From positions 1-63,424 of IMG/VR virus record IMGVR_UViG_3300028025_001987: a DNA stretch of 63,424 nucleotides, one strand, 5' to 3'. Each line of letters begins with the position of its first letter. Within the stretch, counting starts at the first letter, position 1. The stretch is from a virus. Lineage: Duplodnaviria > Caudoviricetes. Shown in pieces: positions 1 through 63,424 of the stretch. Below the pieces are notes generated by a model. The model had not been told where the DNA came from and ran no database searches. It saw only the letters and a program-made list of their open reading frames with translations. The position numbers were made by a program, and so were the translations under genes.

Positions 1-74
1 GCCCAAACACTACTAGTATCTAAAAAAAGTTTTATCTTTACTCTGAAATATTTCAAACTTCAAAAAAAATTATT

Positions 75-332
75 ATGAAACTAAAATTTGGAAATTCTGT
101 TTACAAGAAGGATTTGTCTAACAGCATCTATCAGCAGAAGGGAGCAAGTTTTGGGTTGACTGTAAACAAGGGTATGGAGATTAATAACCGCCCTGATGGT
201 CAAACCGGAATTAGACAAGCTGCCGATGTTAAGAAGGTTGTCAAAAAAGCTGAGAAGGTTCAGATGATGGCTGAGGCTGTATTCTTGGGCAACATTCGTT
301 CTGAGATGATGGAAGGTCCTGAGATGGACTAG
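75..332 (+). CDS. hypothetical protein
   Basis: 85-aa ORF with A-rich upstream, followed by a terminator. Confidence 0.6.
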   Translation: MKLKFGNSVYKKDLSNSIYQQKGASFGLTVNKGMEINNRPDGQTGIRQAADVKKVVKKAEKVQMMAEAVFLGNIRSEMMEGPEMD

Positions 333-352
333 TAAAACTTCATTACTTTAGG

Positions 353-384
353 AGACCCAATATTAGCATATTGGGTTTCTTTTT
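353..384 (+). terminator. intrinsic terminator
   Basis: AGACCCAATAT-TAGC-ATATTGGGTTT hairpin followed by a T run. Confidence 0.7.
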
Positions 385-391
385 GTCTTGT

Positions 392-707
392 AATGTCAAT
401 ATTGACATTTTTGTCTTGATTTTATGTCGTTTTTATGTCGATTTTATTTTTATAATTTATTGATTATTAATACTTTATTCTTTTAATGTCGAAAATGTCG
501 ATTTTAAAGAGAAAATAATACAGGAAAAAAAATAAAAGGAGGGGAATATATATAAGAAGAAGTAGGAAATTTTTCTGCATTCTCGTCATAAAGATGATGA
601 AAACTCTGTAAATCCTTTATACCATTGCATTTCAGACAATGTCGTTTATTTTAAAGTCGACATAAATCTGTCATAAATCGACATTTCTATGTTAAAAATC
701 GACATTA
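392..707. repeat. ATGTCG/CGACAT iteron-like cluster A (candidate origin or protein-binding array)
   Basis: ATGTCG at 424, 435, 486, 495, 639; inverted CGACAT at 658, 679, 700; AT/A-rich spacers in non-coding DNA. Confidence 0.55.
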
Positions 708-818
708 TGCTGCAATTTTTTAACATTGCAGAGTGCAATCTACTCATCCTAACGGGTGCAATCTATCTTATGGAATAAATATTTTTCTAAAAAGGTGGTT
801 AATATACCACAGGTTGAC

Positions 819-826
819 TATATTTG
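819..826 (+). promoter_or_regulatory. Bacteroidota sigma-ABfr -7 promoter element upstream of groEL
   Basis: TATATTTG matches TAnnTTTG. Confidence 0.6.
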
Positions 827-924
827 TACAATGATAAAGATATTTAAACAAATATGGCTTGGTATTATAATTGCAGAGTCAAATAGAGATAAATGTCAAT
901 TCGGTAAATTTTAAATTCAATCAA

Positions 925-2541
925 ATGGTAGAAACATCAGGCATTGGGTACTCACCCAAAGATTTGCAGTTCGGTTCAGAAGGAAGGAAAAAACTTATTA
1001 GTGGTGTCGTTAAGATGTCTAAGGCTGTTAAGTCAACTCTTGGACCAAGTGGTAACACTGTACTCATTGAGAGTCCACATCACACACACGGCATCACAGT
1101 TACTAAGGATGGTGTAACAGTTGCTAAGTCAATTGACCTCATTGACCCAAGCGAAAACCTTGCGGTTAAGATGATGAAGGAAGCGGCAGACAAAACAGCT
1201 ACCGCTGCAGGGGATGGAACGACAACAGCAATTGTGTTGACTGAGGGATTGGTACTTGGAGGACTTGAGCATATCAAAGAGGATATGAACAGAACCGAGG
1301 TATTAAGACATATGGTGGACATTAGTAACAAGGTGGTGGACAAGTTAAGGCGTAAGGCTAAAAAGGTCAGCAGCACGATGCTATTAGACGTGGCGAGCAT
1401 TTCTGCCAACAACGACAGAGAGATTGGTCGCATTATTGCGGAGGTTTATAAGGATGTGGGTAAGACGGGTATTGTGACAGTGGAAAGAAGTCAGACATCA
1501 GAGACCTATGCAGAGACAACTAAGGGGTTGAAATTTGACAGGGGTTATTTGAGTCCGATGTTTATCAACGATGCTAAGAAAGACGAGTGTGTGTTTGAGG
1601 ATGTGATGGTTTTGGTATGTGATATGGAGATAGCGAATATTTTACAGATTGAGAATGTGTTGAAACCAATTATATCAGAAGGCAAGAAGCTGCTTATCAT
1701 CTCTCCGTGTAACACAAATGTGGTGAACACGCTTGCAGCAAACTCAGTTAAGGGGAACTTGAAAGTGGTAGCTGTGCCTCCGCCAAACTTTGGATACAAG
1801 CAGCACGAGTTGATGCAAGACATTGCAATTAGCGTTGGAGCAACATACTACAGCGAGAAGACGGGTGATGACTTAAGCCATATCAACTATGGAGACTTGG
1901 GGCACGCAGGTAAGGTAATAGTGAGCAAAGATAAGACGGTGATTATAAGAAGTACAGCTAAAGCTGATGAGAAATTAGTTGACGAAAGGGTTAAGCAGTT
2001 ATGGGATGCACACAAAGAAGCGACTAAGAAAGGTGACAAAGACTTTTTGTTGGAGAGAATAGCATCACTTACGGGTGGCATTGGGGTAATATTCGTAGGT
2101 GGTCAGACTGACCTTGAGCAAAAAGAGTTGTATGACAGGGTTGATGATGCAGTTTGTGCAGTTCGTTCCGCACTTGAGGAAGGAATACTACCGGGAGCCG
2201 GTAAGGCATTGCTTGATGAAGCATCTGACTTAGGTGCTCCAAGTCATAGTCTTGAATATAATGCAGCACTTGATATTGTTCGTAACGCATTAATGGCTCC
2301 ATTCCAACAGATATTAGCTAACGCAGGTCTTAAACCAAGCGATGTGTATAAAGATGCTACTCCACTTGGTCACGGGTACAACCTGAAGACCGGTCAGATG
2401 GGTGACTTGGTTGAGATGGGTGTTATTGACCCATTGAAAGTTACAAGGTCAGCGTTGCAAAACGCAGTCAGCGTAGCTGTAACCATCCTAAGTACAAACG
2501 CAATTATCACAATGGCTCGTACATATGAGCAACAACAATAA
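925..2541 (+). CDS. groEL: Phage chaperonin GroEL (Cpn60)
   Basis: TLGPSG, VTKDGVTVAK, AGDGTTTA, FDRGYLSP, GVIDPLKVTRSALQNA motifs; start moved from 871 to the ATG at 925 behind AATCAAATG. Confidence 0.97.
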   Translation: MVETSGIGYSPKDLQFGSEGRKKLISGVVKMSKAVKSTLGPSGNTVLIESPHHTHGITVTKDGVTVAKSIDLIDPSENLAVKMMKEAADKTATAAGDGTTTAIVLTEGLVLGGLEHIKEDMNRTEVLRHMVDISNKVVDKLRRKAKKVSSTMLLDVASISANNDREIGRIIAEVYKDVGKTGIVTVERSQTSETYAETTKGLKFDRGYLSPMFINDAKKDECVFEDVMVLVCDMEIANILQIENVLKPIISEGKKLLIISPCNTNVVNTLAANSVKGNLKVVAVPPPNFGYKQHELMQDIAISVGATYYSEKTGDDLSHINYGDLGHAGKVIVSKDKTVIIRSTAKADEKLVDERVKQLWDAHKEATKKGDKDFLLERIASLTGGIGVIFVGGQTDLEQKELYDRVDDAVCAVRSALEEGILPGAGKALLDEASDLGAPSHSLEYNAALDIVRNALMAPFQQILANAGLKPSDVYKDATPLGHGYNLKTGQMGDLVEMGVIDPLKVTRSALQNAVSVAVTILSTNAIITMARTYEQQQ

Positions 2542-2581
2542 TCCGTAGGCTTTAGCCTACAAAAAATTAAAATTAAATACT

Positions 2582-2833
2582 ATGAATTTTGGACAAGCAT
2601 TAGAAGATTTAAAAATTGGAGCAAAGATTGCTCGCAAAGGATGGAATGGTAAAGGAATTTTTATTGAATTACAAATTCCTGATGAGCATTCTAAAATGAC
2701 AAGCCCATATATCTTCATTGATACAACAGAGTTACAAACAGAAAATCCGGACGCTCCTAAAAGCAGAGTCCCTTGGTTAGCATCTCAAACTGATATGCTT
2801 GCTGAAGATTGGGTAATAGTATTAAACGATTAG
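2582..2833 (+). CDS. DUF2829 / Tad2-like protein (putative immune-signal sponge)
   Basis: MNFGQALE..K.G.K.AR.GWNGKG and PWLASQTDMLAEDW signature. Confidence 0.85.
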   Translation: MNFGQALEDLKIGAKIARKGWNGKGIFIELQIPDEHSKMTSPYIFIDTTELQTENPDAPKSRVPWLASQTDMLAEDWVIVLND

Positions 2834-2836
2834 AAA

Positions 2837-3094
2837 ATGAAACCAATAGGCAAATACATTATCGTAAAAGACATCCAAGAGACAATAACAACTGAAAGCG
2901 GTTTGTTATTGTCAGGGGAGGATACCAATCAGTTACGCTACAAGCGTGCGATGGTGATTGAGTCCGGAACTGACGTAAGTGTTATTGAACAGGGCGATGA
3001 GTTGTACTACGACAAGGCACACAGCTTTACAATGCTGATTGATGATATGCAATATACCATTATTTCTGAGAGGGATGTGGTGGTTGTGGTGTAG
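2837..3094 (+). CDS. groES: Co-chaperonin GroES (Cpn10)
   Basis: MKPIGKYIIV, TTESGLLL mobile loop, GDELYY, ISERDVVVV. Confidence 0.9.
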   Translation: MKPIGKYIIVKDIQETITTESGLLLSGEDTNQLRYKRAMVIESGTDVSVIEQGDELYYDKAHSFTMLIDDMQYTIISERDVVVVV

Positions 3095-3530
3095 GGCTTC
3101 GGTACTTATTGGCTCTTTGATAAGCGTTCATACTAACAATCATATTGCGGTAGACCTTATCATTGTAGGATACATTCTTTAAAAATAGAGGGTTAGACGA
3201 TAGACTGACGGGGATTTCTTCCCCGTTTAGTTTTTTATAGATGTCTACCACCAAGTTATTAGCTTTATAGGATAGTTGATAGAGTGCTCTTCCGTTACTA
3301 CTTCTTGTTCTAAACTTTTCAATCCACCCATCTTTGCGTAAGCGTTCAAATCTTCCTACTTCCCAACTAACAAGTTCATTAAACTCGTCAAACTTCTCTT
3401 TTCCAAAGTAGCTTTCTGAGTAAAGGAACAGAATGGTGTCTAGGTCAGCTTGGCTAAGTCCGTGCTTTGCCTTCATATAATACCTGATGACCCTCCAAAA
3501 TTTTAGGTAATCATTTGGTGGTGATTTCAT
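3060..3530 (-). CDS. hypothetical protein, possible winged-helix DNA-binding protein
   Basis: 156-aa ORF; GLSQADLDTILFLY...FERLRKDGWIE...LYQLS pattern resembles a wHTH. Confidence 0.55.
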   Translation of the reverse strand: MKSPPNDYLKFWRVIRYYMKAKHGLSQADLDTILFLYSESYFGKEKFDEFNELVSWEVGRFERLRKDGWIEKFRTRSSNGRALYQLSYKANNLVVDIYKKLNGEEIPVSLSSNPLFLKNVSYNDKVYRNMIVSMNAYQRANKYRSPTPQPPHPSQK

Positions 3531-3545
3531 TTCATTAAATTTTAT

Positions 3546-3553
3546 TACATTTG
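3546..3553 (+). promoter_or_regulatory. -7 promoter element
   Basis: TACATTTG in the divergent intergenic gap. Confidence 0.55.
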
Positions 3554-3579
3554 TACTGTAAAGTTAATAATTTTAATTT

Positions 3580-3783
3580 ATGGTACAAGGCAAAAAAGTA
3601 GAGACTCTTCAAGAAACATTGAATGGTATTACATTCAAGAATGAGCAAGCAAGAAAAATTAAAGCTATGCAAGAAGGTAAAGAGAGATTAAAAGATGGAC
3701 TAGGTAGGGCTAAAGCTATTAAGCAAAGTGCTATTAGTCGTGTTAAAGGATTAAAAGGTTTACAAGGTTTACAATCATTATAA
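3580..3783 (+). CDS. hypothetical basic protein
   Basis: 67-aa ORF after the promoter. Confidence 0.55.
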   Translation: MVQGKKVETLQETLNGITFKNEQARKIKAMQEGKERLKDGLGRAKAIKQSAISRVKGLKGLQGLQSL

Positions 3784-3803
3784 AAAAAATAAAAATTAAA
3801 AAA

Positions 3804-3980
3804 ATGGCAAAGTCAACTCCAAATTTACCCGCTTCATCAAGAATGCAAATGCCTTCAGGCGGTGGACCATCAATCAAAGGTGCAATCAAAGTAAAAGCAT
3901 TAGGTATGGTAGGTGGTGTTCCTTCTAAAGGAAAGATTACAGGTGCAGGTAAAGGTGCAACTAAAAAAGCAATGTATTAA
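3804..3980 (+). CDS. small Gly/Lys-rich protein (not in ORF track)
   Basis: MAKSTPNLPASSR...KKAMY, 58 aa, poly-A upstream. Confidence 0.55.
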   Translation: MAKSTPNLPASSRMQMPSGGGPSIKGAIKVKALGMVGGVPSKGKITGAGKGATKKAMY

Positions 3981-3997
3981 TCTTTAAAACAAAAGTT

Positions 3998-4174
3998 ATG
4001 GCAAAGTCAAAACTAATTGATGAAGTAATTCAAGAAGATGTTGTGGTATCTGAAGAGGTAGTTGCTGAAGTAAAAAAAGCAGTTGCTCCAAAAGATGCTT
4101 ACGCTATTCCTGAAATAAAAGAAGAAGATAAACCCCAAGAGCCGGGTCATTCAAGAAGAGATTTTAGAAACTAA
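3998..4174 (+). CDS. small acidic protein (not in ORF track)
   Basis: MAKSKLIDEVIQED...RRDFRN, 58 aa, fills the operon gap. Confidence 0.55.
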   Translation: MAKSKLIDEVIQEDVVVSEEVVAEVKKAVAPKDAYAIPEIKEEDKPQEPGHSRRDFRN

Positions 4175-4179
4175 TCTAT

Positions 4180-4470
4180 ATGGCTGATAAGTCAAAAATG
4201 CAATGTAACCGTCCTACTGCTTCGGATAGACCGGGGAAGAAGAAGATGGTTAAAGCCTGTTCCAATGGGGAGGAGAAACTCCTCCACTTTGGAGCAAAGG
4301 GATATGGGAATAATTATTCTGCTGCTGCTCGTAAAAGTTTTAAAGCAAGACATAGTTGCGATACAGCTACAGATAAATTAACTCCAAGATATTGGGCGTG
4401 CAAAAACTTATGGGCAGGTCCGGGTGGTTCAACAACAAGTAATCCTAAAGGTCGTAAAGGAAAATATTAA
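4180..4470 (+). CDS. conserved phage hypothetical protein
   Basis: HFGAKGY...RKSFKARHSC...YWACKNLW motif typical of small phage proteins. Confidence 0.7.
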   Translation: MADKSKMQCNRPTASDRPGKKKMVKACSNGEEKLLHFGAKGYGNNYSAAARKSFKARHSCDTATDKLTPRYWACKNLWAGPGGSTTSNPKGRKGKY

Positions 4471-4480
4471 ATCAAATCAA

Positions 4481-4657
4481 ATGGAACAAGAAGAAAAAAA
4501 AAGTAAAGGTCTTGGCGATACTATTGAAAAGTTCACAACAGCTACCGGAATTAAGAAGGTAGTAGAAACTGTAGCTAAAGTAACAGGTAAAGATTGTGGA
4601 TGCAAAGCACGCAAAGACGCATTAAATAGAGCATTTCCTTATCAAGATAAAAAATAA
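4481..4657 (+). CDS. small phage protein (GLGDTIEK...DCGC..RK..LN type)
   Basis: Start behind ATCAAATCAAATG; CGC motif. Confidence 0.65.
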   Translation: MEQEEKKSKGLGDTIEKFTTATGIKKVVETVAKVTGKDCGCKARKDALNRAFPYQDKK

Positions 4658-4662
4658 AAAAT

Positions 4663-5154
4663 ATGTCAGTTTTTAAAACAACATTTTCAAGAGCATTAAG
4701 AGTTATACCTACTGATAATGCGGTTGTTCCTTCTCCTCAAACTATAAGTACAGGAACAAATACTTCTGCTGTAACCAATCAATTGGTTAACTCAGCAGGC
4801 GACTTCCTAAACTTAAACGTAGCCGTTGGTGATGTTGTTTACAACACAACTGATGGAACAGCAGCAACCGTGGTATCTGTATCAAGTGCAACTGTAGTTG
4901 TTCTTAATGCAGACATATTCACAGCTACTTCTAAGACTTATGTTATTTATCAGCAATCTCCTCAAACAAGCTATGGCAACAATGGTTGTTATTTGTTTAT
5001 TGGCGGTGCAGGTAACGTAGCAGTTACAACTATCGGTGGTGATGACGTTATATTTAACGCAGTTCCAATTGGAACAGTATTACCGGTACAAGTATTGAAA
5101 GTTAAGTCCTCAGGTAGTGGTACAACAGCAACACTTATTAACGCACTTTGGTAA
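4663..5154 (+). CDS. putative virion structural/decoration protein
   Basis: Beta-rich Thr/Val/Ser composition; shares a segment with the 27444 gene product. Confidence 0.6.
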   Translation: MSVFKTTFSRALRVIPTDNAVVPSPQTISTGTNTSAVTNQLVNSAGDFLNLNVAVGDVVYNTTDGTAATVVSVSSATVVVLNADIFTATSKTYVIYQQSPQTSYGNNGCYLFIGGAGNVAVTTIGGDDVIFNAVPIGTVLPVQVLKVKSSGSGTTATLINALW

Positions 5155-5164
5155 TTCAAGGATT

Positions 5165-5458
5165 ATGATGAGTAACCAAGACAACAGCAGACTTGATATT
5201 ATGGCAGACGAGTTAGAGTCTATCAAGACAGAGGTATCTGAGATGAAGGCTATGCTAAAAGATGTATATACTTTATTAGCCGGTAATCCAATAGATAAAG
5301 ATTCAAGTGGGCTCATAGGTAACTTCAAAGAAGTTAAAAAGGAGGTGTATGAGTTAAAAGTCGAACTAAAAAAGTACAAGGCTTACTTCTATGCGTTGGT
5401 TACGTTGGTTGGATTAGGTGCATTAAAAGTTATTACTGAATATATAGTTAGAAAATAA
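5165..5458 (+). CDS. coiled-coil protein with C-terminal TM helix
   Basis: Heptad pattern then YFYALVTLVGLGAL. Confidence 0.55.
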   Translation: MMSNQDNSRLDIMADELESIKTEVSEMKAMLKDVYTLLAGNPIDKDSSGLIGNFKEVKKEVYELKVELKKYKAYFYALVTLVGLGALKVITEYIVRK

Positions 5459-5589
5459 TGGCAAAATCAACAAGTGGCAGTTCTTATATTAAGAAGCCAA
5501 AGAAAAGAGGACTTGCGGCAAAGACACAAACAAGCAAGACGAAGACAAGTAAACTTTATAAAAAAGCGTACCGAGGTCAAGGTCGATAA
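5458..5589 (+). CDS. small basic protein ending YRGQGR (not in ORF track)
   Basis: MAKSTSGSSYIKK...YKKAYRGQGR, 43 aa, TAATG overlap with the upstream gene. Confidence 0.55.
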   Translation: MAKSTSGSSYIKKPKKRGLAAKTQTSKTKTSKLYKKAYRGQGR

Positions 5590-5600
5590 ATAATAGTACA

Positions 5601-5894
5601 ATGGCAGTTAAAAACCTAAATCCTGTAACGAGCATAATGGACTTCAAGACATTTGCAAAGAATCCAATTGTTGCTACGTTATTCTTAGTATTGATAGCAA
5701 TATCATACCTATACATAGACGTTAAGTCTACTTTTAAAGAGCAGATAGTTTCTCAGAATGTAAAGGTTGAGAAGTTAGAAGGCAAAGTTGAGGTGATGCA
5801 GATTACACTTAGAAGAACTGACTCATCATTGGCTGCGGCTACTTCAAAACTTAGTACGTTAGAGCAATTAGGTAAAATTCAAAACATAAAGTAA
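5601..5894 (+). CDS. membrane protein, i-spanin-like
   Basis: N-terminal TM helix followed by coiled coil, in the lysis cassette. Confidence 0.5.
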   Translation: MAVKNLNPVTSIMDFKTFAKNPIVATLFLVLIAISYLYIDVKSTFKEQIVSQNVKVEKLEGKVEVMQITLRRTDSSLAAATSKLSTLEQLGKIQNIK

Positions 5895-6250
5895 TGAAAT
5901 ACTTATTTTTTCTTTTCTTGACAGGATGCACACTTAGTGCTCAACAACAAGATGCTGAGACGCAAAAAGATGCGGAGTTTCATAAGTTAATTACTAAGGC
6001 AAAAGAGAATCACACTAACTTTCATCACGTTCATAAAAAAGCTAAAGCTAAAGAAGAGATTTTGGTTGCTCAGGCAATTACTAAAATTGTAACTTTGAAA
6101 GCAGAAGTGAAAGACCTTAAAAATGAGATTAGTCAAATTAACGGTATTAAAGTTAGGATTGATACGGTATATATACACGATACCATTCAGATAAAAGAGA
6201 AGAAGAATTTTTGGGGAAAGACTAAAGTTGACACTACAAATAATGATTAA
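5894..6250 (+). CDS. lipoprotein, o-spanin-like
   Basis: MKYLFFLFLTGC lipobox, translationally coupled to the upstream gene. Confidence 0.5.
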   Translation: MKYLFFLFLTGCTLSAQQQDAETQKDAEFHKLITKAKENHTNFHHVHKKAKAKEEILVAQAITKIVTLKAEVKDLKNEISQINGIKVRIDTVYIHDTIQIKEKKNFWGKTKVDTTNND

Positions 6251-6517
6251 ATGAAAAAAGTATTTGGATGGCTTTCAGGATTTTTTTCCTCAGAAAGCGG
6301 AACATCAAGCAAGAGATTAGTAGGTATAATTGGTGCGTTTGTGCTATTTTATACTTTGTATGATAACTCAAAGTCTACAGATAATTATGCTCCGGCAGAT
6401 TCTCTTGTATGGGCAACGTTTGCACTTAGTGCTGTAGCATTAGGTCTTACAACCATTGAGTCAGTAACAACCCTTGTAAAAGGATTTAAAGGAAACGATA
6501 CTAAAAAAGAAGAATAA
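6251..6517 (+). CDS. putative holin
   Basis: Two TM helices, SSKRLVG motif, charged C-terminus, directly before the endolysin. Confidence 0.65.
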   Translation: MKKVFGWLSGFFSSESGTSSKRLVGIIGAFVLFYTLYDNSKSTDNYAPADSLVWATFALSAVALGLTTIESVTTLVKGFKGNDTKKEE

Positions 6518-7023
6518 TGAAAGACCAAAAAACATTAGAGCGAATCCAATTGCTCCACCCTAAATTAAGAGAAGAAGCGTTGGCTATGTATGATGAGATT
6601 GTGGCAGCTTTAACAGGCACGGCAGCTTGTCGTTTTGCTTATACGCTTAGAACATTTGCTGAGCAAGATGCATTATATGCTCAAGGAAGAACAAAACCGG
6701 GAGCCATTGTAACAAAAGCTAAAGGTGGTCAGTCTTACCATAATTATGGCTTGGCTATTGATATTGTTCTATTAGTAGATAAAGATAAGAACGGAACATT
6801 TGAGACGGCAAGTTGGGACTTAAAGACTGACTTTGATGGTGATGGTAAGAGTGATTGGCAGGAAGTAGTGGCTATTTTTAAAAGATATGGCTACGAATGG
6901 GGTGGTGATTGGAAATTTAATGATGCTCCTCACTTCCAAAAAACACTTGGTAAATCTGTTTCTGAACTACAAGCATTACATAACACAGGCAAAGTTGACA
7001 AGAATGGCTTTGTATTAATCTAA
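6517..7023 (+). CDS. Endolysin, peptidase M15 (L-Ala-D-Glu peptidase-like)
   Basis: R..AEQDALYAQGRT.PG.IVT.A..GQSYHNYGLAID...WGGDW...DAPHFQ. Confidence 0.92.
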   Translation: MKDQKTLERIQLLHPKLREEALAMYDEIVAALTGTAACRFAYTLRTFAEQDALYAQGRTKPGAIVTKAKGGQSYHNYGLAIDIVLLVDKDKNGTFETASWDLKTDFDGDGKSDWQEVVAIFKRYGYEWGGDWKFNDAPHFQKTLGKSVSELQALHNTGKVDKNGFVLI

Positions 7024-7029
7024 TAATAT

Positions 7030-7485
7030 ATGGGGAAGTATCTTACATTATTGTTGGTTAGTTCCCTATTATTCTCTTGTGCAGCAAGGAAGGTGGCGGT
7101 TACTAAGACACAAGTAGAAACACATATTGACAGCACGGCTGTCGAAAAAAAGGATAGCGTCTCTGTACAACAGAACGCTATTTCTATTAAAGAGGACATT
7201 GATGAGATTGAGATAATCCCCATTGATACAGCTAAGCCATTAATAATTGATGGTAAGCAGTACTTTAATGCTACAGTTAGGCTTAAAAAAACACGTAGAC
7301 ACGTAGTGGATACGTCCAAGATAACTATATCTCAGTCGTCAGAGAACACGGTATTAGTAAAGAAGGATGTAAAAGAAAAAGGATTTGAGAAGAAGACTGA
7401 AAAGAAGGCAAATTTCTTATTTTACATATGGTTATGCCTTATACCTATTTGTCTTTGGCTTATATGGAGATTTGGAATAAAATGA
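7030..7485 (+). CDS. lipoprotein with C-terminal TM (unimolecular spanin-like)
   Basis: LLFSC lipobox, beta-rich middle, C-terminal FLFYIWLCLIPICLWLIW. Confidence 0.6.
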   Translation: MGKYLTLLLVSSLLFSCAARKVAVTKTQVETHIDSTAVEKKDSVSVQQNAISIKEDIDEIEIIPIDTAKPLIIDGKQYFNATVRLKKTRRHVVDTSKITISQSSENTVLVKKDVKEKGFEKKTEKKANFLFYIWLCLIPICLWLIWRFGIK

Positions 7486-7499
7486 TAATTTTTATTTAC

Positions 7500-7507
7500 T
7501 ATATTTG
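7500..7507 (+). promoter_or_regulatory. -7 promoter element for the tail fibre operon
   Basis: TATATTTG. Confidence 0.6.
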
Positions 7508-7597
7508 TATAAATTAAAAATTAAGTCACTCCGTAGAGTAGTACGGAAATAAAAGATATACTTTGTGCTACTCTACAGAGTAAATAAATCAAATTAA

Positions 7598-7840
7598 ATG
7601 GCAAATTTAACAGCAGAAGAATTAGACTTTATTAAGACAGGTTCAGCAGAGTACACTAAGATAAAAATAGGTCTTGGCGAACTTGAATTGCAAAAACAAG
7701 GGTTAATCAAACAGGCACACACTATTGTTGAAGCCTTTACTAACAATGAGAAGATTCTTATTGATAAGTATGGTGCTGATTCAATAATTAATATGCAAAC
7801 GGGCGAAGTAACTCAAAAAGAAAAAGAAAAAAATGAGTAA
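7598..7840 (+). CDS. hypothetical protein
   Basis: 80-aa coiled-coil ORF ending KYG..SIINMQTGEV. Confidence 0.65.
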   Translation: MANLTAEELDFIKTGSAEYTKIKIGLGELELQKQGLIKQAHTIVEAFTNNEKILIDKYGADSIINMQTGEVTQKEKEKNE

Positions 7841-8102
7841 AATTAATTCATATAGTGTTGTTGCGTTACCAAAATTAACAGACAAACTTATAGGAACAAG
7901 CATTGATGGTGTTCCTGCGGATGTCACTTATAATTTTACGTTACAGCAGCTATTAAATTTATTTTCCGCAAATTTTAGTGCTTCAACTATTATAATAGGA
8001 AGTGTCCCAATTTATGCAGACAATGCCGCTGCTGTTGCAGGAGGATTGGCAATAGGAAAACTTTATAGGACAGGAGATACCTTGAAGATAGTTCACGTTT
8101 AA
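7833..8102 (+). CDS. short paralogue of the tail fibre N-terminal anchor
   Basis: First ~44 aa align with the N-terminus of the 8116 product. Confidence 0.7.
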   Translation: MSKINSYSVVALPKLTDKLIGTSIDGVPADVTYNFTLQQLLNLFSANFSASTIIIGSVPIYADNAAAVAGGLAIGKLYRTGDTLKIVHV

Positions 8103-8115
8103 AATTTTATAGCGG

Positions 8116-11100
8116 ATGTCAAAGATTAGTATATACGAAGTTGCTCCTGTACCTAAACTTGCCGACAAGCTAGTAGGTACAAGCGTAGGCGGAGAGCCTG
8201 AGGATATAACATATAACTTTACGTTAAGTGAGTTATTGAACTTATTCATCCCTAATATTCCGGGAAATACCTTACAAGGAGTATTGAATTTTGGTAATAC
8301 CGCAACTCAGAATATTAATCTTACAGGAATTATTACTACTACTACTTTAAATGTAGGTAGTACCGCTAATATATTAAACAGCAATTTAACGGGTCAAACT
8401 AAAATAACAGGCGGATTATATGATAGGTTAAACTCTATCGGTACTGCCGGGCAGGTATTAAGAAGTACAGGAACTCAAGTAGAGTGGTACAGCATTCCTA
8501 ATGTAATACCTACTTTACAACAAGTTCTTGCATCAGGCAATACTGCTGACATAAATGTTATTTTAACTTCTAATATTCAGGCTTTGACGGCTACTGCTAA
8601 TAATGTAGTATCTAATACAAGTTTGAGTGTTAATGGCACTTTAAAAGACAAAGACGCATCAGTTGGAACAGCAGGTCAATTACTATCTTCTACGGGAACA
8701 AAAGTTCAATGGGTAGATTTACCTGTTTATACGGCTACAAGTCCTTTAAGTATAAATAGTATTACTAGGAATATATCAATTCAACAAGCAAGCAGTACTC
8801 AAAATGGGTATTTATCAAGTGCAGATTGGATTACATTTGATGGAAAGCAGGGGGCAGTAAGTTTAACAACTGTTGGCTCAAGTGGACCTGCAACATTAGT
8901 TGGAAGTGTAATTAATGTTCCTAACTATACATTATCAGGTCTTGGCGGTGTACCATTAACAAGAACGCTTACAATTAATGGTGTTACTTATAATTTAGCA
9001 GCAGATAGGTCTTGGACGCTTGCTACAGGCGTTTCGTCTGTTACAGCAACAACTCCATTGTCTTCAACAGGAGGTGCTAATCCTAACATATCAATACAAC
9101 AATCAAGTAGTAGCTTAAGTGGATATCTTTCAAGTACTGATTGGTTGATGTTTAACGATAAGCAACCTGCAGGTAATTATATTACCTCATTAACAGGCGA
9201 AGCCACAGGTGCGGGTCCGGGAGCAGCATCAGTTACACTTAGCAATGCTGCTGTGATAGGTAAACTTTTAACAGGATTAAATATTACAGGAAGTGCAATA
9301 TCTTCTTCAGATAGTATTTTAACAGCTTTTGGTAAAGTACAGAATCAAATTAATGGATTAATTGGCGGTGTTCAATACCAAGGTGTATGGAATGCGGCTA
9401 CTAACACACCTGCTTTAGTAAGTAGTGTAGGTACGCAAGGATATTATTATATTGTAAGTGTAGCAGGTAATACCAACTTAAATGGTATTACTGATTGGCA
9501 AGTGGGCGATTGGGCAATATTTAATGGCTCTACGTGGAACAAAGTAGACAATACAGACTTAGTTACTTCTGTCAATGGACAGGTTGGAGCAGTAAGTCTT
9601 ACGACTGACAATATTCCGGAGGGAGCAACAAATTTATATTACTTAGACTCAAGAGCAAGAGCGGCACTTTCATTTGCTGCAGGTTCAGGAGCGTATAATA
9701 GTACAACAGGGGTAATTACAATACCAACTGACAATAATCAGATATTAAATGGAGCAGGATATATTACATTAGTTTCATTAAGTGCAACATCTCCGTTAAG
9801 TTATAACAATCTTACAGGAGCATTTTCTATTCAAGTAGCAAATACTACTCAGAATGGTTATTTAAGTAGTGCTGATTGGAACACGTTTAATGGTAAGCAA
9901 AATTACTTAAACGGTACGGGCTTAGTTAAGTCTGTTGCCGGTGTTATTTCATATATCACTGACAACTCAGCTAATTGGAATACAGCATACAATGATTCAA
10001 TTATAAGTGCTGCAGTTACGGGTACAGCAACAAAGACACTGACGCTTAACCAACAAGATGGTGGCACAATTACTGCAAGTTGGTCTGATATTGATACGGG
10101 ATTAACGTCAGTAGGTGTAAGTATGCCTGCTGCATTTAGTGTTGCAAACTCACCATTGACTTCAAATGGCACAATTGCCGTTACGGGAGCCGGTACAACA
10201 CTTCAGTATATTGATGGAACGGGAGCACTTAGAACATTCCCGGGATTAACAGGATACGTTCCTTATACAGGGGCAACTACCAATGTTGACCTTGGGGAGT
10301 TTGGCATTTCTGCAGGATACTTCCAAGCTGACTTGACACCAACAGGTGCATTGCAGGTTGGACGTATGCAGTGGAACTCTACCGATGGAACAATGGATTT
10401 AAGATTGATGGGTAACAATGTTACTCTTCAAATCGGACAGGAAATGGTTACAAGGGTAGTAAATAAATCAGGCATTGACTTACTTGAAGCAAATTATCAA
10501 GTTGTAAGAATAAGAAAAGTAGCAGAAGGTGGAGCACAAGGACAGCGTCTCGCTGTTGTCTTGGCTCAAGGTAATAATGAGAATAATAGTACTGAGGTAA
10601 TAGGTCTTGTTACTGAAACAATTAATAATAACCAAGAAGGATTTGTTACTTCTCTTGGTGAGGTTAAAAGTATTAACACAACCGGTTCTCTTCAAGGAGA
10701 AACTTGGGTAGATGGAGATATTCTTTATCTATCAAGCACAATTGCAGGTCAACTTACAAACGTAAGACCTGTTGCTCCTAATCACTCAGTAATTGTTGGA
10801 TATGTAGTATATGCTCACGCTAACAATGGTAAGATTTATATGGCAATTGATACGGGTTACGAACTCGGTGAATTGCACAACGTCTATGCTCCAAGTCCTA
10901 CAGCTAATCAAAGTATCTATTGGGATACTACTAATAGCAGATACCAATTAAATACTATTGGTGGCATATTAGGATACACTCCGGCAAATGCTGCAACAAC
11001 TATTTCAACTACTGCTCCATTACAAGGAGGAGGTGATTTGAGTGAAAACAGAACATTTAGCATTACACAATCAGGAGCGTCAACTAATGGATACCTTTCT

Positions 11101-14100
11101 TCTACAGATTGGAATACATTTAATGATAAGCAACCACTTATTACTGCAGGAACAACTTTGCAGTATTATAGAGGAGATAAAACTTTTCAAACATTAAATA
11201 CAACAGTTGTTCCTGAAGGAACAAATCTTTACTATTTAGATAGTAGAGCAAGAGCGGCTATTAGTTTAACAACTACAGGTTCGAGTGGTGCTGCTACATA
11301 TAATAGCACTACAGGTGTATTTAACATTCCTGATTACGGGTCTGCTTTAAGTGGATATGTACCAACGTCAAGGCAGTTAACCATTAATGGTACTGCATAC
11401 GACTTAAGTGCAGATAGAAGTTGGAGTGTGGGTACAGTTACATCAGTAGCTGCATTAACATTAGGAACAACAGGAACTGATTTAAGTTCAAGCGTGGCAA
11501 CAGGAACAACAACTCCTGTAATCACATTGAACGTACCTACAGCGAGTGCTGCTAATCGTGGTGCTTTAAGTGCTGCTGATTGGTCAACATTTAATACTAA
11601 GGTAGGTGGCGTAACAGCAAGTAGTCCATTAGCATCAAGCGGTGGTTCTACTCCAAACATTACAATTCAACAATCAAGTGGTAGTCAGGATGGATATTTA
11701 AGTTCAACTGATTGGACGACTTTTAATAGCAAACAAGTAGCCGGCAACTACATTACCTCATTAACGGGTGAGGCAACGGCTACAGGTCCGGGTGCTGCTG
11801 CAGTTACATTAAACAACGCATCAGTAACAGGAAAGGTTCTTACGGGAGTTAATATTACCGGAGGAACTGTTCAAGCGACTGATACAATGCTTACGGCATT
11901 TGGTAAGTTACAAAATCAAATCAATGGTTTGATTGGTAGTACCATTTATCAAGGCACTTGGAACGCAGCGACTAATACACCTGCTTTAGCGAGTGGTGTT
12001 GGCGTGCAAGGATATTACTACATTGTTTCAGTGGCAGGTACTACAAATCTTGATGGAATTACAGATTGGTTTGTGGGCGATTGGGCAATATTTAATGGAG
12101 GTGTATGGCAGCAGGTAGATAATACTGACGCTGTGGTAAGTGTGAACGGACAGACAGGTGCTGTTAGTTTAACTACTGACAATATTCCTGAAGGTGCGAC
12201 TAACCAATATTACTTAGATAGTAGAGCACGTGCGGCATTGTCATTTACGGCAGGTAGTGGTGCTTACAATAGCACTACAGGTATTATAACTATACCAACC
12301 AATACAAGTCAGCTAACCAATGGTGCTAACTTTATTACATTAGCTTCATTAAGCGGAACGGCTCCTATTGTGTATAGTAATATTACAGGTGCAATAAGCA
12401 TTACACAGTCAGGTACTGCAAGCGATGGATACCTTTCAAGTACTGATTGGAATACGTTTAATAATAAGCAAGCTACAATAACTTTAACAACTACGGGTAC
12501 GAGTGGTGCTGCTACTTTGGTAGGTGCTACTTTAAACATTCCTCAATATCAAAGTGCATTAACTAATCCGGTTACAGGTACAGGAAATGCTAACTATATA
12601 CCTAAATTTACAGGTACAAGTGCAATAGCAAATAGTGTTATATATGATAATAGTGGAAACATATTAATAGGAACCGGAAACATAACATCAGCACATAAAT
12701 TAACTGTTTATTCAGCAACGGCAACAGCACAAATTAGGGCAGCAGGTGCTGCTCCCGCAATTTTATTTACAAATACTGATACCAATACAAATAGCTATTC
12801 AGGTTATGTAGGTATAGCAACGGCAGTAAATAACTTTATGGCAGGCACTGCTGCAGGTGATATGGTGGTTCAAAACTATTCAGGTTATCCAATATTATTT
12901 GGAATTGGGAATATTATAAAGATGCGATTAGAAGCATCAGGACAGCTTGTATTGACCTCAACTATTAGTAATGGTACTTATACATATACACTTCCGGGTG
13001 CAACAGGCACTTTAGCCTTAACAAGTCAAATACCTTCTTTAACAGGTTATGTTCCATATACAGGAGCGACTACAAGTGTTGATTTAGGTGTTTATAATTT
13101 AACTTCTAATTTACAATATAATAAAGGTATAATAGTTAATAAATCAAGTACCACTGCTAATTCATTAAATATTGAAATTGCGGCATCTGCATCAATAAGT
13201 GGGGTTGGATATATTTCATTAACATCAATAGCAACTGATTCTTTAAGTGTATATTTTGGTGGCAGTACAAAAGTAGCTATATTATCAGGTTCTTCATTAA
13301 GTGCAAATAGAACTTACACTTTACCTGATACAAGTGGTACATTGGCTTTAGTTGGAGGTTCAGGCATTGGTACAGTTACATCAGTAGCAGCTTTAACAAT
13401 TGGAACAACAGGCACTGACTTGTCAAGTACAGTTGCTAATAGTACTACAACACCTGTAATTACATTAAATGTACCTACTGCATCGGCAGCTAATCGTGGT
13501 GCCTTAAGTGCCGCAGATTGGACTACGTTTAATAATAAGCAATCAGCTTTAACTAATCCGGTTACAGGGACAGGTACAGCGGGTTATGTTCCTAAATGGA
13601 CAAGTGGCAGTGCAATAGGAAATAGTATTTTACAAGATTCAGGTACAAGGCTTACAATGACAAGTGGGGATGGATTTCAAATATCAACAGGGTCTAGTGA
13701 TACAGTAGGTGCAGGTTCATTTATTGCTTTAACTAATGTTGGTGCAACAAATTGGCAATTACAACAAATGAATGCCGCTTATGGATTAGATTGGTGGACT
13801 TTAGCAAGTGGGGGTGGTTGGGAAAGAAGAATGGTTTTAACAAATCCCGGTAATTTAATTGTAGGAACTACTAATACATCAACAGGACATAGATTAACTG
13901 TTTATTCAGCAACTGAAACTGCACAATTTAGAGCAGCAGGTGCTGCCCCTGCAATTGCATTTACAAATACTGATACCAATACAAATAGCTATGTAGGTTA
14001 TTTGGGTATGGCAACAGCAGTAAATAATTTTATTACAGGAGCAGCAGCAGGTGACTTTGTTTTACATAACTATTCAGGTGGACCAATTTTATTTGGTATT

Positions 14101-16668
14101 AACAATAGTGAGAAAGTCCGAATAGCGTCATCAGGTCTTGCTACTTTTGTAGGAGCAATAAGTGCAGGAGGAAATATCACAGGTGCTTATATATTTGGAA
14201 GTTATTTCAATGCTTCTGCAGGTAACTCTGAAAACCCTACTATAGGTCAAATATGGACACAAAATACAACTGATAACTATTTAAGAAAATCAACACCTGC
14301 TCATTTTAGAAGTCAAGTTACAGATGGATATTATGTTCCTTCAACAAGTCAAACAACTTGGAATAGTTCTACAGTTATTGGTAATGTTGTAGGATTGTTA
14401 GCTTGGAAAAACTATGGTAATAATCACGTTATATTTGATGCATCTCAAAGCACTTCTCCAAGTGGAACAAGTGTAAATTCCACTAATCCTTCAAGTAATT
14501 GGGTTGCCTCCTACCCTACATTAATGGGATGGAATGGAGCAGGTACTTATGGTGTAAGAGTAGATAGTGCAAGAGTTTCTGATAATACAACAGGTAATGC
14601 TGCCACTGCAACAGCAGCACAGAACTCTTCATTTTTAACTCAAGCTAATGCTACATGGGGTGGAAGAATACAATTAGGGGGGGATGGGGGTGGCGGTACT
14701 GCTTTAATTGCAGTGGTTCAATCTACCAATGGTAATTTACATATGGATGCAGGAAATGGTAATTCTATGTATTTAAATTATTATAATAATGGTATTATAT
14801 ATTTAAATGGAGCTACTTATAATATTAGTTCTAATGGTTCACAATATAATGGTAATGCTGCTTCAGCTACAACAACAACAGGTAATGCAGGCTCTGTCAC
14901 TTACTTGCCTAATAGAACTGATGCAGCCGCTTATCCGGTCCTTTGGGGAGCTGCTTATACAAATACTATAGGAACGATAGCATACTCTTGTGCTGCAGTT
15001 ACTATTCAATCTAGTACAGGTACATTACAAGCTACAAATTTATATGCTACTTTATTGGCTACTTCAAGAACAAGTGGTGATTATAGACAAGCTACACTTG
15101 GAACACTTACAGGAGCAGGGTTGTATGTTACAAATGTTTCAGCAGGTAATGCTTATGGTTTATTAGTAGGTAGTAGTTATACTTATGGTGATGTATGGTT
15201 ACAAGCAGGCAGAGCAGATGGAAATGCTACTCCTTATAATATATCATTAAATGCGTCAGGTGGTACTGTAACTGTTGGAACAGTAACACCACAATCAGGT
15301 TATGACTTAACTGTTAGTGGGGCAGGATATTTTTCAACTAATGTAACAGCAACTCGTTCTTATGCAGCTATGGCACCAACAGTATCAAATGGAAATTGGG
15401 TTACATCTTTTCAGGCTACACCTGTTTCTGCAATGGCTTGGGGTGGTGATGTATCAGCAGGTGGTCCTTTAGGTACTTGGTGGTTCCAAGTAAATATGCG
15501 TCATAGTAATGCATCAAATTATTGGGGAACTCAATTAGCTTATGGATGGGAAGATAATGCAAATGAGATTTATCAACGTAATGTAACGGGTGGTAGTTAT
15601 AGCGGATGGGTTAGGTATTTGAATAGTAATAATTACAATTTATTTGCTTTACCATTAACAGGTGGTAATTTAAGTGGTACACTTACTTTCTCACAACCTG
15701 TGGGTCTTGGTTTTGCAAATGGACAATACGTTAAAGATAATGGGAGTGGTGGTTTTGTTATATATGGTGCTGCATTAATACAACTTAATTCTAATGTACA
15801 AACCTCTAATTATATGCTGATTGGAGGTAATTACACAAATAATGCCTATAGTTCAGTAAGTTCTACTAGATTAATGTTTGGTGGTGGTGATGCTGACGCT
15901 CAAGGTAATTACTACATTGGTACAAATCTGAATAATTATGGTGGCAATTTTACTAAACTTGATTTAGCTTGGCACACAGGTATCCGTATGGGTGCACAAC
16001 CGTCATATGGTGGTATTCGTATGTTTAATACTGAAGATTTAAGTACACAAATATTTTCTGTAGGAGAAACTGATAATAATGTAAGAGTACCTTATAAATT
16101 AGCAGTAGGAACACAAACTACAACAAATCAAAATTTAACAGTATATAGTGCTACAGGAGCAGGTCAAGTTAGAATTGGAGGAGCAGCACCTACTATTTAT
16201 TTTACTAATGTACTAACCGACCCTGCTACTTATGTAGGATTATTAGGATTAGCAACATCTAGCAATAACTTTTTTACAGGAACGGCAGCAGGTGATTTTG
16301 TAATGTATAATTCATCTAGCGGATATAACTTATTTGTTGTAAATTTTAGCGGTGGTGTATATTTGACAAGTGGTGCTACATCTTGGACTGCTAACTCGGA
16401 TATTAGACTTAAAAACATAAATAGTCATATTGAGAACGCAGTTGAAAAATTATCTACCTTGCAGACCATAAACTTCTCTTATAAAGATGACAAGTTTAAA
16501 AAACAAAATCTTGGTTTAATAGCACAAGAGGTAGAAAAGATATTTCCTGAACTAATTGATAAAAATAATGATGGAATGTTAGGAGTAAGATATACAGAAT
16601 TGGTGCCTGTATTAATCAAAGCAATTCAAGAACTTAAATTAGAAATAGAAACTTTAAAAAATAAATAA
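8116..16668 (+). CDS. Giant tail fibre/adhesin with C-terminal peptidase S74 intramolecular chaperone
   Basis: Thr/Gly/Ser-rich repeats; C-terminal SDIRLKNI...GLIAQEVEKIFPEL...VRYTELVPVLIKAIQEL. Confidence 0.9.
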   Translation: MSKISIYEVAPVPKLADKLVGTSVGGEPEDITYNFTLSELLNLFIPNIPGNTLQGVLNFGNTATQNINLTGIITTTTLNVGSTANILNSNLTGQTKITGGLYDRLNSIGTAGQVLRSTGTQVEWYSIPNVIPTLQQVLASGNTADINVILTSNIQALTATANNVVSNTSLSVNGTLKDKDASVGTAGQLLSSTGTKVQWVDLPVYTATSPLSINSITRNISIQQASSTQNGYLSSADWITFDGKQGAVSLTTVGSSGPATLVGSVINVPNYTLSGLGGVPLTRTLTINGVTYNLAADRSWTLATGVSSVTATTPLSSTGGANPNISIQQSSSSLSGYLSSTDWLMFNDKQPAGNYITSLTGEATGAGPGAASVTLSNAAVIGKLLTGLNITGSAISSSDSILTAFGKVQNQINGLIGGVQYQGVWNAATNTPALVSSVGTQGYYYIVSVAGNTNLNGITDWQVGDWAIFNGSTWNKVDNTDLVTSVNGQVGAVSLTTDNIPEGATNLYYLDSRARAALSFAAGSGAYNSTTGVITIPTDNNQILNGAGYITLVSLSATSPLSYNNLTGAFSIQVANTTQNGYLSSADWNTFNGKQNYLNGTGLVKSVAGVISYITDNSANWNTAYNDSIISAAVTGTATKTLTLNQQDGGTITASWSDIDTGLTSVGVSMPAAFSVANSPLTSNGTIAVTGAGTTLQYIDGTGALRTFPGLTGYVPYTGATTNVDLGEFGISAGYFQADLTPTGALQVGRMQWNSTDGTMDLRLMGNNVTLQIGQEMVTRVVNKSGIDLLEANYQVVRIRKVAEGGAQGQRLAVVLAQGNNENNSTEVIGLVTETINNNQEGFVTSLGEVKSINTTGSLQGETWVDGDILYLSSTIAGQLTNVRPVAPNHSVIVGYVVYAHANNGKIYMAIDTGYELGELHNVYAPSPTANQSIYWDTTNSRYQLNTIGGILGYTPANAATTISTTAPLQGGGDLSENRTFSITQSGASTNGYLSSTDWNTFNDKQPLITAGTTLQYYRGDKTFQTLNTTVVPEGTNLYYLDSRARAAISLTTTGSSGAATYNSTTGVFNIPDYGSALSGYVPTSRQLTINGTAYDLSADRSWSVGTVTSVAALTLGTTGTDLSSSVATGTTTPVITLNVPTASAANRGALSAADWSTFNTKVGGVTASSPLASSGGSTPNITIQQSSGSQDGYLSSTDWTTFNSKQVAGNYITSLTGEATATGPGAAAVTLNNASVTGKVLTGVNITGGTVQATDTMLTAFGKLQNQINGLIGSTIYQGTWNAATNTPALASGVGVQGYYYIVSVAGTTNLDGITDWFVGDWAIFNGGVWQQVDNTDAVVSVNGQTGAVSLTTDNIPEGATNQYYLDSRARAALSFTAGSGAYNSTTGIITIPTNTSQLTNGANFITLASLSGTAPIVYSNITGAISITQSGTASDGYLSSTDWNTFNNKQATITLTTTGTSGAATLVGATLNIPQYQSALTNPVTGTGNANYIPKFTGTSAIANSVIYDNSGNILIGTGNITSAHKLTVYSATATAQIRAAGAAPAILFTNTDTNTNSYSGYVGIATAVNNFMAGTAAGDMVVQNYSGYPILFGIGNIIKMRLEASGQLVLTSTISNGTYTYTLPGATGTLALTSQIPSLTGYVPYTGATTSVDLGVYNLTSNLQYNKGIIVNKSSTTANSLNIEIAASASISGVGYISLTSIATDSLSVYFGGSTKVAILSGSSLSANRTYTLPDTSGTLALVGGSGIGTVTSVAALTIGTTGTDLSSTVANSTTTPVITLNVPTASAANRGALSAADWTTFNNKQSALTNPVTGTGTAGYVPKWTSGSAIGNSILQDSGTRLTMTSGDGFQISTGSSDTVGAGSFIALTNVGATNWQLQQMNAAYGLDWWTLASGGGWERRMVLTNPGNLIVGTTNTSTGHRLTVYSATETAQFRAAGAAPAIAFTNTDTNTNSYVGYLGMATAVNNFITGAAAGDFVLHNYSGGPILFGINNSEKVRIASSGLATFVGAISAGGNITGAYIFGSYFNASAGNSENPTIGQIWTQNTTDNYLRKSTPAHFRSQVTDGYYVPSTSQTTWNSSTVIGNVVGLLAWKNYGNNHVIFDASQSTSPSGTSVNSTNPSSNWVASYPTLMGWNGAGTYGVRVDSARVSDNTTGNAATATAAQNSSFLTQANATWGGRIQLGGDGGGGTALIAVVQSTNGNLHMDAGNGNSMYLNYYNNGIIYLNGATYNISSNGSQYNGNAASATTTTGNAGSVTYLPNRTDAAAYPVLWGAAYTNTIGTIAYSCAAVTIQSSTGTLQATNLYATLLATSRTSGDYRQATLGTLTGAGLYVTNVSAGNAYGLLVGSSYTYGDVWLQAGRADGNATPYNISLNASGGTVTVGTVTPQSGYDLTVSGAGYFSTNVTATRSYAAMAPTVSNGNWVTSFQATPVSAMAWGGDVSAGGPLGTWWFQVNMRHSNASNYWGTQLAYGWEDNANEIYQRNVTGGSYSGWVRYLNSNNYNLFALPLTGGNLSGTLTFSQPVGLGFANGQYVKDNGSGGFVIYGAALIQLNSNVQTSNYMLIGGNYTNNAYSSVSSTRLMFGGGDADAQGNYYIGTNLNNYGGNFTKLDLAWHTGIRMGAQPSYGGIRMFNTEDLSTQIFSVGETDNNVRVPYKLAVGTQTTTNQNLTVYSATGAGQVRIGGAAPTIYFTNVLTDPATYVGLLGLATSSNNFFTGTAAGDFVMYNSSSGYNLFVVNFSGGVYLTSGATSWTANSDIRLKNINSHIENAVEKLSTLQTINFSYKDDKFKKQNLGLIAQEVEKIFPELIDKNNDGMLGVRYTELVPVLIKAIQELKLEIETLKNK

Positions 16669-16669
16669 A

Positions 16670-16957
16670 ATGAAAGAAATTCAACCCGTAACAATGTGGA
16701 ATGGAGTAGAGGGAATCTACTTAAACGCTTGGGCAGTAAATGTAATTTTAGAAACAAGTGCAGTATTTAGTTATAATATCTTAAATGCTAGTCAGGAAAG
16801 ATTAGTATCGGGAGAATTGACTATGACAGGCGAAGCATACACCCAATGGACTATTGACCAATACGCTTGGGATTGGGTAGCTGAACAATTAAACCTTACA
16901 ATAATAGGAGATTATGTCCCACCTGTTATTGAAGAAATAAAATCAAGTAGTATTTAA
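16670..16957 (+). CDS. tail fibre-associated protein, paralogue 1
   Basis: Follows the fibre gene; similar to the 16977 product. Confidence 0.6.
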   Translation: MKEIQPVTMWNGVEGIYLNAWAVNVILETSAVFSYNILNASQERLVSGELTMTGEAYTQWTIDQYAWDWVAEQLNLTIIGDYVPPVIEEIKSSSI

Positions 16958-16976
16958 ACAATAAAATAAAATAAAA

Positions 16977-17294
16977 ATGGCAAAAACAATTCAACCCGTT
17001 TCCTCTTGGCAAAATGGCGAAGAGAAAGAAGCAACACAATTTGTATTAAGTTCTTCTTATGACAACTTATCCACAAGTGCAAACTTTCAGTATCAGTTAA
17101 ATGAGCTTATAACTCCTCCTCCTACTCCTCCTACTCCAATGCTTATGTATAATACATTGGTAAATGGTTCATTGACCATGTCAGGACAAGATTATTTGGA
17201 TTGGGATGCTGCTTCAGACGCAAATGAGTGGGCTTATACTTGGGCTGCAGGGAAGTTAAATCTTACAATTATTTCTGACGAAGTAGTTGCATAG
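16977..17294 (+). CDS. tail fibre-associated protein, paralogue 2
   Basis: IQPV..W.NG...G.LTM.G..Y..W...W.A..LNLTII shared with the 16670 product. Confidence 0.6.
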   Translation: MAKTIQPVSSWQNGEEKEATQFVLSSSYDNLSTSANFQYQLNELITPPPTPPTPMLMYNTLVNGSLTMSGQDYLDWDAASDANEWAYTWAAGKLNLTIISDEVVA

Positions 17295-17359
17295 TTCAAT
17301 AAATATTCATTACTTTTACATAACTATGCATAAGCATAGTTATATTAAAATTTAATCAA

Positions 17360-17761
17360 ATGGAAATCAAAAAAAAGTACAATCAATTAAACATTTTAGT
17401 CGCATCAATTAATGCGGTTATCGGGTCTCAAGAGACAAAAATTCAAAAGAAGTTATTCAAGTTGTACGAGAAGGTTAAACCTACTCACGAAAGTTATCAA
17501 TCCCAAGTGGAAGACTTAAGACTTGACAATGCTTCTACTGACGACAAAGACATTCTTTTATTAGATGACAAAGGTGGCTATAAGTTCACTAAAGATGGTG
17601 TTAAAAAACTAACTGCTCAAATTAAAGAATTGGGTGAAAAAGAGTTTGACTTTAAGCCTATTGATGTTATTAATGCAAAAGGTCTTGAAGTTTTTACATT
17701 TCTTGAAGATTGGACCGAAGGTATTGAGTTTATCAAAGATGAAGAAGAGGAGGAGTTATAA
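17360..17761 (+). CDS. hypothetical protein
   Basis: 133-aa ORF, AATCAAATG start. Confidence 0.65.
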   Translation: MEIKKKYNQLNILVASINAVIGSQETKIQKKLFKLYEKVKPTHESYQSQVEDLRLDNASTDDKDILLLDDKGGYKFTKDGVKKLTAQIKELGEKEFDFKPIDVINAKGLEVFTFLEDWTEGIEFIKDEEEEEL

Positions 17762-17988
17762 TGGACATTCGTAAAATATCAATAGGACCCGACTACAAAG
17801 GTGGTGCTATGCACTATATTGTAGGGCAGAAAATCCTTGGTGATACTAACGAAATTCATCTTATCAGGCTTAATCCTGAGAAAAAGTCTATCCAAATCTT
17901 TATTATAAATGAGAAGGCGGAGGTAGTGCTTTGGAAAGAGTTTACCTCCACCATTCCTATATCTATTGAATATAACATCAATATCTAA
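17761..17988 (+). CDS. conserved phage hypothetical protein
   Basis: IRKISIGPDYK..AMHY.VGQ, coupled start/stop. Confidence 0.65.
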   Translation: MDIRKISIGPDYKGGAMHYIVGQKILGDTNEIHLIRLNPEKKSIQIFIINEKAEVVLWKEFTSTIPISIEYNINI

Positions 17989-18551
17989 TGCAGTCTCCAT
18001 TCTATTTCATAGCCAAGCCGGTTAATGGAAGAAGATACGACAATACAAAAGAGATAGGAGGTATTGACTTTATTGTCAGCACTTCCGAGGAGGACCATAA
18101 GTTTTCCAACCGATTTGCAGAAGTCGTTGAACTTCCATTGGGTTACAACGGTCCTATCAGAGCAGGTGACACTTTACTTGTGCACCATAACGTATTCAAG
18201 TTTTATAACGATATGAAAGGTAGGCAGAAGAGTGGCAAGTCTTTTTTTAAAGACGACCTATTCTTTATTGAGACCGAGCAGTTCTATATGTATAAGCAAG
18301 ACTCCACGTGGAACGCTTACGATAGGTATTGCTTTATCAAACCCATTTCTGCTACAGAAAGCTATATCAAAAAACCATTTTCAGAGGAACCCCTTATGGG
18401 TATTATGAAGTACCCTAACGAGTACTTACTTGAGCGTGGTATCAAGGCAGGAGATATGGTATGTTTTAGCCCTGATAGTGAATACGAGTTTACGGTAGAT
18501 GATGAGAAATTATATAGGATGTATGACCACCAAATAACAATGAAATTATGA
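17988..18551 (+). CDS. GroES-like (tandem Cpn10-fold) protein
   Basis: Two repeats of the AEVV..P.......GD.(L/V).F/H...F pattern. Confidence 0.55.
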   Translation: MQSPFYFIAKPVNGRRYDNTKEIGGIDFIVSTSEEDHKFSNRFAEVVELPLGYNGPIRAGDTLLVHHNVFKFYNDMKGRQKSGKSFFKDDLFFIETEQFYMYKQDSTWNAYDRYCFIKPISATESYIKKPFSEEPLMGIMKYPNEYLLERGIKAGDMVCFSPDSEYEFTVDDEKLYRMYDHQITMKL

Positions 18552-19021
18552 ATCTAATCACATTCGACAATATTATCAAAAACCCATTATCATATGTGGA
18601 AGATATACACTTACACGGATTCCAAGACGTGGCAGACGGGGAGTACACTTTCAGAAATATTCAACCAAGGGATAGTAACGATGAGTTTGCCCTATACGTC
18701 ACTAATTTATTCTCTGATTACAAGATAGATTTAAACTTTATTCGTAAGTCACCACTTAATCAAGAAGAGCCAAATTTTGTACATACAGATGAAATGATGG
18801 GTGACATCACCTGTCTTTTGTATTTAAATGAGCAGGCTCCTGAGGATGATGGGACTACTATTTACGATGAAGACAAGAAACCACTGCTTACAATGTACTC
18901 TAAGTTCAATCGTATGATAGCTTTTAACTCAGACGCTCCACACTCGAGGAATTTATTCCATAATTTTGGAGAAGCACAAACTGCAAGGTTAGTTCAGATA
19001 ATATTTTTAAAGGCTAAATAA
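18548..19021 (+). CDS. 2OG-Fe(II) oxygenase-like protein
   Basis: HTD...LLYLN...GT..Y...KFNRMIAF...HS...RL.Q. Confidence 0.75.
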   Translation: MNLITFDNIIKNPLSYVEDIHLHGFQDVADGEYTFRNIQPRDSNDEFALYVTNLFSDYKIDLNFIRKSPLNQEEPNFVHTDEMMGDITCLLYLNEQAPEDDGTTIYDEDKKPLLTMYSKFNRMIAFNSDAPHSRNLFHNFGEAQTARLVQIIFLKAK

Positions 19022-19308
19022 TGAGAGACACTAAAGAAATAAAACTACGTATTATTGAAGCGGGGTACAAGGCGGTTAACCACCTTGTAAAAGTAGCTGA
19101 GGAGGATATTATTAATACCGAGTCAGATACAGACGTGTCAGCAGATAAGATGAAAAACGCAGCAGCGGCTAAGAAATTAGCCATCTTTGATGCATTTGAG
19201 ATACTAAGTAGGATAGAAGCGGAGAAAGAAAATTTGGATTCCGCAGACAGAGGAATAAGTAAAACAGATACAAAACAAGGATTTGCAGAAAGAAGGTCAA
19301 AGCAATAG
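19021..19308 (+). CDS. putative terminase small subunit
   Basis: Helical 95-aa ORF overlapping the terL start. Confidence 0.5.
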   Translation: MRDTKEIKLRIIEAGYKAVNHLVKVAEEDIINTESDTDVSADKMKNAAAAKKLAIFDAFEILSRIEAEKENLDSADRGISKTDTKQGFAERRSKQ

Positions 19309-21532
19309 TTTATGCCGTATAGTGGATAACCATATACCGGCTGCCGTCATCTCTAATAAAAATAGGGTGAGGTCGTGGTTGTATGGTTATAATCCGCAGT
19401 ATAATGTTATTGTTATCTCAAAGACCGGACAGATAGGACAGATAGTAGAGATAGAGGGATTATTTATTGCTCTTCCTGCTACACCCGAAAAGTGTCTTCA
19501 AAGACACTCCACTAAAGCTGAACAATATTGGGAGCGTCAAGAACTGCCACGAGAGTTGTTTAAAATACAATCCATATTTCAATGGAATGAAAAGCCAAAA
19601 GAATTTAAAGACCGTTGGGTTGATTATATTGAACAGGAGTTCGACTATAGAGACCAAGGTTTTTGGTTTATGAATAATGGGGTCAAGACCTACATAACAG
19701 GCTCACATTATATGTACTTGCAGTGGTCAAGCATTGACATAGGGTACCCTGATTTTCGTGAAGCGAATAGAGTCTATTGGATATTTTGGGAGGCTTGTCG
19801 TGCTGACCCAAGGTCTTTTGGTATGATATATCTAAAGATTAGACGTTCGGGATTCTCATTTATGTCATCTTCGGAGTGTATTAACATAGGTACGCTCGCA
19901 CGTGACGCACGTATAGGTATCCTGTCCAAGACGGGTGCTGATGCTAAAAAGATGTTTACCGACAAGGTAGTTCCTATCAATAGTCGTTTGCCTTTCTTTT
20001 TTAAGCCCGTTATGGATGGTATGGACAAGCCAAAGACTGAGTTGGCATTTAGAGTTCCTGCATCTAAGATTACCAAGAAGAATATGTATGAATCTAACGA
20101 CAATGAGATTGACGGATTAGATACATCAATAGATTGGAAGAATACGGAAGACAACTCATATGATGGAGAAAAACTATTGTTCTTGGCTCACGATGAGTCT
20201 GCCAAGTGGACTAAACCTGTAAACATCAAAGAGAATTGGCGTGTAACTAAAACCTGTTTGCGTTTAGGTAGTAAAATTATTGGTAAGTGTATGATGGGTT
20301 CAACGTCTAATGCTTTAAGCAAAGGAGGTCAGAACTACAAAGATATCTACGAGGATTCAAATGTAAAAGTTCGTAATGCTAACGGACAGACTAAGAGTGG
20401 CTTATATGCCCTATTTGTGCCGATGGAATGGAATATGGAAGGATTCATTGATAGATATGGTCATCCTGTATTTCGCAAGCCTGATGAGCCTATAATGGGC
20501 GTAGATGGCAATTGGATTATAAACGGAGCCATTGACTATTGGGAAGCAGAGGTTGAATCTTTAAAAAGTGATGCTGACGCACTAAACGAATTTTATCGTC
20601 AGTTTCCACGTACAGAGTCTCACGCTTTCAGAGATGAGAGCAAGCAGGCTTTGTTTAATTTAACAAAACTATATCAGCAGATTGATTATAATGACTCAAT
20701 GATTAAGGAGCATTACCTTACTCGTGGGTCTTTTTCGTGGAAAGATGGCATTAAGGATACTGAGGTTATTTGGACACCTGATACTCGTGGTAGGTTTAAT
20801 ATTGCTTGGGCACCACCTAAGCATATGCAGAATAATATTCACATACGCAATGGGATTAAATATCCCGGCAATGACCATCTTGGCTCATTTGGGTGTGACT
20901 CGTATGATATCTCAGCCGTGGTTGGAGGACGTGGGTCTAATGGTGCACTACACGGTATGACTAAGTTTCATATGGATGACGCTCCTGTCAATCAATTCTT
21001 TTTGGAGTACATTGCTCGTCCACAAACAGCAGAAATATTTTTTGAAGAGGTACTAATGGCGTGTATATTCTACGGAATGCCTATCTTAGTGGAGAATAAC
21101 AAGCCAAGACTTTTGTATCATATTAAAAATAGAGGGTACAGAGGTTTTTCTGTTAATAGACCTGATAAGCAAATGGCTAAGTTAACAAAGACTGAGAAAG
21201 AGTTAGGAGGTATTCCAAACTCATCAGAAGATGTAAAGCAAGCACACGCTTCTGCAATTGAGTCTTACATCGAGAAGTTTGTAGGATTAGATTTGGAAGC
21301 AAAATATAGAGACCCTGAGGAGATGGGCACGATGCCATTTACAAGAACTCTTGAAGATTGGGCAAGGTTTGATATAAACGATAGAACAAAATTTGATGCC
21401 TCTATTAGTTCAGGTTTATGTATAATGGCTAACCAAAAGCATTTATATATGCCTGAGAAAAAAGAATCAAATTTAATTATTAACTTTGCTAAGTATAAAA
21501 ACGATGGAACAACAAGTCAATTAATTAGATGA
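19283..21532 (+). CDS. terL: Terminase large subunit
   Basis: KIRRSGFS Walker A variant, FLAHDE Walker B, GST, FGCDSYD and ENN nuclease motifs. Confidence 0.9.
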   Translation: MQKEGQSNSLCRIVDNHIPAAVISNKNRVRSWLYGYNPQYNVIVISKTGQIGQIVEIEGLFIALPATPEKCLQRHSTKAEQYWERQELPRELFKIQSIFQWNEKPKEFKDRWVDYIEQEFDYRDQGFWFMNNGVKTYITGSHYMYLQWSSIDIGYPDFREANRVYWIFWEACRADPRSFGMIYLKIRRSGFSFMSSSECINIGTLARDARIGILSKTGADAKKMFTDKVVPINSRLPFFFKPVMDGMDKPKTELAFRVPASKITKKNMYESNDNEIDGLDTSIDWKNTEDNSYDGEKLLFLAHDESAKWTKPVNIKENWRVTKTCLRLGSKIIGKCMMGSTSNALSKGGQNYKDIYEDSNVKVRNANGQTKSGLYALFVPMEWNMEGFIDRYGHPVFRKPDEPIMGVDGNWIINGAIDYWEAEVESLKSDADALNEFYRQFPRTESHAFRDESKQALFNLTKLYQQIDYNDSMIKEHYLTRGSFSWKDGIKDTEVIWTPDTRGRFNIAWAPPKHMQNNIHIRNGIKYPGNDHLGSFGCDSYDISAVVGGRGSNGALHGMTKFHMDDAPVNQFFLEYIARPQTAEIFFEEVLMACIFYGMPILVENNKPRLLYHIKNRGYRGFSVNRPDKQMAKLTKTEKELGGIPNSSEDVKQAHASAIESYIEKFVGLDLEAKYRDPEEMGTMPFTRTLEDWARFDINDRTKFDASISSGLCIMANQKHLYMPEKKESNLIINFAKYKNDGTTSQLIR
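19492..19507. repeat. 16-bp palindrome copy (inside terL)
   Basis: GTGTCTTCAAAGACAC. Confidence 0.9.
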
Positions 21533-23964
21533 AAAATGTAACAGTACAAATAAATGCCACATCTTTCCCAAGTCAATTAGCAACTGATGCGGAAAGAGCA
21601 TCGAAGGAATTTGGACTTCAAGTGGGGCAAGGCATACAATATGAGTGGTTCCGTAAAGATGGTAACTCTTGTAGGTACTATAGCCAATGGAGAGATTTCC
21701 GTAGGCTAAGACTATATGCAAGAGGAGAACAACCAATTGGTAAATACAAAAACGAATTAGCTGTTGATGGTGATTTATCTTATTTAAATTTAGATTGGAC
21801 TCCTGTACCTATCATACCAAAGTTTGTTGACATTGTTGTTAACGGAATGTCTGATAGGCTTTTTAAGGTTAAGGCATATGCACAAGATGCAATGTCTCAA
21901 GCTAAAAGAAGTAAGTATCAAGATATGGTTGAGTCTCAAATGGTATCAAAAGATATTTTGACAACTATAAAAGACAAGACAGGTGTTGACGCATTTATGA
22001 TGGACCCTGAGCAACTTCCTGAAACAGACGAAGAGTTGTCGTTGTATATGCAGCTTAAGTTTAAGCCTGCGATTGAAATTGCAGAAGAAGAAGCAATCAA
22101 TACTATTTTTGATGAGAATCATTATGATGACTTAAGAAAGAGACTTGACTATGATGCAACAGTAATTGGTATTGAGGTTGCAAAGCACGAATTTTTACAA
22201 GGTACAGGCGTTCAAATTTCTTATGTTGACCCTGCTAATATTGTTTATAGTTATACTGAAGACCCATTCTTTAAAGATTGTTTTTATTGGGGTGAGATTA
22301 AAACGCTTCCAATAGGAGAGTTAATGAAGATTGACCAATCTTTAACTAGAGAAGATTTACAAGAGATTACGCAATATAGCCAAGCGTGGTATGATTATTA
22401 TAATGTAGCACAGTTCTATGAGAACAGTATGTTTAATCGTGATACTTGCACTTTATTATATTTTAATTATAAGACCACTAAAAAAGTAGTTTATAAAAAG
22501 AAAATTTTAGAAGGTGGTGGTTCTCGTATTATCGAGAAAGATGAAACTTTTAATCCTCCTACCGAGATGATGGAGGAAGGAAATTTTGAGAAAATAGAGA
22601 AAACTATTGACGTTTGGTATGAAGGTATTATGGTAATGGGTACCAATATCTTATTACAATGGAAGATGTCTGAAAATATGGTTCGTCCTAAGTCAGCATC
22701 TCAACACGCACTACCAAACTATGTAGCTTGTGCTCCACGTATGTATAAGGGAGTTATTGAGTCATTATGTAGAAGGATGATACCATTTGCTGATTTGATT
22801 CAAATTACGCATTTAAAATTACAACAAGTTATTGCACGTACAGTTCCGGATGGTGTCTTTATTGATGCTGATGGTTTAAACGAGATTGACTTAGGCACGG
22901 GTAACGCATACAATCCTGAGGATGCTTTAAGATTATACTTCCAAACGGGTAGTGTAATTGGACGTAGCTTTACTCAAGATGGTGACTTTAACAACGCAAG
23001 AGTGCCTATTACTCAGTTAAACTCTAACTCAGGTGCTGCTAAAACGCAGATGTTAATTACCAATATGAATCACTACGTTGATATGATTAGGTCTGTGACC
23101 GGTCTTAACGAAGCAAGAGATGGTTCTAATCCTGACCCTAACTCATTAGTTGGTCTACAAAAGATGGCTGCCTTAAACTCAAATACAGCTACAAGACACA
23201 TCCTTGATGGTTCTTTGTATGTTTATCGTTCATTAGCAGAGGCTTTAACTTATAGAATTGCTGACATTTTGCAATATGCTGACTTTAAAGACGAGTTTGC
23301 TAATCAAATTGGTAAGTACAATGTATCTATATTAGAAGAGATAAAAGACCTATATATTTATGACTTTGGTATATTCATTGAGGTTTCACCTGATGAAGAG
23401 CAAAAGGCACAATTAGAAGGTAATATCCAAATGGCATTATCTAAAGGTGACATTAACCTTGAGGATGCAATTGACATACGTGAGATTCGCAATATTAAAC
23501 TTGCTAATCAATTATTAAAGATGAAGCGTATTAAAACTCAAGAGCGTTTAGAGAAGAATGAGATGCAGAAGCAGGCAATGATTGCTCAGCAACAATTGAA
23601 GTCTCAAGAGATGGCAGGACAGGTTGCTATGCAAAAGATTGATTTGGAGACAAGGTCTAAGATGCAGATTAAACAAGCAGAGGTAGCCTTTGATATCCAA
23701 AAAATGGAGAAAGAAGCGGAGATGAAATCTTATTTGATGCGTGAGGAGTTTGACTACAACTTGCAGCTTCGTGGTATGGAGACAAGTAATATAAATAGCA
23801 GAGAGCAAACAAAAGAAGATGCTAAAGCAAAAAGAATTAGCCAACAAAATACAGAGCAATCTAAATTAATTAATCAAAGAAAGAACAATCTACCTCCAAT
23901 AAGTTTTGAATCAAATGAGGATAGTTTAGATGGCTTTGATTTAGCTGAATTTGAACCTAGATAA
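21529..23964 (+). CDS. Portal protein
   Basis: 811 aa directly after terL; PIIPKFVDIVVNG; long helical Gln-rich C-terminus. Confidence 0.85.
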   Translation: MKNVTVQINATSFPSQLATDAERASKEFGLQVGQGIQYEWFRKDGNSCRYYSQWRDFRRLRLYARGEQPIGKYKNELAVDGDLSYLNLDWTPVPIIPKFVDIVVNGMSDRLFKVKAYAQDAMSQAKRSKYQDMVESQMVSKDILTTIKDKTGVDAFMMDPEQLPETDEELSLYMQLKFKPAIEIAEEEAINTIFDENHYDDLRKRLDYDATVIGIEVAKHEFLQGTGVQISYVDPANIVYSYTEDPFFKDCFYWGEIKTLPIGELMKIDQSLTREDLQEITQYSQAWYDYYNVAQFYENSMFNRDTCTLLYFNYKTTKKVVYKKKILEGGGSRIIEKDETFNPPTEMMEEGNFEKIEKTIDVWYEGIMVMGTNILLQWKMSENMVRPKSASQHALPNYVACAPRMYKGVIESLCRRMIPFADLIQITHLKLQQVIARTVPDGVFIDADGLNEIDLGTGNAYNPEDALRLYFQTGSVIGRSFTQDGDFNNARVPITQLNSNSGAAKTQMLITNMNHYVDMIRSVTGLNEARDGSNPDPNSLVGLQKMAALNSNTATRHILDGSLYVYRSLAEALTYRIADILQYADFKDEFANQIGKYNVSILEEIKDLYIYDFGIFIEVSPDEEQKAQLEGNIQMALSKGDINLEDAIDIREIRNIKLANQLLKMKRIKTQERLEKNEMQKQAMIAQQQLKSQEMAGQVAMQKIDLETRSKMQIKQAEVAFDIQKMEKEAEMKSYLMREEFDYNLQLRGMETSNINSREQTKEDAKAKRISQQNTEQSKLINQRKNNLPPISFESNEDSLDGFDLAEFEPR

Positions 23965-23982
23965 AATGTCGAAATTTTTATC

Positions 23983-23990
23983 TATTTTTG
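23983..23990 (+). promoter_or_regulatory. -7 promoter element for scaffold/capsid
   Basis: TATTTTTG. Confidence 0.55.
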
Positions 23991-24010
23991 TATAAATAAA
24001 ATCAAATCAA

Positions 24011-25096
24011 ATGGAATATAAAGTTAGAGCCGTAGAAATGCTTGAACCTAAAAGTGTTCAAGAAGTGGAACAACAGTTACTTGATAAACACGAAGAGTCG
24101 TTAAATCAAGAAAACAATGAAGTAGATAAAGAGGTTGTAATAGACCCAATACCTGCGGGTGTTGATTTAAAGGATGAAGACGTTCTTTCATATATTGGTA
24201 AAAGATATAACAAGCAGATAAATTCATTGGATGAATTGGTAGCTGAGCGTAAAGAAGCTGAGCAATTACCTGAAGATGTAGCTGCTTTTATGAAATATAA
24301 GCAAGATACAGGTCGTGGATTTGAAGACTTTGTAAAATTGGGAAAGGACTTTGAAAAAATGGACCCTGACCAATTGCTTAAAGAATACCTTTCTTCCACA
24401 CAGGAAGGTCTTGATAGTGATGACATTGAGACTTTAATGGATGAGTACAAGTTTGACACTGAGTTAGATGATGAGTCAACTATTAAAAAGGCAAAAATCG
24501 CAAAAAAGAAAGTTCTTGCTGAAGCTAAGAAATATTTCACTTCCCAAAAGGAACAATACAAAATGCCCCTTGAGTCAAGAACGGCATTTATTCCAAATGA
24601 GGAGAAAGAAATATACGATAGCTATAAGCAATATGCCCAACAGGCAAAGACCATAGAAGAGGAGAACAATCGTAAACGTCAATGGTTTGACCAAAAGACG
24701 AACGATGTTTTTAGCGGAGAGTTCAAAGGTTTTGAGTTCAATGTTAATGACAAGAAGTTCACGTTTGCTCCCGGAGATGCTAGTGAGTTGAAAAAGAACC
24801 AAGCTACACCACAGAACTTTATTAACAAGTTCTTAGATGAGCAAGGTTTAATGAAAGACGCAGCAGGCTATCATAGGTCATTGTCGATAGCAATGCATCC
24901 TGACAAATTTGCTAAATTCTTTTATGAACAAGGGCTGTCTGATGCTACTGAAGATGTAATGCGTAAAACCAAAAACATCAATATGTCAGAGCGTAAAGCA
25001 CCCGAGGTTAGCAAATTAACGAATGGAATGCAGGTGAAAGCGATAAACCCTGATTCAGGACGAAACCTGAAAATTCGCAGTATAAAAAAAATATAA
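24011..25096 (+). CDS. putative scaffolding protein
   Basis: Acidic helical protein between portal and capsid genes. Confidence 0.65.
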   Translation: MEYKVRAVEMLEPKSVQEVEQQLLDKHEESLNQENNEVDKEVVIDPIPAGVDLKDEDVLSYIGKRYNKQINSLDELVAERKEAEQLPEDVAAFMKYKQDTGRGFEDFVKLGKDFEKMDPDQLLKEYLSSTQEGLDSDDIETLMDEYKFDTELDDESTIKKAKIAKKKVLAEAKKYFTSQKEQYKMPLESRTAFIPNEEKEIYDSYKQYAQQAKTIEEENNRKRQWFDQKTNDVFSGEFKGFEFNVNDKKFTFAPGDASELKKNQATPQNFINKFLDEQGLMKDAAGYHRSLSIAMHPDKFAKFFYEQGLSDATEDVMRKTKNINMSERKAPEVSKLTNGMQVKAINPDSGRNLKIRSIKKI

Positions 25097-25116
25097 ACAA
25101 TTAAAAATTTAAAAAA

Positions 25117-26535
25117 ATGGCAAGTGCACTTTTAAGTTCCCCTACCTATGCCCTGCAGCCTTCTGCAGAACAGGTAGCGTTACAAACAAACTACATTACC
25201 AACTTCAACTTTTTGAATCAGTATCTTCCTGATACTTATGAGAAAGAATTTGAGCGTTATGGTAATAGAACAATCGCATCTTTCTTACGTATGGTAGGAG
25301 CAGAGATGCCGTCTAATTCTGACCAAATCAAATGGGCAGAGCAAGGACGTTTACACATCAAGTACACAAGTTGTACTTCAGCAGCAGCAGCAGGTGCTTC
25401 AACAGCAACTTTTACTGTAGCTGATAGTGGTGTGACTTATATCGCTATTCGTGTTGGACAAACTTTGATGATTCAAAATAATACATCAGGTGTTTTCAAC
25501 AAGGCTATCGTAACTGCAGTTCCTTCAGCAACTACTTTCACAGTAGCTTACTACGAGACTGCAGGTCAATCTTTCGCTGTTTCTACAGCTTGTACTGTAT
25601 TCATTTACGGTTCTGAATTTAAGAAAGGAACTAACGGAATGGTTGGTTCATTAGAATCAGAAGATGATATCTACAGCAACAACCCTATTATCATTAAAGA
25701 TAAGTATGCGGTTAATGGTTCAGATATGGCTCAAATCGGTTGGGTTGAAGTTACTACTGAGAACGGTGCTACAGGATACTTGTGGTATTTGAAATCAGAG
25801 CACGAGACTCGTTTACGTTTTGAGGATTACTTAGAGACTGCAATGATTGAAGCAGTACCTGCTGCATCTTCTTCAGGAGCTGCAACTGCAGGTTACATTG
25901 GTTCTCAAGGTATTTTCTACGTTGTAAACAATCGTGGTAACGTTTGGGGTGGTGGTACTCCAACAACTTTATCTGATTGGGATTCTATCGTTTCTCGTTT
26001 AGATAAGCAAGGTGCTATCGAAGAGAACGTAGTATTCGTAAATCGTGGATTAAGTTTCGATATTGACAATATGTTGGCTCAATTGAACGGCTACACTTCA
26101 GGTGGTGTTGCTCAATCAGCTTCATTTGGTCTTTTCGATAACGATGTTGATATGGCGTTAAATTTAGGTTTCACAGGATTCCGTAGAGGTTATGACTTCT
26201 ACAAGTCTGATTGGAAATACTTAAATGACCCAACTATGCGTGGTGGTTTAAACCAAACTGCTGCAACTGCAACCGGTACTATCACAGGTTTGATGGTTCC
26301 TGCAGGTTCTACTTCAGTGTACGACCAAATTATGGGCAAGAACGCTAAGCGTCCTTTCTTACACGTTCGTTACCGTGCTTCTGAAGCTGAAGACCGCAGA
26401 TACAAAACTTGGATTACAGGTTCTGCCGGTGGTGCTGCTACAAGCGACTTGGATGCAATGGAGGTTAACTTCCTTTCTGAGCGTTGCGTATGTACTTTGG
26501 GTGCAAACAACTTCGTGTTATTCCGTTATGGATAA
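25117..26535 (+). CDS. Major capsid protein
   Basis: Position, size (472 aa), highly expressed-type codon use, strong terminator downstream. Confidence 0.85.
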   Translation: MASALLSSPTYALQPSAEQVALQTNYITNFNFLNQYLPDTYEKEFERYGNRTIASFLRMVGAEMPSNSDQIKWAEQGRLHIKYTSCTSAAAAGASTATFTVADSGVTYIAIRVGQTLMIQNNTSGVFNKAIVTAVPSATTFTVAYYETAGQSFAVSTACTVFIYGSEFKKGTNGMVGSLESEDDIYSNNPIIIKDKYAVNGSDMAQIGWVEVTTENGATGYLWYLKSEHETRLRFEDYLETAMIEAVPAASSSGAATAGYIGSQGIFYVVNNRGNVWGGGTPTTLSDWDSIVSRLDKQGAIEENVVFVNRGLSFDIDNMLAQLNGYTSGGVAQSASFGLFDNDVDMALNLGFTGFRRGYDFYKSDWKYLNDPTMRGGLNQTAATATGTITGLMVPAGSTSVYDQIMGKNAKRPFLHVRYRASEAEDRRYKTWITGSAGGAATSDLDAMEVNFLSERCVCTLGANNFVLFRYG

Positions 26536-26552
26536 TAGGTGGTAAATATAAT

Positions 26553-26586
26553 GGGAGGGTGTCTTTAAAGACACTCTCCTTTTTTT
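26553..26586 (+). terminator. intrinsic terminator built on the 16-bp palindrome
   Basis: GGGAGG-GTGTCTTTAAAGACAC-TCTCCT followed by a T run. Confidence 0.8.
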
Positions 26587-26610
26587 AAATCAAATCAAAT
26601 TAAATATAAA

Positions 26611-27354
26611 ATGTCAAAAGTTATTTCGTCTGTAGATAAAGTTTATAAACTTAAAATAGGCAACCCGCTATCTTATACGTTAGCATCAAGAAACCATCCT
26701 CGATTCCCACTAATGTGGTTCGATGAGAAAAACAACCAAAACCGTGCTCTTAGGTATTCCACAAATCAGAAGTCTCCTTTCGAGGATGAGCAAGATGGGA
26801 ATGCTATTATTGAACCAATCATATTTGAAGATGGGTTCTTAAGAGTACCAAGAACAAACCCCGTACTACAGCAGTTTTTACATTACCATCCTTTAAATGG
26901 TAATATTTTTGTTGAAATAGACAAAGAGAAAGACGCAAGTGCTGAGGTTGAAGATTTAAACATTGAAGTTGATGCCTTAATTGAGGCTCGCCAACTTACA
27001 CTTGACCAAATTGAAACTCTAACAAGAGTGATGTTTGGGAAAGACCCATCTACCGTATCTACTGCCGAATTAAAGCGTGATATATTGGTATTTGCTAAAA
27101 AAGACCCAAGAGAGTTTTTAAATATATTGAATGACCCTGAATTAAAATTCCAAGCAAAAATCCGCACATTCTTTGAAAACAAGTTATTAGTATTAAGAAA
27201 TGGAGAAAAAGAGGTGTGGTTTAATACAGCTACTAATAAGAAAAAGATGTTGTCAGTTCCTTTTGGAGAAGACCCTTATGCTATGGTAGCCCATTTCTTA
27301 CAAAGTGATGAAGGCATAGATTCACTTAAGATGTTAGAAGCTACTTTATCGTAG
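26611..27354 (+). CDS. conserved hypothetical protein after the capsid gene
   Basis: 247-aa ORF, AATCAAATCAAAT leader. Confidence 0.7.
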   Translation: MSKVISSVDKVYKLKIGNPLSYTLASRNHPRFPLMWFDEKNNQNRALRYSTNQKSPFEDEQDGNAIIEPIIFEDGFLRVPRTNPVLQQFLHYHPLNGNIFVEIDKEKDASAEVEDLNIEVDALIEARQLTLDQIETLTRVMFGKDPSTVSTAELKRDILVFAKKDPREFLNILNDPELKFQAKIRTFFENKLLVLRNGEKEVWFNTATNKKKMLSVPFGEDPYAMVAHFLQSDEGIDSLKMLEATLS

Positions 27355-27385
27355 ATATATTTGGTTATTGATTGATTGATAGGTT

Positions 27386-27418
27386 AGAGGGGGTACTGAT
27401 TGTACCCTCTTTTTTTTT
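27386..27418 (+). terminator. intrinsic terminator
   Basis: AGAGG(GG)GTAC-TGATT-GTACCCTCT followed by T8. Confidence 0.7.
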
Positions 27419-27421
27419 ATG

Positions 27422-27429
27422 TATATTTG
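27422..27429 (+). promoter_or_regulatory. -7 promoter element for tail genes
   Basis: TATATTTG. Confidence 0.55.
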
Positions 27430-27443
27430 TAAAAAAAAGACTA

Positions 27444-28382
27444 ATGATAAACTCAGTAAGAAATACGGTATTGTCTGTGTTGAATAAGAACAACTACGGA
27501 TACATATCTCCTTCTGATTTTAACTTGTATTCACAGAATGCTCAAGTTGAGATTTATGAAGAATATTTCAGCAGCTATAACAAAGTTATAAATGCTGAGA
27601 ATGCAAGGATGTCAGGTGTTGATTATGCAGATATGGAGCAGCCTATTGCAGAGGTATTAGAATATTTTTTAAGAACAGACTATTTAACAAAAATAGCTGC
27701 TAATAAATTCTCAATGCCTACGCCTGCGACAACAGGATATTATACTTATATGTTATTGGACATCAAGTGTAAACCGGTTACATTAAGAACAGGGACAAAC
27801 ACATCTGTGGTAGCTAGTCAATTAGTTGATAGCACTGCCTTATTTACTACTTATGGTATTTCAGCAGGAGATATTGTTACCAATATAACTACAGGTTTAG
27901 TATCTACCGTAACATCGGTAGTTAGTAATACTGTATTAGCATTAGATTCAAATATATTTTTAGCATCCGCAAACTCTTATGGAGTTTTTTCTTCATCTAC
28001 TAATGTTCAAGCAGAGAAGGTGATTAATAATAAACTTGCCTTATTAGTTAACTCTAATTTGACACAGCCAACTAAGGAGTTCCCTGTTTATGCATTACAA
28101 GGCGAAGAATTGACTTTCTATCCTACAACGATAAGTAACAAGGGACAAGTGCAAGCAACCTATTTTAGGTACCCTAAAGTTCCAAAATGGACGTATATTA
28201 CCTTGACAAATGGTGAGCCGGTATTTGACCAATCACAAAATGATTATCAAGATTTTGAGTTGCCTATTGAAGATGAATACAAATTGGTTACAAGGATTCT
28301 TCAATATTGCGGTATGTCTATTCGTGAGTCTGAGGTTACACAATTTAGTATGGCTAAAGAGCAACAAGAACAAAATCCATAA
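27444..28382 (+). CDS. head-tail adaptor / tail ring protein
   Basis: MINSVRNTVLSVLNK..GYISP.DFN...Y.RYPKVPKW...DFELP; start moved downstream of the terminator and promoter. Confidence 0.6.
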   Translation: MINSVRNTVLSVLNKNNYGYISPSDFNLYSQNAQVEIYEEYFSSYNKVINAENARMSGVDYADMEQPIAEVLEYFLRTDYLTKIAANKFSMPTPATTGYYTYMLLDIKCKPVTLRTGTNTSVVASQLVDSTALFTTYGISAGDIVTNITTGLVSTVTSVVSNTVLALDSNIFLASANSYGVFSSSTNVQAEKVINNKLALLVNSNLTQPTKEFPVYALQGEELTFYPTTISNKGQVQATYFRYPKVPKWTYITLTNGEPVFDQSQNDYQDFELPIEDEYKLVTRILQYCGMSIRESEVTQFSMAKEQQEQNP

Positions 28383-28394
28383 AAAATTTAAGAT

Positions 28395-29318
28395 ATGGCA
28401 TATATATCACAGTATCAATATTACGAGAATGGAGGAGTTGTTCCTGAAGACACCAATTGGGGGTCTTATCAGTTTATTAGTTTAACTGATATTGTCAATA
28501 ATTTCTTGCTAATGTATGCAGGAAACCATTCATTGGTTAATAACGAAGAAAGATACAAAATATTATTTCACGCAAAGCGTGCTATTCAAGAACTTAATTA
28601 TGATGCTTTTAAAGAAATTAAAGTATTAGAATTGACCGTACCTGACAATTTAAGGTACATATTTCCATCTGACTATGTCAATTGGGTACGTGTATCTTTA
28701 TATAAAGATGGTTGGCTTAGACCTTTAACTGAAAATATTCAAACACTTTCATCTAAGGCTTATCTTCAAGACAATACGGGTCGTATTTTATTTGACCAAT
28801 ATGGGAATGCTTTATCTCCACAATACTCAACTATTGATTTGAATAGATTAGCTAAAACAAAAAAAAGCATTTATCTTAATCAAGGTAATCAATATAATGG
28901 GCAGTTAGGATGGAACTATGATGGAATGTGGTATTTTGAAGCAAACATTGGGGCGGCATATGGACTAAATACAGAGACTGCAAACTTTAATCCTACTTTT
29001 AATATTGATAGAAAATCAGGAGTTATTAACTTTGACTCATCTATGTCAGGGTTATCTTGTATTCTTGAGTATGTGTCTGATGGTATGGAACAAGGAGACA
29101 ATTCTTTGATTACAGTAAACAAGTTATTTGAAGCATATATTTATGCAGCAATCGAGTACGAGATACTTAGTTCTAAACTTGGTGTCCAAGAATATATTGT
29201 TGCCCGTTCTCGTAAAAAAAGAAAGGCTTTGTTAAGTAATGCTAAAATAAGAATCAGTAACATTCATCCCGGTAGACTCTTAATGAATATGAGAGGTATG
29301 GACAAGCAAATAAAATAA
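28395..29318 (+). CDS. virion structural (tail ring) protein
   Basis: Position in the tail module; P.DYVNWVR motif. Confidence 0.55.
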   Translation: MAYISQYQYYENGGVVPEDTNWGSYQFISLTDIVNNFLLMYAGNHSLVNNEERYKILFHAKRAIQELNYDAFKEIKVLELTVPDNLRYIFPSDYVNWVRVSLYKDGWLRPLTENIQTLSSKAYLQDNTGRILFDQYGNALSPQYSTIDLNRLAKTKKSIYLNQGNQYNGQLGWNYDGMWYFEANIGAAYGLNTETANFNPTFNIDRKSGVINFDSSMSGLSCILEYVSDGMEQGDNSLITVNKLFEAYIYAAIEYEILSSKLGVQEYIVARSRKKRKALLSNAKIRISNIHPGRLLMNMRGMDKQIK

Positions 29319-29319
29319 A

Positions 29320-32300
29320 ATGGCAAATTTTACAAGAAACTTTATAGCAGGTAGAATGAACAAGGTAGTAGACCAACGTTTACTTCCTGAGGGTGAGTAT
29401 GTTGATGCTATGAATATTAGAATGGGTTCAACCGAGAACGCTGAGATGGGAGTAGTAGAGAATACCAAAGGGAATCTTTCTCTTACCACATTAAAATATA
29501 ATGGGACATCTCTTAGTTCGTCAGCAAGATGTATTGGGGCGATTGAGGATAGTGCAAACGAAACCATTTATTGGTTTGTTCACGACTCAGCTTTCCCGGT
29601 AGGTGCTACGGGTAAACTTGATTTAATCTTGTCATTTAATGTTTTTACTAATATATTAACCTATCACGTAATAAGCATTAACAATGGCGGAAACGTTAAT
29701 ACTGTGTTAAACTTTAATCCAAGTTATTTGATTACGGGGATTAATGTACTAAACGATTTATTGTTTTTTACGGATGATTATAATCCACCTAGATTTATAA
29801 ATACCAATAGAAATTACGCTAATCCCGTATCTAATATAGACCAATTTACAGCAGAGTCTTTACTTGTTATTAAAAAACCACCGGTAGAATCCCCTGATGT
29901 AGAGCCTATTGTAACTAATGGACAAGAGAATTTTTTAACTACAAGATTCATTTGTTTTGCTTACAGATATAAATATATTGATGGCGAGTATAGTGCTACT
30001 TCTCAGTGGTCTCAACCTGCTTTTGTACCTAATCCTTTTAGTTTTAGTACTGAGAGTTTTTTAAACGAGGGGATGACCAACTTCTGTAACTCTGCACGAA
30101 TCACATACAACTCAGGAAGTTCTCTTGTAGTTGGTATTGATTTATTATTTAAAAGAGCAGATGGTACCGTAATAAAAGTTATCGAGAAACTTGACAAGAC
30201 TAATTTAGGTCTTTCAAATAATACAGAGTATCAATATACATTTACTAATAGCAAAATATTTACAATACTATCTGAGTCTGAATTATTGAGATTATACGAT
30301 AACGTACCTCGTTTTGCCAAGGCTCAGACTATTATGGGCAATAGATTAATGTACGGAAACTACATAGAGGGATACGATTTAGTAGACCAATATGGAGTTC
30401 CTGTTAAGTTTGAATATACTACCGACTTGGTTTCATTGCCTATTGGAAATTCTGATATTAACGATGCTACTTCAGCAGGAAATTATAATATTAATGGAAG
30501 CGTAAGTGTTCCAAGTTCAATAGTTTCATTTGACTTAACAGGTAAAAATTTAGTTGCAGGTTCTGCAGTTAGTTTGGCTGTAACAATTGAGCACGCTCAG
30601 TTTTCAGGTCAAACACCTTTTCCTACAGAAGAAACGGCTGATGTAAATTTAAACTTTTCATTTTTCTTAACTAAAACTTATACATCTGTATATCAATTAG
30701 CAACAAGTGTAGAGTTTCAAACTGCAGTAGGTACATCTGCTAATATCCAATCATTTGCGAATGCGTGTGTTGGTACAACATTTACTGACTCAGTTAACTG
30801 CTTATTACCAAATACTTTAGATGCTTATACAGCTACAGGTAGTGGTATAAGTGCATTAGCACAACCGGTTGGTATTGTAACAAGTCCAATTAGCAATTGG
30901 ATTGGATTCCAATTCATTGCACAAAAATTTGTAAACAACGTATCAACTCCTACTCAAACTTTTTATGAGTACTATCAAGTTGCTTTAGCTGAGGCAACTT
31001 TTCAAGAAGTTGCTAACCCTCAAAGTTTACATAGTAATCGTGACTATGAGATTGGTATTGTTTATATGGATGAATTTAATAGAGCATCTACTGCTCTTGT
31101 AAGTCCTAACAATACAGAGCACGTTCCTTGTGGATTATCGTCATATAAAAATTCAATTAAAGTAACGATACCTGCTACTCAAAAACCTCCGGGATGGGCT
31201 ACTAGGTATAAGTTTGTAATAAAGCCTGACCAAGAGAATTATGAGACAATTTATTGTAGCATATTCTTCCAAGACCCTATAACAAATAATGCATTCTTTT
31301 TATTAGAAGGAGAGAATGCAAAAAAAATAGAGGCGGGAGATAGGTTAATTGTAAAGGCTGATTCAAGTGGAGTAACATCATCTTGCGTATATGCAACTGT
31401 TCTTGAGAAATCTTCTCAAGCATCAAACTTTATTGAAATACCAACAGAAGAAGACCCCGAAGTATTTTTACCAATTCCTGCAGGCGTTTATATGAAAATA
31501 AACCCAAATAGTTTTAGTACAGTTACAGATGAGTATGCTATTATTGCTCCGGGTAAAATAACAGAAAGGGCACCAAGTCCGGGCATATTTGGTTCCGGAA
31601 CTTACCCTATTTTATATTACCCAATGAACACTGCTCAAACAGTAGGATTTGACCCTGCTCATCCAACTTGGGAATTTTCTGATTACACTGTACCTGCAGG
31701 AAGCAGAATTGTATTAGACATAAAACAATTTAGAGGTGGCAAAGGTTGTCAATGCGAAGAAAGAACAAATACTTTAGAGAAAACACTTGTCTCGTCAAAG
31801 ACGTATGACAATATGTATGATTGGTTTGTTGGAGATAACATAGAGCAATTTTTAAATGATGGAGTTAGATATGCTTCTTGTGGAGCCGATGTCCCTGAAA
31901 ATGAATTTGTTCCGGGTACAGGAAGTTCTACATTGATACCTAATAGTGGAATCAATTACTATCAATTTTATAGGAATCCAACAACCAATGAATTATATTT
32001 AATGGTTTCAGGTACTAAAAGCTGTCCGGGAATTGATTATCCAAATTCACGTGCTTCTAATGTTGAGGTAAATATTACAGTATTCCGTTCTGATAAAACA
32101 ATAATATTTGAAACAGAACCAACTGACGCTCTTCCTGACGTATTCTTTGAAAACGAAATGTCTTTTGCTATTACGGGTGGTAACCATATGGGTAACATCC
32201 AAAACCAAAATATAGGAGCAGGTACATCTGCTATAATTGACACTAAGTTTTTTAACTGCTTTGCATTTGGAAACGGAGCGGAGAGTTATAAGATTCGTGA

Positions 32301-34212
32301 TTCAATTATTGGGGGTTCATTTAACTTTGGAAATAGAGTGACAAGCGTTTCTGCTCAAGACTATAAAGCGGCAGATAGATTTGCTGACATCACATATAGT
32401 GGCGTGTATAGTGCTGAGTCAAACGTAAATAAGTTAAATGAATTTAATTTGGGCTTGCTTAACTATAAAGTTTGTGAGCCATCATTTGGAGAGATATTTA
32501 TATTAGACGGAAGGCAAACAGATGTACTTGTATTACAAGAAGATAAGATTTCATACGTATTAGCTGATAAAAATTTATTATCAGATTCTACAGGTGGTGG
32601 GGTTGTGGCTTCAGTCCCTGAAGTGTTAGGCACACAGATTGCCCGTAGCGAAAAGTATGGCATTAGCTTTAATCCTGAGAGTTATATACAATGGGGTTAC
32701 GATAGATATTTTACTGACGTAAAACGTGGTGCTGTTATTCAACTACGTGGAACTTCATATTCTAGTGAGGAACTCAAAGTTGTTTCTGAAATGAATATGA
32801 GAACTTGGTTTAGAGATACATTCAATGAATCTTTTAATACTCAAAAACTTGGTGGATTTGACCCTTATATGAATGAGTATGTCTTAACAAGTAATACTAT
32901 TGCTATACCATCAAATCCTCAGTGTATAAATTGTGGTATTACTCAAACATTTACATTGTCATCTGCGACAAGTGCAACAACAACTTATTGTGTTGACTTA
33001 GGTCCAACGGTAGGACTAACGGATATAAACTATACTGTTTCTTCAATAAGTGCAGGAGGTAATTTCCAAATAGTAGCTACTTATAATGGCACACCATACA
33101 CTACAGGTATAGTTACAACAGGCGGAACGTTATCTTTTACTAAGAATAATGTATCAGTAGAGACTGTAACTCTTGTAATAACTTATATAGGGAATATTAC
33201 ATTAGGCGTTGAGGTAGAGTGTCCTCAGGCAGCATCCTTAAGTATTGTTCAAATAGTGCTTACAAATGATTATGACTCAGGTCAAACCACTAATGCTCAA
33301 TATAGATATGTAAATGGCTCTTATACATCGCCACTACAATCTACCTTGGTGACATTTGCTAGTGGAACAACAAACCCACTTGTGTCATTATATAACATAA
33401 CAACAAATTATGTTGGTACGGGTGGTTTCCCTCCTGCAGGAAGTACAATGAGTTTGATTTCAAATAAACTTGCTACTGACACCTTTATATTTAATCCTGC
33501 TACTGATAAGTTTAGATACCTTGCTAGCAATACTTTATATAATAATACTACAGCAAACATAAATTCATTGTTAGCGTTAACAACAGTTGCCACTCCTAAT
33601 CAGGGTAGTGGAGGTAATAATTATGCAAACTTTACGGTACCTGCTCTTCAAAATTATTTGTATTTAGTATGGGACTTTAGGTCTTCAGTTGCTGTAGAAT
33701 TATGTTATTCTAATTTAAATACAGAAGATGCTTGTTGTGGTTGTGAATTAGAGCCAATATCATATAATTGTATTGATGGTAACTGTGTAGACCCGGGCGA
33801 TGGAACAGGCACATATGCTAGTTTAGCTTCTTGTGAAGCAAATTGTGCTGCCCCTACAACGGTTAGATTAGATTGGAACGTTGGTCAGCAATCAGGAGGA
33901 GCATTAGTAATATTTAACAATGTTGGGTCTCAATTACTAAATGTAACATCTACAGCAGGAACTGCTCAAAGTGGAACAATATATCCTTTGATAAGTCAGT
34001 TACCTTATACCATCCGTGGTGAGTGGGTATCGGGTTCAGGAAATATTATACAATTTAATTTATGTAATATAATAGATGGCGGAACAATATTTACAAGCGG
34101 AGAAATTACTAGCGTAGAGGGTTATGAGGACTATTTAGTTACACCAACGCCTGTTCACGGATTAGTTAGTTTAACTGCACAGAATGTAACACCACCTACT
34201 TGTCCTGTATAA
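29320..34212 (+). CDS. tail nozzle / stabilisation protein (P22 gp10-like), N-terminal part
   Basis: F..GRMNK..D.RL.P.GEY.DA.N, LFFTDDYNPPR, GNRLMYGNY, YGIS.NPES, YFTD.KRG.V. Confidence 0.75.
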   Translation: MANFTRNFIAGRMNKVVDQRLLPEGEYVDAMNIRMGSTENAEMGVVENTKGNLSLTTLKYNGTSLSSSARCIGAIEDSANETIYWFVHDSAFPVGATGKLDLILSFNVFTNILTYHVISINNGGNVNTVLNFNPSYLITGINVLNDLLFFTDDYNPPRFINTNRNYANPVSNIDQFTAESLLVIKKPPVESPDVEPIVTNGQENFLTTRFICFAYRYKYIDGEYSATSQWSQPAFVPNPFSFSTESFLNEGMTNFCNSARITYNSGSSLVVGIDLLFKRADGTVIKVIEKLDKTNLGLSNNTEYQYTFTNSKIFTILSESELLRLYDNVPRFAKAQTIMGNRLMYGNYIEGYDLVDQYGVPVKFEYTTDLVSLPIGNSDINDATSAGNYNINGSVSVPSSIVSFDLTGKNLVAGSAVSLAVTIEHAQFSGQTPFPTEETADVNLNFSFFLTKTYTSVYQLATSVEFQTAVGTSANIQSFANACVGTTFTDSVNCLLPNTLDAYTATGSGISALAQPVGIVTSPISNWIGFQFIAQKFVNNVSTPTQTFYEYYQVALAEATFQEVANPQSLHSNRDYEIGIVYMDEFNRASTALVSPNNTEHVPCGLSSYKNSIKVTIPATQKPPGWATRYKFVIKPDQENYETIYCSIFFQDPITNNAFFLLEGENAKKIEAGDRLIVKADSSGVTSSCVYATVLEKSSQASNFIEIPTEEDPEVFLPIPAGVYMKINPNSFSTVTDEYAIIAPGKITERAPSPGIFGSGTYPILYYPMNTAQTVGFDPAHPTWEFSDYTVPAGSRIVLDIKQFRGGKGCQCEERTNTLEKTLVSSKTYDNMYDWFVGDNIEQFLNDGVRYASCGADVPENEFVPGTGSSTLIPNSGINYYQFYRNPTTNELYLMVSGTKSCPGIDYPNSRASNVEVNITVFRSDKTIIFETEPTDALPDVFFENEMSFAITGGNHMGNIQNQNIGAGTSAIIDTKFFNCFAFGNGAESYKIRDSIIGGSFNFGNRVTSVSAQDYKAADRFADITYSGVYSAESNVNKLNEFNLGLLNYKVCEPSFGEIFILDGRQTDVLVLQEDKISYVLADKNLLSDSTGGGVVASVPEVLGTQIARSEKYGISFNPESYIQWGYDRYFTDVKRGAVIQLRGTSYSSEELKVVSEMNMRTWFRDTFNESFNTQKLGGFDPYMNEYVLTSNTIAIPSNPQCINCGITQTFTLSSATSATTTYCVDLGPTVGLTDINYTVSSISAGGNFQIVATYNGTPYTTGIVTTGGTLSFTKNNVSVETVTLVITYIGNITLGVEVECPQAASLSIVQIVLTNDYDSGQTTNAQYRYVNGSYTSPLQSTLVTFASGTTNPLVSLYNITTNYVGTGGFPPAGSTMSLISNKLATDTFIFNPATDKFRYLASNTLYNNTTANINSLLALTTVATPNQGSGGNNYANFTVPALQNYLYLVWDFRSSVAVELCYSNLNTEDACCGCELEPISYNCIDGNCVDPGDGTGTYASLASCEANCAAPTTVRLDWNVGQQSGGALVIFNNVGSQLLNVTSTAGTAQSGTIYPLISQLPYTIRGEWVSGSGNIIQFNLCNIIDGGTIFTSGEITSVEGYEDYLVTPTPVHGLVSLTAQNVTPPTCPV

Positions 34213-34231
34213 TTAAAATAAAATATAAAAA

Positions 34232-34858
34232 ATGGCAACAAGTTCAACATACTATCTAAATGCACCATCACTTGGTTCGGCAACTGCCGTGTTTACAAAT
34301 AGCACACTAGCAACTTGTGCTCCTAATGGATTTTATTCAGACGGAGTAATTACAAGACAACAAGTGGGATGTGTTTTATTACCACAGCAAACTTGTCCTG
34401 CGTGTGATGGCGTTTCATATAACTGCGTTGAAGGAACTTGCACGGACCCGGGAGACGGAACAGGAACGTATGAGACATTGGCAGCTTGCCAAGCAGTATG
34501 TGGCTCAGGTGAGTCATACAATTGTATAGACGGAGTTTGTGTTGACCCCGGAGATGGTAGCGGAACATACGCAACATTAGGAGCGTGTGAGGGTGCTTGC
34601 AATCCTGAGGTATATACTATTGATTCATTTGCAACAGGCTCATCGGCTACTGCTTGCAGTACCGGAAGTCCATCGGTTACCGTTTATGCTTTACCCGGAT
34701 ATACGGTTCCAATTGTTACAATGATTTTTTATACCGATTTAGCTTTAACAACTCCTTACGTTGGCGGAGCGGGATGGCGTAAATTTACAAATGGGACTAC
34801 AAACTATGCAGGAGAAGTTGATGCTACAGGAGAACTTACAAATTATGTAACTTGCTAA
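34232..34858 (+). CDS. Cys-rich virion protein
   Basis: Two SYNC..G.C.DPGDG.GTY.TL.AC...C repeats. Confidence 0.65.
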   Translation: MATSSTYYLNAPSLGSATAVFTNSTLATCAPNGFYSDGVITRQQVGCVLLPQQTCPACDGVSYNCVEGTCTDPGDGTGTYETLAACQAVCGSGESYNCIDGVCVDPGDGSGTYATLGACEGACNPEVYTIDSFATGSSATACSTGSPSVTVYALPGYTVPIVTMIFYTDLALTTPYVGGAGWRKFTNGTTNYAGEVDATGELTNYVTC

Positions 34859-34867
34859 TAAATAAAT

Positions 34868-35641
34868 ATGCCAAATTATACATTATCATATAGCGATTTA
34901 GTAGGGGGATGGGTATCCTTCTACTCTTACAATCCTGATTTTATGATAGGGATGAACAACTACTTTTACACGTTTAAAGGAGGCAATCTTTACAGACATA
35001 ACGTAAATGCTAACAGGAACACATTCTACGGCACTTTTACGCCATCGTCTATACAAAGTGTGTTTAATACGGCACCTCTTGAAAACAAGCTATTTAAGAC
35101 CATTAACATACAAGGTGATGCTGCTTGGGCTGCAACATTAGAAACGGACTTACAGTACTCAGGATTTATACAAGTAGATTGGTTTTCTAAGAAAGAGGCT
35201 GCTTACTTTGCCTTTATAAGAAATAACTCAGTTGGCGAACTTGCACTTAGAAGTGTTAATGGTATCGGCAAAAGCTACCAAGTGACGGGGTCAGGAGCGG
35301 CTGTGATAGTTAAATTTGCTGTAGAAATAGGAAGCATTATTAGTATTGGGGATTATTTGTACTATTCGGTATCTCCTTATGTGACTCCAATACTTGCAGG
35401 TAAAGTGACAGCTATTACTATTAACCCTTTAAGTTCGGTTAATCAACTTACAATAGATACTACAATCTCAGGAACAACACCTATACCAATACAAGATGCG
35501 TTTTTCTTGTACATCAAAAACTCAGTAGCTGAGTCTCACGGGGTGTTAGGACATTATTGTACATTTACACTATCAAACACTTCTACAAGTAAAGTTGAAT
35601 TGTTTGCAGTGCAGTCAGATGTTATGAAAAGTTTTCCTTAA
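34868..35641 (+). CDS. tail nozzle / stabilisation protein, C-terminal part
   Basis: TLSYS....GWVSFYSY.P...N..P...K.FKT....ELFAV.S. Confidence 0.6.
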   Translation: MPNYTLSYSDLVGGWVSFYSYNPDFMIGMNNYFYTFKGGNLYRHNVNANRNTFYGTFTPSSIQSVFNTAPLENKLFKTINIQGDAAWAATLETDLQYSGFIQVDWFSKKEAAYFAFIRNNSVGELALRSVNGIGKSYQVTGSGAAVIVKFAVEIGSIISIGDYLYYSVSPYVTPILAGKVTAITINPLSSVNQLTIDTTISGTTPIPIQDAFFLYIKNSVAESHGVLGHYCTFTLSNTSTSKVELFAVQSDVMKSFP

Positions 35642-35647
35642 ATTTAA

Positions 35648-35655
35648 TATCTTTG
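35648..35655 (+). promoter_or_regulatory. -7 promoter element for ejection genes
   Basis: TATCTTTG. Confidence 0.55.
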
Positions 35656-35662
35656 TAAGAAT

Positions 35663-36073
35663 ATGGAATTGTATATACGAGAACTGAACGAAACAGACTA
35701 CGATGAGATACTTGTAGGATGGTGGAAAGATTGGGGATGGAATGCTCCTCCAAGAGATTTTCTTCCTCGTGATGGCAGAGGTGGTATAATGGTTTTAGAT
35801 GAAGAAATACCGGTTTGTGCAGGATTTATGTATATTACCAATTCAAAGGTGGCTTGGGTAGATTGGATAATATCGAACAAGGAATATACCAAAAAGCCAC
35901 AAAGAAAAGACGCCATTAAGTTATTGGTGTCAGCGTTGACGGATATATGCAAAACAGCAGGTAGTAAATATGTTTATGCGTTAATAAAAAACGAAAGTTT
36001 AATGAGCACATATCAAGAATTAGGGTATGTAAAGGGAGATAATTATACAACAGAAATGATAAAAGTATTATAA
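35663..36073 (+). CDS. GNAT-fold acetyltransferase-like protein
   Basis: IRELNETDY...PVCAGFMY...Y.ELGY; position matches T7 gp13-like GNATs before ejection genes. Confidence 0.6.
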   Translation: MELYIRELNETDYDEILVGWWKDWGWNAPPRDFLPRDGRGGIMVLDEEIPVCAGFMYITNSKVAWVDWIISNKEYTKKPQRKDAIKLLVSALTDICKTAGSKYVYALIKNESLMSTYQELGYVKGDNYTTEMIKVL

Positions 36074-36074
36074 T

Positions 36075-36905
36075 ATGGCAGCATTTACTACAATCGCAGC
36101 AGGAATTGGGTTAGCCGCAACAGCAGCTACAACTACAATGTCCTTTACTCAAGCAGGCAAACAAAAAAAGGCACAACGTCAAGCTGAAAAAGATGCCGAT
36201 GAGGCTATGGCTGATGCACGTAAAAAATTGGAAACAAATTTTTATGCTGCACAAGGAATACAAAAAGAGCCATATGAGTTAGAAAGAGAAGCGTTGCTTT
36301 CTCAAGGAGCAGGTGCAATTCAAGCAGGTGTAGAAAGTGAAAGAGGTGCGGCTGCAACAGCAGGTCGTATTCAATTAGCACAACAACAAGGTCAAGCAGC
36401 AGTTAGAAGTGCAATGGGTCAAGAGATGATGGCATTAGAAAACAAGCAATTAGCAGAAGAAAGTCGTTTACGTGATATTGGTGTTCAATTAGATTTAGGT
36501 GAAGTAGAGGGTGCTCAATTAGCTGCAGCAAATGCGGAAAGGCTAAGAGCACAATCAATACAACAAGGAATGCAAGGGGTAACAAGTTTTGCACAACAAG
36601 CAGCCGCTGCTCTTCCATTGTTTAGTGGTACTGCAGGTGTAGCCGATGTAAGTGAAGTAAGTGCAACGCCATTAGAACCGATTGAATATATGCCTAGAGC
36701 AAATTTAACTATGCCTGTTGCACCTCAAACTATTAATCCAAATCTTCAGCCTGCTAATATTAGTCCAATAGGAGGAGATGCTAGATTACCTTATCAAGGG
36801 TATCAAGGTCCATTACCTCTTTATTTACAAAAACCAAAAGATTTTAGATTTTATAATCCACCTACGTATAATGACCCTTTTAGTATATACGGTAAAAGAA
36901 ATTAA
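36075..36905 (+). CDS. internal virion / ejection protein
   Basis: Ala/Gly-rich hydrophobic N-terminus, Gln/Ala helical body. Confidence 0.6.
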   Translation: MAAFTTIAAGIGLAATAATTTMSFTQAGKQKKAQRQAEKDADEAMADARKKLETNFYAAQGIQKEPYELEREALLSQGAGAIQAGVESERGAAATAGRIQLAQQQGQAAVRSAMGQEMMALENKQLAEESRLRDIGVQLDLGEVEGAQLAAANAERLRAQSIQQGMQGVTSFAQQAAAALPLFSGTAGVADVSEVSATPLEPIEYMPRANLTMPVAPQTINPNLQPANISPIGGDARLPYQGYQGPLPLYLQKPKDFRFYNPPTYNDPFSIYGKRN

Positions 36906-36907
36906 TT

Positions 36908-38485
36908 ATGGCAACATATTATAAATATGCAGAACGAAGTGCGGATAGTCAGGTCAATTGGGCTGAGGTAGGAAAGGGTATATCTGATATGCTTACCGAA
37001 GAGGTAAAAATTCGTGAAGAAAAAAAAGCTGCAATTGATAAATCAACTCGTGAGTTTCAGCAAACTTTGCAGAATGCCCCTCAAGGTCAGTTTCAAGATG
37101 CTAATAAGTTTACTAATGACTATGCTCATTCTATGATGGAGCAGCAAATGATTGATACCAAGTTATTAAAGTCGGGTAAAATGAAGTTGCAGGATTATAC
37201 TTTAAGAAGACAAAACTACATAGATGGTACAAATACGTTATTTGATTTACAAAAATTGTATCAAGAGAATTATAAACAAAAAATGGATGGTGTTCAAAGC
37301 GGAGAGTTTCAACCATTAACAGGTGCTAATATGGCTTCCGTAGAAGGCTTTTCTGATTTTTCAAAGTCAAAAGCCGTAATTGACCCTGCAACAGGTATTG
37401 TAAATGTTGGTATATTAGAACCTGACCCCAATAATAATGGTGTGATGAGATTAACTAATGATGTAGTTCCTGTTAATGTTATCAGAGGAAAGATATTAAC
37501 AAACATTCCTGCTTTTAAAGTTGAGGAAGCTATGAACAATACGGTTAAAGTTTTTGGTGATAGGGTTCAAACACTATATGATATTGCTACTAAAACAAAA
37601 TCAGGTACTATTACTGAACTAACAGGTATAGGTGCATTACAAGCATACCCTCAATTTAAAGGTGAAATAGAGCAATTTAATAAAGCAATAGACCAAACTA
37701 TTGACGGATATTTCGCAGACCCTTACCACTTGTCATCTGTACTTACAATGCAACTAGATAAGTATGATGCTACTTCATTTACGTATGATAAAGAGTTAGC
37801 TAAAAAAGACCCAAGCAAATTACTTTTAAAAATTAATCCAACTACAGGTCTTGGGATATTAGATGAATCAGGTGCTCATTATAAAGTACAAGAAAAAGAA
37901 GCTAAAGATTGGGTTAGAAACCAATTGTTGGCTAAGATGGATTCTAAAAAAACAATAAAAGAAACAGGAACTGTACCTTATGGTCCGCAACAGCAACAAT
38001 GGGCAGCTATTCAACAACAAAGCGGTCAAAATGATGTTCAGATTTCAAGAAGCATTGGCAGTTTATGGGGTGGTAATGATGCCTCTATACAATCTGCTAC
38101 AACTTATTTTAGAGATATTAATCCTGCAATACAAAGCGTTAAAAGAGACAATACAGGAGTTACAGTTTCATTTATTGGTAAAGACAATAGAGTTCAAGAG
38201 AAAACATTACCATTTAAGACCGCTAGCGGGAATGTAATGAGTCAAGCAGATTTTATTAAATCAGCGGCTCCATTGTTAGTTGGCAATCCAAATATAGGAA
38301 CAGCAATAGAAAGAGGAGGTTTAATAAAAAATGCTACCTTTAATCCAACGGGGAGTGCGTTGTCTCAGACGATAAAACAGGAAGCACCAAAACCTGTTAA
38401 TCCGTTTATTCCTCTAGGATATATTCCTAAGGTTATACAAACACAAACACCAACAACTGTTACAGGTGGAAATATTAGGAAGTAA
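36908..38485 (+). CDS. internal virion / ejection protein
   Basis: 525 aa between ejection-type genes. Confidence 0.55.
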   Translation: MATYYKYAERSADSQVNWAEVGKGISDMLTEEVKIREEKKAAIDKSTREFQQTLQNAPQGQFQDANKFTNDYAHSMMEQQMIDTKLLKSGKMKLQDYTLRRQNYIDGTNTLFDLQKLYQENYKQKMDGVQSGEFQPLTGANMASVEGFSDFSKSKAVIDPATGIVNVGILEPDPNNNGVMRLTNDVVPVNVIRGKILTNIPAFKVEEAMNNTVKVFGDRVQTLYDIATKTKSGTITELTGIGALQAYPQFKGEIEQFNKAIDQTIDGYFADPYHLSSVLTMQLDKYDATSFTYDKELAKKDPSKLLLKINPTTGLGILDESGAHYKVQEKEAKDWVRNQLLAKMDSKKTIKETGTVPYGPQQQQWAAIQQQSGQNDVQISRSIGSLWGGNDASIQSATTYFRDINPAIQSVKRDNTGVTVSFIGKDNRVQEKTLPFKTASGNVMSQADFIKSAAPLLVGNPNIGTAIERGGLIKNATFNPTGSALSQTIKQEAPKPVNPFIPLGYIPKVIQTQTPTTVTGGNIRK

Positions 38486-38503
38486 AAGATAAAATAATTA
38501 ATT

Positions 38504-41500
38504 ATGCCGGATTTAAAACAAGCGTTAAAAGATTTTGTAGCTACTTCTAATAGTGGTGTATATAAAGACGAGACCACTTTATTGTCTAAGTTCCCTGAGT
38601 TAAAGAGTTATGATATTAATGCATTAAAAGATTTTGTAGCTACCTCTAATAGCGGTGTATATACAAGTGAAGATGAGTTATTTTCTAAATTCCCTGAATT
38701 TGGAATTTCAAAAGAAGCCGAAGCATTAAAAAAAAAAGAGTCAATTACTACGGTATCACCTTTGGAAGATACTTTTTTGGCTTCGCAAAAACAACTTCCT
38801 AGCTTTGAGGTTAGTCCATTAAGAGCAGAGGCTCCTGTTAAAAAAGAAAAATTACTTAAAAATTTAGAAGCATTTGAACAGGCTACTGATAGAAATGCTT
38901 ATTTAGATAATATTGGTACAAGAGCATTATCAGGTGTTACTTCTTTCGATAAAATGGTTGCATCTATTCCTGAATCAATTATTAACGTAGCATCATTGCC
39001 TCAAAATGCATTAGCTTGGGCTACGGGTTGGGATATTGCGGCTAATGCTGACACATTTAAGAAAACATTAGGTATAAGCAATCCTATCTTAGATAAATTA
39101 AACGAAGAAGAAAAAAGACTTAGTGCTAAAACTGAAAAGTTTAATCAAGAAAGATATGAGAGTACAGGTATTGTAGATAATATACAAAAAGGAAATTATC
39201 AAGATGCATTTGAATTATTAGGAAGTAATATTATAGAATCTGCTCCTGTAAGTATAGCAATGATGGTTGGAGGAGCAACACTTGCTCCTACCGAATTGGC
39301 AGCAATTAGTACTGCTGCTTTTCTTGAGCAGAATAGAGAGCAGCTAGGAGAAGAAAATCCTGATATGCCTGAAGTAGAAAAGACAGTAAAAGCATTGGGA
39401 ATGGCTGCTGCAGAAACGGTATTTAGTGCTATTGGCACAGGTACAATTGGTCAAGTATATAAGGATATTATAAAAAAAGAAGGCGTAGAAGTAGGAAAGA
39501 ATATATTTAGAGATGGTTTAGTTGCTACATACAAAAGTGCATTAACTAAGTATGGTGTCCCAATAGGTCTTTTAGGAGAAGGTATAGAGGAAGCAGCTAC
39601 CCAAATTACTCAGAATGTACTTAGTGATAAATCCGCATTCCAAGGTGTTGCGGATGCATTTGTAACCGGAGCCGGAAGTGGCGTTGTATTTACTGCACCA
39701 ATTAGTGCAATAAAAGCTAGAGATAAAATAAAAGATTTTGTAGAAACTTCTCAATCTAAAAATGCAATAAAAACTGTATTAAAAGATAATGAGTTAACTC
39801 AAATTTATAATGTTCCTAAAGATAGCCCTATTACTTCTGAGCAAATAGAGATTGCTAATACCAATAAATCAAGAAATATATTGGTAAAAAATTTAGATAA
39901 AAAGGTAAAAAATGGCGAAATATCAGAAGATGACGCTAAACAATCAATATATGTATTTGATAAAATTCAACAAGTTTCAAATTCAGTAAAAGATTTAAAC
40001 GTAACTAATTCTGAAAAGGCAGAGATTGCTACTTTATTAAGCAAAAGAAATCAATTAACTACTGACATACAAAATAAAGACGATGTATTAGTAGTTAAAG
40101 AAAAACAAGAAATAGCAGATATTAATAAAAAAATTCAGGATATTATATTGGTTTCAAAACCACAACAAGTGGAAGAGGTTGCTGCTGAAACAAATTTAGG
40201 TCTTGAAAAAGAATTAAGAGAGGAATTTAATTATGATTATTATGAAGAAAACCTTAATAGCGAATTTGAGTGGCAAAGAGATTTTGCAAAAGAATTTTTA
40301 AATGACCCTAAAGCCGCTTTTGAAAAGAGTATTAAACTTTTTAAAGATGCACTACAACGAGAACCAAATAACCAATCTTACAAGGACTCATTAGATTATA
40401 ATGAAGAACGATTAAATAAGTGGAACGAAATAAATAATAAATATAAAACCGAACAAGATGCCATTCAAAAACAAATCACAGATGAAGGCTTGCTACGCAG
40501 CCAAGGACCCCAATTGGGATTGCAAAAAATGGGCGAAGGAAACCAAGGACTTGAAGTCGCTGCCACAGGGACCCAAGAAGTCGCTCCTACGCAACCGCAA
40601 CAAGAAATAGTAAAAGCAAAATTTGAAGGACCAATAACTCAAGAGTCATTAGAAACAATCCCTGAAAAAGATATTTCAGATGTGACTGAACAAATAAATA
40701 ATGGTCAAGCAAAATTAAATATAGACGCATTCCCTGCTACAGAATTAGGTACAGATAATAAAATCACAAATAACCAAAATGTATATTTATTACATTCGCA
40801 AGGTAAAGAGATTGGGATTTTAACTGTTAACAATGAAAAACTTGGTAACAGAGATGAAAGTTCAATAGCAGGTGTTGTTTTGCATCCTGACGTACAAGGA
40901 AAAGGAATCGGTAAAGAAATGTACCGATATGTAAATAATGATTTAATTGAAAATGGGAAACAGCCATTAAAATCAGATTACGATATAACTCCTGATGCAA
41001 TTAATGTATGGAAGAGTTTGGTTAAATCAGGAGAAGCAACTCAAATTGGAGTCTCTGAAAAAAATAATGTTCCTTTATTTCAAATGAACAAACCTTCTGT
41101 TGAGTTGGTGTCTTTAAAGACACAAGCACCTAAGTTTGTTAGAGACATCTCTGCTCTTATCACTCCGGCTACAGTGCGTGGATTCAGTCCACTTACTGAA
41201 AGGATTAAGAAGTTGTCGTTGAACTATGACAAACTTGTTAAGCAATACGCTAAAAAGAAAGACCCTAAAGTTCTTGCTAAAATAAAAACTGCGGAGGCTC
41301 AAATATTAAATGATGCCAAGCAGGAGATTATTGATGCAGTAGCAAATATTGATGGTGTATCTGTTCAGTTTAAAGATACCAAGCGTGGCTTATGGGATAA
41401 GAAATTTGAACCATCGTTCAATATGACCTTGTCAGTTAGTCCACAGGCGGATACTAAAAAGGTAAGCGACTTACTATTTGACTTTGCAGAGAAGTATTCT

Positions 41501-44500
41501 CAAGACGCATTTATATTAGAAACTAATTCTGACCTTGAAGATGATGTTATAAATAAGGGCAGAGAAATGCCTCTTACAGAATTTGATGAAAATAATTTAA
41601 TGAATTATCCGCAAATTATTTATACATTTGCTGAACCAATAACTGACGAGCAAGTAGCAGACCTATCTGTAGCGTTAGAAAGTGAAGGTATTGATGCATT
41701 TAATATCAATAATAATGAACTTCAGGTATCAGTAATTAAATTTCTTTCACAAGACGAACAAAACAATTTAACCAATGATGAACAATATCAAGAACGCACA
41801 AGAGACTTCGACTCAAAAACAATCGCAATCGCAAAAGCCACGTCTGACGTACTCGGAAGCGATGGCAAGGGTGCAAGCAGCATTCGCATCAAAAAATCTT
41901 CTTACCAAGGAGCAACCAATGAAGGAAGTGCAGACCAAACAAGACAATTCAATAGGAGTGACGTTTTTAAAGCGTTCAAAGAGTCAACCACAAAAGTAGA
42001 AACACTTGCAGTTGAACTTGCTGACTTACGCCAAAAAGAAATAGACCTACAAAAAGAAGGAAAAAAATTATCTACTGAAGACCAAACTCGATTTAACGAG
42101 TTAGTTAAAAAAGTACAGCCTGTAGTACAGCGTACATTTGAAGCAAATAAAAAACTTTATGAAGATGCTAAGACTGAGGTAGAAGGTATCGCACAAGATG
42201 CCATCTCTCAAGTTGACGCATCCATATCTCCATTCCCAATTAAACGTGCCGAGCGTGCATCTGTTAAAGCTATCAGATGGTATAATGCATTCACCGAAAA
42301 ACTTGGTGATGGTTCACGTGTAAATATCGTAGTAGATACTGACGCTAATGCTGATAAAGTATTTAAAATTATTGACGAGAAGTATCCGGGGGATACAGAA
42401 GTAAGAAGAATCACGGAGACTACAGAATTGGGTTACCCAAAAAGACTTATTGAAATTCGTACATCTAATGGTACGCTTGCAGAAATTCAAGTGATTACCA
42501 ATGAAGCCTATTTGGCTAAGGATGGCATCAAAGGATTTACCGGAGATGAAAAGCAAAAAGCTACAGCTAAACAAAAGTTAGATGAAGTACGTGCTCGTCT
42601 TGGATGGAATATACCTGATGGACTTGGTCATTATTTCTACGAGATTCAAAGAGATACCAATGTAGATGATACTTTAAGAGATGAGGCTGCAAGATTAAGC
42701 GACCTATATTATGATGCATTTACTAATCCAAAGTCTACACTTACTGAGTCTTTTATGAATGATGTAAATACATTTAAAAATAATGTAGATGCTGCTGATA
42801 AATCACAATGGGATGTAGGAAACAATGGTAAGGCTCCACAATCTTTAATAGATTATAAACCTGTTCAGGCTGAAGCTGCACTTATGATAGAAGAAGAGCA
42901 GTTTATTCCTATGAAAGCATCTGAGGTTAAGAATGATGCGTTTACCAAAGACAATGCAATAGACTATATTGAAGATGAAAAAGATACTGATAGCGGAAGA
43001 ACTGTAACATATATCTCATCACTTACCGTTGAAGCACGTAATATAGATGGTGAACCTATTGGAACAATAACAAAACTTACCGATGAAGATAAAATATTCT
43101 CATTTACTGCAACAGATATTGATGGTAATGAGATTAATTTTGATGGATTTGAGACATTAGGAGAAGTAAAACAAGCACTTGCTGACAAGAACAATAAGAT
43201 TCAGAAGAAAGAATTTGATAAAGAGCAAAAGAAAAGGGCTAAAGAAAAAGCTAAAGTTGAGGCTAAAAAAGCTAAAGCTAAAGCAAAAGCTAAGCCTACA
43301 GTAGAAGAGCAAGTAACGGGTGCATTAGATGACTTACTTGCATTAGACCCTAACGATAAGACTACATTAAAGAAAATCTCAAATAGCCTTGACCAAGTGA
43401 TTAAGGATATTGATAAGTTTGAGAAAGAAAATCTTGGTGTAAATATAGCATTGCCTGTAATGAAGACCATCCTTAAAGCAATCAAGGCATTGGTTGACGC
43501 AGGTGTTGTATTACAAGATGCAATTAAAAGAGTTGCTAAAGACAACAATGTAAATAGCCGTGATGTAATTGATGGTATCAATGCTATTAGTCAAATTGCT
43601 CCTATTCAATCGCAGTATGATGCATTAATGGCAAAGGCTGATGATTTAATTGCACGTCAAAAATTAAGAAATATAGCTGATGCTAAAATAGTATCTAACT
43701 TAGATACGTTTATTAGAAATTCAGATATTTACAAAGAGAGTAATGATGCACAGAAGAAAATAATGGAGCGTGAGGCTAGACTTAAAATGGGAGTTGGTGC
43801 TAAGCGTGCGGTGTCAATTGGACGTGTGCTTGGTGCATTAAAAGATATTACCAATATATCGAGAGAAGAAAAGATGCTTGTCATCAAGCAAATTAGAGAC
43901 TTATCAAGAGATGCAGCTAAGGAATTGGCTAAGGATATTAGAGAGATGGCATCAAAAGGAAAGATTACATCAATCCAAGCAGCTAATATTGTATCAAGAT
44001 TTGGCAAGGTAAATATGCTTAATGAGATTTCAGTGTCAAACTTTGTTGACTATATGGCTAAGGTATTTGCAAACGCAGAGTATGCTGATAAGATTGATGT
44101 GGCTAAGAGTAAGTTGAAGATGGCTAAGAAAAACATTGTTACCAAGATTGGTATTGCTGATGGGTTGGTTGGAAAATTAAATCAATTATTTTCTATGAAT
44201 CCAACACTTATACCTAATGAATATCTTGGTCGTTACTTAGAATTAGTTGATATGTTTGGTGCAAGACAAGCAGTGCTTACACTTGACGAGAAGTCTGCAG
44301 TGACTAAAGATGTTCAAGCAATTCTTGATGAGATTGACAACGAGCAGTCAAAAGCTGACGAGTTAGCTGATAGATTTAATGCTTCTGAGAATAAAGTATT
44401 TAAAGATGACGAATTAGATTACGCAGCATCAATTAAAAAAATGCTTGACGGGAAAGAGATTGACGAGAAGGAAGCAGAGACTATGCGTAAATATAAAGAG

Positions 44501-47413
44501 GACATTGCTCCTCAAGTTGAAGAGACTGAACTTACTGAAGATGAATTAGCGGCAGAAAGAAAAGAATTAACAGATGCAGTAAAAAAATCGACCATTGATG
44601 GCTCCGGTCTTTCTACTAAATATGAAAGAGATACGGTTAAAGAATTAACTAGACTTATTAGAACTGACGCAGTAGATAGTTTAACTAATACTGAATTAAA
44701 AAATTTACTTAAAGTTATTGACAACATTAACAACAACTACTTACCTCACTACGGAGAGATAATGCTAGAGAAGTTAGATGGACTTAATACTGACAAGGTT
44801 TTAACTAAAGCTGTTGAGCAGAGCAAGATGTATAAGTTCTCTGAATTATATTCAAAAGCAAAAGCTGCTGTTGCGATGCAAGGAAGAACAGGTGTTTTAG
44901 AAATGGTTAGAAGAAACCCTTTATTTTATATTGACCAATTATTTGGGAATTTTAAAACAAAAGAAATATTTAATTCGTTATTTAATGAACCTGCAAAAGC
45001 CGTTGCTGTATTTAAAACTCAATTAAATAGAGTTCAAAACATTTTAGAAAAGGCTGAAGAAAAGGTGGCTAAGTCATTTGGACTTGAACCTAATGCAGTA
45101 ACTATGTCTAAATTTAAGATGATGACTTATATGGTTCAACTTGAATTTGAATCTAACAAAGGGAATAAAGAAGTTAATCCCGCATCTGATTATTTAAAAG
45201 CTACTATAAAGCATATTGATGCAGGAAAGTCTCGATTTGGAGAACGTGATGCTGATATGTTACAACAAATACTTAAAGATTTTGCTCCTGATGGCAACAT
45301 TGATAACGAAAAACTTTACAACTCATTTAATCAAGCTGAGAAAGATGCCATTAAAGACATTCGTGGTATAAACGAATCACTAAGAGAGAAGGCTGAATTT
45401 ACTGCAGCGATTATTCGTGGCGATAGGATTGACCCATTGAATAACTATGTGCACTTAAATGTATTACACGAGTATCAGCCAAACGATTTAACATCGGGCA
45501 GTGCGTTTGTAACTGAGTACAATAATGCAATGAGACCATCTACTAAAGCAAAGTCTTTGATAGCGAGAACAGGTAAGGTATCCCCATTAAACTTTGACAT
45601 ATTTGCAAGTGCTCAGCGTGGTGCCAAATTTGTCTTGATGGATTTCAACTTAACAAAACCAATACGTACATCTCGTAAAACAATCAGCGGCACTATTGCT
45701 AATTTAGAAAGTAAAGGAAGAATACCTAAAGAACAAAGACAAATAATAAATGCTATTAATGCTGCGTTTGAAGAGTCTATTGAAACGTTATTGACAAATA
45801 CATTCACTCAAGATTCAGCATTAGATATAGCTATTGATTACATAAGCAAACAAGGATACCGTGCAGTACTTGCGGGTACAAATAGGTTTACATCTGAGTT
45901 AACATCAAACATAGGATTTGCTGTAATTAGTGACCCTAAGGCTCTCATTACAGGTATAAAATACAGAGGTGTTATTATGTCTTCTGATGCTCCTATGATA
46001 ATGGAGAATTTAAAAAGCAAGCAAACTAATAGAGTTTTTCCTACAGATACATTATCAGGAAGATTAGTTGATACATCAATATTAAGTCAAGCAAGTGGTA
46101 TTAAAGGTGCTGTATCAAAAAATCCTGTTAAAAATAAAATTCAACAAATTTGGAACAGGTCAGGAAAAAAATATGTTAATGCAATTGAACTTCAAGCTGA
46201 TGCTTTGATTTCAACTCCTGATAAACTTACAATGAGACCTATGTGGTTTGGCTCCTTTGCAAATCAATTTGAAAATATCACAGGCAATGAAGTAGACTTT
46301 AAAAAAATTGCAGAGAATGATGAGACATATATGGAAGCCAATAAGGAGGCTCTTGATAAAGCTACTCAACTTGCAGACGAAAGGTCTGTAATGGTGGGAG
46401 CCACAGACAATCCATTTATGGGTATTTTAAAAGGAAACATAAAGCCTGACCAAAAACTTGCGTTAAGAGCATTTAATAACTTCAATAACTTTATGACAAA
46501 GTTCTTGATATTTGAATATGTTACAGCACGTACAGCTATTATGGCAGCTATTGGTAATGGGTCATTAACTAAAAAACAAGGAGGTGCAGTTCTTGGAGCA
46601 GTTGCTACACGTATGGTAGTATATGGATTAATTCTTCAAATGATGGGCACAGGTCTTATGGGATTATTCTTTGATGATGATGAGCCTGAAACAGAAAAGT
46701 CGTTTATGCAAAAACTTGGTCAAGCATTCGCTTCTGCATTTAGTTCGTTATTAATTGGAAGAGATTTTGGAAATGCTGTTAAGACTGTATTAAACTATGG
46801 TATAGAAGAAGCAAATGAAAAGTACCTTGACTTCTTAAGAGAGGGAGAATACGACCCGTATAAAGATGGCATTGCTTACACATTAATACCAAGAGATGAT
46901 AGTAAACAAACAGACTTAGGTAAGCTACTTATGAATATGGGAGGTGCTTATACACCTGCATTAAATACGGCTGCATTTATTGTTAAAAAGGCAACAGAAA
47001 AACCAAAAGTAAAAGAGGATGCTATTGCAAGAAGAGAGAAAGAGATTAAGATAAGGATTCCTCTTGAGGTATTGGGTAACGCAGGTCTTATTCCTTTATA
47101 CAAAGATATCCGTAAGGCTGTAATGAAAGATATGTATAAAGACCTTGAGAATGCTGATAAGACTAAGGGAGATAAAAAGAAAGCTGAGGCTGAAAAACTT
47201 CAAGGATTTAAGAACCAAGAAGATATGAAGCGTTACGATTACGAACTTTGGTATAGAACATTCGGACCTGACGCTGTTGACTTTGATGCAAAGCAAGCAG
47301 AAAAATTGATTAAGAAAACAAAGGATAGCTTGGAGAGAGCAATGAAAGATGATATGTACGACTACACTCCAAAACCTAAAAATAGTAAAGAAGGACTAGA
47401 GAAACTATATTAA
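38504..47413 (+). CDS. giant multidomain (polyvalent) ejection protein with GNAT and RelA/SpoT-like domains
   Basis: 2969 aa; EG.EEAATQ Gly/Ala segment; VLHPDVQGKGIG GNAT motif A; K..ER...K...D..R...GY...NG..AEIQ...H..YE..R nucleotidyltransferase pattern. Confidence 0.75.
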   Translation: MPDLKQALKDFVATSNSGVYKDETTLLSKFPELKSYDINALKDFVATSNSGVYTSEDELFSKFPEFGISKEAEALKKKESITTVSPLEDTFLASQKQLPSFEVSPLRAEAPVKKEKLLKNLEAFEQATDRNAYLDNIGTRALSGVTSFDKMVASIPESIINVASLPQNALAWATGWDIAANADTFKKTLGISNPILDKLNEEEKRLSAKTEKFNQERYESTGIVDNIQKGNYQDAFELLGSNIIESAPVSIAMMVGGATLAPTELAAISTAAFLEQNREQLGEENPDMPEVEKTVKALGMAAAETVFSAIGTGTIGQVYKDIIKKEGVEVGKNIFRDGLVATYKSALTKYGVPIGLLGEGIEEAATQITQNVLSDKSAFQGVADAFVTGAGSGVVFTAPISAIKARDKIKDFVETSQSKNAIKTVLKDNELTQIYNVPKDSPITSEQIEIANTNKSRNILVKNLDKKVKNGEISEDDAKQSIYVFDKIQQVSNSVKDLNVTNSEKAEIATLLSKRNQLTTDIQNKDDVLVVKEKQEIADINKKIQDIILVSKPQQVEEVAAETNLGLEKELREEFNYDYYEENLNSEFEWQRDFAKEFLNDPKAAFEKSIKLFKDALQREPNNQSYKDSLDYNEERLNKWNEINNKYKTEQDAIQKQITDEGLLRSQGPQLGLQKMGEGNQGLEVAATGTQEVAPTQPQQEIVKAKFEGPITQESLETIPEKDISDVTEQINNGQAKLNIDAFPATELGTDNKITNNQNVYLLHSQGKEIGILTVNNEKLGNRDESSIAGVVLHPDVQGKGIGKEMYRYVNNDLIENGKQPLKSDYDITPDAINVWKSLVKSGEATQIGVSEKNNVPLFQMNKPSVELVSLKTQAPKFVRDISALITPATVRGFSPLTERIKKLSLNYDKLVKQYAKKKDPKVLAKIKTAEAQILNDAKQEIIDAVANIDGVSVQFKDTKRGLWDKKFEPSFNMTLSVSPQADTKKVSDLLFDFAEKYSQDAFILETNSDLEDDVINKGREMPLTEFDENNLMNYPQIIYTFAEPITDEQVADLSVALESEGIDAFNINNNELQVSVIKFLSQDEQNNLTNDEQYQERTRDFDSKTIAIAKATSDVLGSDGKGASSIRIKKSSYQGATNEGSADQTRQFNRSDVFKAFKESTTKVETLAVELADLRQKEIDLQKEGKKLSTEDQTRFNELVKKVQPVVQRTFEANKKLYEDAKTEVEGIAQDAISQVDASISPFPIKRAERASVKAIRWYNAFTEKLGDGSRVNIVVDTDANADKVFKIIDEKYPGDTEVRRITETTELGYPKRLIEIRTSNGTLAEIQVITNEAYLAKDGIKGFTGDEKQKATAKQKLDEVRARLGWNIPDGLGHYFYEIQRDTNVDDTLRDEAARLSDLYYDAFTNPKSTLTESFMNDVNTFKNNVDAADKSQWDVGNNGKAPQSLIDYKPVQAEAALMIEEEQFIPMKASEVKNDAFTKDNAIDYIEDEKDTDSGRTVTYISSLTVEARNIDGEPIGTITKLTDEDKIFSFTATDIDGNEINFDGFETLGEVKQALADKNNKIQKKEFDKEQKKRAKEKAKVEAKKAKAKAKAKPTVEEQVTGALDDLLALDPNDKTTLKKISNSLDQVIKDIDKFEKENLGVNIALPVMKTILKAIKALVDAGVVLQDAIKRVAKDNNVNSRDVIDGINAISQIAPIQSQYDALMAKADDLIARQKLRNIADAKIVSNLDTFIRNSDIYKESNDAQKKIMEREARLKMGVGAKRAVSIGRVLGALKDITNISREEKMLVIKQIRDLSRDAAKELAKDIREMASKGKITSIQAANIVSRFGKVNMLNEISVSNFVDYMAKVFANAEYADKIDVAKSKLKMAKKNIVTKIGIADGLVGKLNQLFSMNPTLIPNEYLGRYLELVDMFGARQAVLTLDEKSAVTKDVQAILDEIDNEQSKADELADRFNASENKVFKDDELDYAASIKKMLDGKEIDEKEAETMRKYKEDIAPQVEETELTEDELAAERKELTDAVKKSTIDGSGLSTKYERDTVKELTRLIRTDAVDSLTNTELKNLLKVIDNINNNYLPHYGEIMLEKLDGLNTDKVLTKAVEQSKMYKFSELYSKAKAAVAMQGRTGVLEMVRRNPLFYIDQLFGNFKTKEIFNSLFNEPAKAVAVFKTQLNRVQNILEKAEEKVAKSFGLEPNAVTMSKFKMMTYMVQLEFESNKGNKEVNPASDYLKATIKHIDAGKSRFGERDADMLQQILKDFAPDGNIDNEKLYNSFNQAEKDAIKDIRGINESLREKAEFTAAIIRGDRIDPLNNYVHLNVLHEYQPNDLTSGSAFVTEYNNAMRPSTKAKSLIARTGKVSPLNFDIFASAQRGAKFVLMDFNLTKPIRTSRKTISGTIANLESKGRIPKEQRQIINAINAAFEESIETLLTNTFTQDSALDIAIDYISKQGYRAVLAGTNRFTSELTSNIGFAVISDPKALITGIKYRGVIMSSDAPMIMENLKSKQTNRVFPTDTLSGRLVDTSILSQASGIKGAVSKNPVKNKIQQIWNRSGKKYVNAIELQADALISTPDKLTMRPMWFGSFANQFENITGNEVDFKKIAENDETYMEANKEALDKATQLADERSVMVGATDNPFMGILKGNIKPDQKLALRAFNNFNNFMTKFLIFEYVTARTAIMAAIGNGSLTKKQGGAVLGAVATRMVVYGLILQMMGTGLMGLFFDDDEPETEKSFMQKLGQAFASAFSSLLIGRDFGNAVKTVLNYGIEEANEKYLDFLREGEYDPYKDGIAYTLIPRDDSKQTDLGKLLMNMGGAYTPALNTAAFIVKKATEKPKVKEDAIARREKEIKIRIPLEVLGNAGLIPLYKDIRKAVMKDMYKDLENADKTKGDKKKAEAEKLQGFKNQEDMKRYDYELWYRTFGPDAVDFDAKQAEKLIKKTKDSLERAMKDDMYDYTPKPKNSKEGLEKLY
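38521..38700 (+). repeat. tandem N-terminal repeat in the giant protein
   Basis: ALKDFVATSNSGVY....L.SKFPE twice. Confidence 0.85.
40458..40610 (+). CDS. nested +1-frame small protein (MPFK..Q...W type)
   Basis: MPFKNKSQMKACYAAKDPNWDCKKWAKETKDLKSLPQGPKKSLLRNRNKK; A-rich leader; local GC rise. Confidence 0.55.
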   Translation: MPFKNKSQMKACYAAKDPNWDCKKWAKETKDLKSLPQGPKKSLLRNRNKK

Positions 47414-47424
47414 ATATAAAATGT

Positions 47425-47586
47425 ATGAAAGGAAGTTCAAAAATGATTAAGAGAGCCGATGGCTCTATATCAAAGCGGGGTCTTTGGGATAACATTCGTG
47501 CTAACGCAGGTAGTGGGAAGAAGCCTACTCCTGCAATGCTTAAGCAAGAAAGAATTATAAAAAAGAAGGACGCTAAACGTACCTAA
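47425..47586 (+). CDS. small basic protein (not in ORF track)
   Basis: MKGSSKMIKRADGS.SKRGLWDNIRANAGSGKKPT.AMLKQ, 53 aa. Confidence 0.6.
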   Translation: MKGSSKMIKRADGSISKRGLWDNIRANAGSGKKPTPAMLKQERIIKKKDAKRT

Positions 47587-47986
47587 TATATTTTAGTTCT
47601 TTCTGCTTGTCATAGTAGACCATCATCTCAGCATCATTAACCGCACCGTCACGGGGAGGGCGACCTCCCCATTTAATTTCTCCTTGCAGTTTATTGGCTT
47701 TGCCATAGATGATACCATCTTCGCACGCCCATATAAGTACAGGTGCTATACGCTTGTCAATTAACTTGACTAATTTTTTTGCTGAAATAGGCAGCGGATA
47801 TGCTGCACGCATAGTTCTGATACGACCTTTAACTTCTGCATAAGCTATTAGACTCTTCTCTTTATCAAAAACTTTATAGTCTATATCGTGCGGGTCTAAC
47901 TTCTTAAACGACCCACCAAATATGCTGACGAATAGTTCAATTGCTTTTTTCTCCCTGATTAAGTCCGTCTCTGTTTCAAAAGTCAT
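47573..47986 (-). CDS. PD-(D/E)xK nuclease-like protein
   Basis: IDY...YAEVKGR. Confidence 0.6.
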   Translation of the reverse strand: MTFETETDLIREKKAIELFVSIFGGSFKKLDPHDIDYKVFDKEKSLIAYAEVKGRIRTMRAAYPLPISAKKLVKLIDKRIAPVLIWACEDGIIYGKANKLQGEIKWGGRPPRDGAVNDAEMMVYYDKQKELKYIRYV

Positions 47987-48170
47987 CGTCTTCTATTGAT
48001 TTTAATATCAGTCGTAGGTCTACAATTAAATTTCTTATATCTCTTTCTGCAGGGATAAACTCCCTATCTACTAAATTTTCATATATATTATTCAATAGCG
48101 AGTGCTGTTCAAGTATCCTAAAACAGATACGTTGTGCTCGTGAATTTTCGCTATTAACATTATCTTCCAT
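47976..48170 (-). CDS. hypothetical protein
   Basis: 64-aa ORF in operon. Confidence 0.5.
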   Translation of the reverse strand: MEDNVNSENSRAQRICFRILEQHSLLNNIYENLVDREFIPAERDIRNLIVDLRLILKSIEDDDF

Positions 48171-48188
48171 ATTCCAAAATTAGTATTT

Positions 48189-48392
48189 TTAGTCAATATC
48201 TACATCTAAATTAGGTTTGATGATTAATTCATAGCAATCTATACCATTCAACCTGATTTCAGACATCCATATTTTGTACATCCTTTTCCTATCATATGTA
48301 TCAGTGTAACGATATTCTCTTATTAAGTTGTCATTTTTGAATAACTGCATTGCCCCCTTTCCTTTGTACCACTTTTCGTTTTTCTTTTTCAT
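48189..48392 (-). CDS. hypothetical protein
   Basis: 67-aa ORF with AATCAAATCAAATG start. Confidence 0.55.
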   Translation of the reverse strand: MKKKNEKWYKGKGAMQLFKNDNLIREYRYTDTYDRKRMYKIWMSEIRLNGIDCYELIIKPNLDVDID

Positions 48393-48642
48393 TTGATTTG
48401 ATTTCTTCTCTAAACACTTCCACCTTCACTCCGTGGTTTTGTAGTTCTTTTAATCGGTACTCCTGAAGTTTAGATAGCTTACCGTTTGTGGCTTTGACCT
48501 CAATGAATATTACGTCACTGTCCCTTGGTATGGCAAGCAAGTCAGGTATCCCGTTCTTGTTTGTCATTGTAAGTTTAATGACATAGTACCCCTGAGCCTC
48601 TAACTCTTTAATTTTCTTGGCTTGGACTTGTTGTTCTTTCAT
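48331..48642 (-). CDS. VRR-NUC / Holliday junction resolvase-like nuclease
   Basis: GIPDLL...FIEVK...GKLSKLQ. Confidence 0.85.
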   Translation of the reverse strand: MKEQQVQAKKIKELEAQGYYVIKLTMTNKNGIPDLLAIPRDSDVIFIEVKATNGKLSKLQEYRLKELQNHGVKVEVFREEIKSNEKEKRKVVQRKGGNAVIQK

Positions 48643-48934
48643 TCGTTTGTTTTAATAACTCTTTTATAGAAAGGCTTACGTGTGTACATTCCTCAATAAA
48701 GTCAATCAATTTACCAATGTCTTCATTGCTAAATGCAAACCTGTTTGCCAAAAAGAACTCATAAGGCATACAGCTTTCGTCCAAGTCAATCTCATCCAAC
48801 TGCACTGCCAAAGTTTTCTGTGGGAGAACTACCAATGTAAATATCACTGTGTACTCTTGACCTTCTTTAATCCATTTGTTCTGTGGTATTTTGCTCGGAC
48901 GATTCTTGTCGTTGATGCAGATACATTTTACCAT
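48608..48934 (-). CDS. conserved phage hypothetical protein
   Basis: VKCICINDKNRP...EGQEYTV...F.A.RF. Confidence 0.6.
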   Translation of the reverse strand: MVKCICINDKNRPSKIPQNKWIKEGQEYTVIFTLVVLPQKTLAVQLDEIDLDESCMPYEFFLANRFAFSNEDIGKLIDFIEECTHVSLSIKELLKQTNERTTSPSQEN

Positions 48935-49027
48935 TTTCAATTAGTGTTTGTTTGTTTGCTAATAACCAATCAATAAAGTCATTTTGATTGAGTGTTTCTA
49001 ATGCTTTAAATATTTTTTCTATTGGCG

Positions 49028-50479
49028 TCATAAATAAAAATCTTGTTTAAAATGATTCACCGTGTAGTCTTTCTTCTTTGTGACAGCCTTGTAGATGTCG
49101 TGTTCAATACCACCCTTGGCAAAAATCCAATACACTTGATTCTCAAGCCTCTCCTTTGTAGTCATTCGGTCTTTGCTCTGCCAATAACTCGTAGCACTGA
49201 AGTCAATGTTGTAGTAAACCAAATACTCAGCGTGTCTTAAACTGATTCCTTCTCGTCCACTTACAATCTGCAATGCTATATTCTTATTGGTGTCTTCAAA
49301 GACACTTAACTCGGAGGTTAAGTCGTCACCAAATATTTGTTTGAGTGCGTTGTACTCTTCTTTAAACTTATAGAAGATTCCAATCTTGCATCCTTCAAAC
49401 TGCTCTTTGATAAACTCAGCCTTGCTCAAATCAAGTATCATACTATTCCCACTCTCAAACTTAATCGTCCCGCTGCACAACTGATGCACCTTCATCATCA
49501 ACTTCACAGGAGTGTCCCCCAAAATTATTTCTTCTTTTCCTTCTATCACTAATTCTTTCTTTAATTTTTTTATCATCGCATAAGTTGATGGCTTCATCTC
49601 TACCTCCAATATTTCTTCTTTAGTCTCAGACATAAAACCTGCCTCCTGCTGTGTGTAGTTGATAGTATATGGTTCCATCTCTTTGAGTATGGTGTCAAGT
49701 CCGCCACTATAATCATTAACAAATAGTCCGTTAATCTTACGCTGTTTTACTTTAACATACTTATCGCAGAACCTATAAAAGTTTTTAAATTCTCTGAACG
49801 GGTTGTTAGGTATCGCATATACTTGATGGTACATTTGTGAGTATGACTCAGGTGTTGGTGTACCACTAAGTAATATCACCATTGGTCTGCATTTTTTAAT
49901 TACCTCTGATACCAATTCTGCCCTCCCGCTCGGTTTTGGAAACGCCCCCATCCCGTGTGCTTCATCACAAACAATCAAGTCCCACTTCTTTTCATTCATT
50001 ACAGTGTGTAGGCTTTCATAGTTAATTACTTGCATATAATACGAAGGGCTAAGCATTGAGTAGTCCTCTGATATGGTGCTCAGTGCTTTCTTCTTGGTAA
50101 TAAATAGCACATTTCTTGCAAGCACACGCACAGCTATTCCAAGACTTGTCAATGTCTTTCCGGTACGAACCTCCATTGCTAAATACAGGAAGCCATACTT
50201 AGAAAGTATTTGCTGACCTTTCTCAATTATGTCAATCTGATAATCTCTGTAATTAAATCCTTGTTTGTCCTCCATCTCGTATAAGTTTTTATAATGCTCG
50301 CAACTGCTGATAATCTTGTCTATGATTTCTTGCTCTGTGTTATACTTAAGAACTTCTCGTATCTCAACTGCCTTGCCCCTGCCCGACTTTGTAGTCTTGG
50401 TTTGTAATACAACTTTCTTAAGCGTTTCGCAATAGTCCCACATCGCCTTGTTATTATATCCTGAGGTACGTTCAATCAT
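49028..50479 (-). CDS. SF2 (SNF2-like) DNA helicase
   Basis: RDYQ, MEVRTGKT, INYE, DEAH, SGTP, GREGISL, Q..DR. Confidence 0.9.
   Translation of the reverse strand: MIERTSGYNNKAMWDYCETLKKVVLQTKTTKSGRGKAVEIREVLKYNTEQEIIDKIISSCEHYKNLYEMEDKQGFNYRDYQIDIIEKGQQILSKYGFLYLAMEVRTGKTLTSLGIAVRVLARNVLFITKKKALSTISEDYSMLSPSYYMQVINYESLHTVMNEKKWDLIVCDEAHGMGAFPKPSGRAELVSEVIKKCRPMVILLSGTPTPESYSQMYHQVYAIPNNPFREFKNFYRFCDKYVKVKQRKINGLFVNDYSGGLDTILKEMEPYTINYTQQEAGFMSETKEEILEVEMKPSTYAMIKKLKKELVIEGKEEIILGDTPVKLMMKVHQLCSGTIKFESGNSMILDLSKAEFIKEQFEGCKIGIFYKFKEEYNALKQIFGDDLTSELSVFEDTNKNIALQIVSGREGISLRHAEYLVYYNIDFSATSYWQSKDRMTTKERLENQVYWIFAKGGIEHDIYKAVTKKKDYTVNHFKQDFYL
49290..49305. repeat. 16-bp palindrome copy (inside helicase)
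   Basis: GTGTCTTCAAAGACAC. Confidence 0.9.
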
Positions 50480-50811
50480 TTTCTTATTCTTTTTTCGCAG
50501 TGACCACAATACATTTTCCTTTTATACTCTGCTATAACAGGCTGAGGACATTCGCAATCATTGCTGATGCGTGTGCCATCGTCATTGTAGTTCAGGGCAA
50601 TGTACTCCATCAAGTCTACGCAGTTCTCAAACATATCATAAGACTGAAAGTAGTCCATCATTAACTGAATCAACTCGATTGGTATATCTTCGTCCGGAAC
50701 GTGAGCAAATAAACTTACATCTGACATTCCAATCTCTTCAAGTGTATTTCTTTCTGTAATTAGGTTAAATGAATTAACCATTCCCACGTGTATCATTTGT
50801 TCTTTTGTCAT
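50476..50811 (-). CDS. hypothetical protein with C-terminal Zn ribbon
   Basis: CEC...CGHC. Confidence 0.55.
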   Translation of the reverse strand: MTKEQMIHVGMVNSFNLITERNTLEEIGMSDVSLFAHVPDEDIPIELIQLMMDYFQSYDMFENCVDLMEYIALNYNDDGTRISNDCECPQPVIAEYKRKMYCGHCEKRIRK

Positions 50812-50820
50812 TTGTTTTAA

Positions 50821-53244
50821 TTAAAAAGGTGCTTCTTCAAGTCCCTCAGGTTTGCTTTTAATGATTATCCATCTGCCTTGTTGGTCTCTATCCTCCTGTG
50901 GCATTACTCCTTCCTTATAAATACCGTAAGCGATAAGCCATTTGTAAAACTTGGTTCGACTCACGCTCATCCTACCTCTCGGTCCATAGTCAGGATACTC
51001 ATCCACAAAGTTTGAATACAACTCGTTTTTATAAAGTCTCGTATCAGCCTGCAACATAACCTCTCTGTTCTGATGCGTATCAACAAGTCCACACCACTCA
51101 ATAAACTCGTGGCAAGTCTCTGCTGACAACTGACGAATCTTAAGGTTCACAAACTTACTCTTGACAAGTCCGGTCTTGATATAGTTAGTTAAACAACCAA
51201 TCATATAATTGTCAAACTCACACCAATCCTCATCGTTCCAATCGCCAAACATCAACTTACCAAACTCATCAAGTGGCGTGAACTCTTTGGTATAATACTG
51301 ATGCAACTCCAACTCCCACTTTCTTCTTGCAAATGAATTGCCGGCTCCCTTAATCGCATAGTTCGTAGTGATGGCAATCTTCGGAGACCTACTGAATGGT
51401 ATCTTGATGGCGTCCTTGTTTTTCTTCTCGAGTGTCAACCCTTCTGTAACCACTGAAAATAATCTCTCGAAGTCAAAATGCTTTCTCACATCATCGAAGC
51501 AAAGTATCTGCGTGTCTGCTGACACCAACTGATAAGCGAAGCTACGCTCAAAAGCAAATGACTTGCCATCAATAACAACCAATTTCTTCATCTTACTAAG
51601 TGCGTTCATAAGTAGTCCCTTCCCTGTTCCACCCTCAGGGTTATCGCTGATAACCTCATCGTTCAAGATAATTGCCGGACAAAATGATAAGTTCTTATAT
51701 CCGTGCATCAAGAATCCAAGCGTACTCTCCATTGACTTAACTCGCTGCTCATCTCCACCGTTGATATTACTCACGAATTTTTTGAAGTCACATCTCTCGG
51801 TCACACTGCAGATATTAAAGTTCCTGTCTATCACGTGGTCTTTCCACACGTATCCTCCCAAGTCCAAGTAGTCAAGTGTTATTACTCCATCCTTGCTAAT
51901 CTTCACAGCACAATTCTTGTAGTACAAGTATGACGCATCTTTGGTATCAGCAATAAAATAAATCTCAATCGTTGAAAGCAAAGACAGAAACTCTTCTTTG
52001 AAGAATCTTGTATTGTCAGCGAAGTAATTGTAAACTCCAATGTCATCTAACTCCAACAAGTGCGTAAGCACGAAGTCCTTAATCTCTTTCTCAGAAGTGT
52101 GGTCAATCAAATTGTTTGTAACCTTTACGAATATGTAGTTCTTCCCACCCTCAGGGCAATACTTGTAGAAGCCATTGTCTTCCAAGAACTGCTTGAACTG
52201 TACGTGCACAATCTTTATGACTCCTCTATCGTTTCTGTCCCAAAAAGTTTGCATTGCATTCTCTTCCTCAACTTTATTAAGTACCGATTCAATAGTCTCG
52301 CTCTCCAAATTGGAGTCTTGCAATTGGATGCGAATTTCTTTTTTTGATACACCTCTCCTCAGCTTTGCTTTAATGGTATTGATACGCTCCTCATCTTCGT
52401 AGTACTTAGTACCGAAGTTCGTTGTATGCCTGTACGCAGAGTCAATGGTTGTTCCAATCTCTCTGAGTGTAAAGTCTTCTGTTGCAAACTGATTGATTAC
52501 ATAAGATGCAAGGCTCTTGTTTATACCGAAGTCATTGAACGCCATCGCAAGCACATACGCATTCTGATTACGTTGTCCCTCGTGCATAGGATACTTTTTC
52601 TCCCACCACTTTACAAGTATCTCCACAATCTTATTCTCATCCGTGATAGGAATGGTTGCCTTGTCTCTTGTTCTACTTACCTCAGTGTACTCAGGCTCCT
52701 CAATCTTATCCCAAATGCTACTATTCTCATTAATCGCAATTAGAGGGTCATACGACTCGTAACATACTCGGCTGAGGTTCTTGCTCGTCTTGTCGAAATA
52801 AGCCGAGTTAAAGTACTTTTCTAATGAATTAAAGTACATCGTGTGGTTCTCTGCATCTGCCGGAATCTTAACCAACACTTTTAGACCATTGCCCGAAGGG
52901 GAAATGAATACTGAAAACACATACTTGTTCTTTGATAAGTTCTCTTTGTCTTGCAATAATTCTTTCTGCTTGGTATATCCATCGAAGTCCAAACATATCA
53001 ATCCTGAATGCTCAAGTAATGAGGCATCTGTTCTCTTATTAAACGTACCGCTAAAACATATCGCAGGTAACTGCTTCTTTAGTTCCTGTCTCTCAGGCTT
53101 GCTCTTTTCTAATCGTATTCTCTTCACTAAATCCTTAGTAGCACCGGCTCCGTCCTTCATTCTCTCGAGTATAACGTGTACATCTCGGAAGAATGGCGTG
53201 TCAGTATCTCTAATATTTTGGAATATCGTCACGTTATGTACCAT
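50821..53244 (-). CDS. Primase-helicase (VirE_N/BT4734-like primase, PriCT, P-loop helicase)
   Basis: K..LPAICFSG, SGLICLDFD, FISPSGNGLK, R.CY.SYDP, EGQRN, GGTGKG, FDD, ITTN. Confidence 0.88.
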   Translation of the reverse strand: MVHNVTIFQNIRDTDTPFFRDVHVILERMKDGAGATKDLVKRIRLEKSKPERQELKKQLPAICFSGTFNKRTDASLLEHSGLICLDFDGYTKQKELLQDKENLSKNKYVFSVFISPSGNGLKVLVKIPADAENHTMYFNSLEKYFNSAYFDKTSKNLSRVCYESYDPLIAINENSSIWDKIEEPEYTEVSRTRDKATIPITDENKIVEILVKWWEKKYPMHEGQRNQNAYVLAMAFNDFGINKSLASYVINQFATEDFTLREIGTTIDSAYRHTTNFGTKYYEDEERINTIKAKLRRGVSKKEIRIQLQDSNLESETIESVLNKVEEENAMQTFWDRNDRGVIKIVHVQFKQFLEDNGFYKYCPEGGKNYIFVKVTNNLIDHTSEKEIKDFVLTHLLELDDIGVYNYFADNTRFFKEEFLSLLSTIEIYFIADTKDASYLYYKNCAVKISKDGVITLDYLDLGGYVWKDHVIDRNFNICSVTERCDFKKFVSNINGGDEQRVKSMESTLGFLMHGYKNLSFCPAIILNDEVISDNPEGGTGKGLLMNALSKMKKLVVIDGKSFAFERSFAYQLVSADTQILCFDDVRKHFDFERLFSVVTEGLTLEKKNKDAIKIPFSRSPKIAITTNYAIKGAGNSFARRKWELELHQYYTKEFTPLDEFGKLMFGDWNDEDWCEFDNYMIGCLTNYIKTGLVKSKFVNLKIRQLSAETCHEFIEWCGLVDTHQNREVMLQADTRLYKNELYSNFVDEYPDYGPRGRMSVSRTKFYKWLIAYGIYKEGVMPQEDRDQQGRWIIIKSKPEGLEEAPF

Positions 53245-53405
53245 CTTATGTCGGTTTTATGTCGTTTTAAACTATCTAACTATCTGATTACTAATACTAA
53301 TGTCGATTATGTCGATTTTAAGTTCAAATTATAATCAAAGAAAATAAAAAGAATATAAAAACACATATAGAGAATATAGGGAAAACACATCGACATTTTC
53401 GTCAC
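53245..53405. repeat. ATGTCG iteron-like cluster B (candidate replication origin)
   Basis: ATGTCG at 53248, 53259, 53300, 53309; CGACAT at 53391; A-rich tract; adjacent to the primase-helicase gene. Confidence 0.6.
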
Positions 53406-53416
53406 GCATTAGAGGT

Positions 53417-53443
53417 AAAAAAAGGGGAAGTTTTCACTCCCCC
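53417..53443 (-). terminator. intrinsic terminator after ssb
   Basis: Minus strand GGGGAG-TGAAAA-CTTCCCC followed by T7. Confidence 0.7.
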
Positions 53444-53470
53444 GATTCTTTTTCTAAATGGGTGTTAATT

Positions 53471-53785
53471 CTAAAATGGAAGTTCGCCATCTTCATCTTC
53501 TGCAACCTCAGGTTCAGGTGCCTTTTGCTTAGGCGTAGCCTGTTTCTCTGATTGTGGCTTCATACCACTTTGTGCAGTCGGCTCATAGGTATCCAACTCA
53601 ATGTAATAATTGCCACTACGTGCAGTCTTTACATTAAGGTTAATCCATCCGCCCTTCTCGTGCTGTCTGATGAATGCTACTCCATCGTCTGCCTTGATTG
53701 ATAATCGCCCAACTACAAAGTCAGGTGCTTTTTCGTTCCTCTTGAATGAGAATCCGTCTGCAAAGATTTTTTCTTCGTTTGCCAT
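53471..53785 (-). CDS. single-stranded DNA-binding protein-like
   Basis: Compact beta domain, flexible linker, acidic tail EDEDGELPF. Confidence 0.7.
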   Translation of the reverse strand: MANEEKIFADGFSFKRNEKAPDFVVGRLSIKADDGVAFIRQHEKGGWINLNVKTARSGNYYIELDTYEPTAQSGMKPQSEKQATPKQKAPEPEVAEDEDGELPF

Positions 53786-53861
53786 TTTGTTCTATTTTTT
53801 TTGTTGCCTCAGTCTATTTGTACCAATCAAAGACCTCTGAGGCTAAGCCTATAATTAGTTG

Positions 53862-53947
53862 AGGTCGGGGCAGGAATTGAACCTGCAGTAACCAATTAAC
53901 GGAATCAAGCCACTAACGTAGGTGCCACAATTTTCCGTCACCCGACC
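53862..53947 (-). tRNA. degenerate tRNA-like RNA (loop CUUGAUU; UGA if read canonically)
   Basis: Acceptor GGTCGGG/CCCGACC, T arm GCAGG-TTCAATT-CCTGC, enlarged D loop, G-U-rich anticodon stem, U at position 37. Confidence 0.55.
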
Positions 53948-54026
53948 ATTTGCTTGTCTTTCCAAGCTGTCTGAATGAGGGTATTTTGTACGTAATTCAG
54001 GAACCTCTCATTATCTACCTTAGTTG

Positions 54027-54119
54027 TCGTCAGAGTGGGAATCGAACCCACACCATCTCTTACGAGTGCTCTAATTCCTCTAAGACTCCATTTAATTAGG
54101 AGCATTAAGCTATCTGACT
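54027..54119 (-). ncRNA. tRNA-like RNA lacking an anticodon loop
   Basis: GTCAGA/TCTGAC acceptor, TAGCTTAA start, T arm GTGGG-TTCGATT-CCCAC; anticodon arm replaced by CTC-GTAA-GAG; expanded D region. Confidence 0.6.
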
Positions 54120-54123
54120 GCCT

Positions 54124-54139
54124 GTGTCTTTGAAGACAC
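54124..54139. repeat. 16-bp palindrome copy immediately 5' of the tRNA-like RNA
   Basis: GTGTCTTTGAAGACAC. Confidence 0.9.
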
Positions 54140-54159
54140 TTGCTTCGGGGGATGCAATA

Positions 54160-54906
54160 TTATAATAAATATTCGTCAATGTAGTAGTTCACAATATCAT
54201 CTGATGGGTAAGCACTAAAATATTTATCATATATCTGAATTGCTTTGCCAACTTTGATTTCGCCACCTTTTACAAAGTCTTCTGTTGGTCTAAAAATACC
54301 AAGTACTCCGGTGCCTTTGTCAATAACGTAGAACACCAATGGCTTACCAAACAACTCCTGATAAATGTAGCACTGAGAATCGTAATTGTACTGCTTTGCT
54401 GTGTACTTAAACTTATGAATGTCACTCGTAGTCTTAAGGTCAATCACTGCATTGTCAGTAACAATATCAGCCTTCCCTTTCCACATCCTTCCTTGAATCG
54501 TTCCAACTGCCGGAGTCTCATACTCATTACCTGCTTTGTAAATCTCATCATAGAACGCAATGTTCCCATTGATAATACTTACTAAGTTTTGAATCTCGTC
54601 CTGCTCCTTCTTCAACATACAAAAAGGTAGGTTGTTTTCTTCGCAGAATAACTTATACTCTTTGGTAGTACGTGTACTCACATCTACTGCCGGCATACCC
54701 TTCGCTTTCTCAGGCTCCAAGATTAACTGATGAAAGTATCTGCCATCCATAAATGCTTTATTGTCTTCACGTGTCTTACCGAAGTCTTGAGGATTGCTAA
54801 GCAATATGCCTATGTCTGAATTAGATAAATAGTTCTTGCCATACCCATTGTAATACTCGTTGTCATCTCTGAGCAACGTTATAATTTCTGATACTTGATT
54901 TTCCAT
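54160..54906 (-). CDS. RecE/exonuclease VIII-like PD-(D/E)xK nuclease (DUF3799-like)
   Basis: LSNSD, G..FH..ILEP, KGKAD, IDLKTT, Y..Q...Y. Confidence 0.85.
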   Translation of the reverse strand: MENQVSEIITLLRDDNEYYNGYGKNYLSNSDIGILLSNPQDFGKTREDNKAFMDGRYFHQLILEPEKAKGMPAVDVSTRTTKEYKLFCEENNLPFCMLKKEQDEIQNLVSIINGNIAFYDEIYKAGNEYETPAVGTIQGRMWKGKADIVTDNAVIDLKTTSDIHKFKYTAKQYNYDSQCYIYQELFGKPLVFYVIDKGTGVLGIFRPTEDFVKGGEIKVGKAIQIYDKYFSAYPSDDIVNYYIDEYLL

Positions 54907-55553
54907 TACTCTGCGTTTAAAATGTTAGCGATTTCTTTCTTTAATGCCGGACTGATTTTATACTTGCGTGTAAGCTGTGCACCAATCTTCTCAATACCTA
55001 AAGACTTGTTAGCCGTTACGTATTTCACAACTGCGTTCCAATTGTCAGTACCTTTTTTCAAGTCTACCAATCCATCACCTACTGCAGGTGCTGTCTTTTT
55101 AGGAGCCTCAACTTTTGTAGCTGTAGTCTCTCCCTCAGGTAAATCTTCTCCTGCATAAATATAAATCCCCAACCCAAACATCGCTAAGTTCTTAACCAAG
55201 CAACGCATAATGGTTTTGTTAATGTCGAACGTAGTCGCTGACTCAACCTTCTTGTCGCCATAGCGTGAACTATAGCCGTACTCAGTCTTCTTCATTGATT
55301 TATTCGCCCCATCCATCACCGGCAACCACATCTCAAGCGTCTCGCCTTCGATAGTTACGGTAGTGTGGCACATAAATCCAAGTGCATCGTCATAAGTCGT
55401 TTCACCGATTTTGTACGTGGCATCAGGACACTCAGTCTTTGTCTTTGACCAAGCCCACGCCCAAGATAAATAAGTTAGATTGCTTTTCTTTTCAACGTGG
55501 TCGTTCACATTGATGGCGGATAGCCTTTCAAAAACCGTTGGTTTCTTTTCCAT
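54906..55553 (-). CDS. Sak/Rad52-like single-strand annealing protein (DUF1071)
   Basis: VEKK.NLTYLSWAWAW, LPVMD..NK, DINK.IMRCLVK..A.FGLGIYIYAGEDLP. Confidence 0.9.
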   Translation of the reverse strand: MEKKPTVFERLSAINVNDHVEKKSNLTYLSWAWAWSKTKTECPDATYKIGETTYDDALGFMCHTTVTIEGETLEMWLPVMDGANKSMKKTEYGYSSRYGDKKVESATTFDINKTIMRCLVKNLAMFGLGIYIYAGEDLPEGETTATKVEAPKKTAPAVGDGLVDLKKGTDNWNAVVKYVTANKSLGIEKIGAQLTRKYKISPALKKEIANILNAE

Positions 55554-55585
55554 TTGATTTGATTTGATTGATTGATTTGATTTGA

Positions 55586-55816
55586 TTAAGAAAGTTGATT
55601 ATTCCACGCTTCTTGCATTTCGTGTGGAGCATCAAAATACTTCTGTAATTCAGCAAGTGCTTCCTCTGTACTTGAAAACGGTATTGTCCTACATCCTACA
55701 CGGATTACGCATCCTCTTGACATAAACTGAATGTTGATTTCCCAACGACTTAAAGCCTCTTGCTTTGATGGTTTCCACTCTTGTGGCATAGGTTCTTCTC
55801 TAATTACATTTTCCAT
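55586..55816 (-). CDS. hypothetical protein
   Basis: 76-aa ORF with AATCA-repeat leader. Confidence 0.6.
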   Translation of the reverse strand: MENVIREEPMPQEWKPSKQEALSRWEINIQFMSRGCVIRVGCRTIPFSSTEEALAELQKYFDAPHEMQEAWNNQLS

Positions 55817-55846
55817 TTGATTTGATTTGATTGATTACTGATTTGA

Positions 55847-56149
55847 TTAGATAAACACCGCTCTCTCTACATCCTTGACAATAGACACGTAGTCCTTGTC
55901 TTCTGCAATCTTCTGCTCAACCGCAGTGATGCCGTGAATGATTGAGGAGTGCTTAATGTCGTAGCCTGCTTCGTTCATATACTTTTGGATATAGGTAACT
56001 TGCATAGGTCTCTTTGAGCATAGGTAATACACGAGATGCCTCGCATCCACAAACTCCCTCTTCTTTGACTTTGAGAATATATCTTCCTTATTAATATTGA
56101 ATAAGTCGGCAACCCTCTCCACATACTGATTAAAAACATCGTGCTTCAT
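55847..56149 (-). CDS. DnaA C-terminal-like HTH DNA-binding protein
   Basis: VA..F.I..EDI.SKS..R..V.AR....Y......HSSIIHG. Confidence 0.75.
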   Translation of the reverse strand: MKHDVFNQYVERVADLFNINKEDIFSKSKKREFVDARHLVYYLCSKRPMQVTYIQKYMNEAGYDIKHSSIIHGITAVEQKIAEDKDYVSIVKDVERAVFI

Positions 56150-56171
56150 AAAATAATTTAATTTAAGACAA

Positions 56172-56179
56172 CAAATATA
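56172..56179 (-). promoter_or_regulatory. -7 promoter element
   Basis: TATATTTG on the minus strand. Confidence 0.6.
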
Positions 56180-56205
56180 CGAGAATATGTTCACAACTCG
56201 TTCAT

Positions 56206-56427
56206 TTATTTGTTAATTTTTTCCCACAATTTTATTTCTGTTTCATCAAGGGAACGGCTCTTAAACTCATCATCTAAATAAAACTCACCTGATTCTAAAA
56301 CTTGTATGTACATTCCCCCCACGTAGTGTACAACGTCAGTACAGTCCTTACGTAGCTTCTCATTTGGATTCTTGTCAAGGAAAGATTCCTTGCACATAAA
56401 ACGCCCGCTGTTGATAAATTTTTCCAT
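56206..56427 (-). CDS. hypothetical protein
   Basis: 73-aa ORF. Confidence 0.55.
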   Translation of the reverse strand: MEKFINSGRFMCKESFLDKNPNEKLRKDCTDVVHYVGGMYIQVLESGEFYLDDEFKSRSLDETEIKLWEKINK

Positions 56428-56481
56428 TAGATTAAAGTTTAAGGGAGCACAAGGCTCCCGTTGATTTGATTAAATTTCGTA

Positions 56482-56489
56482 CAAATATA
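56482..56489 (-). promoter_or_regulatory. -7 promoter element followed by a leader hairpin
   Basis: TATATTTG, then GGGAGC-CTTGT-GCTCCC (56443-56459). Confidence 0.55.
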
Positions 56490-56496
56490 GTTCAAT

Positions 56497-56694
56497 TTAT
56501 TTATAAAACAATAAATCGCTATACTTCACATACACAAAACCATCGTGAATGATTTTGTCTGCATTATCCCACGACTCCTTCGTGATGATATGACCCTCAG
56601 GAAAATTTGGATTAGCCTCCAACTCCTGAATTAATAAGGACGCTTGCTCCTGCAACATCCTTAGTCTGTCTATTAGTGTTTCTTGCTTATCCAT
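56497..56694 (-). CDS. hypothetical protein
   Basis: 65-aa ORF. Confidence 0.5.
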   Translation of the reverse strand: MDKQETLIDRLRMLQEQASLLIQELEANPNFPEGHIITKESWDNADKIIHDGFVYVKYSDLLFYK

Positions 56695-57082
56695 AAACCA
56701 CCTCCCCCATAGTTAGGTATTGGAACACAACGTCTGCTGAGTCTCCATCGCCCTCTTCTTTTAAGTGCCTATCTAATGCCCACTTGTTTGGACTCTCTGC
56801 AAGCAACTGCAGGCGTGCCTGCATAGTGCCACGTGTGATGACGCCTATTACCTCATCTTCATCTTCTGCATCATTTATAGCTACCTTCACATCGTGGTCT
56901 AAGATAGCTTTTAGGATTGCTGTACTAAGGTATGGGTCTTCCTCTTTAGGAACCGCTTTGCGGATTGCTTTGATTGACTCCTCAGGTAGAAAGTACCAAT
57001 AGTTACTGCCTCCTTCTAATGCTGTTACGAAAATATCTTCTAAGACTTCTCGCTTTACTCCTTGAATGATTTTGATTTCCAT
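56687..57082 (-). CDS. conserved phage hypothetical protein
   Basis: TALEGGSNYW...D.D.ADV..Q....GEVVYG. Confidence 0.7.
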   Translation of the reverse strand: MEIKIIQGVKREVLEDIFVTALEGGSNYWYFLPEESIKAIRKAVPKEEDPYLSTAILKAILDHDVKVAINDAEDEDEVIGVITRGTMQARLQLLAESPNKWALDRHLKEEGDGDSADVVFQYLTMGEVVYG

Positions 57083-57083
57083 T

Positions 57084-57320
57084 TTATTTGATTTGATTTG
57101 ATTGTAAATATTGAAACACTTCATCGTACACTGCATCGAACTCTTCTTGAATTTTCTCAGTGTACCTCAACTCTCCATTGCCATCATCATCTTCGTTAGT
57201 GTCGTACAAGTTAACACCCTCCCCCTCGTACTTAATTTCGATAAACAATGCGGTCATCTCTGATGCCAATTCGTTCAGGTAGAACGTGGCTTTTGGCGTG
57301 CCATTGATTACATTTTCCAT
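57084..57320 (-). CDS. acidic hypothetical protein
   Basis: 78-aa ORF. Confidence 0.55.
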   Translation of the reverse strand: MENVINGTPKATFYLNELASEMTALFIEIKYEGEGVNLYDTNEDDDGNGELRYTEKIQEEFDAVYDEVFQYLQSNQIK

Positions 57321-57324
57321 TTGA

Positions 57325-57639
57325 TTAGTCTTTTAATTGTTTGATTTCTAAATCCTCACACGTGTAGTCGATGGCTAAAAAGATTTGCTCCATCGTAGCA
57401 TCATTGGTCATTGCCCTGCTAAGCACATCGTAAGCCTGCTCTTTACTGCAATCGTAATTTTGCATAACGTCATCAACGCACCATAGGTTTTCTACAAAGT
57501 ACCCTTTGCTTCTGAGCAACGCACGTGCTGTCGCCCCATCATTCAATTTTTCTTTTAATCGCTTTACCTCATCCCGAAGAAAGTCGATTTCCAAGTTGGC
57601 ACTTGCCACTTGACTCATCTCGTAGTGATTTTTTGACAT
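57325..57639 (-). CDS. hypothetical protein
   Basis: 104-aa ORF; W.VDDV...S.EQA..VL. Confidence 0.6.
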   Translation of the reverse strand: MSKNHYEMSQVASANLEIDFLRDEVKRLKEKLNDGATARALLRSKGYFVENLWCVDDVMQNYDCSKEQAYDVLSRAMTNDATMEQIFLAIDYTCEDLEIKQLKD

Positions 57640-57773
57640 ACTGATTTGATTTGATTATAAATTAATTTGATAAAAATTATTACACATAGTAACGAATAGA
57701 TAGTGATAGCCAAAGGCACCGACACTAAGAAGAAGTAAACAAGCCCGAAGGATATTTTAAAAAACTTTTTCAT
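57615..57773 (-). CDS. small membrane protein
   Basis: MKKFFKISFGLVYFFLVSVPLAITIYSLLCVIIF. Confidence 0.45.
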   Translation of the reverse strand: MKKFFKISFGLVYFFLVSVPLAITIYSLLCVIIFIKLIYNQIKSVCQKITTR

Positions 57774-57783
57774 AGCATTTGGT

Positions 57784-58008
57784 TTAAAATGAAATAACAT
57801 CGAAGTCCTGATACATCTCAACTGTTGCCTTAGGGTACGCATTTTGCAACTCAAAGACATAGTCGTCATTGTCATAAAGAATATCATTCTCCCTTTCATA
57901 GGCTACCATTGGCTGAATGATTTTTTTGATTTGTTCCTCATCTAAGGTTGTCATTAGGTAGAAGTCCTCTTCCGCCCAAGCACTCGTGTTGATTTTAAAA
58001 ACTTGCAT
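57784..58008 (-). CDS. acidic hypothetical protein
   Basis: 74-aa ORF directly 3' of hammerhead C. Confidence 0.55.
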   Translation of the reverse strand: MQVFKINTSAWAEEDFYLMTTLDEEQIKKIIQPMVAYERENDILYDNDDYVFELQNAYPKATVEMYQDFDVISF

Positions 58009-58045
58009 TGTCGTGGTTTTAATGTTTGTTAAATTTAATAAATTT

Positions 58046-58097
58046 TCCGTTTCATCTTTTCAGAATCATCAGTCGGGACAACTCATCCCGATACGGA
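58046..58097 (-). ncRNA. type III hammerhead ribozyme C
   Basis: UCCG-UA / UCGGGA-UGAGUUG-UCCCGA / CUGAUGA / UUCU-GAAA-AGAU / GAAA-CGGA; predicted cut after GUA (58092/58091). Confidence 0.85.
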
Positions 58098-58102
58098 GGG
58101 CA

Positions 58103-58118
58103 GTGTCTTTGAAGACAC
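58103..58118. repeat. 16-bp palindrome copy 5' of hammerhead C
   Basis: GTGTCTTTGAAGACAC. Confidence 0.9.
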
Positions 58119-58135
58119 CACCCATCGCCACAAGC

Positions 58136-59254
58136 CTAAGGTTGGAATCGTAATACCTCAGACTCAGTGAACCACTCATCGCAACCACTACAATGATAAT
58201 TTGCGAACGCATCGTGCTCTAAATCGTGAAAGCAATTCACACATATAGGTTTCTCATTCTCTATGTCGAACTCGCAATCGTCACACTCATCGTCCAATAT
58301 GTCTAACAAGCACACACTCTTCGGCTCATCGTAGCCCATCTGAGAAAATATGCTTTGATATTTTTTACTCTCCCTCTCATCCTCTTTCTCCCAAAAACTT
58401 AACGGCTTATAATTTTGCGTGTAAGTTTTGTGATGCTCTTTTCCGTCTGCTGTCTCACGAATGTTGAAGTATATCCAACACTTAAGCACTCCGTTCTTAG
58501 TAGTCACATCAACTTGCTTCCTGCGATACCAATCAGGATGACCCTCCAATCTATCTAACTGAGCCAACACACCTGAACTGACTTTGAATATGTCCACCTC
58601 CACGTGATGACCTTGTCCACTCTTCTCAATCAAGTAAGGTAGTCCACTGATGATAAGCGGATACTTGCTCTTCGTGTTCCCTTTGGATACAAATTTTGAA
58701 GCACTGAGGTAGTGATGGTAATTGTTGTACCCCTTCTTTAACGTGCCGTAGACAGCAATTAAATTGTCCTCAAGGACGTTGTCCTTGCTGTACCAAACGC
58801 CATCCCTCTGACTCCACAACTCTTTGTTGTAGATTTGGTATGTCCTGCTGTGCGTGTTAACCGATACAAACCTGCACTCATACTGCTCCAACTCCTTCTT
58901 CCACTTGTGGCGTGGTATCTCACCCAAGTTCTCTGCTAATACTTTTGAGTCACTCTTCTTGACATTGCCAAGTGCTCTGATAGTTCCGTTCATCATAAGC
59001 CACTCTTGTTTGTTGCTCCCGCATCTGAATGGATGCGTGTTGTCTTTGTTGATAGCACCAATCGTGGCGTATCTAAAGTGAGCAATGAATGGTCTCGCTG
59101 TGTCGAGTATCTTATACTCTGCTGATTTGTGATACGTTACCTCGAACGTATCCAACCATACAACTCCCAATCCGTGGGGATTAATTCGTGCTGAGGTCTT
59201 TGCAACCTCCTGAGGGACTTTCTTCCCTTTCTGCTTGATAATGATTACACACAT
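58136..59254 (-). CDS. class II glutamine amidotransferase fused to gamma-glutamylcyclotransferase and a Zn ribbon
   Basis: N-terminal Cys (MCVII), NPHGLG, HFRYAT.G....NTHPF, MNG; AVYGTLKKG...LDRLEGHP.WYRR; CVNC/CSGC. Confidence 0.9.
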   Translation of the reverse strand: MCVIIIKQKGKKVPQEVAKTSARINPHGLGVVWLDTFEVTYHKSAEYKILDTARPFIAHFRYATIGAINKDNTHPFRCGSNKQEWLMMNGTIRALGNVKKSDSKVLAENLGEIPRHKWKKELEQYECRFVSVNTHSRTYQIYNKELWSQRDGVWYSKDNVLEDNLIAVYGTLKKGYNNYHHYLSASKFVSKGNTKSKYPLIISGLPYLIEKSGQGHHVEVDIFKVSSGVLAQLDRLEGHPDWYRRKQVDVTTKNGVLKCWIYFNIRETADGKEHHKTYTQNYKPLSFWEKEDERESKKYQSIFSQMGYDEPKSVCLLDILDDECDDCEFDIENEKPICVNCFHDLEHDAFANYHCSGCDEWFTESEVLRFQP

Positions 59255-59276
59255 AAGCTAAATTGGTTTGTGGGCA

Positions 59277-59292
59277 GTGTCTTTGAAGACAC
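59277..59292. repeat. 16-bp palindrome copy in the leader of the GATase gene
   Basis: GTGTCTTTGAAGACAC between a promoter-like TATCTTCG (59321-59328) and the ATG. Confidence 0.9.
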
Positions 59293-59360
59293 AGAACCCG
59301 ATGATTGAACTAATATTGAACGAAGATACGACATAATTTAGACATAACCAAATTTATTTT

Positions 59361-59522
59361 TCAATAAAGTTTTTTGGCTGTCATCATTTTCCTATCTATT
59401 GTCAACCCTTCTGCTGAAAATTTGTAAAACGCTTTGTCGATAGCCTCCCACTTTGTGTGGGCGACTACCAAGCAAAGACTTTTTTTCAAATAAAAAACTC
59501 TGAAACAATACTGATTCTCCAT
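59361..59522 (-). CDS. small hypothetical protein (not in ORF track)
   Basis: MENQYCFRVFY...AKKLY, 53 aa, AATCA leader. Confidence 0.5.
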   Translation of the reverse strand: MENQYCFRVFYLKKSLCLVVAHTKWEAIDKAFYKFSAEGLTIDRKMMTAKKLY

Positions 59523-59569
59523 ATCTGATTTGATTTAAGTTCTCTCATCCCAAAGGGATGCGAGTATTT

Positions 59570-59860
59570 TTAATAATCATCCTCCAACCTCTCCCCTGCA
59601 TACGATGGGTCGAAGTATCTATCCTTACGATACGGGTACTTGTTGCTGTCATAACACTTGTCGCACCAATCCCCCGTACCATACCCGTAGGCGTCACATC
59701 TGCTTTCGACTATCTCCTTCGTGTCTTTGGTCTCGCATCCTCTACACCTCGGTAGATTCTCGTAGCACCTTTCACATAGGTCATCCTCAAACCACATATC
59801 GTGGCGTCCTTGTGGGCGTGAACAACTTGAGCACTCCCACACATCATTTGCTTTTGTCAT
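59570..59860 (-). CDS. Cys-rich Zn-finger protein
   Basis: Four CxxC pairs. Confidence 0.6.
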   Translation of the reverse strand: MTKANDVWECSSCSRPQGRHDMWFEDDLCERCYENLPRCRGCETKDTKEIVESRCDAYGYGTGDWCDKCYDSNKYPYRKDRYFDPSYAGERLEDDY

Positions 59861-60057
59861 TTTAATTTGCGTTTAGTTACGTGATAGATTCTGATTCCGT
59901 CCTCGATTTTCATATCAATGGGATACACTGATACGAGCACATCAAGGTAGTGCTTGTACTCCTCCAACTTATCCGCAGGTAAGTAAAGAAGTCTGTCGAT
60001 AACGTCCTGAATAATCTCATTACGTTGGGTCTCAATAGTCATTTGTTCTTTAGTCAT
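59857..60057 (-). CDS. hypothetical protein
   Basis: 66-aa ORF. Confidence 0.5.
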   Translation of the reverse strand: MTKEQMTIETQRNEIIQDVIDRLLYLPADKLEEYKHYLDVLVSVYPIDMKIEDGIRIYHVTKRKLK

Positions 60058-60068
60058 TTGAATTTGAT

Positions 60069-60365
60069 TTAAACTGTGATTGATAAAACATAATTAAAAA
60101 ACTCGTATAGAGGCATACTTGAATACTTAACCGCATCCGCATACGTATCAAAGAAGTACTCTTCATTATCCCTTTGAATTGCAAACTTAATCGCATACCC
60201 TCCCTGATAATTGGTAAAGTGGATAATCTCAATCCAATTATCTAAGACAATGTGCCCTTGCGTCTTTGTCGGGTCATAGATTGCGTACTTGATTCTTGCC
60301 GTTGGACATTGCTCGTAGTACACCACGAATAATTCCTCCATCATTTGTTGATAATCTTTAGTCAT
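60069..60365 (-). CDS. hypothetical protein
   Basis: Start moved to MTKDYQQ behind AATCAAATCAAG, just 3' of hammerhead B. Confidence 0.55.
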   Translation of the reverse strand: MTKDYQQMMEELFVVYYEQCPTARIKYAIYDPTKTQGHIVLDNWIEIIHFTNYQGGYAIKFAIQRDNEEYFFDTYADAVKYSSMPLYEFFNYVLSITV

Positions 60366-60388
60366 CTTGATTTGATTTAAGTGGTTTC

Positions 60389-60436
60389 CGTTTCGTCCTT
60401 TGGGACTCATCAGCCCGAGCAACACACTCAGGGACG
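60389..60436 (-). ncRNA. type III hammerhead ribozyme B
   Basis: CG-UC / CCUGAG-UGUGUUG-CUCGGG / CUGAUGA / GUCC-CAAA-GGAC / GAAA-CG; predicted cut after GUC (60433/60432). Confidence 0.88.
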
Positions 60437-60438
60437 CA

Positions 60439-60454
60439 GTGTCTTTGAAGACAC
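60439..60454. repeat. 16-bp palindrome copy 5' of hammerhead B
   Basis: GTGTCTTTGAAGACAC. Confidence 0.9.
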
Positions 60455-60463
60455 CGCCACTTG

Positions 60464-61039
60464 TTAAGCAAGGCAATAAGCCTCAGATAAAATTCTCACC
60501 GCCTTATCTACATCCTCAGGACGGACAACTACAAAATAGTTAGGTCGATACACGCCATCAGTATCTGACTCCGTCTTTCTTGTTGGTATCCCTTCCCCGT
60601 TTAACATTGCCTCCACCGGCTCGATGCTTGCCTCTTTCAATGAATGAAACACCGCATACACCGGCTTACTGTAACCCTCCGGCATCCACTCACTCGTCAC
60701 ATCAAACTCAGGCTCCTGCACATTCGCCCCATCCACATATTCAATCCCATCATTCCACGCATCCACGTTGACCCATCCACCCTCCCACGCCCTGCCATTG
60801 AGGAACCAATTGCCCCTGACTTGTTGGATATGCACACCGCTCAATCCATTGAGCCTCTCCTTTGTGGTTTTACTCTTCCATCCTGCATTGCTTATCCATA
60901 AGCCATCCCTCCTGATTTCGGCTATCTTGTTGTCGAATAGCCATAAACTCTCACCATCCGTTCTGCTGTTGTCGATTCGTAATGAACGGCTATTTTGAAA
61001 AGCGTTCACGATATCTTGTGTTATCTGTCTCATTGTCAA
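60464..61039 (-). CDS. conserved phage early protein
   Basis: L..N.IA......I...GW.S.TTKERLN pattern. Confidence 0.65.
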   Translation of the reverse strand: MTMRQITQDIVNAFQNSRSLRIDNSRTDGESLWLFDNKIAEIRRDGLWISNAGWKSKTTKERLNGLSGVHIQQVRGNWFLNGRAWEGGWVNVDAWNDGIEYVDGANVQEPEFDVTSEWMPEGYSKPVYAVFHSLKEASIEPVEAMLNGEGIPTRKTESDTDGVYRPNYFVVVRPEDVDKAVRILSEAYCLA

Positions 61040-61052
61040 TTGATTTAAATGG

Positions 61053-61247
61053 TTACTTAATTATTTTCTTTAACTCAGTCTCAAGCATTTGCATAGAGAC
61101 AGCGACTAAGAAAATTGATGACATCCATACAAAAAGGGTAACACCTGCTGACGTGTTAAACTTGTAAGGCAAATAAACTCCGATAATTGCTCCTAATAAG
61201 CCACTACCAAATAAGATTCCGATTTTTGTGATTACTGATTTTTTCAT
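61053..61247 (-). CDS. small two-TM membrane protein
   Basis: Two hydrophobic segments. Confidence 0.55.
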   Translation of the reverse strand: MKKSVITKIGILFGSGLLGAIIGVYLPYKFNTSAGVTLFVWMSSIFLVAVSMQMLETELKKIIK

Positions 61248-61252
61248 TTTGA

Positions 61253-61381
61253 TTAGATTTGATTGATTAATAAATTTTGTTCTGCTTGCTCCATAAAGTA
61301 GTCGAACTCAAAAATAAGACGCCACTCGTGTAAGGCTTGCTCGTTGGGAAATGTCATCCCGTTGTGGTTTACTGATTCCAT
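61253..61381 (-). CDS. small hypothetical protein (not in ORF track)
   Basis: MESVNHNGMTFPNEQALHEW..., 42 aa, AATCAAATG start just 3' of hammerhead A. Confidence 0.45.
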   Translation of the reverse strand: MESVNHNGMTFPNEQALHEWRLIFEFDYFMEQAEQNLLINQI

Positions 61382-61403
61382 TTGATTAAATTTTTTGTGG
61401 TTT

Positions 61404-61454
61404 GCTGTTTCGTTCTTTAGAACTCATCAGGAGGGATACTCATCCCCCGACAGC
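61404..61454 (-). ncRNA. type III hammerhead ribozyme A
   Basis: GCUG-UC / GGGGGA-UGAGUA-UCCCUC / CUGAUGA / GUUC-UAAA-GAAC / GAAA-CAGC; predicted cut after GUC (61449/61448). Confidence 0.92.
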
Positions 61455-61458
61455 GGAA

Positions 61459-61474
61459 GTGTCTTTGAAGACAC
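61459..61474. repeat. 16-bp palindrome copy 5' of hammerhead A
   Basis: GTGTCTTTGAAGACAC. Confidence 0.9.
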
Positions 61475-61486
61475 TCCCTCTCGTGA

Positions 61487-62365
61487 TTAATAGTTTCGCA
61501 CGTATTGTGCAATATCTTGATGCACCTCACCTTTCAGAATGTACGCCCTGAATAGCTTTGATAACCTCAACACCTCGTTGGCGTCATCCTCATTGCCATT
61601 ATACATTGAAACAATGATAGGCTTGATTTTCTTAAGCAATCCTTCGTGTGAGCCATTAGGCGTTGCGATGCTGTAGTTAACAATCTCATACATTAGCTCA
61701 TATCTCCTCATCATTTGCTTAACTGACTGAAAGCGAGACGGAACCCTAAACTCAAGGCATCCACCCTTTACAAGGGCTAATTGGTACTTGTGGTGCCAAT
61801 TGGTAGACTCGGTTGAATTTTGCATCCTGCTATTGTAACTGCAATAACTATTTGCTATTCGCTTTTTGAATAGAGCAAGGACGATACCGCAATTTTTACG
61901 AATGGCATCCCTCAAGGCATCACCACTCATCCCCTCACAAGCTATGGTGATATGACCGCCACACCTTCTATCCGAAGGGCTAAACCTATCATCGATAATC
62001 TTTTCAGCCTTGTGCATCATATCATAAACTTTTGTCCTCCACCCACCTGCAGGTAACAAAGGGAGCACGTGGGTAACGGCTTCGTATCCGCACGACCCAT
62101 CACGCTCAAACCCACAAAATAATTCATATTCACGCACCGCATTACGGCTCAATTGGTTTTTCTCAACCTCAAACCCAATTGTAAATTTAGAGGCATACTC
62201 ACCGCTTTCAAACTTAATCGAACTACGCTGTTGTGCCGGCTTAAGCCCTGCAATATCGACAGCGTGTTTGCTTTTGTTTAGAAACAATGGCGAAGGCTTA
62301 GAGTGGTAACTTGCCACTTGACCCCTTCGACTTTCTCCTGTTGTTGAATAAATGATTCCGTTCAT
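61487..62365 (-). CDS. putative amidoligase (COOH-NH2 ligase, amidoligase_2-like)
   Basis: IGFEVE, .DGS..YE.VT, CGGHI, KY..L....LEFR. Confidence 0.75.
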   Translation of the reverse strand: MNGIIYSTTGESRRGQVASYHSKPSPLFLNKSKHAVDIAGLKPAQQRSSIKFESGEYASKFTIGFEVEKNQLSRNAVREYELFCGFERDGSCGYEAVTHVLPLLPAGGWRTKVYDMMHKAEKIIDDRFSPSDRRCGGHITIACEGMSGDALRDAIRKNCGIVLALFKKRIANSYCSYNSRMQNSTESTNWHHKYQLALVKGGCLEFRVPSRFQSVKQMMRRYELMYEIVNYSIATPNGSHEGLLKKIKPIIVSMYNGNEDDANEVLRLSKLFRAYILKGEVHQDIAQYVRNY

Positions 62366-62389
62366 TGTAGTAAATTTTAGGTGGTTAAA

Positions 62390-63037
62390 TTATCTATTTT
62401 GTAAACTGAAATTCAATACAGCGATTGCCTCCCTGATTTGCTCATCGCTGTTTGTGGTTTTTACTAAGCCGTTTGCATCGATACGCACTGAAACATTGCC
62501 GGCTTCGTTTTTGTACGTGAAAGTTAAAATGGTTTCAACACGTGTTTCAACTTGTGGCTCACTTTCAGCGTCTCCGCTTTCAGCGTCTCCGCCTTCTCCA
62601 CCTGCATTGGTGCCCGACTCCACCTGCTTTGCAAATTTTAATAAACCCTCAAGGCTTCTATTCGGCTCCTCACCTTGAGCCTCTACCTCATTGCATTTTG
62701 CATTGAATGACTCGATAACCTCGGGCTGTAGGCGTCCTGCTTTCACTACTTTGTAGAAAAAACTTTTTTGCCATCCAAAAACTTTTTGTCCAATCTCCTC
62801 ATTGCTCCAACTGATACCCTCATCGGTGCAAACTCTTTGCCCCTCCGGTGATTGAAACCAATCTACAGCCGTAGTAACTAACTTACTCAAGGCAAGCGTT
62901 TGCTCGAATTTCTTTTTCTTAGCATTCGTGATAGTACGTTGCACGCTCCTAATTTCGCTCAAGTTCAAGCCCTGCTTGACTTGTGGTAGGCTTAGGAAAG
63001 CCGTTTCGATTGATAGTAATTGACTCATTGTGTTCAT
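62390..63037 (-). CDS. hypothetical early protein
   Basis: 215-aa ORF, first gene after the 63068 promoter. Confidence 0.65.
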   Translation of the reverse strand: MNTMSQLLSIETAFLSLPQVKQGLNLSEIRSVQRTITNAKKKKFEQTLALSKLVTTAVDWFQSPEGQRVCTDEGISWSNEEIGQKVFGWQKSFFYKVVKAGRLQPEVIESFNAKCNEVEAQGEEPNRSLEGLLKFAKQVESGTNAGGEGGDAESGDAESEPQVETRVETILTFTYKNEAGNVSVRIDANGLVKTTNSDEQIREAIAVLNFSLQNR

Positions 63038-63067
63038 TTTTTGGTTATTAATTGATTAATTCTTTCA

Positions 63068-63075
63068 CAAATATA
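63068..63075 (-). promoter_or_regulatory. -7 promoter element for the early operon
   Basis: TATATTTG on the minus strand. Confidence 0.6.
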
Positions 63076-63230
63076 GTTTATTACTCCATTCCACCAAATA
63101 AATATTTGCTTTTTTTTGGCTCATTACGTGAAACCCTTATGAATAAAGGGCTTGAGGCTTCGATATTCTTGTACTATGTTTGAACTAAGGATGAACAAAG
63201 GAGGGGCAAAGCCTTCTTTCTAGGGGCTTT

Positions 63231-63246
63231 GTGTCTTTAAAGACAC
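63231..63246. repeat. 16-bp perfect palindrome copy
   Basis: GTGTCTTTAAAGACAC. Confidence 0.9.
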
Positions 63247-63298
63247 TAACAAAGGGGAACGGCAGGCAATGTCAGGCAATTGCAGGCAATGAGCGTAA

Positions 63299-63424
63299 AA
63301 CGTACTATCACGAATGCTAAGAAAAAGAAATTCGAGCAAACGCTTGCCTTGAGTAAGTTAGTTACTACGGCTGTAGATTGGTTTCAATCACCGGAGGGGC
63401 AAAGAGTTTGCACCGATGAGGGTA
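63299..63424. repeat. exact inverted copy of 62815-62940 at the contig end
   Basis: Reverse complement of an internal segment of the 62390-63037 gene. Confidence 0.9.

Follow-up and report, generated by a model that had tools for sequence, protein, structure and literature searches.

Type III hammerhead ribozymes with abutting hairpins in the replication arm of a phage

Three type III hammerhead ribozymes (HH1 to HH3) lie on the minus strand of a 63-kb phage genome, each directly behind a hairpin built on the same 16-base sequence. At the level of sequence their identity as type III hammerheads is confirmed. They are probably functional, cutting the transcript of a replication/recombination arm of about 9.6 kb in a Flavobacteriia podophage, with the hairpin stacked on the ribozyme and the resulting segments uncoupled in stability and translation.

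The window, meaning the whole stretch of 63,424 nucleotides that was analysed, is a complete phage. Its terminase has relatives in Flavobacterium, Cellulophaga and Tenacibaculum phages, and a lytic-type podophage lineage of Flavobacteriia hosts is the best explanation for it. The arm that holds the ribozymes is the replication/recombination arm. Features are collected in Table 1.

Table 1. Features on the minus strand of the window, with the evidence for each.
Feature	Position	Strand	Details	Evidence
HH1, type III hammerhead	61404..61454	(-)	GUC site, C17 at 61449, predicted cut 61449/61448	RF00008 44.4 bits; R1 75.3 bits
HH2, type III hammerhead	60389..60436	(-)	GUC site, C17 at 60433, predicted cut 60433/60432 (new 5' end 60432)	RF00008 35.2 bits; R1 65.4 bits
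HH3, type III hammerhead	58046..58097	(-)	GUA site, A17 at 58092, predicted cut 58092/58091 (new 5' end 58091)	RF00008 35.6 bits; R1 70.9 bits
Hairpin 1	61455..61478	(-)	16-mer core 61459-61474 + 4-bp extension	10-bp stem, 4-nt loop, gap 0 to HH1 stem III
Hairpin 2	60437..60457	(-)	16-mer core 60439-60454 + 2-3 bp extension	sequence reading, 16-mer search
Hairpin 3	58098..58123	(-)	16-mer core 58103-58118 + 5-bp extension	abuts HH3 stem III
42-codon ORF	61253..61381	(-)	AUG 26 nt past HH1 GAAA	sequence reading; no family assigned
Gene after HH2, 98 aa	60069..60365	(-)	AUG 60365; missing in closest relative G041	synteny break 60386-60072
16-mer hairpin without ribozyme	59277..59292	(-)	leader of GGACT-domain gene	16-mer search; same context in relatives
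16-mer hairpin	54124..54139	(-)	4 nt upstream of tRNA-like element	16-mer search
tRNA-like element 1	54027..54119	(-)		RF00005 35.9 bits, cutoff 29
tRNA-like element 2	53863..53947	(-)	7-bp acceptor stem + T arm	weak tRNA-Sec match, 21.9 bits, E 0.055; fold z-score -2.6
Bacteroidota-type promoter-like site	63068..63098	(-)	head of minus-strand arm	exact match to TTTG, 19 nt, TAnnTTTG
Intrinsic terminator-like hairpin + T run	53424..53443	(-)	8 pairs, 5 G-C, then T7	

The three hammerheads

With permissive filters, the Rfam model RF00008 matches all three elements over its full length (1-54 of 54), with E-values of 1.1e-7, 3.6e-5 and 4.7e-5 in the 3.9 kb searched, or 1.9e-6, 5.9e-4 and 7.6e-4 for the whole window. 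An Rfam scan at gathering thresholds reports no hammerheads here: the cutoff for RF00008 is 48.5, and since HH1 to HH3 all score below it, a default scan misses them. A pattern of the core followed by GAAAC is found at three sites where 0.17 are expected, a count reached in none of 100 shuffles.

In HH1, stem III runs from 61454 to 61450 on the 5' strand, the 3' strand ending at 61404; stem I closes on the loop UGAGUA, followed by CUGAUGA, a 4-bp stem II with loop UAAA, and GAAA. Its minimum-energy fold is exactly the predicted hammerhead junction, and Hairpin 1 is likewise a minimum-energy fold.

The sub-threshold scores count against the functional reading, as do weak helices in the other two. 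HH2 has a stem III of just 3 bp, and HH3 has a U.U mismatch at pair 10.1/11.1 beside the core and an effective stem II of 3 bp; these two helices are absent from the respective minimum-energy folds. Candidates mispaired at 10.1/11.1 were rejected by Perreault 2011 unless activity had been measured (PMC3088659). Contigs from RNA libraries cross HH2 and HH3 (0-17 differences), and a divergent contig crosses HH1 (125 differences). These are contigs, not reads; they run unbroken over the sites and so say nothing for or against cleavage.

All three intergenic gaps have the same layout: stop codon, hairpin, ribozyme, leader, start codon. For HH1, HH2 and HH3 respectively, 12, 9 and 17 nt separate the stop codon from the hairpin core, and 4, 2 and 5 nt lie between the core and stem III. 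The bases between core and stem III belong, in HH1 and HH3, entirely to the 3' strand of the hairpin extension, so the true gap is zero; in HH2 the extension also takes the first base of stem III. The next AUGs, at 61381, 60365 and 58008, follow some 16-38 nt past the ribozyme.

The minus-strand arm is bracketed by the promoter-like site and the strong terminator of Table 1. It looks like a single polycistronic transcript of about 9.6 kb, likely ending at the terminator, and the ribozyme operon may be 'early', although what the sequence shows is a replication/recombination arm. The promoter-like site was matched to what we take to be the Bacteroidota consensus. That pattern occurs 5 times in the window against 2.86 expected, which is not significant, so it is the position of the site that speaks for a promoter. 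There may be a second one near 59300-59340.

The initial annotation had described three complete cores at these positions, each behind the same hairpin, with spacings of 9-17 and 2-5 nt, in the intergenic gaps of one transcription unit. The sequence and RF00008 bear this out, in the case of the Infernal check it proposed with scores below the gathering cutoff, and the single unit is as apparent as its promoter-like and terminator-like ends make it.

Conservation across related phages

A hammerhead model built in this analysis, R1, finds one to four copies of the cassette in 14 of 17 near-complete relatives, 36 places in all, clustered and on a single strand within each genome. RF00008 matches 17 of 50 hairpin-carrying records; among the 16 with a completeness of 90% or more, it matches 12. 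The other three near-complete relatives have the hairpin and no R1 match, which makes the ribozyme dispensable for this type of phage.

No variation is seen in CUGAUGA, GAAA or U16.1 across the 36 aligned cassettes. The helices are paired in 98% of cells, a percentage that is partly built in because the parser preselected cassettes with a perfect stem I and a stem III of at least 3 bp. Both partners vary in 12 of the 15 pairs of this preselected set, whose covariation score of 0.758 compares with 0.272 in shuffles (none of 500 as high) and with 0.148 or less in slid controls. An invariant core with covarying stems indicates purifying selection on the RNA fold.

In 47 distinct cassette ribozymes, loop 1 as parsed is a 4-nt loop, GAGU in 22 and GUGU in 11; with its closing U.G/A pair it becomes a UN3YN hexaloop. 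Loop 2 is AAAA in 27 and GAAA in 8. These loops fit the UNmYN/RNnA loop-loop motif of Dufour et al. 2009 (PMC2632901). The covarying stems and the loop motif with a 5' U and a terminal A had been put forward in the initial annotation, which also proposed looking for the cassette in relatives; the stems and the motif hold up, and relatives do carry the cassette.

The same cassettes have 16-55 nt between GAAA and the first AUG, mostly 22-28. Such uniform spacing could mean that the role is mainly translational, with a 5'-OH end at a fixed short distance before the AUG aiding initiation in a host without Shine-Dalgarno pairing, and mRNA segmentation a by-product. This is compatible with the transcript-cutting explanation, and as the main role it is rather unlikely. 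The leaders are A-rich and lack a Shine-Dalgarno-like run, and the cultured relative elemoF has a lone ribozyme in the 5' leader of its first gene, with no upstream cistron to detach. Self-cleavage alone induces translation initiation in fungal and plant RNA viruses, according to Lopez-Galiano et al. 2026 (PMC13725137), but that precedent is eukaryotic and cap-independent. A preference of bacterial ribosomes for 5'-OH ends is an unsupported assumption, the narrow range of spacings could be due to no more than the compactness of phage genomes, and the conserved hairpin on the upstream side is left unexplained.

The hairpin beside stem III

In 42 of the 47 distinct ribozymes a perfectly paired hairpin of 6 bp or more ends 0-3 nt before stem III, and in 40 of these there is no gap. 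Such a hairpin is found at 1495 of 20000 random positions (7.5%). In a set of 78 ribozymes found by the core alone, and so collected without reference to the hairpin, one abuts stem III in 55; 43 are gapless and 18 have the 16-mer. The others use unrelated hairpins at the same place, which indicates that what the ribozyme requires is some hairpin and not the 16-mer as such. The zero-nucleotide junction speaks for the hairpin being, at a minimum, a structural clamp on the short stem III. Protection of the 3' end of the upstream RNA is also plausible.

Among the bases flanking the 16-mer, extension positions 1-4 are paired in 88-97% of ribozyme contexts versus 39-47% elsewhere, with clear covariation at position 2.

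The 16-mer itself goes well beyond the ribozymes. The window has 10 sites against 0.06 expected. Five are minus-strand copies, four of them in the ribozyme stretch, and three of these four abut a ribozyme. Exact copies are present in at least 120 viral stretches, and besides ribozymes they stand at terminators (with T-runs), in leaders, in coding regions and at tRNA-like elements. Element 1 of Table 1 combines a canonical acceptor stem and T arm with a 31-nt insert and a mini-hairpin replacing the anticodon arm; ARAGORN made no call for it. This reuse in many contexts had not been noticed in the initial annotation.

Conservation of this kind far exceeds what pairing needs. The 16-mer is invariant even within the terminase reading frame and antisense in the helicase gene, and its centre is strand-biased relative to transcription (CA 55, TG 6, TA 7). 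Together with its reuse, this would suit specific recognition by a protein of the phage or the host, making the cassette a regulated switch in which binding alters stem III formation, read-through or RNA decay and cleavage is conditional rather than constitutive. That is improbable given the small share of 16-mers in the unbiased set: unrelated hairpins serve elsewhere, no candidate binding protein was identified, and none of five named relatives searched has the 16-mer.

Very improbable is a further possibility, that the hairpin acts as a DNA operator, replication or packaging site with the ribozyme next to it by accident, or that the ribozymes are decaying or selfish passengers without a role in expression. 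With its 7-bp arms the 16-mer is almost a perfect palindrome, and it is found in coding regions on either strand; three relatives do without ribozymes; and in synteny with G041, one gene-content breakpoint coincides with the 3' edge of HH2. Against this, the other breakpoints lie away from cassettes, covariation of the flanks as an RNA stem is confined to ribozyme and terminator contexts, and the strand bias of the centre, the zero-gap position of unrelated hairpins and the selected RNA fold all point to RNA.

Proposed mechanism

Under the preferred explanation, a ribozyme that cuts the transcript, the stable hairpin of 8-11 bp would fold first as the spacer is transcribed, and would then stack end to end with stem III, which is short at 3-5 bp. 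Stacking would aid ribozyme folding and shield it from upstream coding sequence. The ribozyme would cut after N17. On the upstream product the hairpin would be followed by 4-6 nt and a terminal 2',3'-cyclic phosphate. The downstream product would start with a 5'-OH, followed by the compact ribozyme body, a short A-rich leader (roughly 12-34 nt, and near 20 in most relatives) and the AUG. The short stem III would permit the two products to part. In vivo, the operon would thus be cut into segments with stability and translation uncoupled.

Comparison with known systems

In T7, early mRNA is cut by RNase III, a host enzyme, leaving a 5'-phosphate and a 3'-OH. There too a polycistronic RNA is cut at intergenic structures and gains hairpin-ended 3' termini. 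The phage cassette differs in its proposed self-cleavage, which would give 5'-OH and cyclic-phosphate ends, and there is no sequence or structural kinship. RiboJ-type insulators, which standardise 5' UTRs, join a satellite hammerhead to a hairpin. Like the cassette, they put a hammerhead and helper hairpin before a start codon and uncouple a gene from its upstream context. RiboJ is engineered and has its hairpin after the ribozyme, whereas the cassette is natural and has it before, kept on the upstream product.

Viroid and satellite type III hammerheads, as treated by Dufour et al. 2009 (PMC2632901), share the topology and the loop motif: a hexa- or heptaloop 1 with 5' U and penultimate pyrimidine, and a tetraloop 2 ending in A (AAAA/GNRA). 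Viroids have stem III closed by the rest of the circular RNA, and their ribozyme acts on replication intermediates (PMC2632901). In the phage, stem III is short and open-ended, and the hairpin next to it in the mRNA props it up.

The remaining likenesses come from Perreault et al. 2011 (PMC3088659). HHphage of haloviruses HF1/HF2 also sits a few nt before a start codon, in an early polycistronic transcript of replication genes, and a 5' end was mapped within 3 nt of its cleavage site. It differs in belonging to an archaeal virus, with a variant core, a high Mg2+ need, a single copy and no described hairpin (PMC3088659). Closer are the clustered prophage hammerheads: several share one strand over a few kb and lie between genes that differ from case to case, and they were likewise proposed to cut long phage transcripts into gene-length mRNAs. 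Three tandem arrangements, one called triple, were cleaved in vitro, and the triple arrangement of A. tumefaciens also cleaves in E. coli (PMC3088659). Those clusters are from Clostridium, Azorhizobium and Agrobacterium prophages and of mixed types; here they are type III, below the Rfam cutoff, and in a lytic-type Flavobacteriia podophage.

Ribozyme processing of polycistronic phage RNA is thus a standard hypothesis published in 2011, not a new idea, and the Weinberg 2019 review (PMC6765202) is a further precedent. That phage hammerheads occur in clusters is known. The combination of hairpin and ribozyme seems not to have been described, and the main text of Perreault 2011 (PMC3088659) makes no mention of hairpins next to stem III. 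Three points appear to be new: the hairpin clamp without a gap, the 16-mer in its several contexts, and the link between the cleavage-site base and pair 10.1/11.1. With this cassette the purpose of phage ribozymes could be tested cleanly.

Three ribozymes on the minus strand

Between 57900 and 61600 on the minus strand there are three intergenic gaps. Each has the same order of parts: a stop codon, 9-17 nt, a hairpin, a hammerhead, an A-rich leader and then an AUG. The hammerheads are called HH1, HH2 and HH3 here. The hairpins share a fixed core of 16 bases, a near-perfect palindrome (the 16-mer), and a hairpin with its abutting ribozyme is called a cassette.

Positions of the cassettes, of the start codons behind them and of the signals around them
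Feature	Position	Strand	Remark
Bacteroidota-type promoter motif	63098-63068	minus	exact match, head of arm; motif count not significant genome-wide
16-mer hairpin core beside HH1	61459-61474	minus	
HH1, complete type III hammerhead	61404-61454	minus	
AUG downstream of HH1	61381	minus	
16-mer hairpin core beside HH2	60439-60454	minus	
HH2, complete type III hammerhead	60389-60436	minus	
AUG downstream of HH2	60365	minus	
16-mer hairpin core beside HH3	58103-58118	minus	
HH3, complete type III hammerhead	58046-58097	minus	
AUG downstream of HH3	58008	minus	
Strong terminator-like hairpin and T run	53443-53424	minus	

All three copies have the hammerhead core, which is C3 U4 G5 A6 N7 G8 A9, G12 A13 A14, A15.1-U16.1 and an H17 that is not G. 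Alignment to RF00008, the Rfam model for type III hammerheads, and a structural parse both place three helices round this core; stems I and II end in loops, and stem III is open. For the core pattern there are 3 sites where 0.17 would be expected, and for the 16-mer 10 sites in the window where 0.06 would be.

Rfam at gathering thresholds gives only a tRNA-like match, and zero hammerheads. The permissive mode was therefore needed. With permissive filters, RF00008 (54 positions) matches all three ribozymes at full length, with 44.4, 35.6 and 35.2 bits. All of these are below its cutoff of 48.5 bits, because loop 2 is shorter and loop 1 longer than in the seed consensus. Such a cutoff decides on inclusion in the database and is no biochemical property. 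E-values run from 1.1e-7 to 4.7e-5 for the 3.9 kb searched, and from 1.9e-6 to 7.6e-4 for the whole window, where the permissive scan adds only the tRNA-like element.

The initial annotation had named three hammerheads here and proposed an Infernal search. That search finds all three in place, though below the gathering cutoff, and the observation is statistically solid. The predicted cuts are 3' of C17 at 61449 (HH1), C17 at 60433 (HH2) and A17 at 58092 (HH3). These give the same 5' ends as the annotation did: 61448, 60432 and 58091. Judged by core and fold, HH1-HH3 are predicted to be new members of the type III class that the Rfam cutoff misses.

An earlier survey accepted hammerheads with Watson-Crick pairs right beside the core, at 1.1-2.1, 10.1-11.1 and 15.1-16.1 (Perreault et al. 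2011, PMC3088659). HH1 and HH2 have these pairs, and HH3 has U.U at 10.1/11.1. For HH1 with its native spacer, the minimum-energy fold is the hairpin plus a three-way junction. The 3-bp stem III of HH2 and the weak stem II of HH3 are not predicted in theirs. Nearest-neighbour models ignore core and tertiary contacts, so these folds only flag HH2 and HH3 as weaker candidates.

The CUGAUGA core of HH2 contains an AUG (60408-60410) that shares the frame of the downstream ORF, and this leads ORF callers to start the gene within the ribozyme. The true start of the gene is likely 60365.

A hairpin abutting stem III

The spacer of 2-5 nt that had been described between hairpin and ribozyme does not hold up. 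In HH1 and HH3 these bases are the 3' strand of an extended hairpin stem, which leaves a gap of zero; in HH2 the extension overlaps the first base of stem III. An intrinsic (Rho-independent) terminator is a G+C-rich stem-loop with a run of U right behind it; the hairpins at 61459, 60439 and 58103 have no T-run after them, and the ribozyme is next.

How general this is was counted in 47 distinct family ribozymes with usable flanks, any base being allowed at core position 7. A perfect hairpin of at least 6 bp ends 0-3 nt before stem III in 42 of them; the gap is zero in 40, and 36 have the 16-mer. Visibly imperfect hairpins are seen in 4 of the 5 misses. At 20,000 random positions in the same loci the same test is positive 1,495 times, 546 of these at gap 0.

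These relatives had been found through the hairpin, and the test was therefore repeated on a set found without it, consisting of 87 stretches retrieved by ribozyme core and stem II alone. Leaving out 4 more that had no perfect stem I by the parser and 1 cut by a locus edge, this set holds 78 distinct ribozymes. An abutting hairpin is present in 55, with gap zero in 43, and it is the 16-mer in only 18. Stem III has 4-5 bp in 58 of the 78. What is conserved, then, is that some hairpin is clamped onto a short stem III; the 16-mer is one clade's version of that hairpin. The hairpin might also be there just to protect a 3' end, but exact abutment would not be required for that by itself. The almost constant gap of zero speaks for at least a structural clamp.

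The bases flanking the 16-mer pair at extension positions 1-4 in 88-97% of ribozyme contexts, versus 39-47% elsewhere. Covariation is clear at position 2 (0.97 versus 0.47 for shuffles, five pair types). Among copies of known sense strand, the middle of the 16-mer is CA in 55 cases, TG in 6 and TA in 7. The original scan was strand-blind, so this bias points to a constraint on the transcript.

The family in relatives

An exact scan for the 16-mer finds at least 120 viral stretches, many on contigs of about 60 kb. RF00008 has matches in 17 of the 50 relatives' records searched, and in 12 of the 16 with a completeness of 90% or more. None of the 50 exceeds its cutoff, and none of 14 control genomes has a match.

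The structural parse yields 37 distinct cassettes, of which 36 were aligned and one, cut by a locus edge, was omitted. Pairing holds in 98.0% of the 540 cells in the three helices, and both partners change in 12 of 15 pairs (154 cells). Covariation scores 0.758, versus 0.272 for shuffles (0 of 500 reach 0.758) and at most 0.148 for slid partners. The parser passed only copies whose stem I is perfect and whose stem III has 3 bp or more; the high pairing is thus partly built in, which does not apply to the diversity of pair types.

A covariance model built from the aligned family cassettes, R1, finds exactly the places of HH1, HH2 and HH3 in the window. In near-complete genomes it finds 36 places; each matched genome has 1-4 of them, clustered within a few kb of a single strand. 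The initial annotation had proposed a look at related phages, for the same cassette and for a conserved core. R1 matches 14 of 17 near-complete genomes, and the core columns CUGAUGA, GAAA and U16.1 are invariant in the 36 aligned cassettes. Rfam's cutoff, as this family shows, passes over an entire phage subfamily.

As to other ribozyme classes and topologies, Rfam at E <= 0.01 found type III alone in six loci of relatives. Motifs that look like type I by eye (intergenic, open stem I, stem III closed by a GC-rich tetraloop hairpin) in the relatives' loci L136, L137 and L132 are not reported by Rfam at E <= 0.01 and are thus putative. The loci L130, L136, L196, L212, L236, L241 and L263 have a second conserved hairpin, 'aaacc..gg..tt..aaacc', between ribozyme and leader. 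A contig from an RNA library carries the same insertion just 3' of HH1, behind 61393-61400.

Loops, cleavage-site base and the 10.1/11.1 pair

Natural hammerheads have a loop 1 of the form UNmYN, most commonly a UN3YN hexaloop, and a loop 2 of the form RNnA, most commonly GNRA or AAAA. In this motif the U at the 5' end of loop 1 forms a pair with the A at the 3' end of loop 2 (Dufour et al. 2009, PMC2632901). In the window, loop 1 is UGAGUA (HH1), UGUGUUG (HH2) and UGAGUUG (HH3), and loop 2 is UAAA, CAAA and GAAA. The 3' A is found in all three, the 5' purine in HH3 only. The window copies agree with this tertiary motif of fast natural hammerheads, with loop 2 of HH1 and HH2 starting with a pyrimidine, and what the annotation said of the loops holds. 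Across the phage family, loop 1 is U-GAGU-G/A or U-GUGU-G, and loop 2 is AAAA or GAAA.

In the 47 family copies, N7 is U in 38, C in 8 and A in 1, and H17 is C in 25, A in 20 and U in 2. The U.U seen in HH3 recurs in 12 of the 47 distinct members with differing stem I sequences, which suggests a tolerated variant. These copies also differ in their downstream genes, and shared descent is possible.

The pair and the cleavage-site base go together in this set. U.U occurs with A17 in 12 of 12 copies, HH3 included, and A.A with U17 in 2 of 2. C17 is found only with G-C (25 of 25); G-C is also found with A17, in 8 copies.

Genome, host and transcription unit

The record is that of a whole virus of 63,424 bp, with a completeness estimate of 100%. 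Plus-strand genes occupy 75 to 47586; among them are those of GroEL, large terminase, portal and virion proteins, together with two ORFs of about 2,900 aa. On the minus strand, an arm that starts at 63037 and ends at 47573 has genes for a Sak-like annealing protein, an exonuclease, a primase/helicase, a helicase and a GGACT-domain protein, along with many small ORFs. From this gene content the arm would be early.

At the head of the arm there is a match to the Bacteroidota-type promoter consensus. With the terminator-like hairpin at 53443-53424, this probably makes one unit of about 9.6 kb that holds all three ribozymes.

A query with the terminase gives 87 GenBank phage records, from Flavobacterium (68), Cellulophaga (15), Tenacibaculum (2), Maribacter (1) and an uncultured source (1). 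This makes a host from the Flavobacteriia very likely. Comparison at the DNA level with GenBank phages gives just a 5% match, in one record.

The phage-encoded GroEL-type chaperonin lies at 925-2541 (+) (PHROG E 6e-135). Of the giant ORFs, the one at 38504-47413 (+), 2969 aa, weakly matches a Tas1-like chain (E 2e-4) as well as GNAT domains. The other, at 8116-16668 (+), 2850 aa, has a C-terminal endosialidase-chaperone / tail-fibre domain. A virion RNA polymerase using hairpin promoters was dropped for lack of support, which does not disprove it; neither giant protein has a polymerase match in PHROGs, Pfam or a PDB sequence search.

Two small minus-strand genes, 60069-60365 and 55586-55816, are missing from the closest relative, G041. 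The first of these indels begins exactly at the 3' edge of HH2. Cassettes as recombination boundaries were rejected, with just one of about 5 synteny breaks versus G041 falling at a cassette.

RNA-library contigs and cultured relatives

Parts of the stretch are present in four metatranscriptome runs (X1-X4). On 53300-63424 all of these are contigs. Each ribozyme is crossed by some of them: X1 record 4 (59981-60494), X2 record 12 (57555-58203) and X2 record 15 (61284-63304). Others stop near ribozymes, with X4 record 28 starting at 61403 and X4 record 26 ending at 59276. Such contigs carry no information on ends, strand or transcription, and they neither support nor refute cleavage. A contig joint from 60413 to 61458, with 21 letters on one side, is most likely a relative's ribozyme and was not counted.

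Of five named phages, only Flavobacterium phage elemoF 6-3D is matched by R1 (41 bits, 17863-17923, minus strand). Here the site is GUA and the core CUGAAGA. The match falls within the leader of a divergent operon's first gene, and no hairpin abuts it. The 16-mer is in none of the five.

Other places of the 16-mer, and tRNA-like elements

Within the window the 16-mer also lies in the terminase reading frame (19492-19507, +), whose stop-to-stop frame 19259-21532 gives 757 aa versus a profile length of 758. Further copies are antisense in the helicase gene (49290-49305), within the 2969-aa ORF (41108-41123) and upstream of the minus-strand arm (63231-63246). The copy at 26559-26574 forms the tip of a terminator with extended stem and T-run, after the gene of a 472-aa virion protein. 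Relatives show 22-25 contexts with such an extended stem and T-run. At many of their loci the same contexts of the 16-mer recur, its bases unchanged and its flanks varying.

Two tRNA-like elements lie in a non-coding gap of 375 nt at 53786-54160 (-). Their acceptor and T arms are canonical, their D and anticodon regions aberrant. The first, at 54027-54119, starts 4 nt 3' of a 16-mer hairpin. It scores 35.9 bits with RF00005 (cutoff 29), and has a 31-nt insert and 4 nt in place of the 7-nt anticodon loop of a tRNA cloverleaf. ARAGORN calls zero tRNAs in the window, and calls the orthologue in the relative's locus L060 as a 93-nt tRNA-Val. The inserted 5-bp stem of the first element has compensatory changes in L060, with a 9-nt loop. 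Relatives, G041 included, and RNA-library contigs have one tRNA-like element only (joints 53861-54029 and 53857-54023).

In the relative's locus L075, at about 4331 on the minus strand, a minihelix of just an acceptor stem and a T arm comes after a 16-mer hairpin; RNase P accepts minimal substrates of this kind. A general rule of hairpin followed by tRNA-like element was not adopted, there being just 3 cases.

What the cassettes may do

Hammerhead cleavage leaves a 2',3'-cyclic phosphate and a 5'-OH. In the most likely mechanism the hairpin would form first, stack on stem III and shield the 5' strand of that stem from upstream coding sequence. The ribozyme would then cut, and the short stem III would let the products separate. 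The upstream RNA would keep a terminal hairpin, a few nt and the cyclic phosphate. The downstream RNA would start with a 5'-OH and the ribozyme body, its AUG some 12-34 nt further on here and roughly 20 nt in the majority of relatives. Counted from GAAA, the AUG mostly follows after 22-28 nt in the 47 family ribozymes. Such ends may resist exonucleases, and stability and translation could be uncoupled.

Several hammerheads flank genes in prophages, and it has been proposed that long phage transcripts are processed into gene-length mRNAs in this way. Three tandem (clustered) arrangements cleave in vitro, and the triple one of A. tumefaciens also in E. coli (Perreault et al. 2011, PMC3088659). 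A 2019 review still regards the purpose of genomic hammerheads in bacteria and phages as open (PMC6765202). RNA processing is thus a published hypothesis, applied here to ribozymes predicted from sequence.

What looks new is the hairpin-clamp architecture and its spread beyond the 16-mer clade. The main text of Perreault et al. 2011 (PMC3088659) does not mention an abutting hairpin. No paper on the 16-mer or on such a cassette was found in a search of main texts, largely outside subscription journals; an earlier description is possible.

One joint reading is that the hairpin-clamped hammerhead is a modular 'mRNA punctuation cassette', widespread in aquatic phages, with a shared 3' cap and a coupling of N17 to 10.1/11.1. 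As a whole this is tentative, and less likely than not to be right. If true, a single step would give the upstream message a hairpin-capped, cyclic-phosphate 3' end and the downstream message a ribozyme-capped 5'-OH end. In this phage clade one sequence-fixed hairpin would then serve as the common 3' cap for U-tract termination, for hammerhead cleavage and for RNase P cleavage at tRNA-like elements. The coupling of A17 with U.U and of U17 with A.A would indicate a contact or a folding checkpoint not yet described for natural hammerheads.

The natural design in this phage family is unusually regular: a fixed hairpin, zero gap, a short stem III, a fixed distance to the AUG and 1-4 copies per genome. 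Relatives without the cassette are natural 'controls', and a relative in culture with its host, elemoF, carries one ribozyme of the family. Direct tests of mRNA ends, stability and translation during infection are therefore possible. It could also be tested whether a stacked hairpin is a general helper of hammerheads with an open stem III.

A ribozyme specialist would not be surprised by these cassettes, yet would find in them a very clean system for the open question of what phage hammerheads do. They may also yield compact insulator parts for Bacteroidota genetics. On the same joint reading, the hairpin-clamped hammerhead would in effect be the natural counterpart of synthetic ribozyme insulators.
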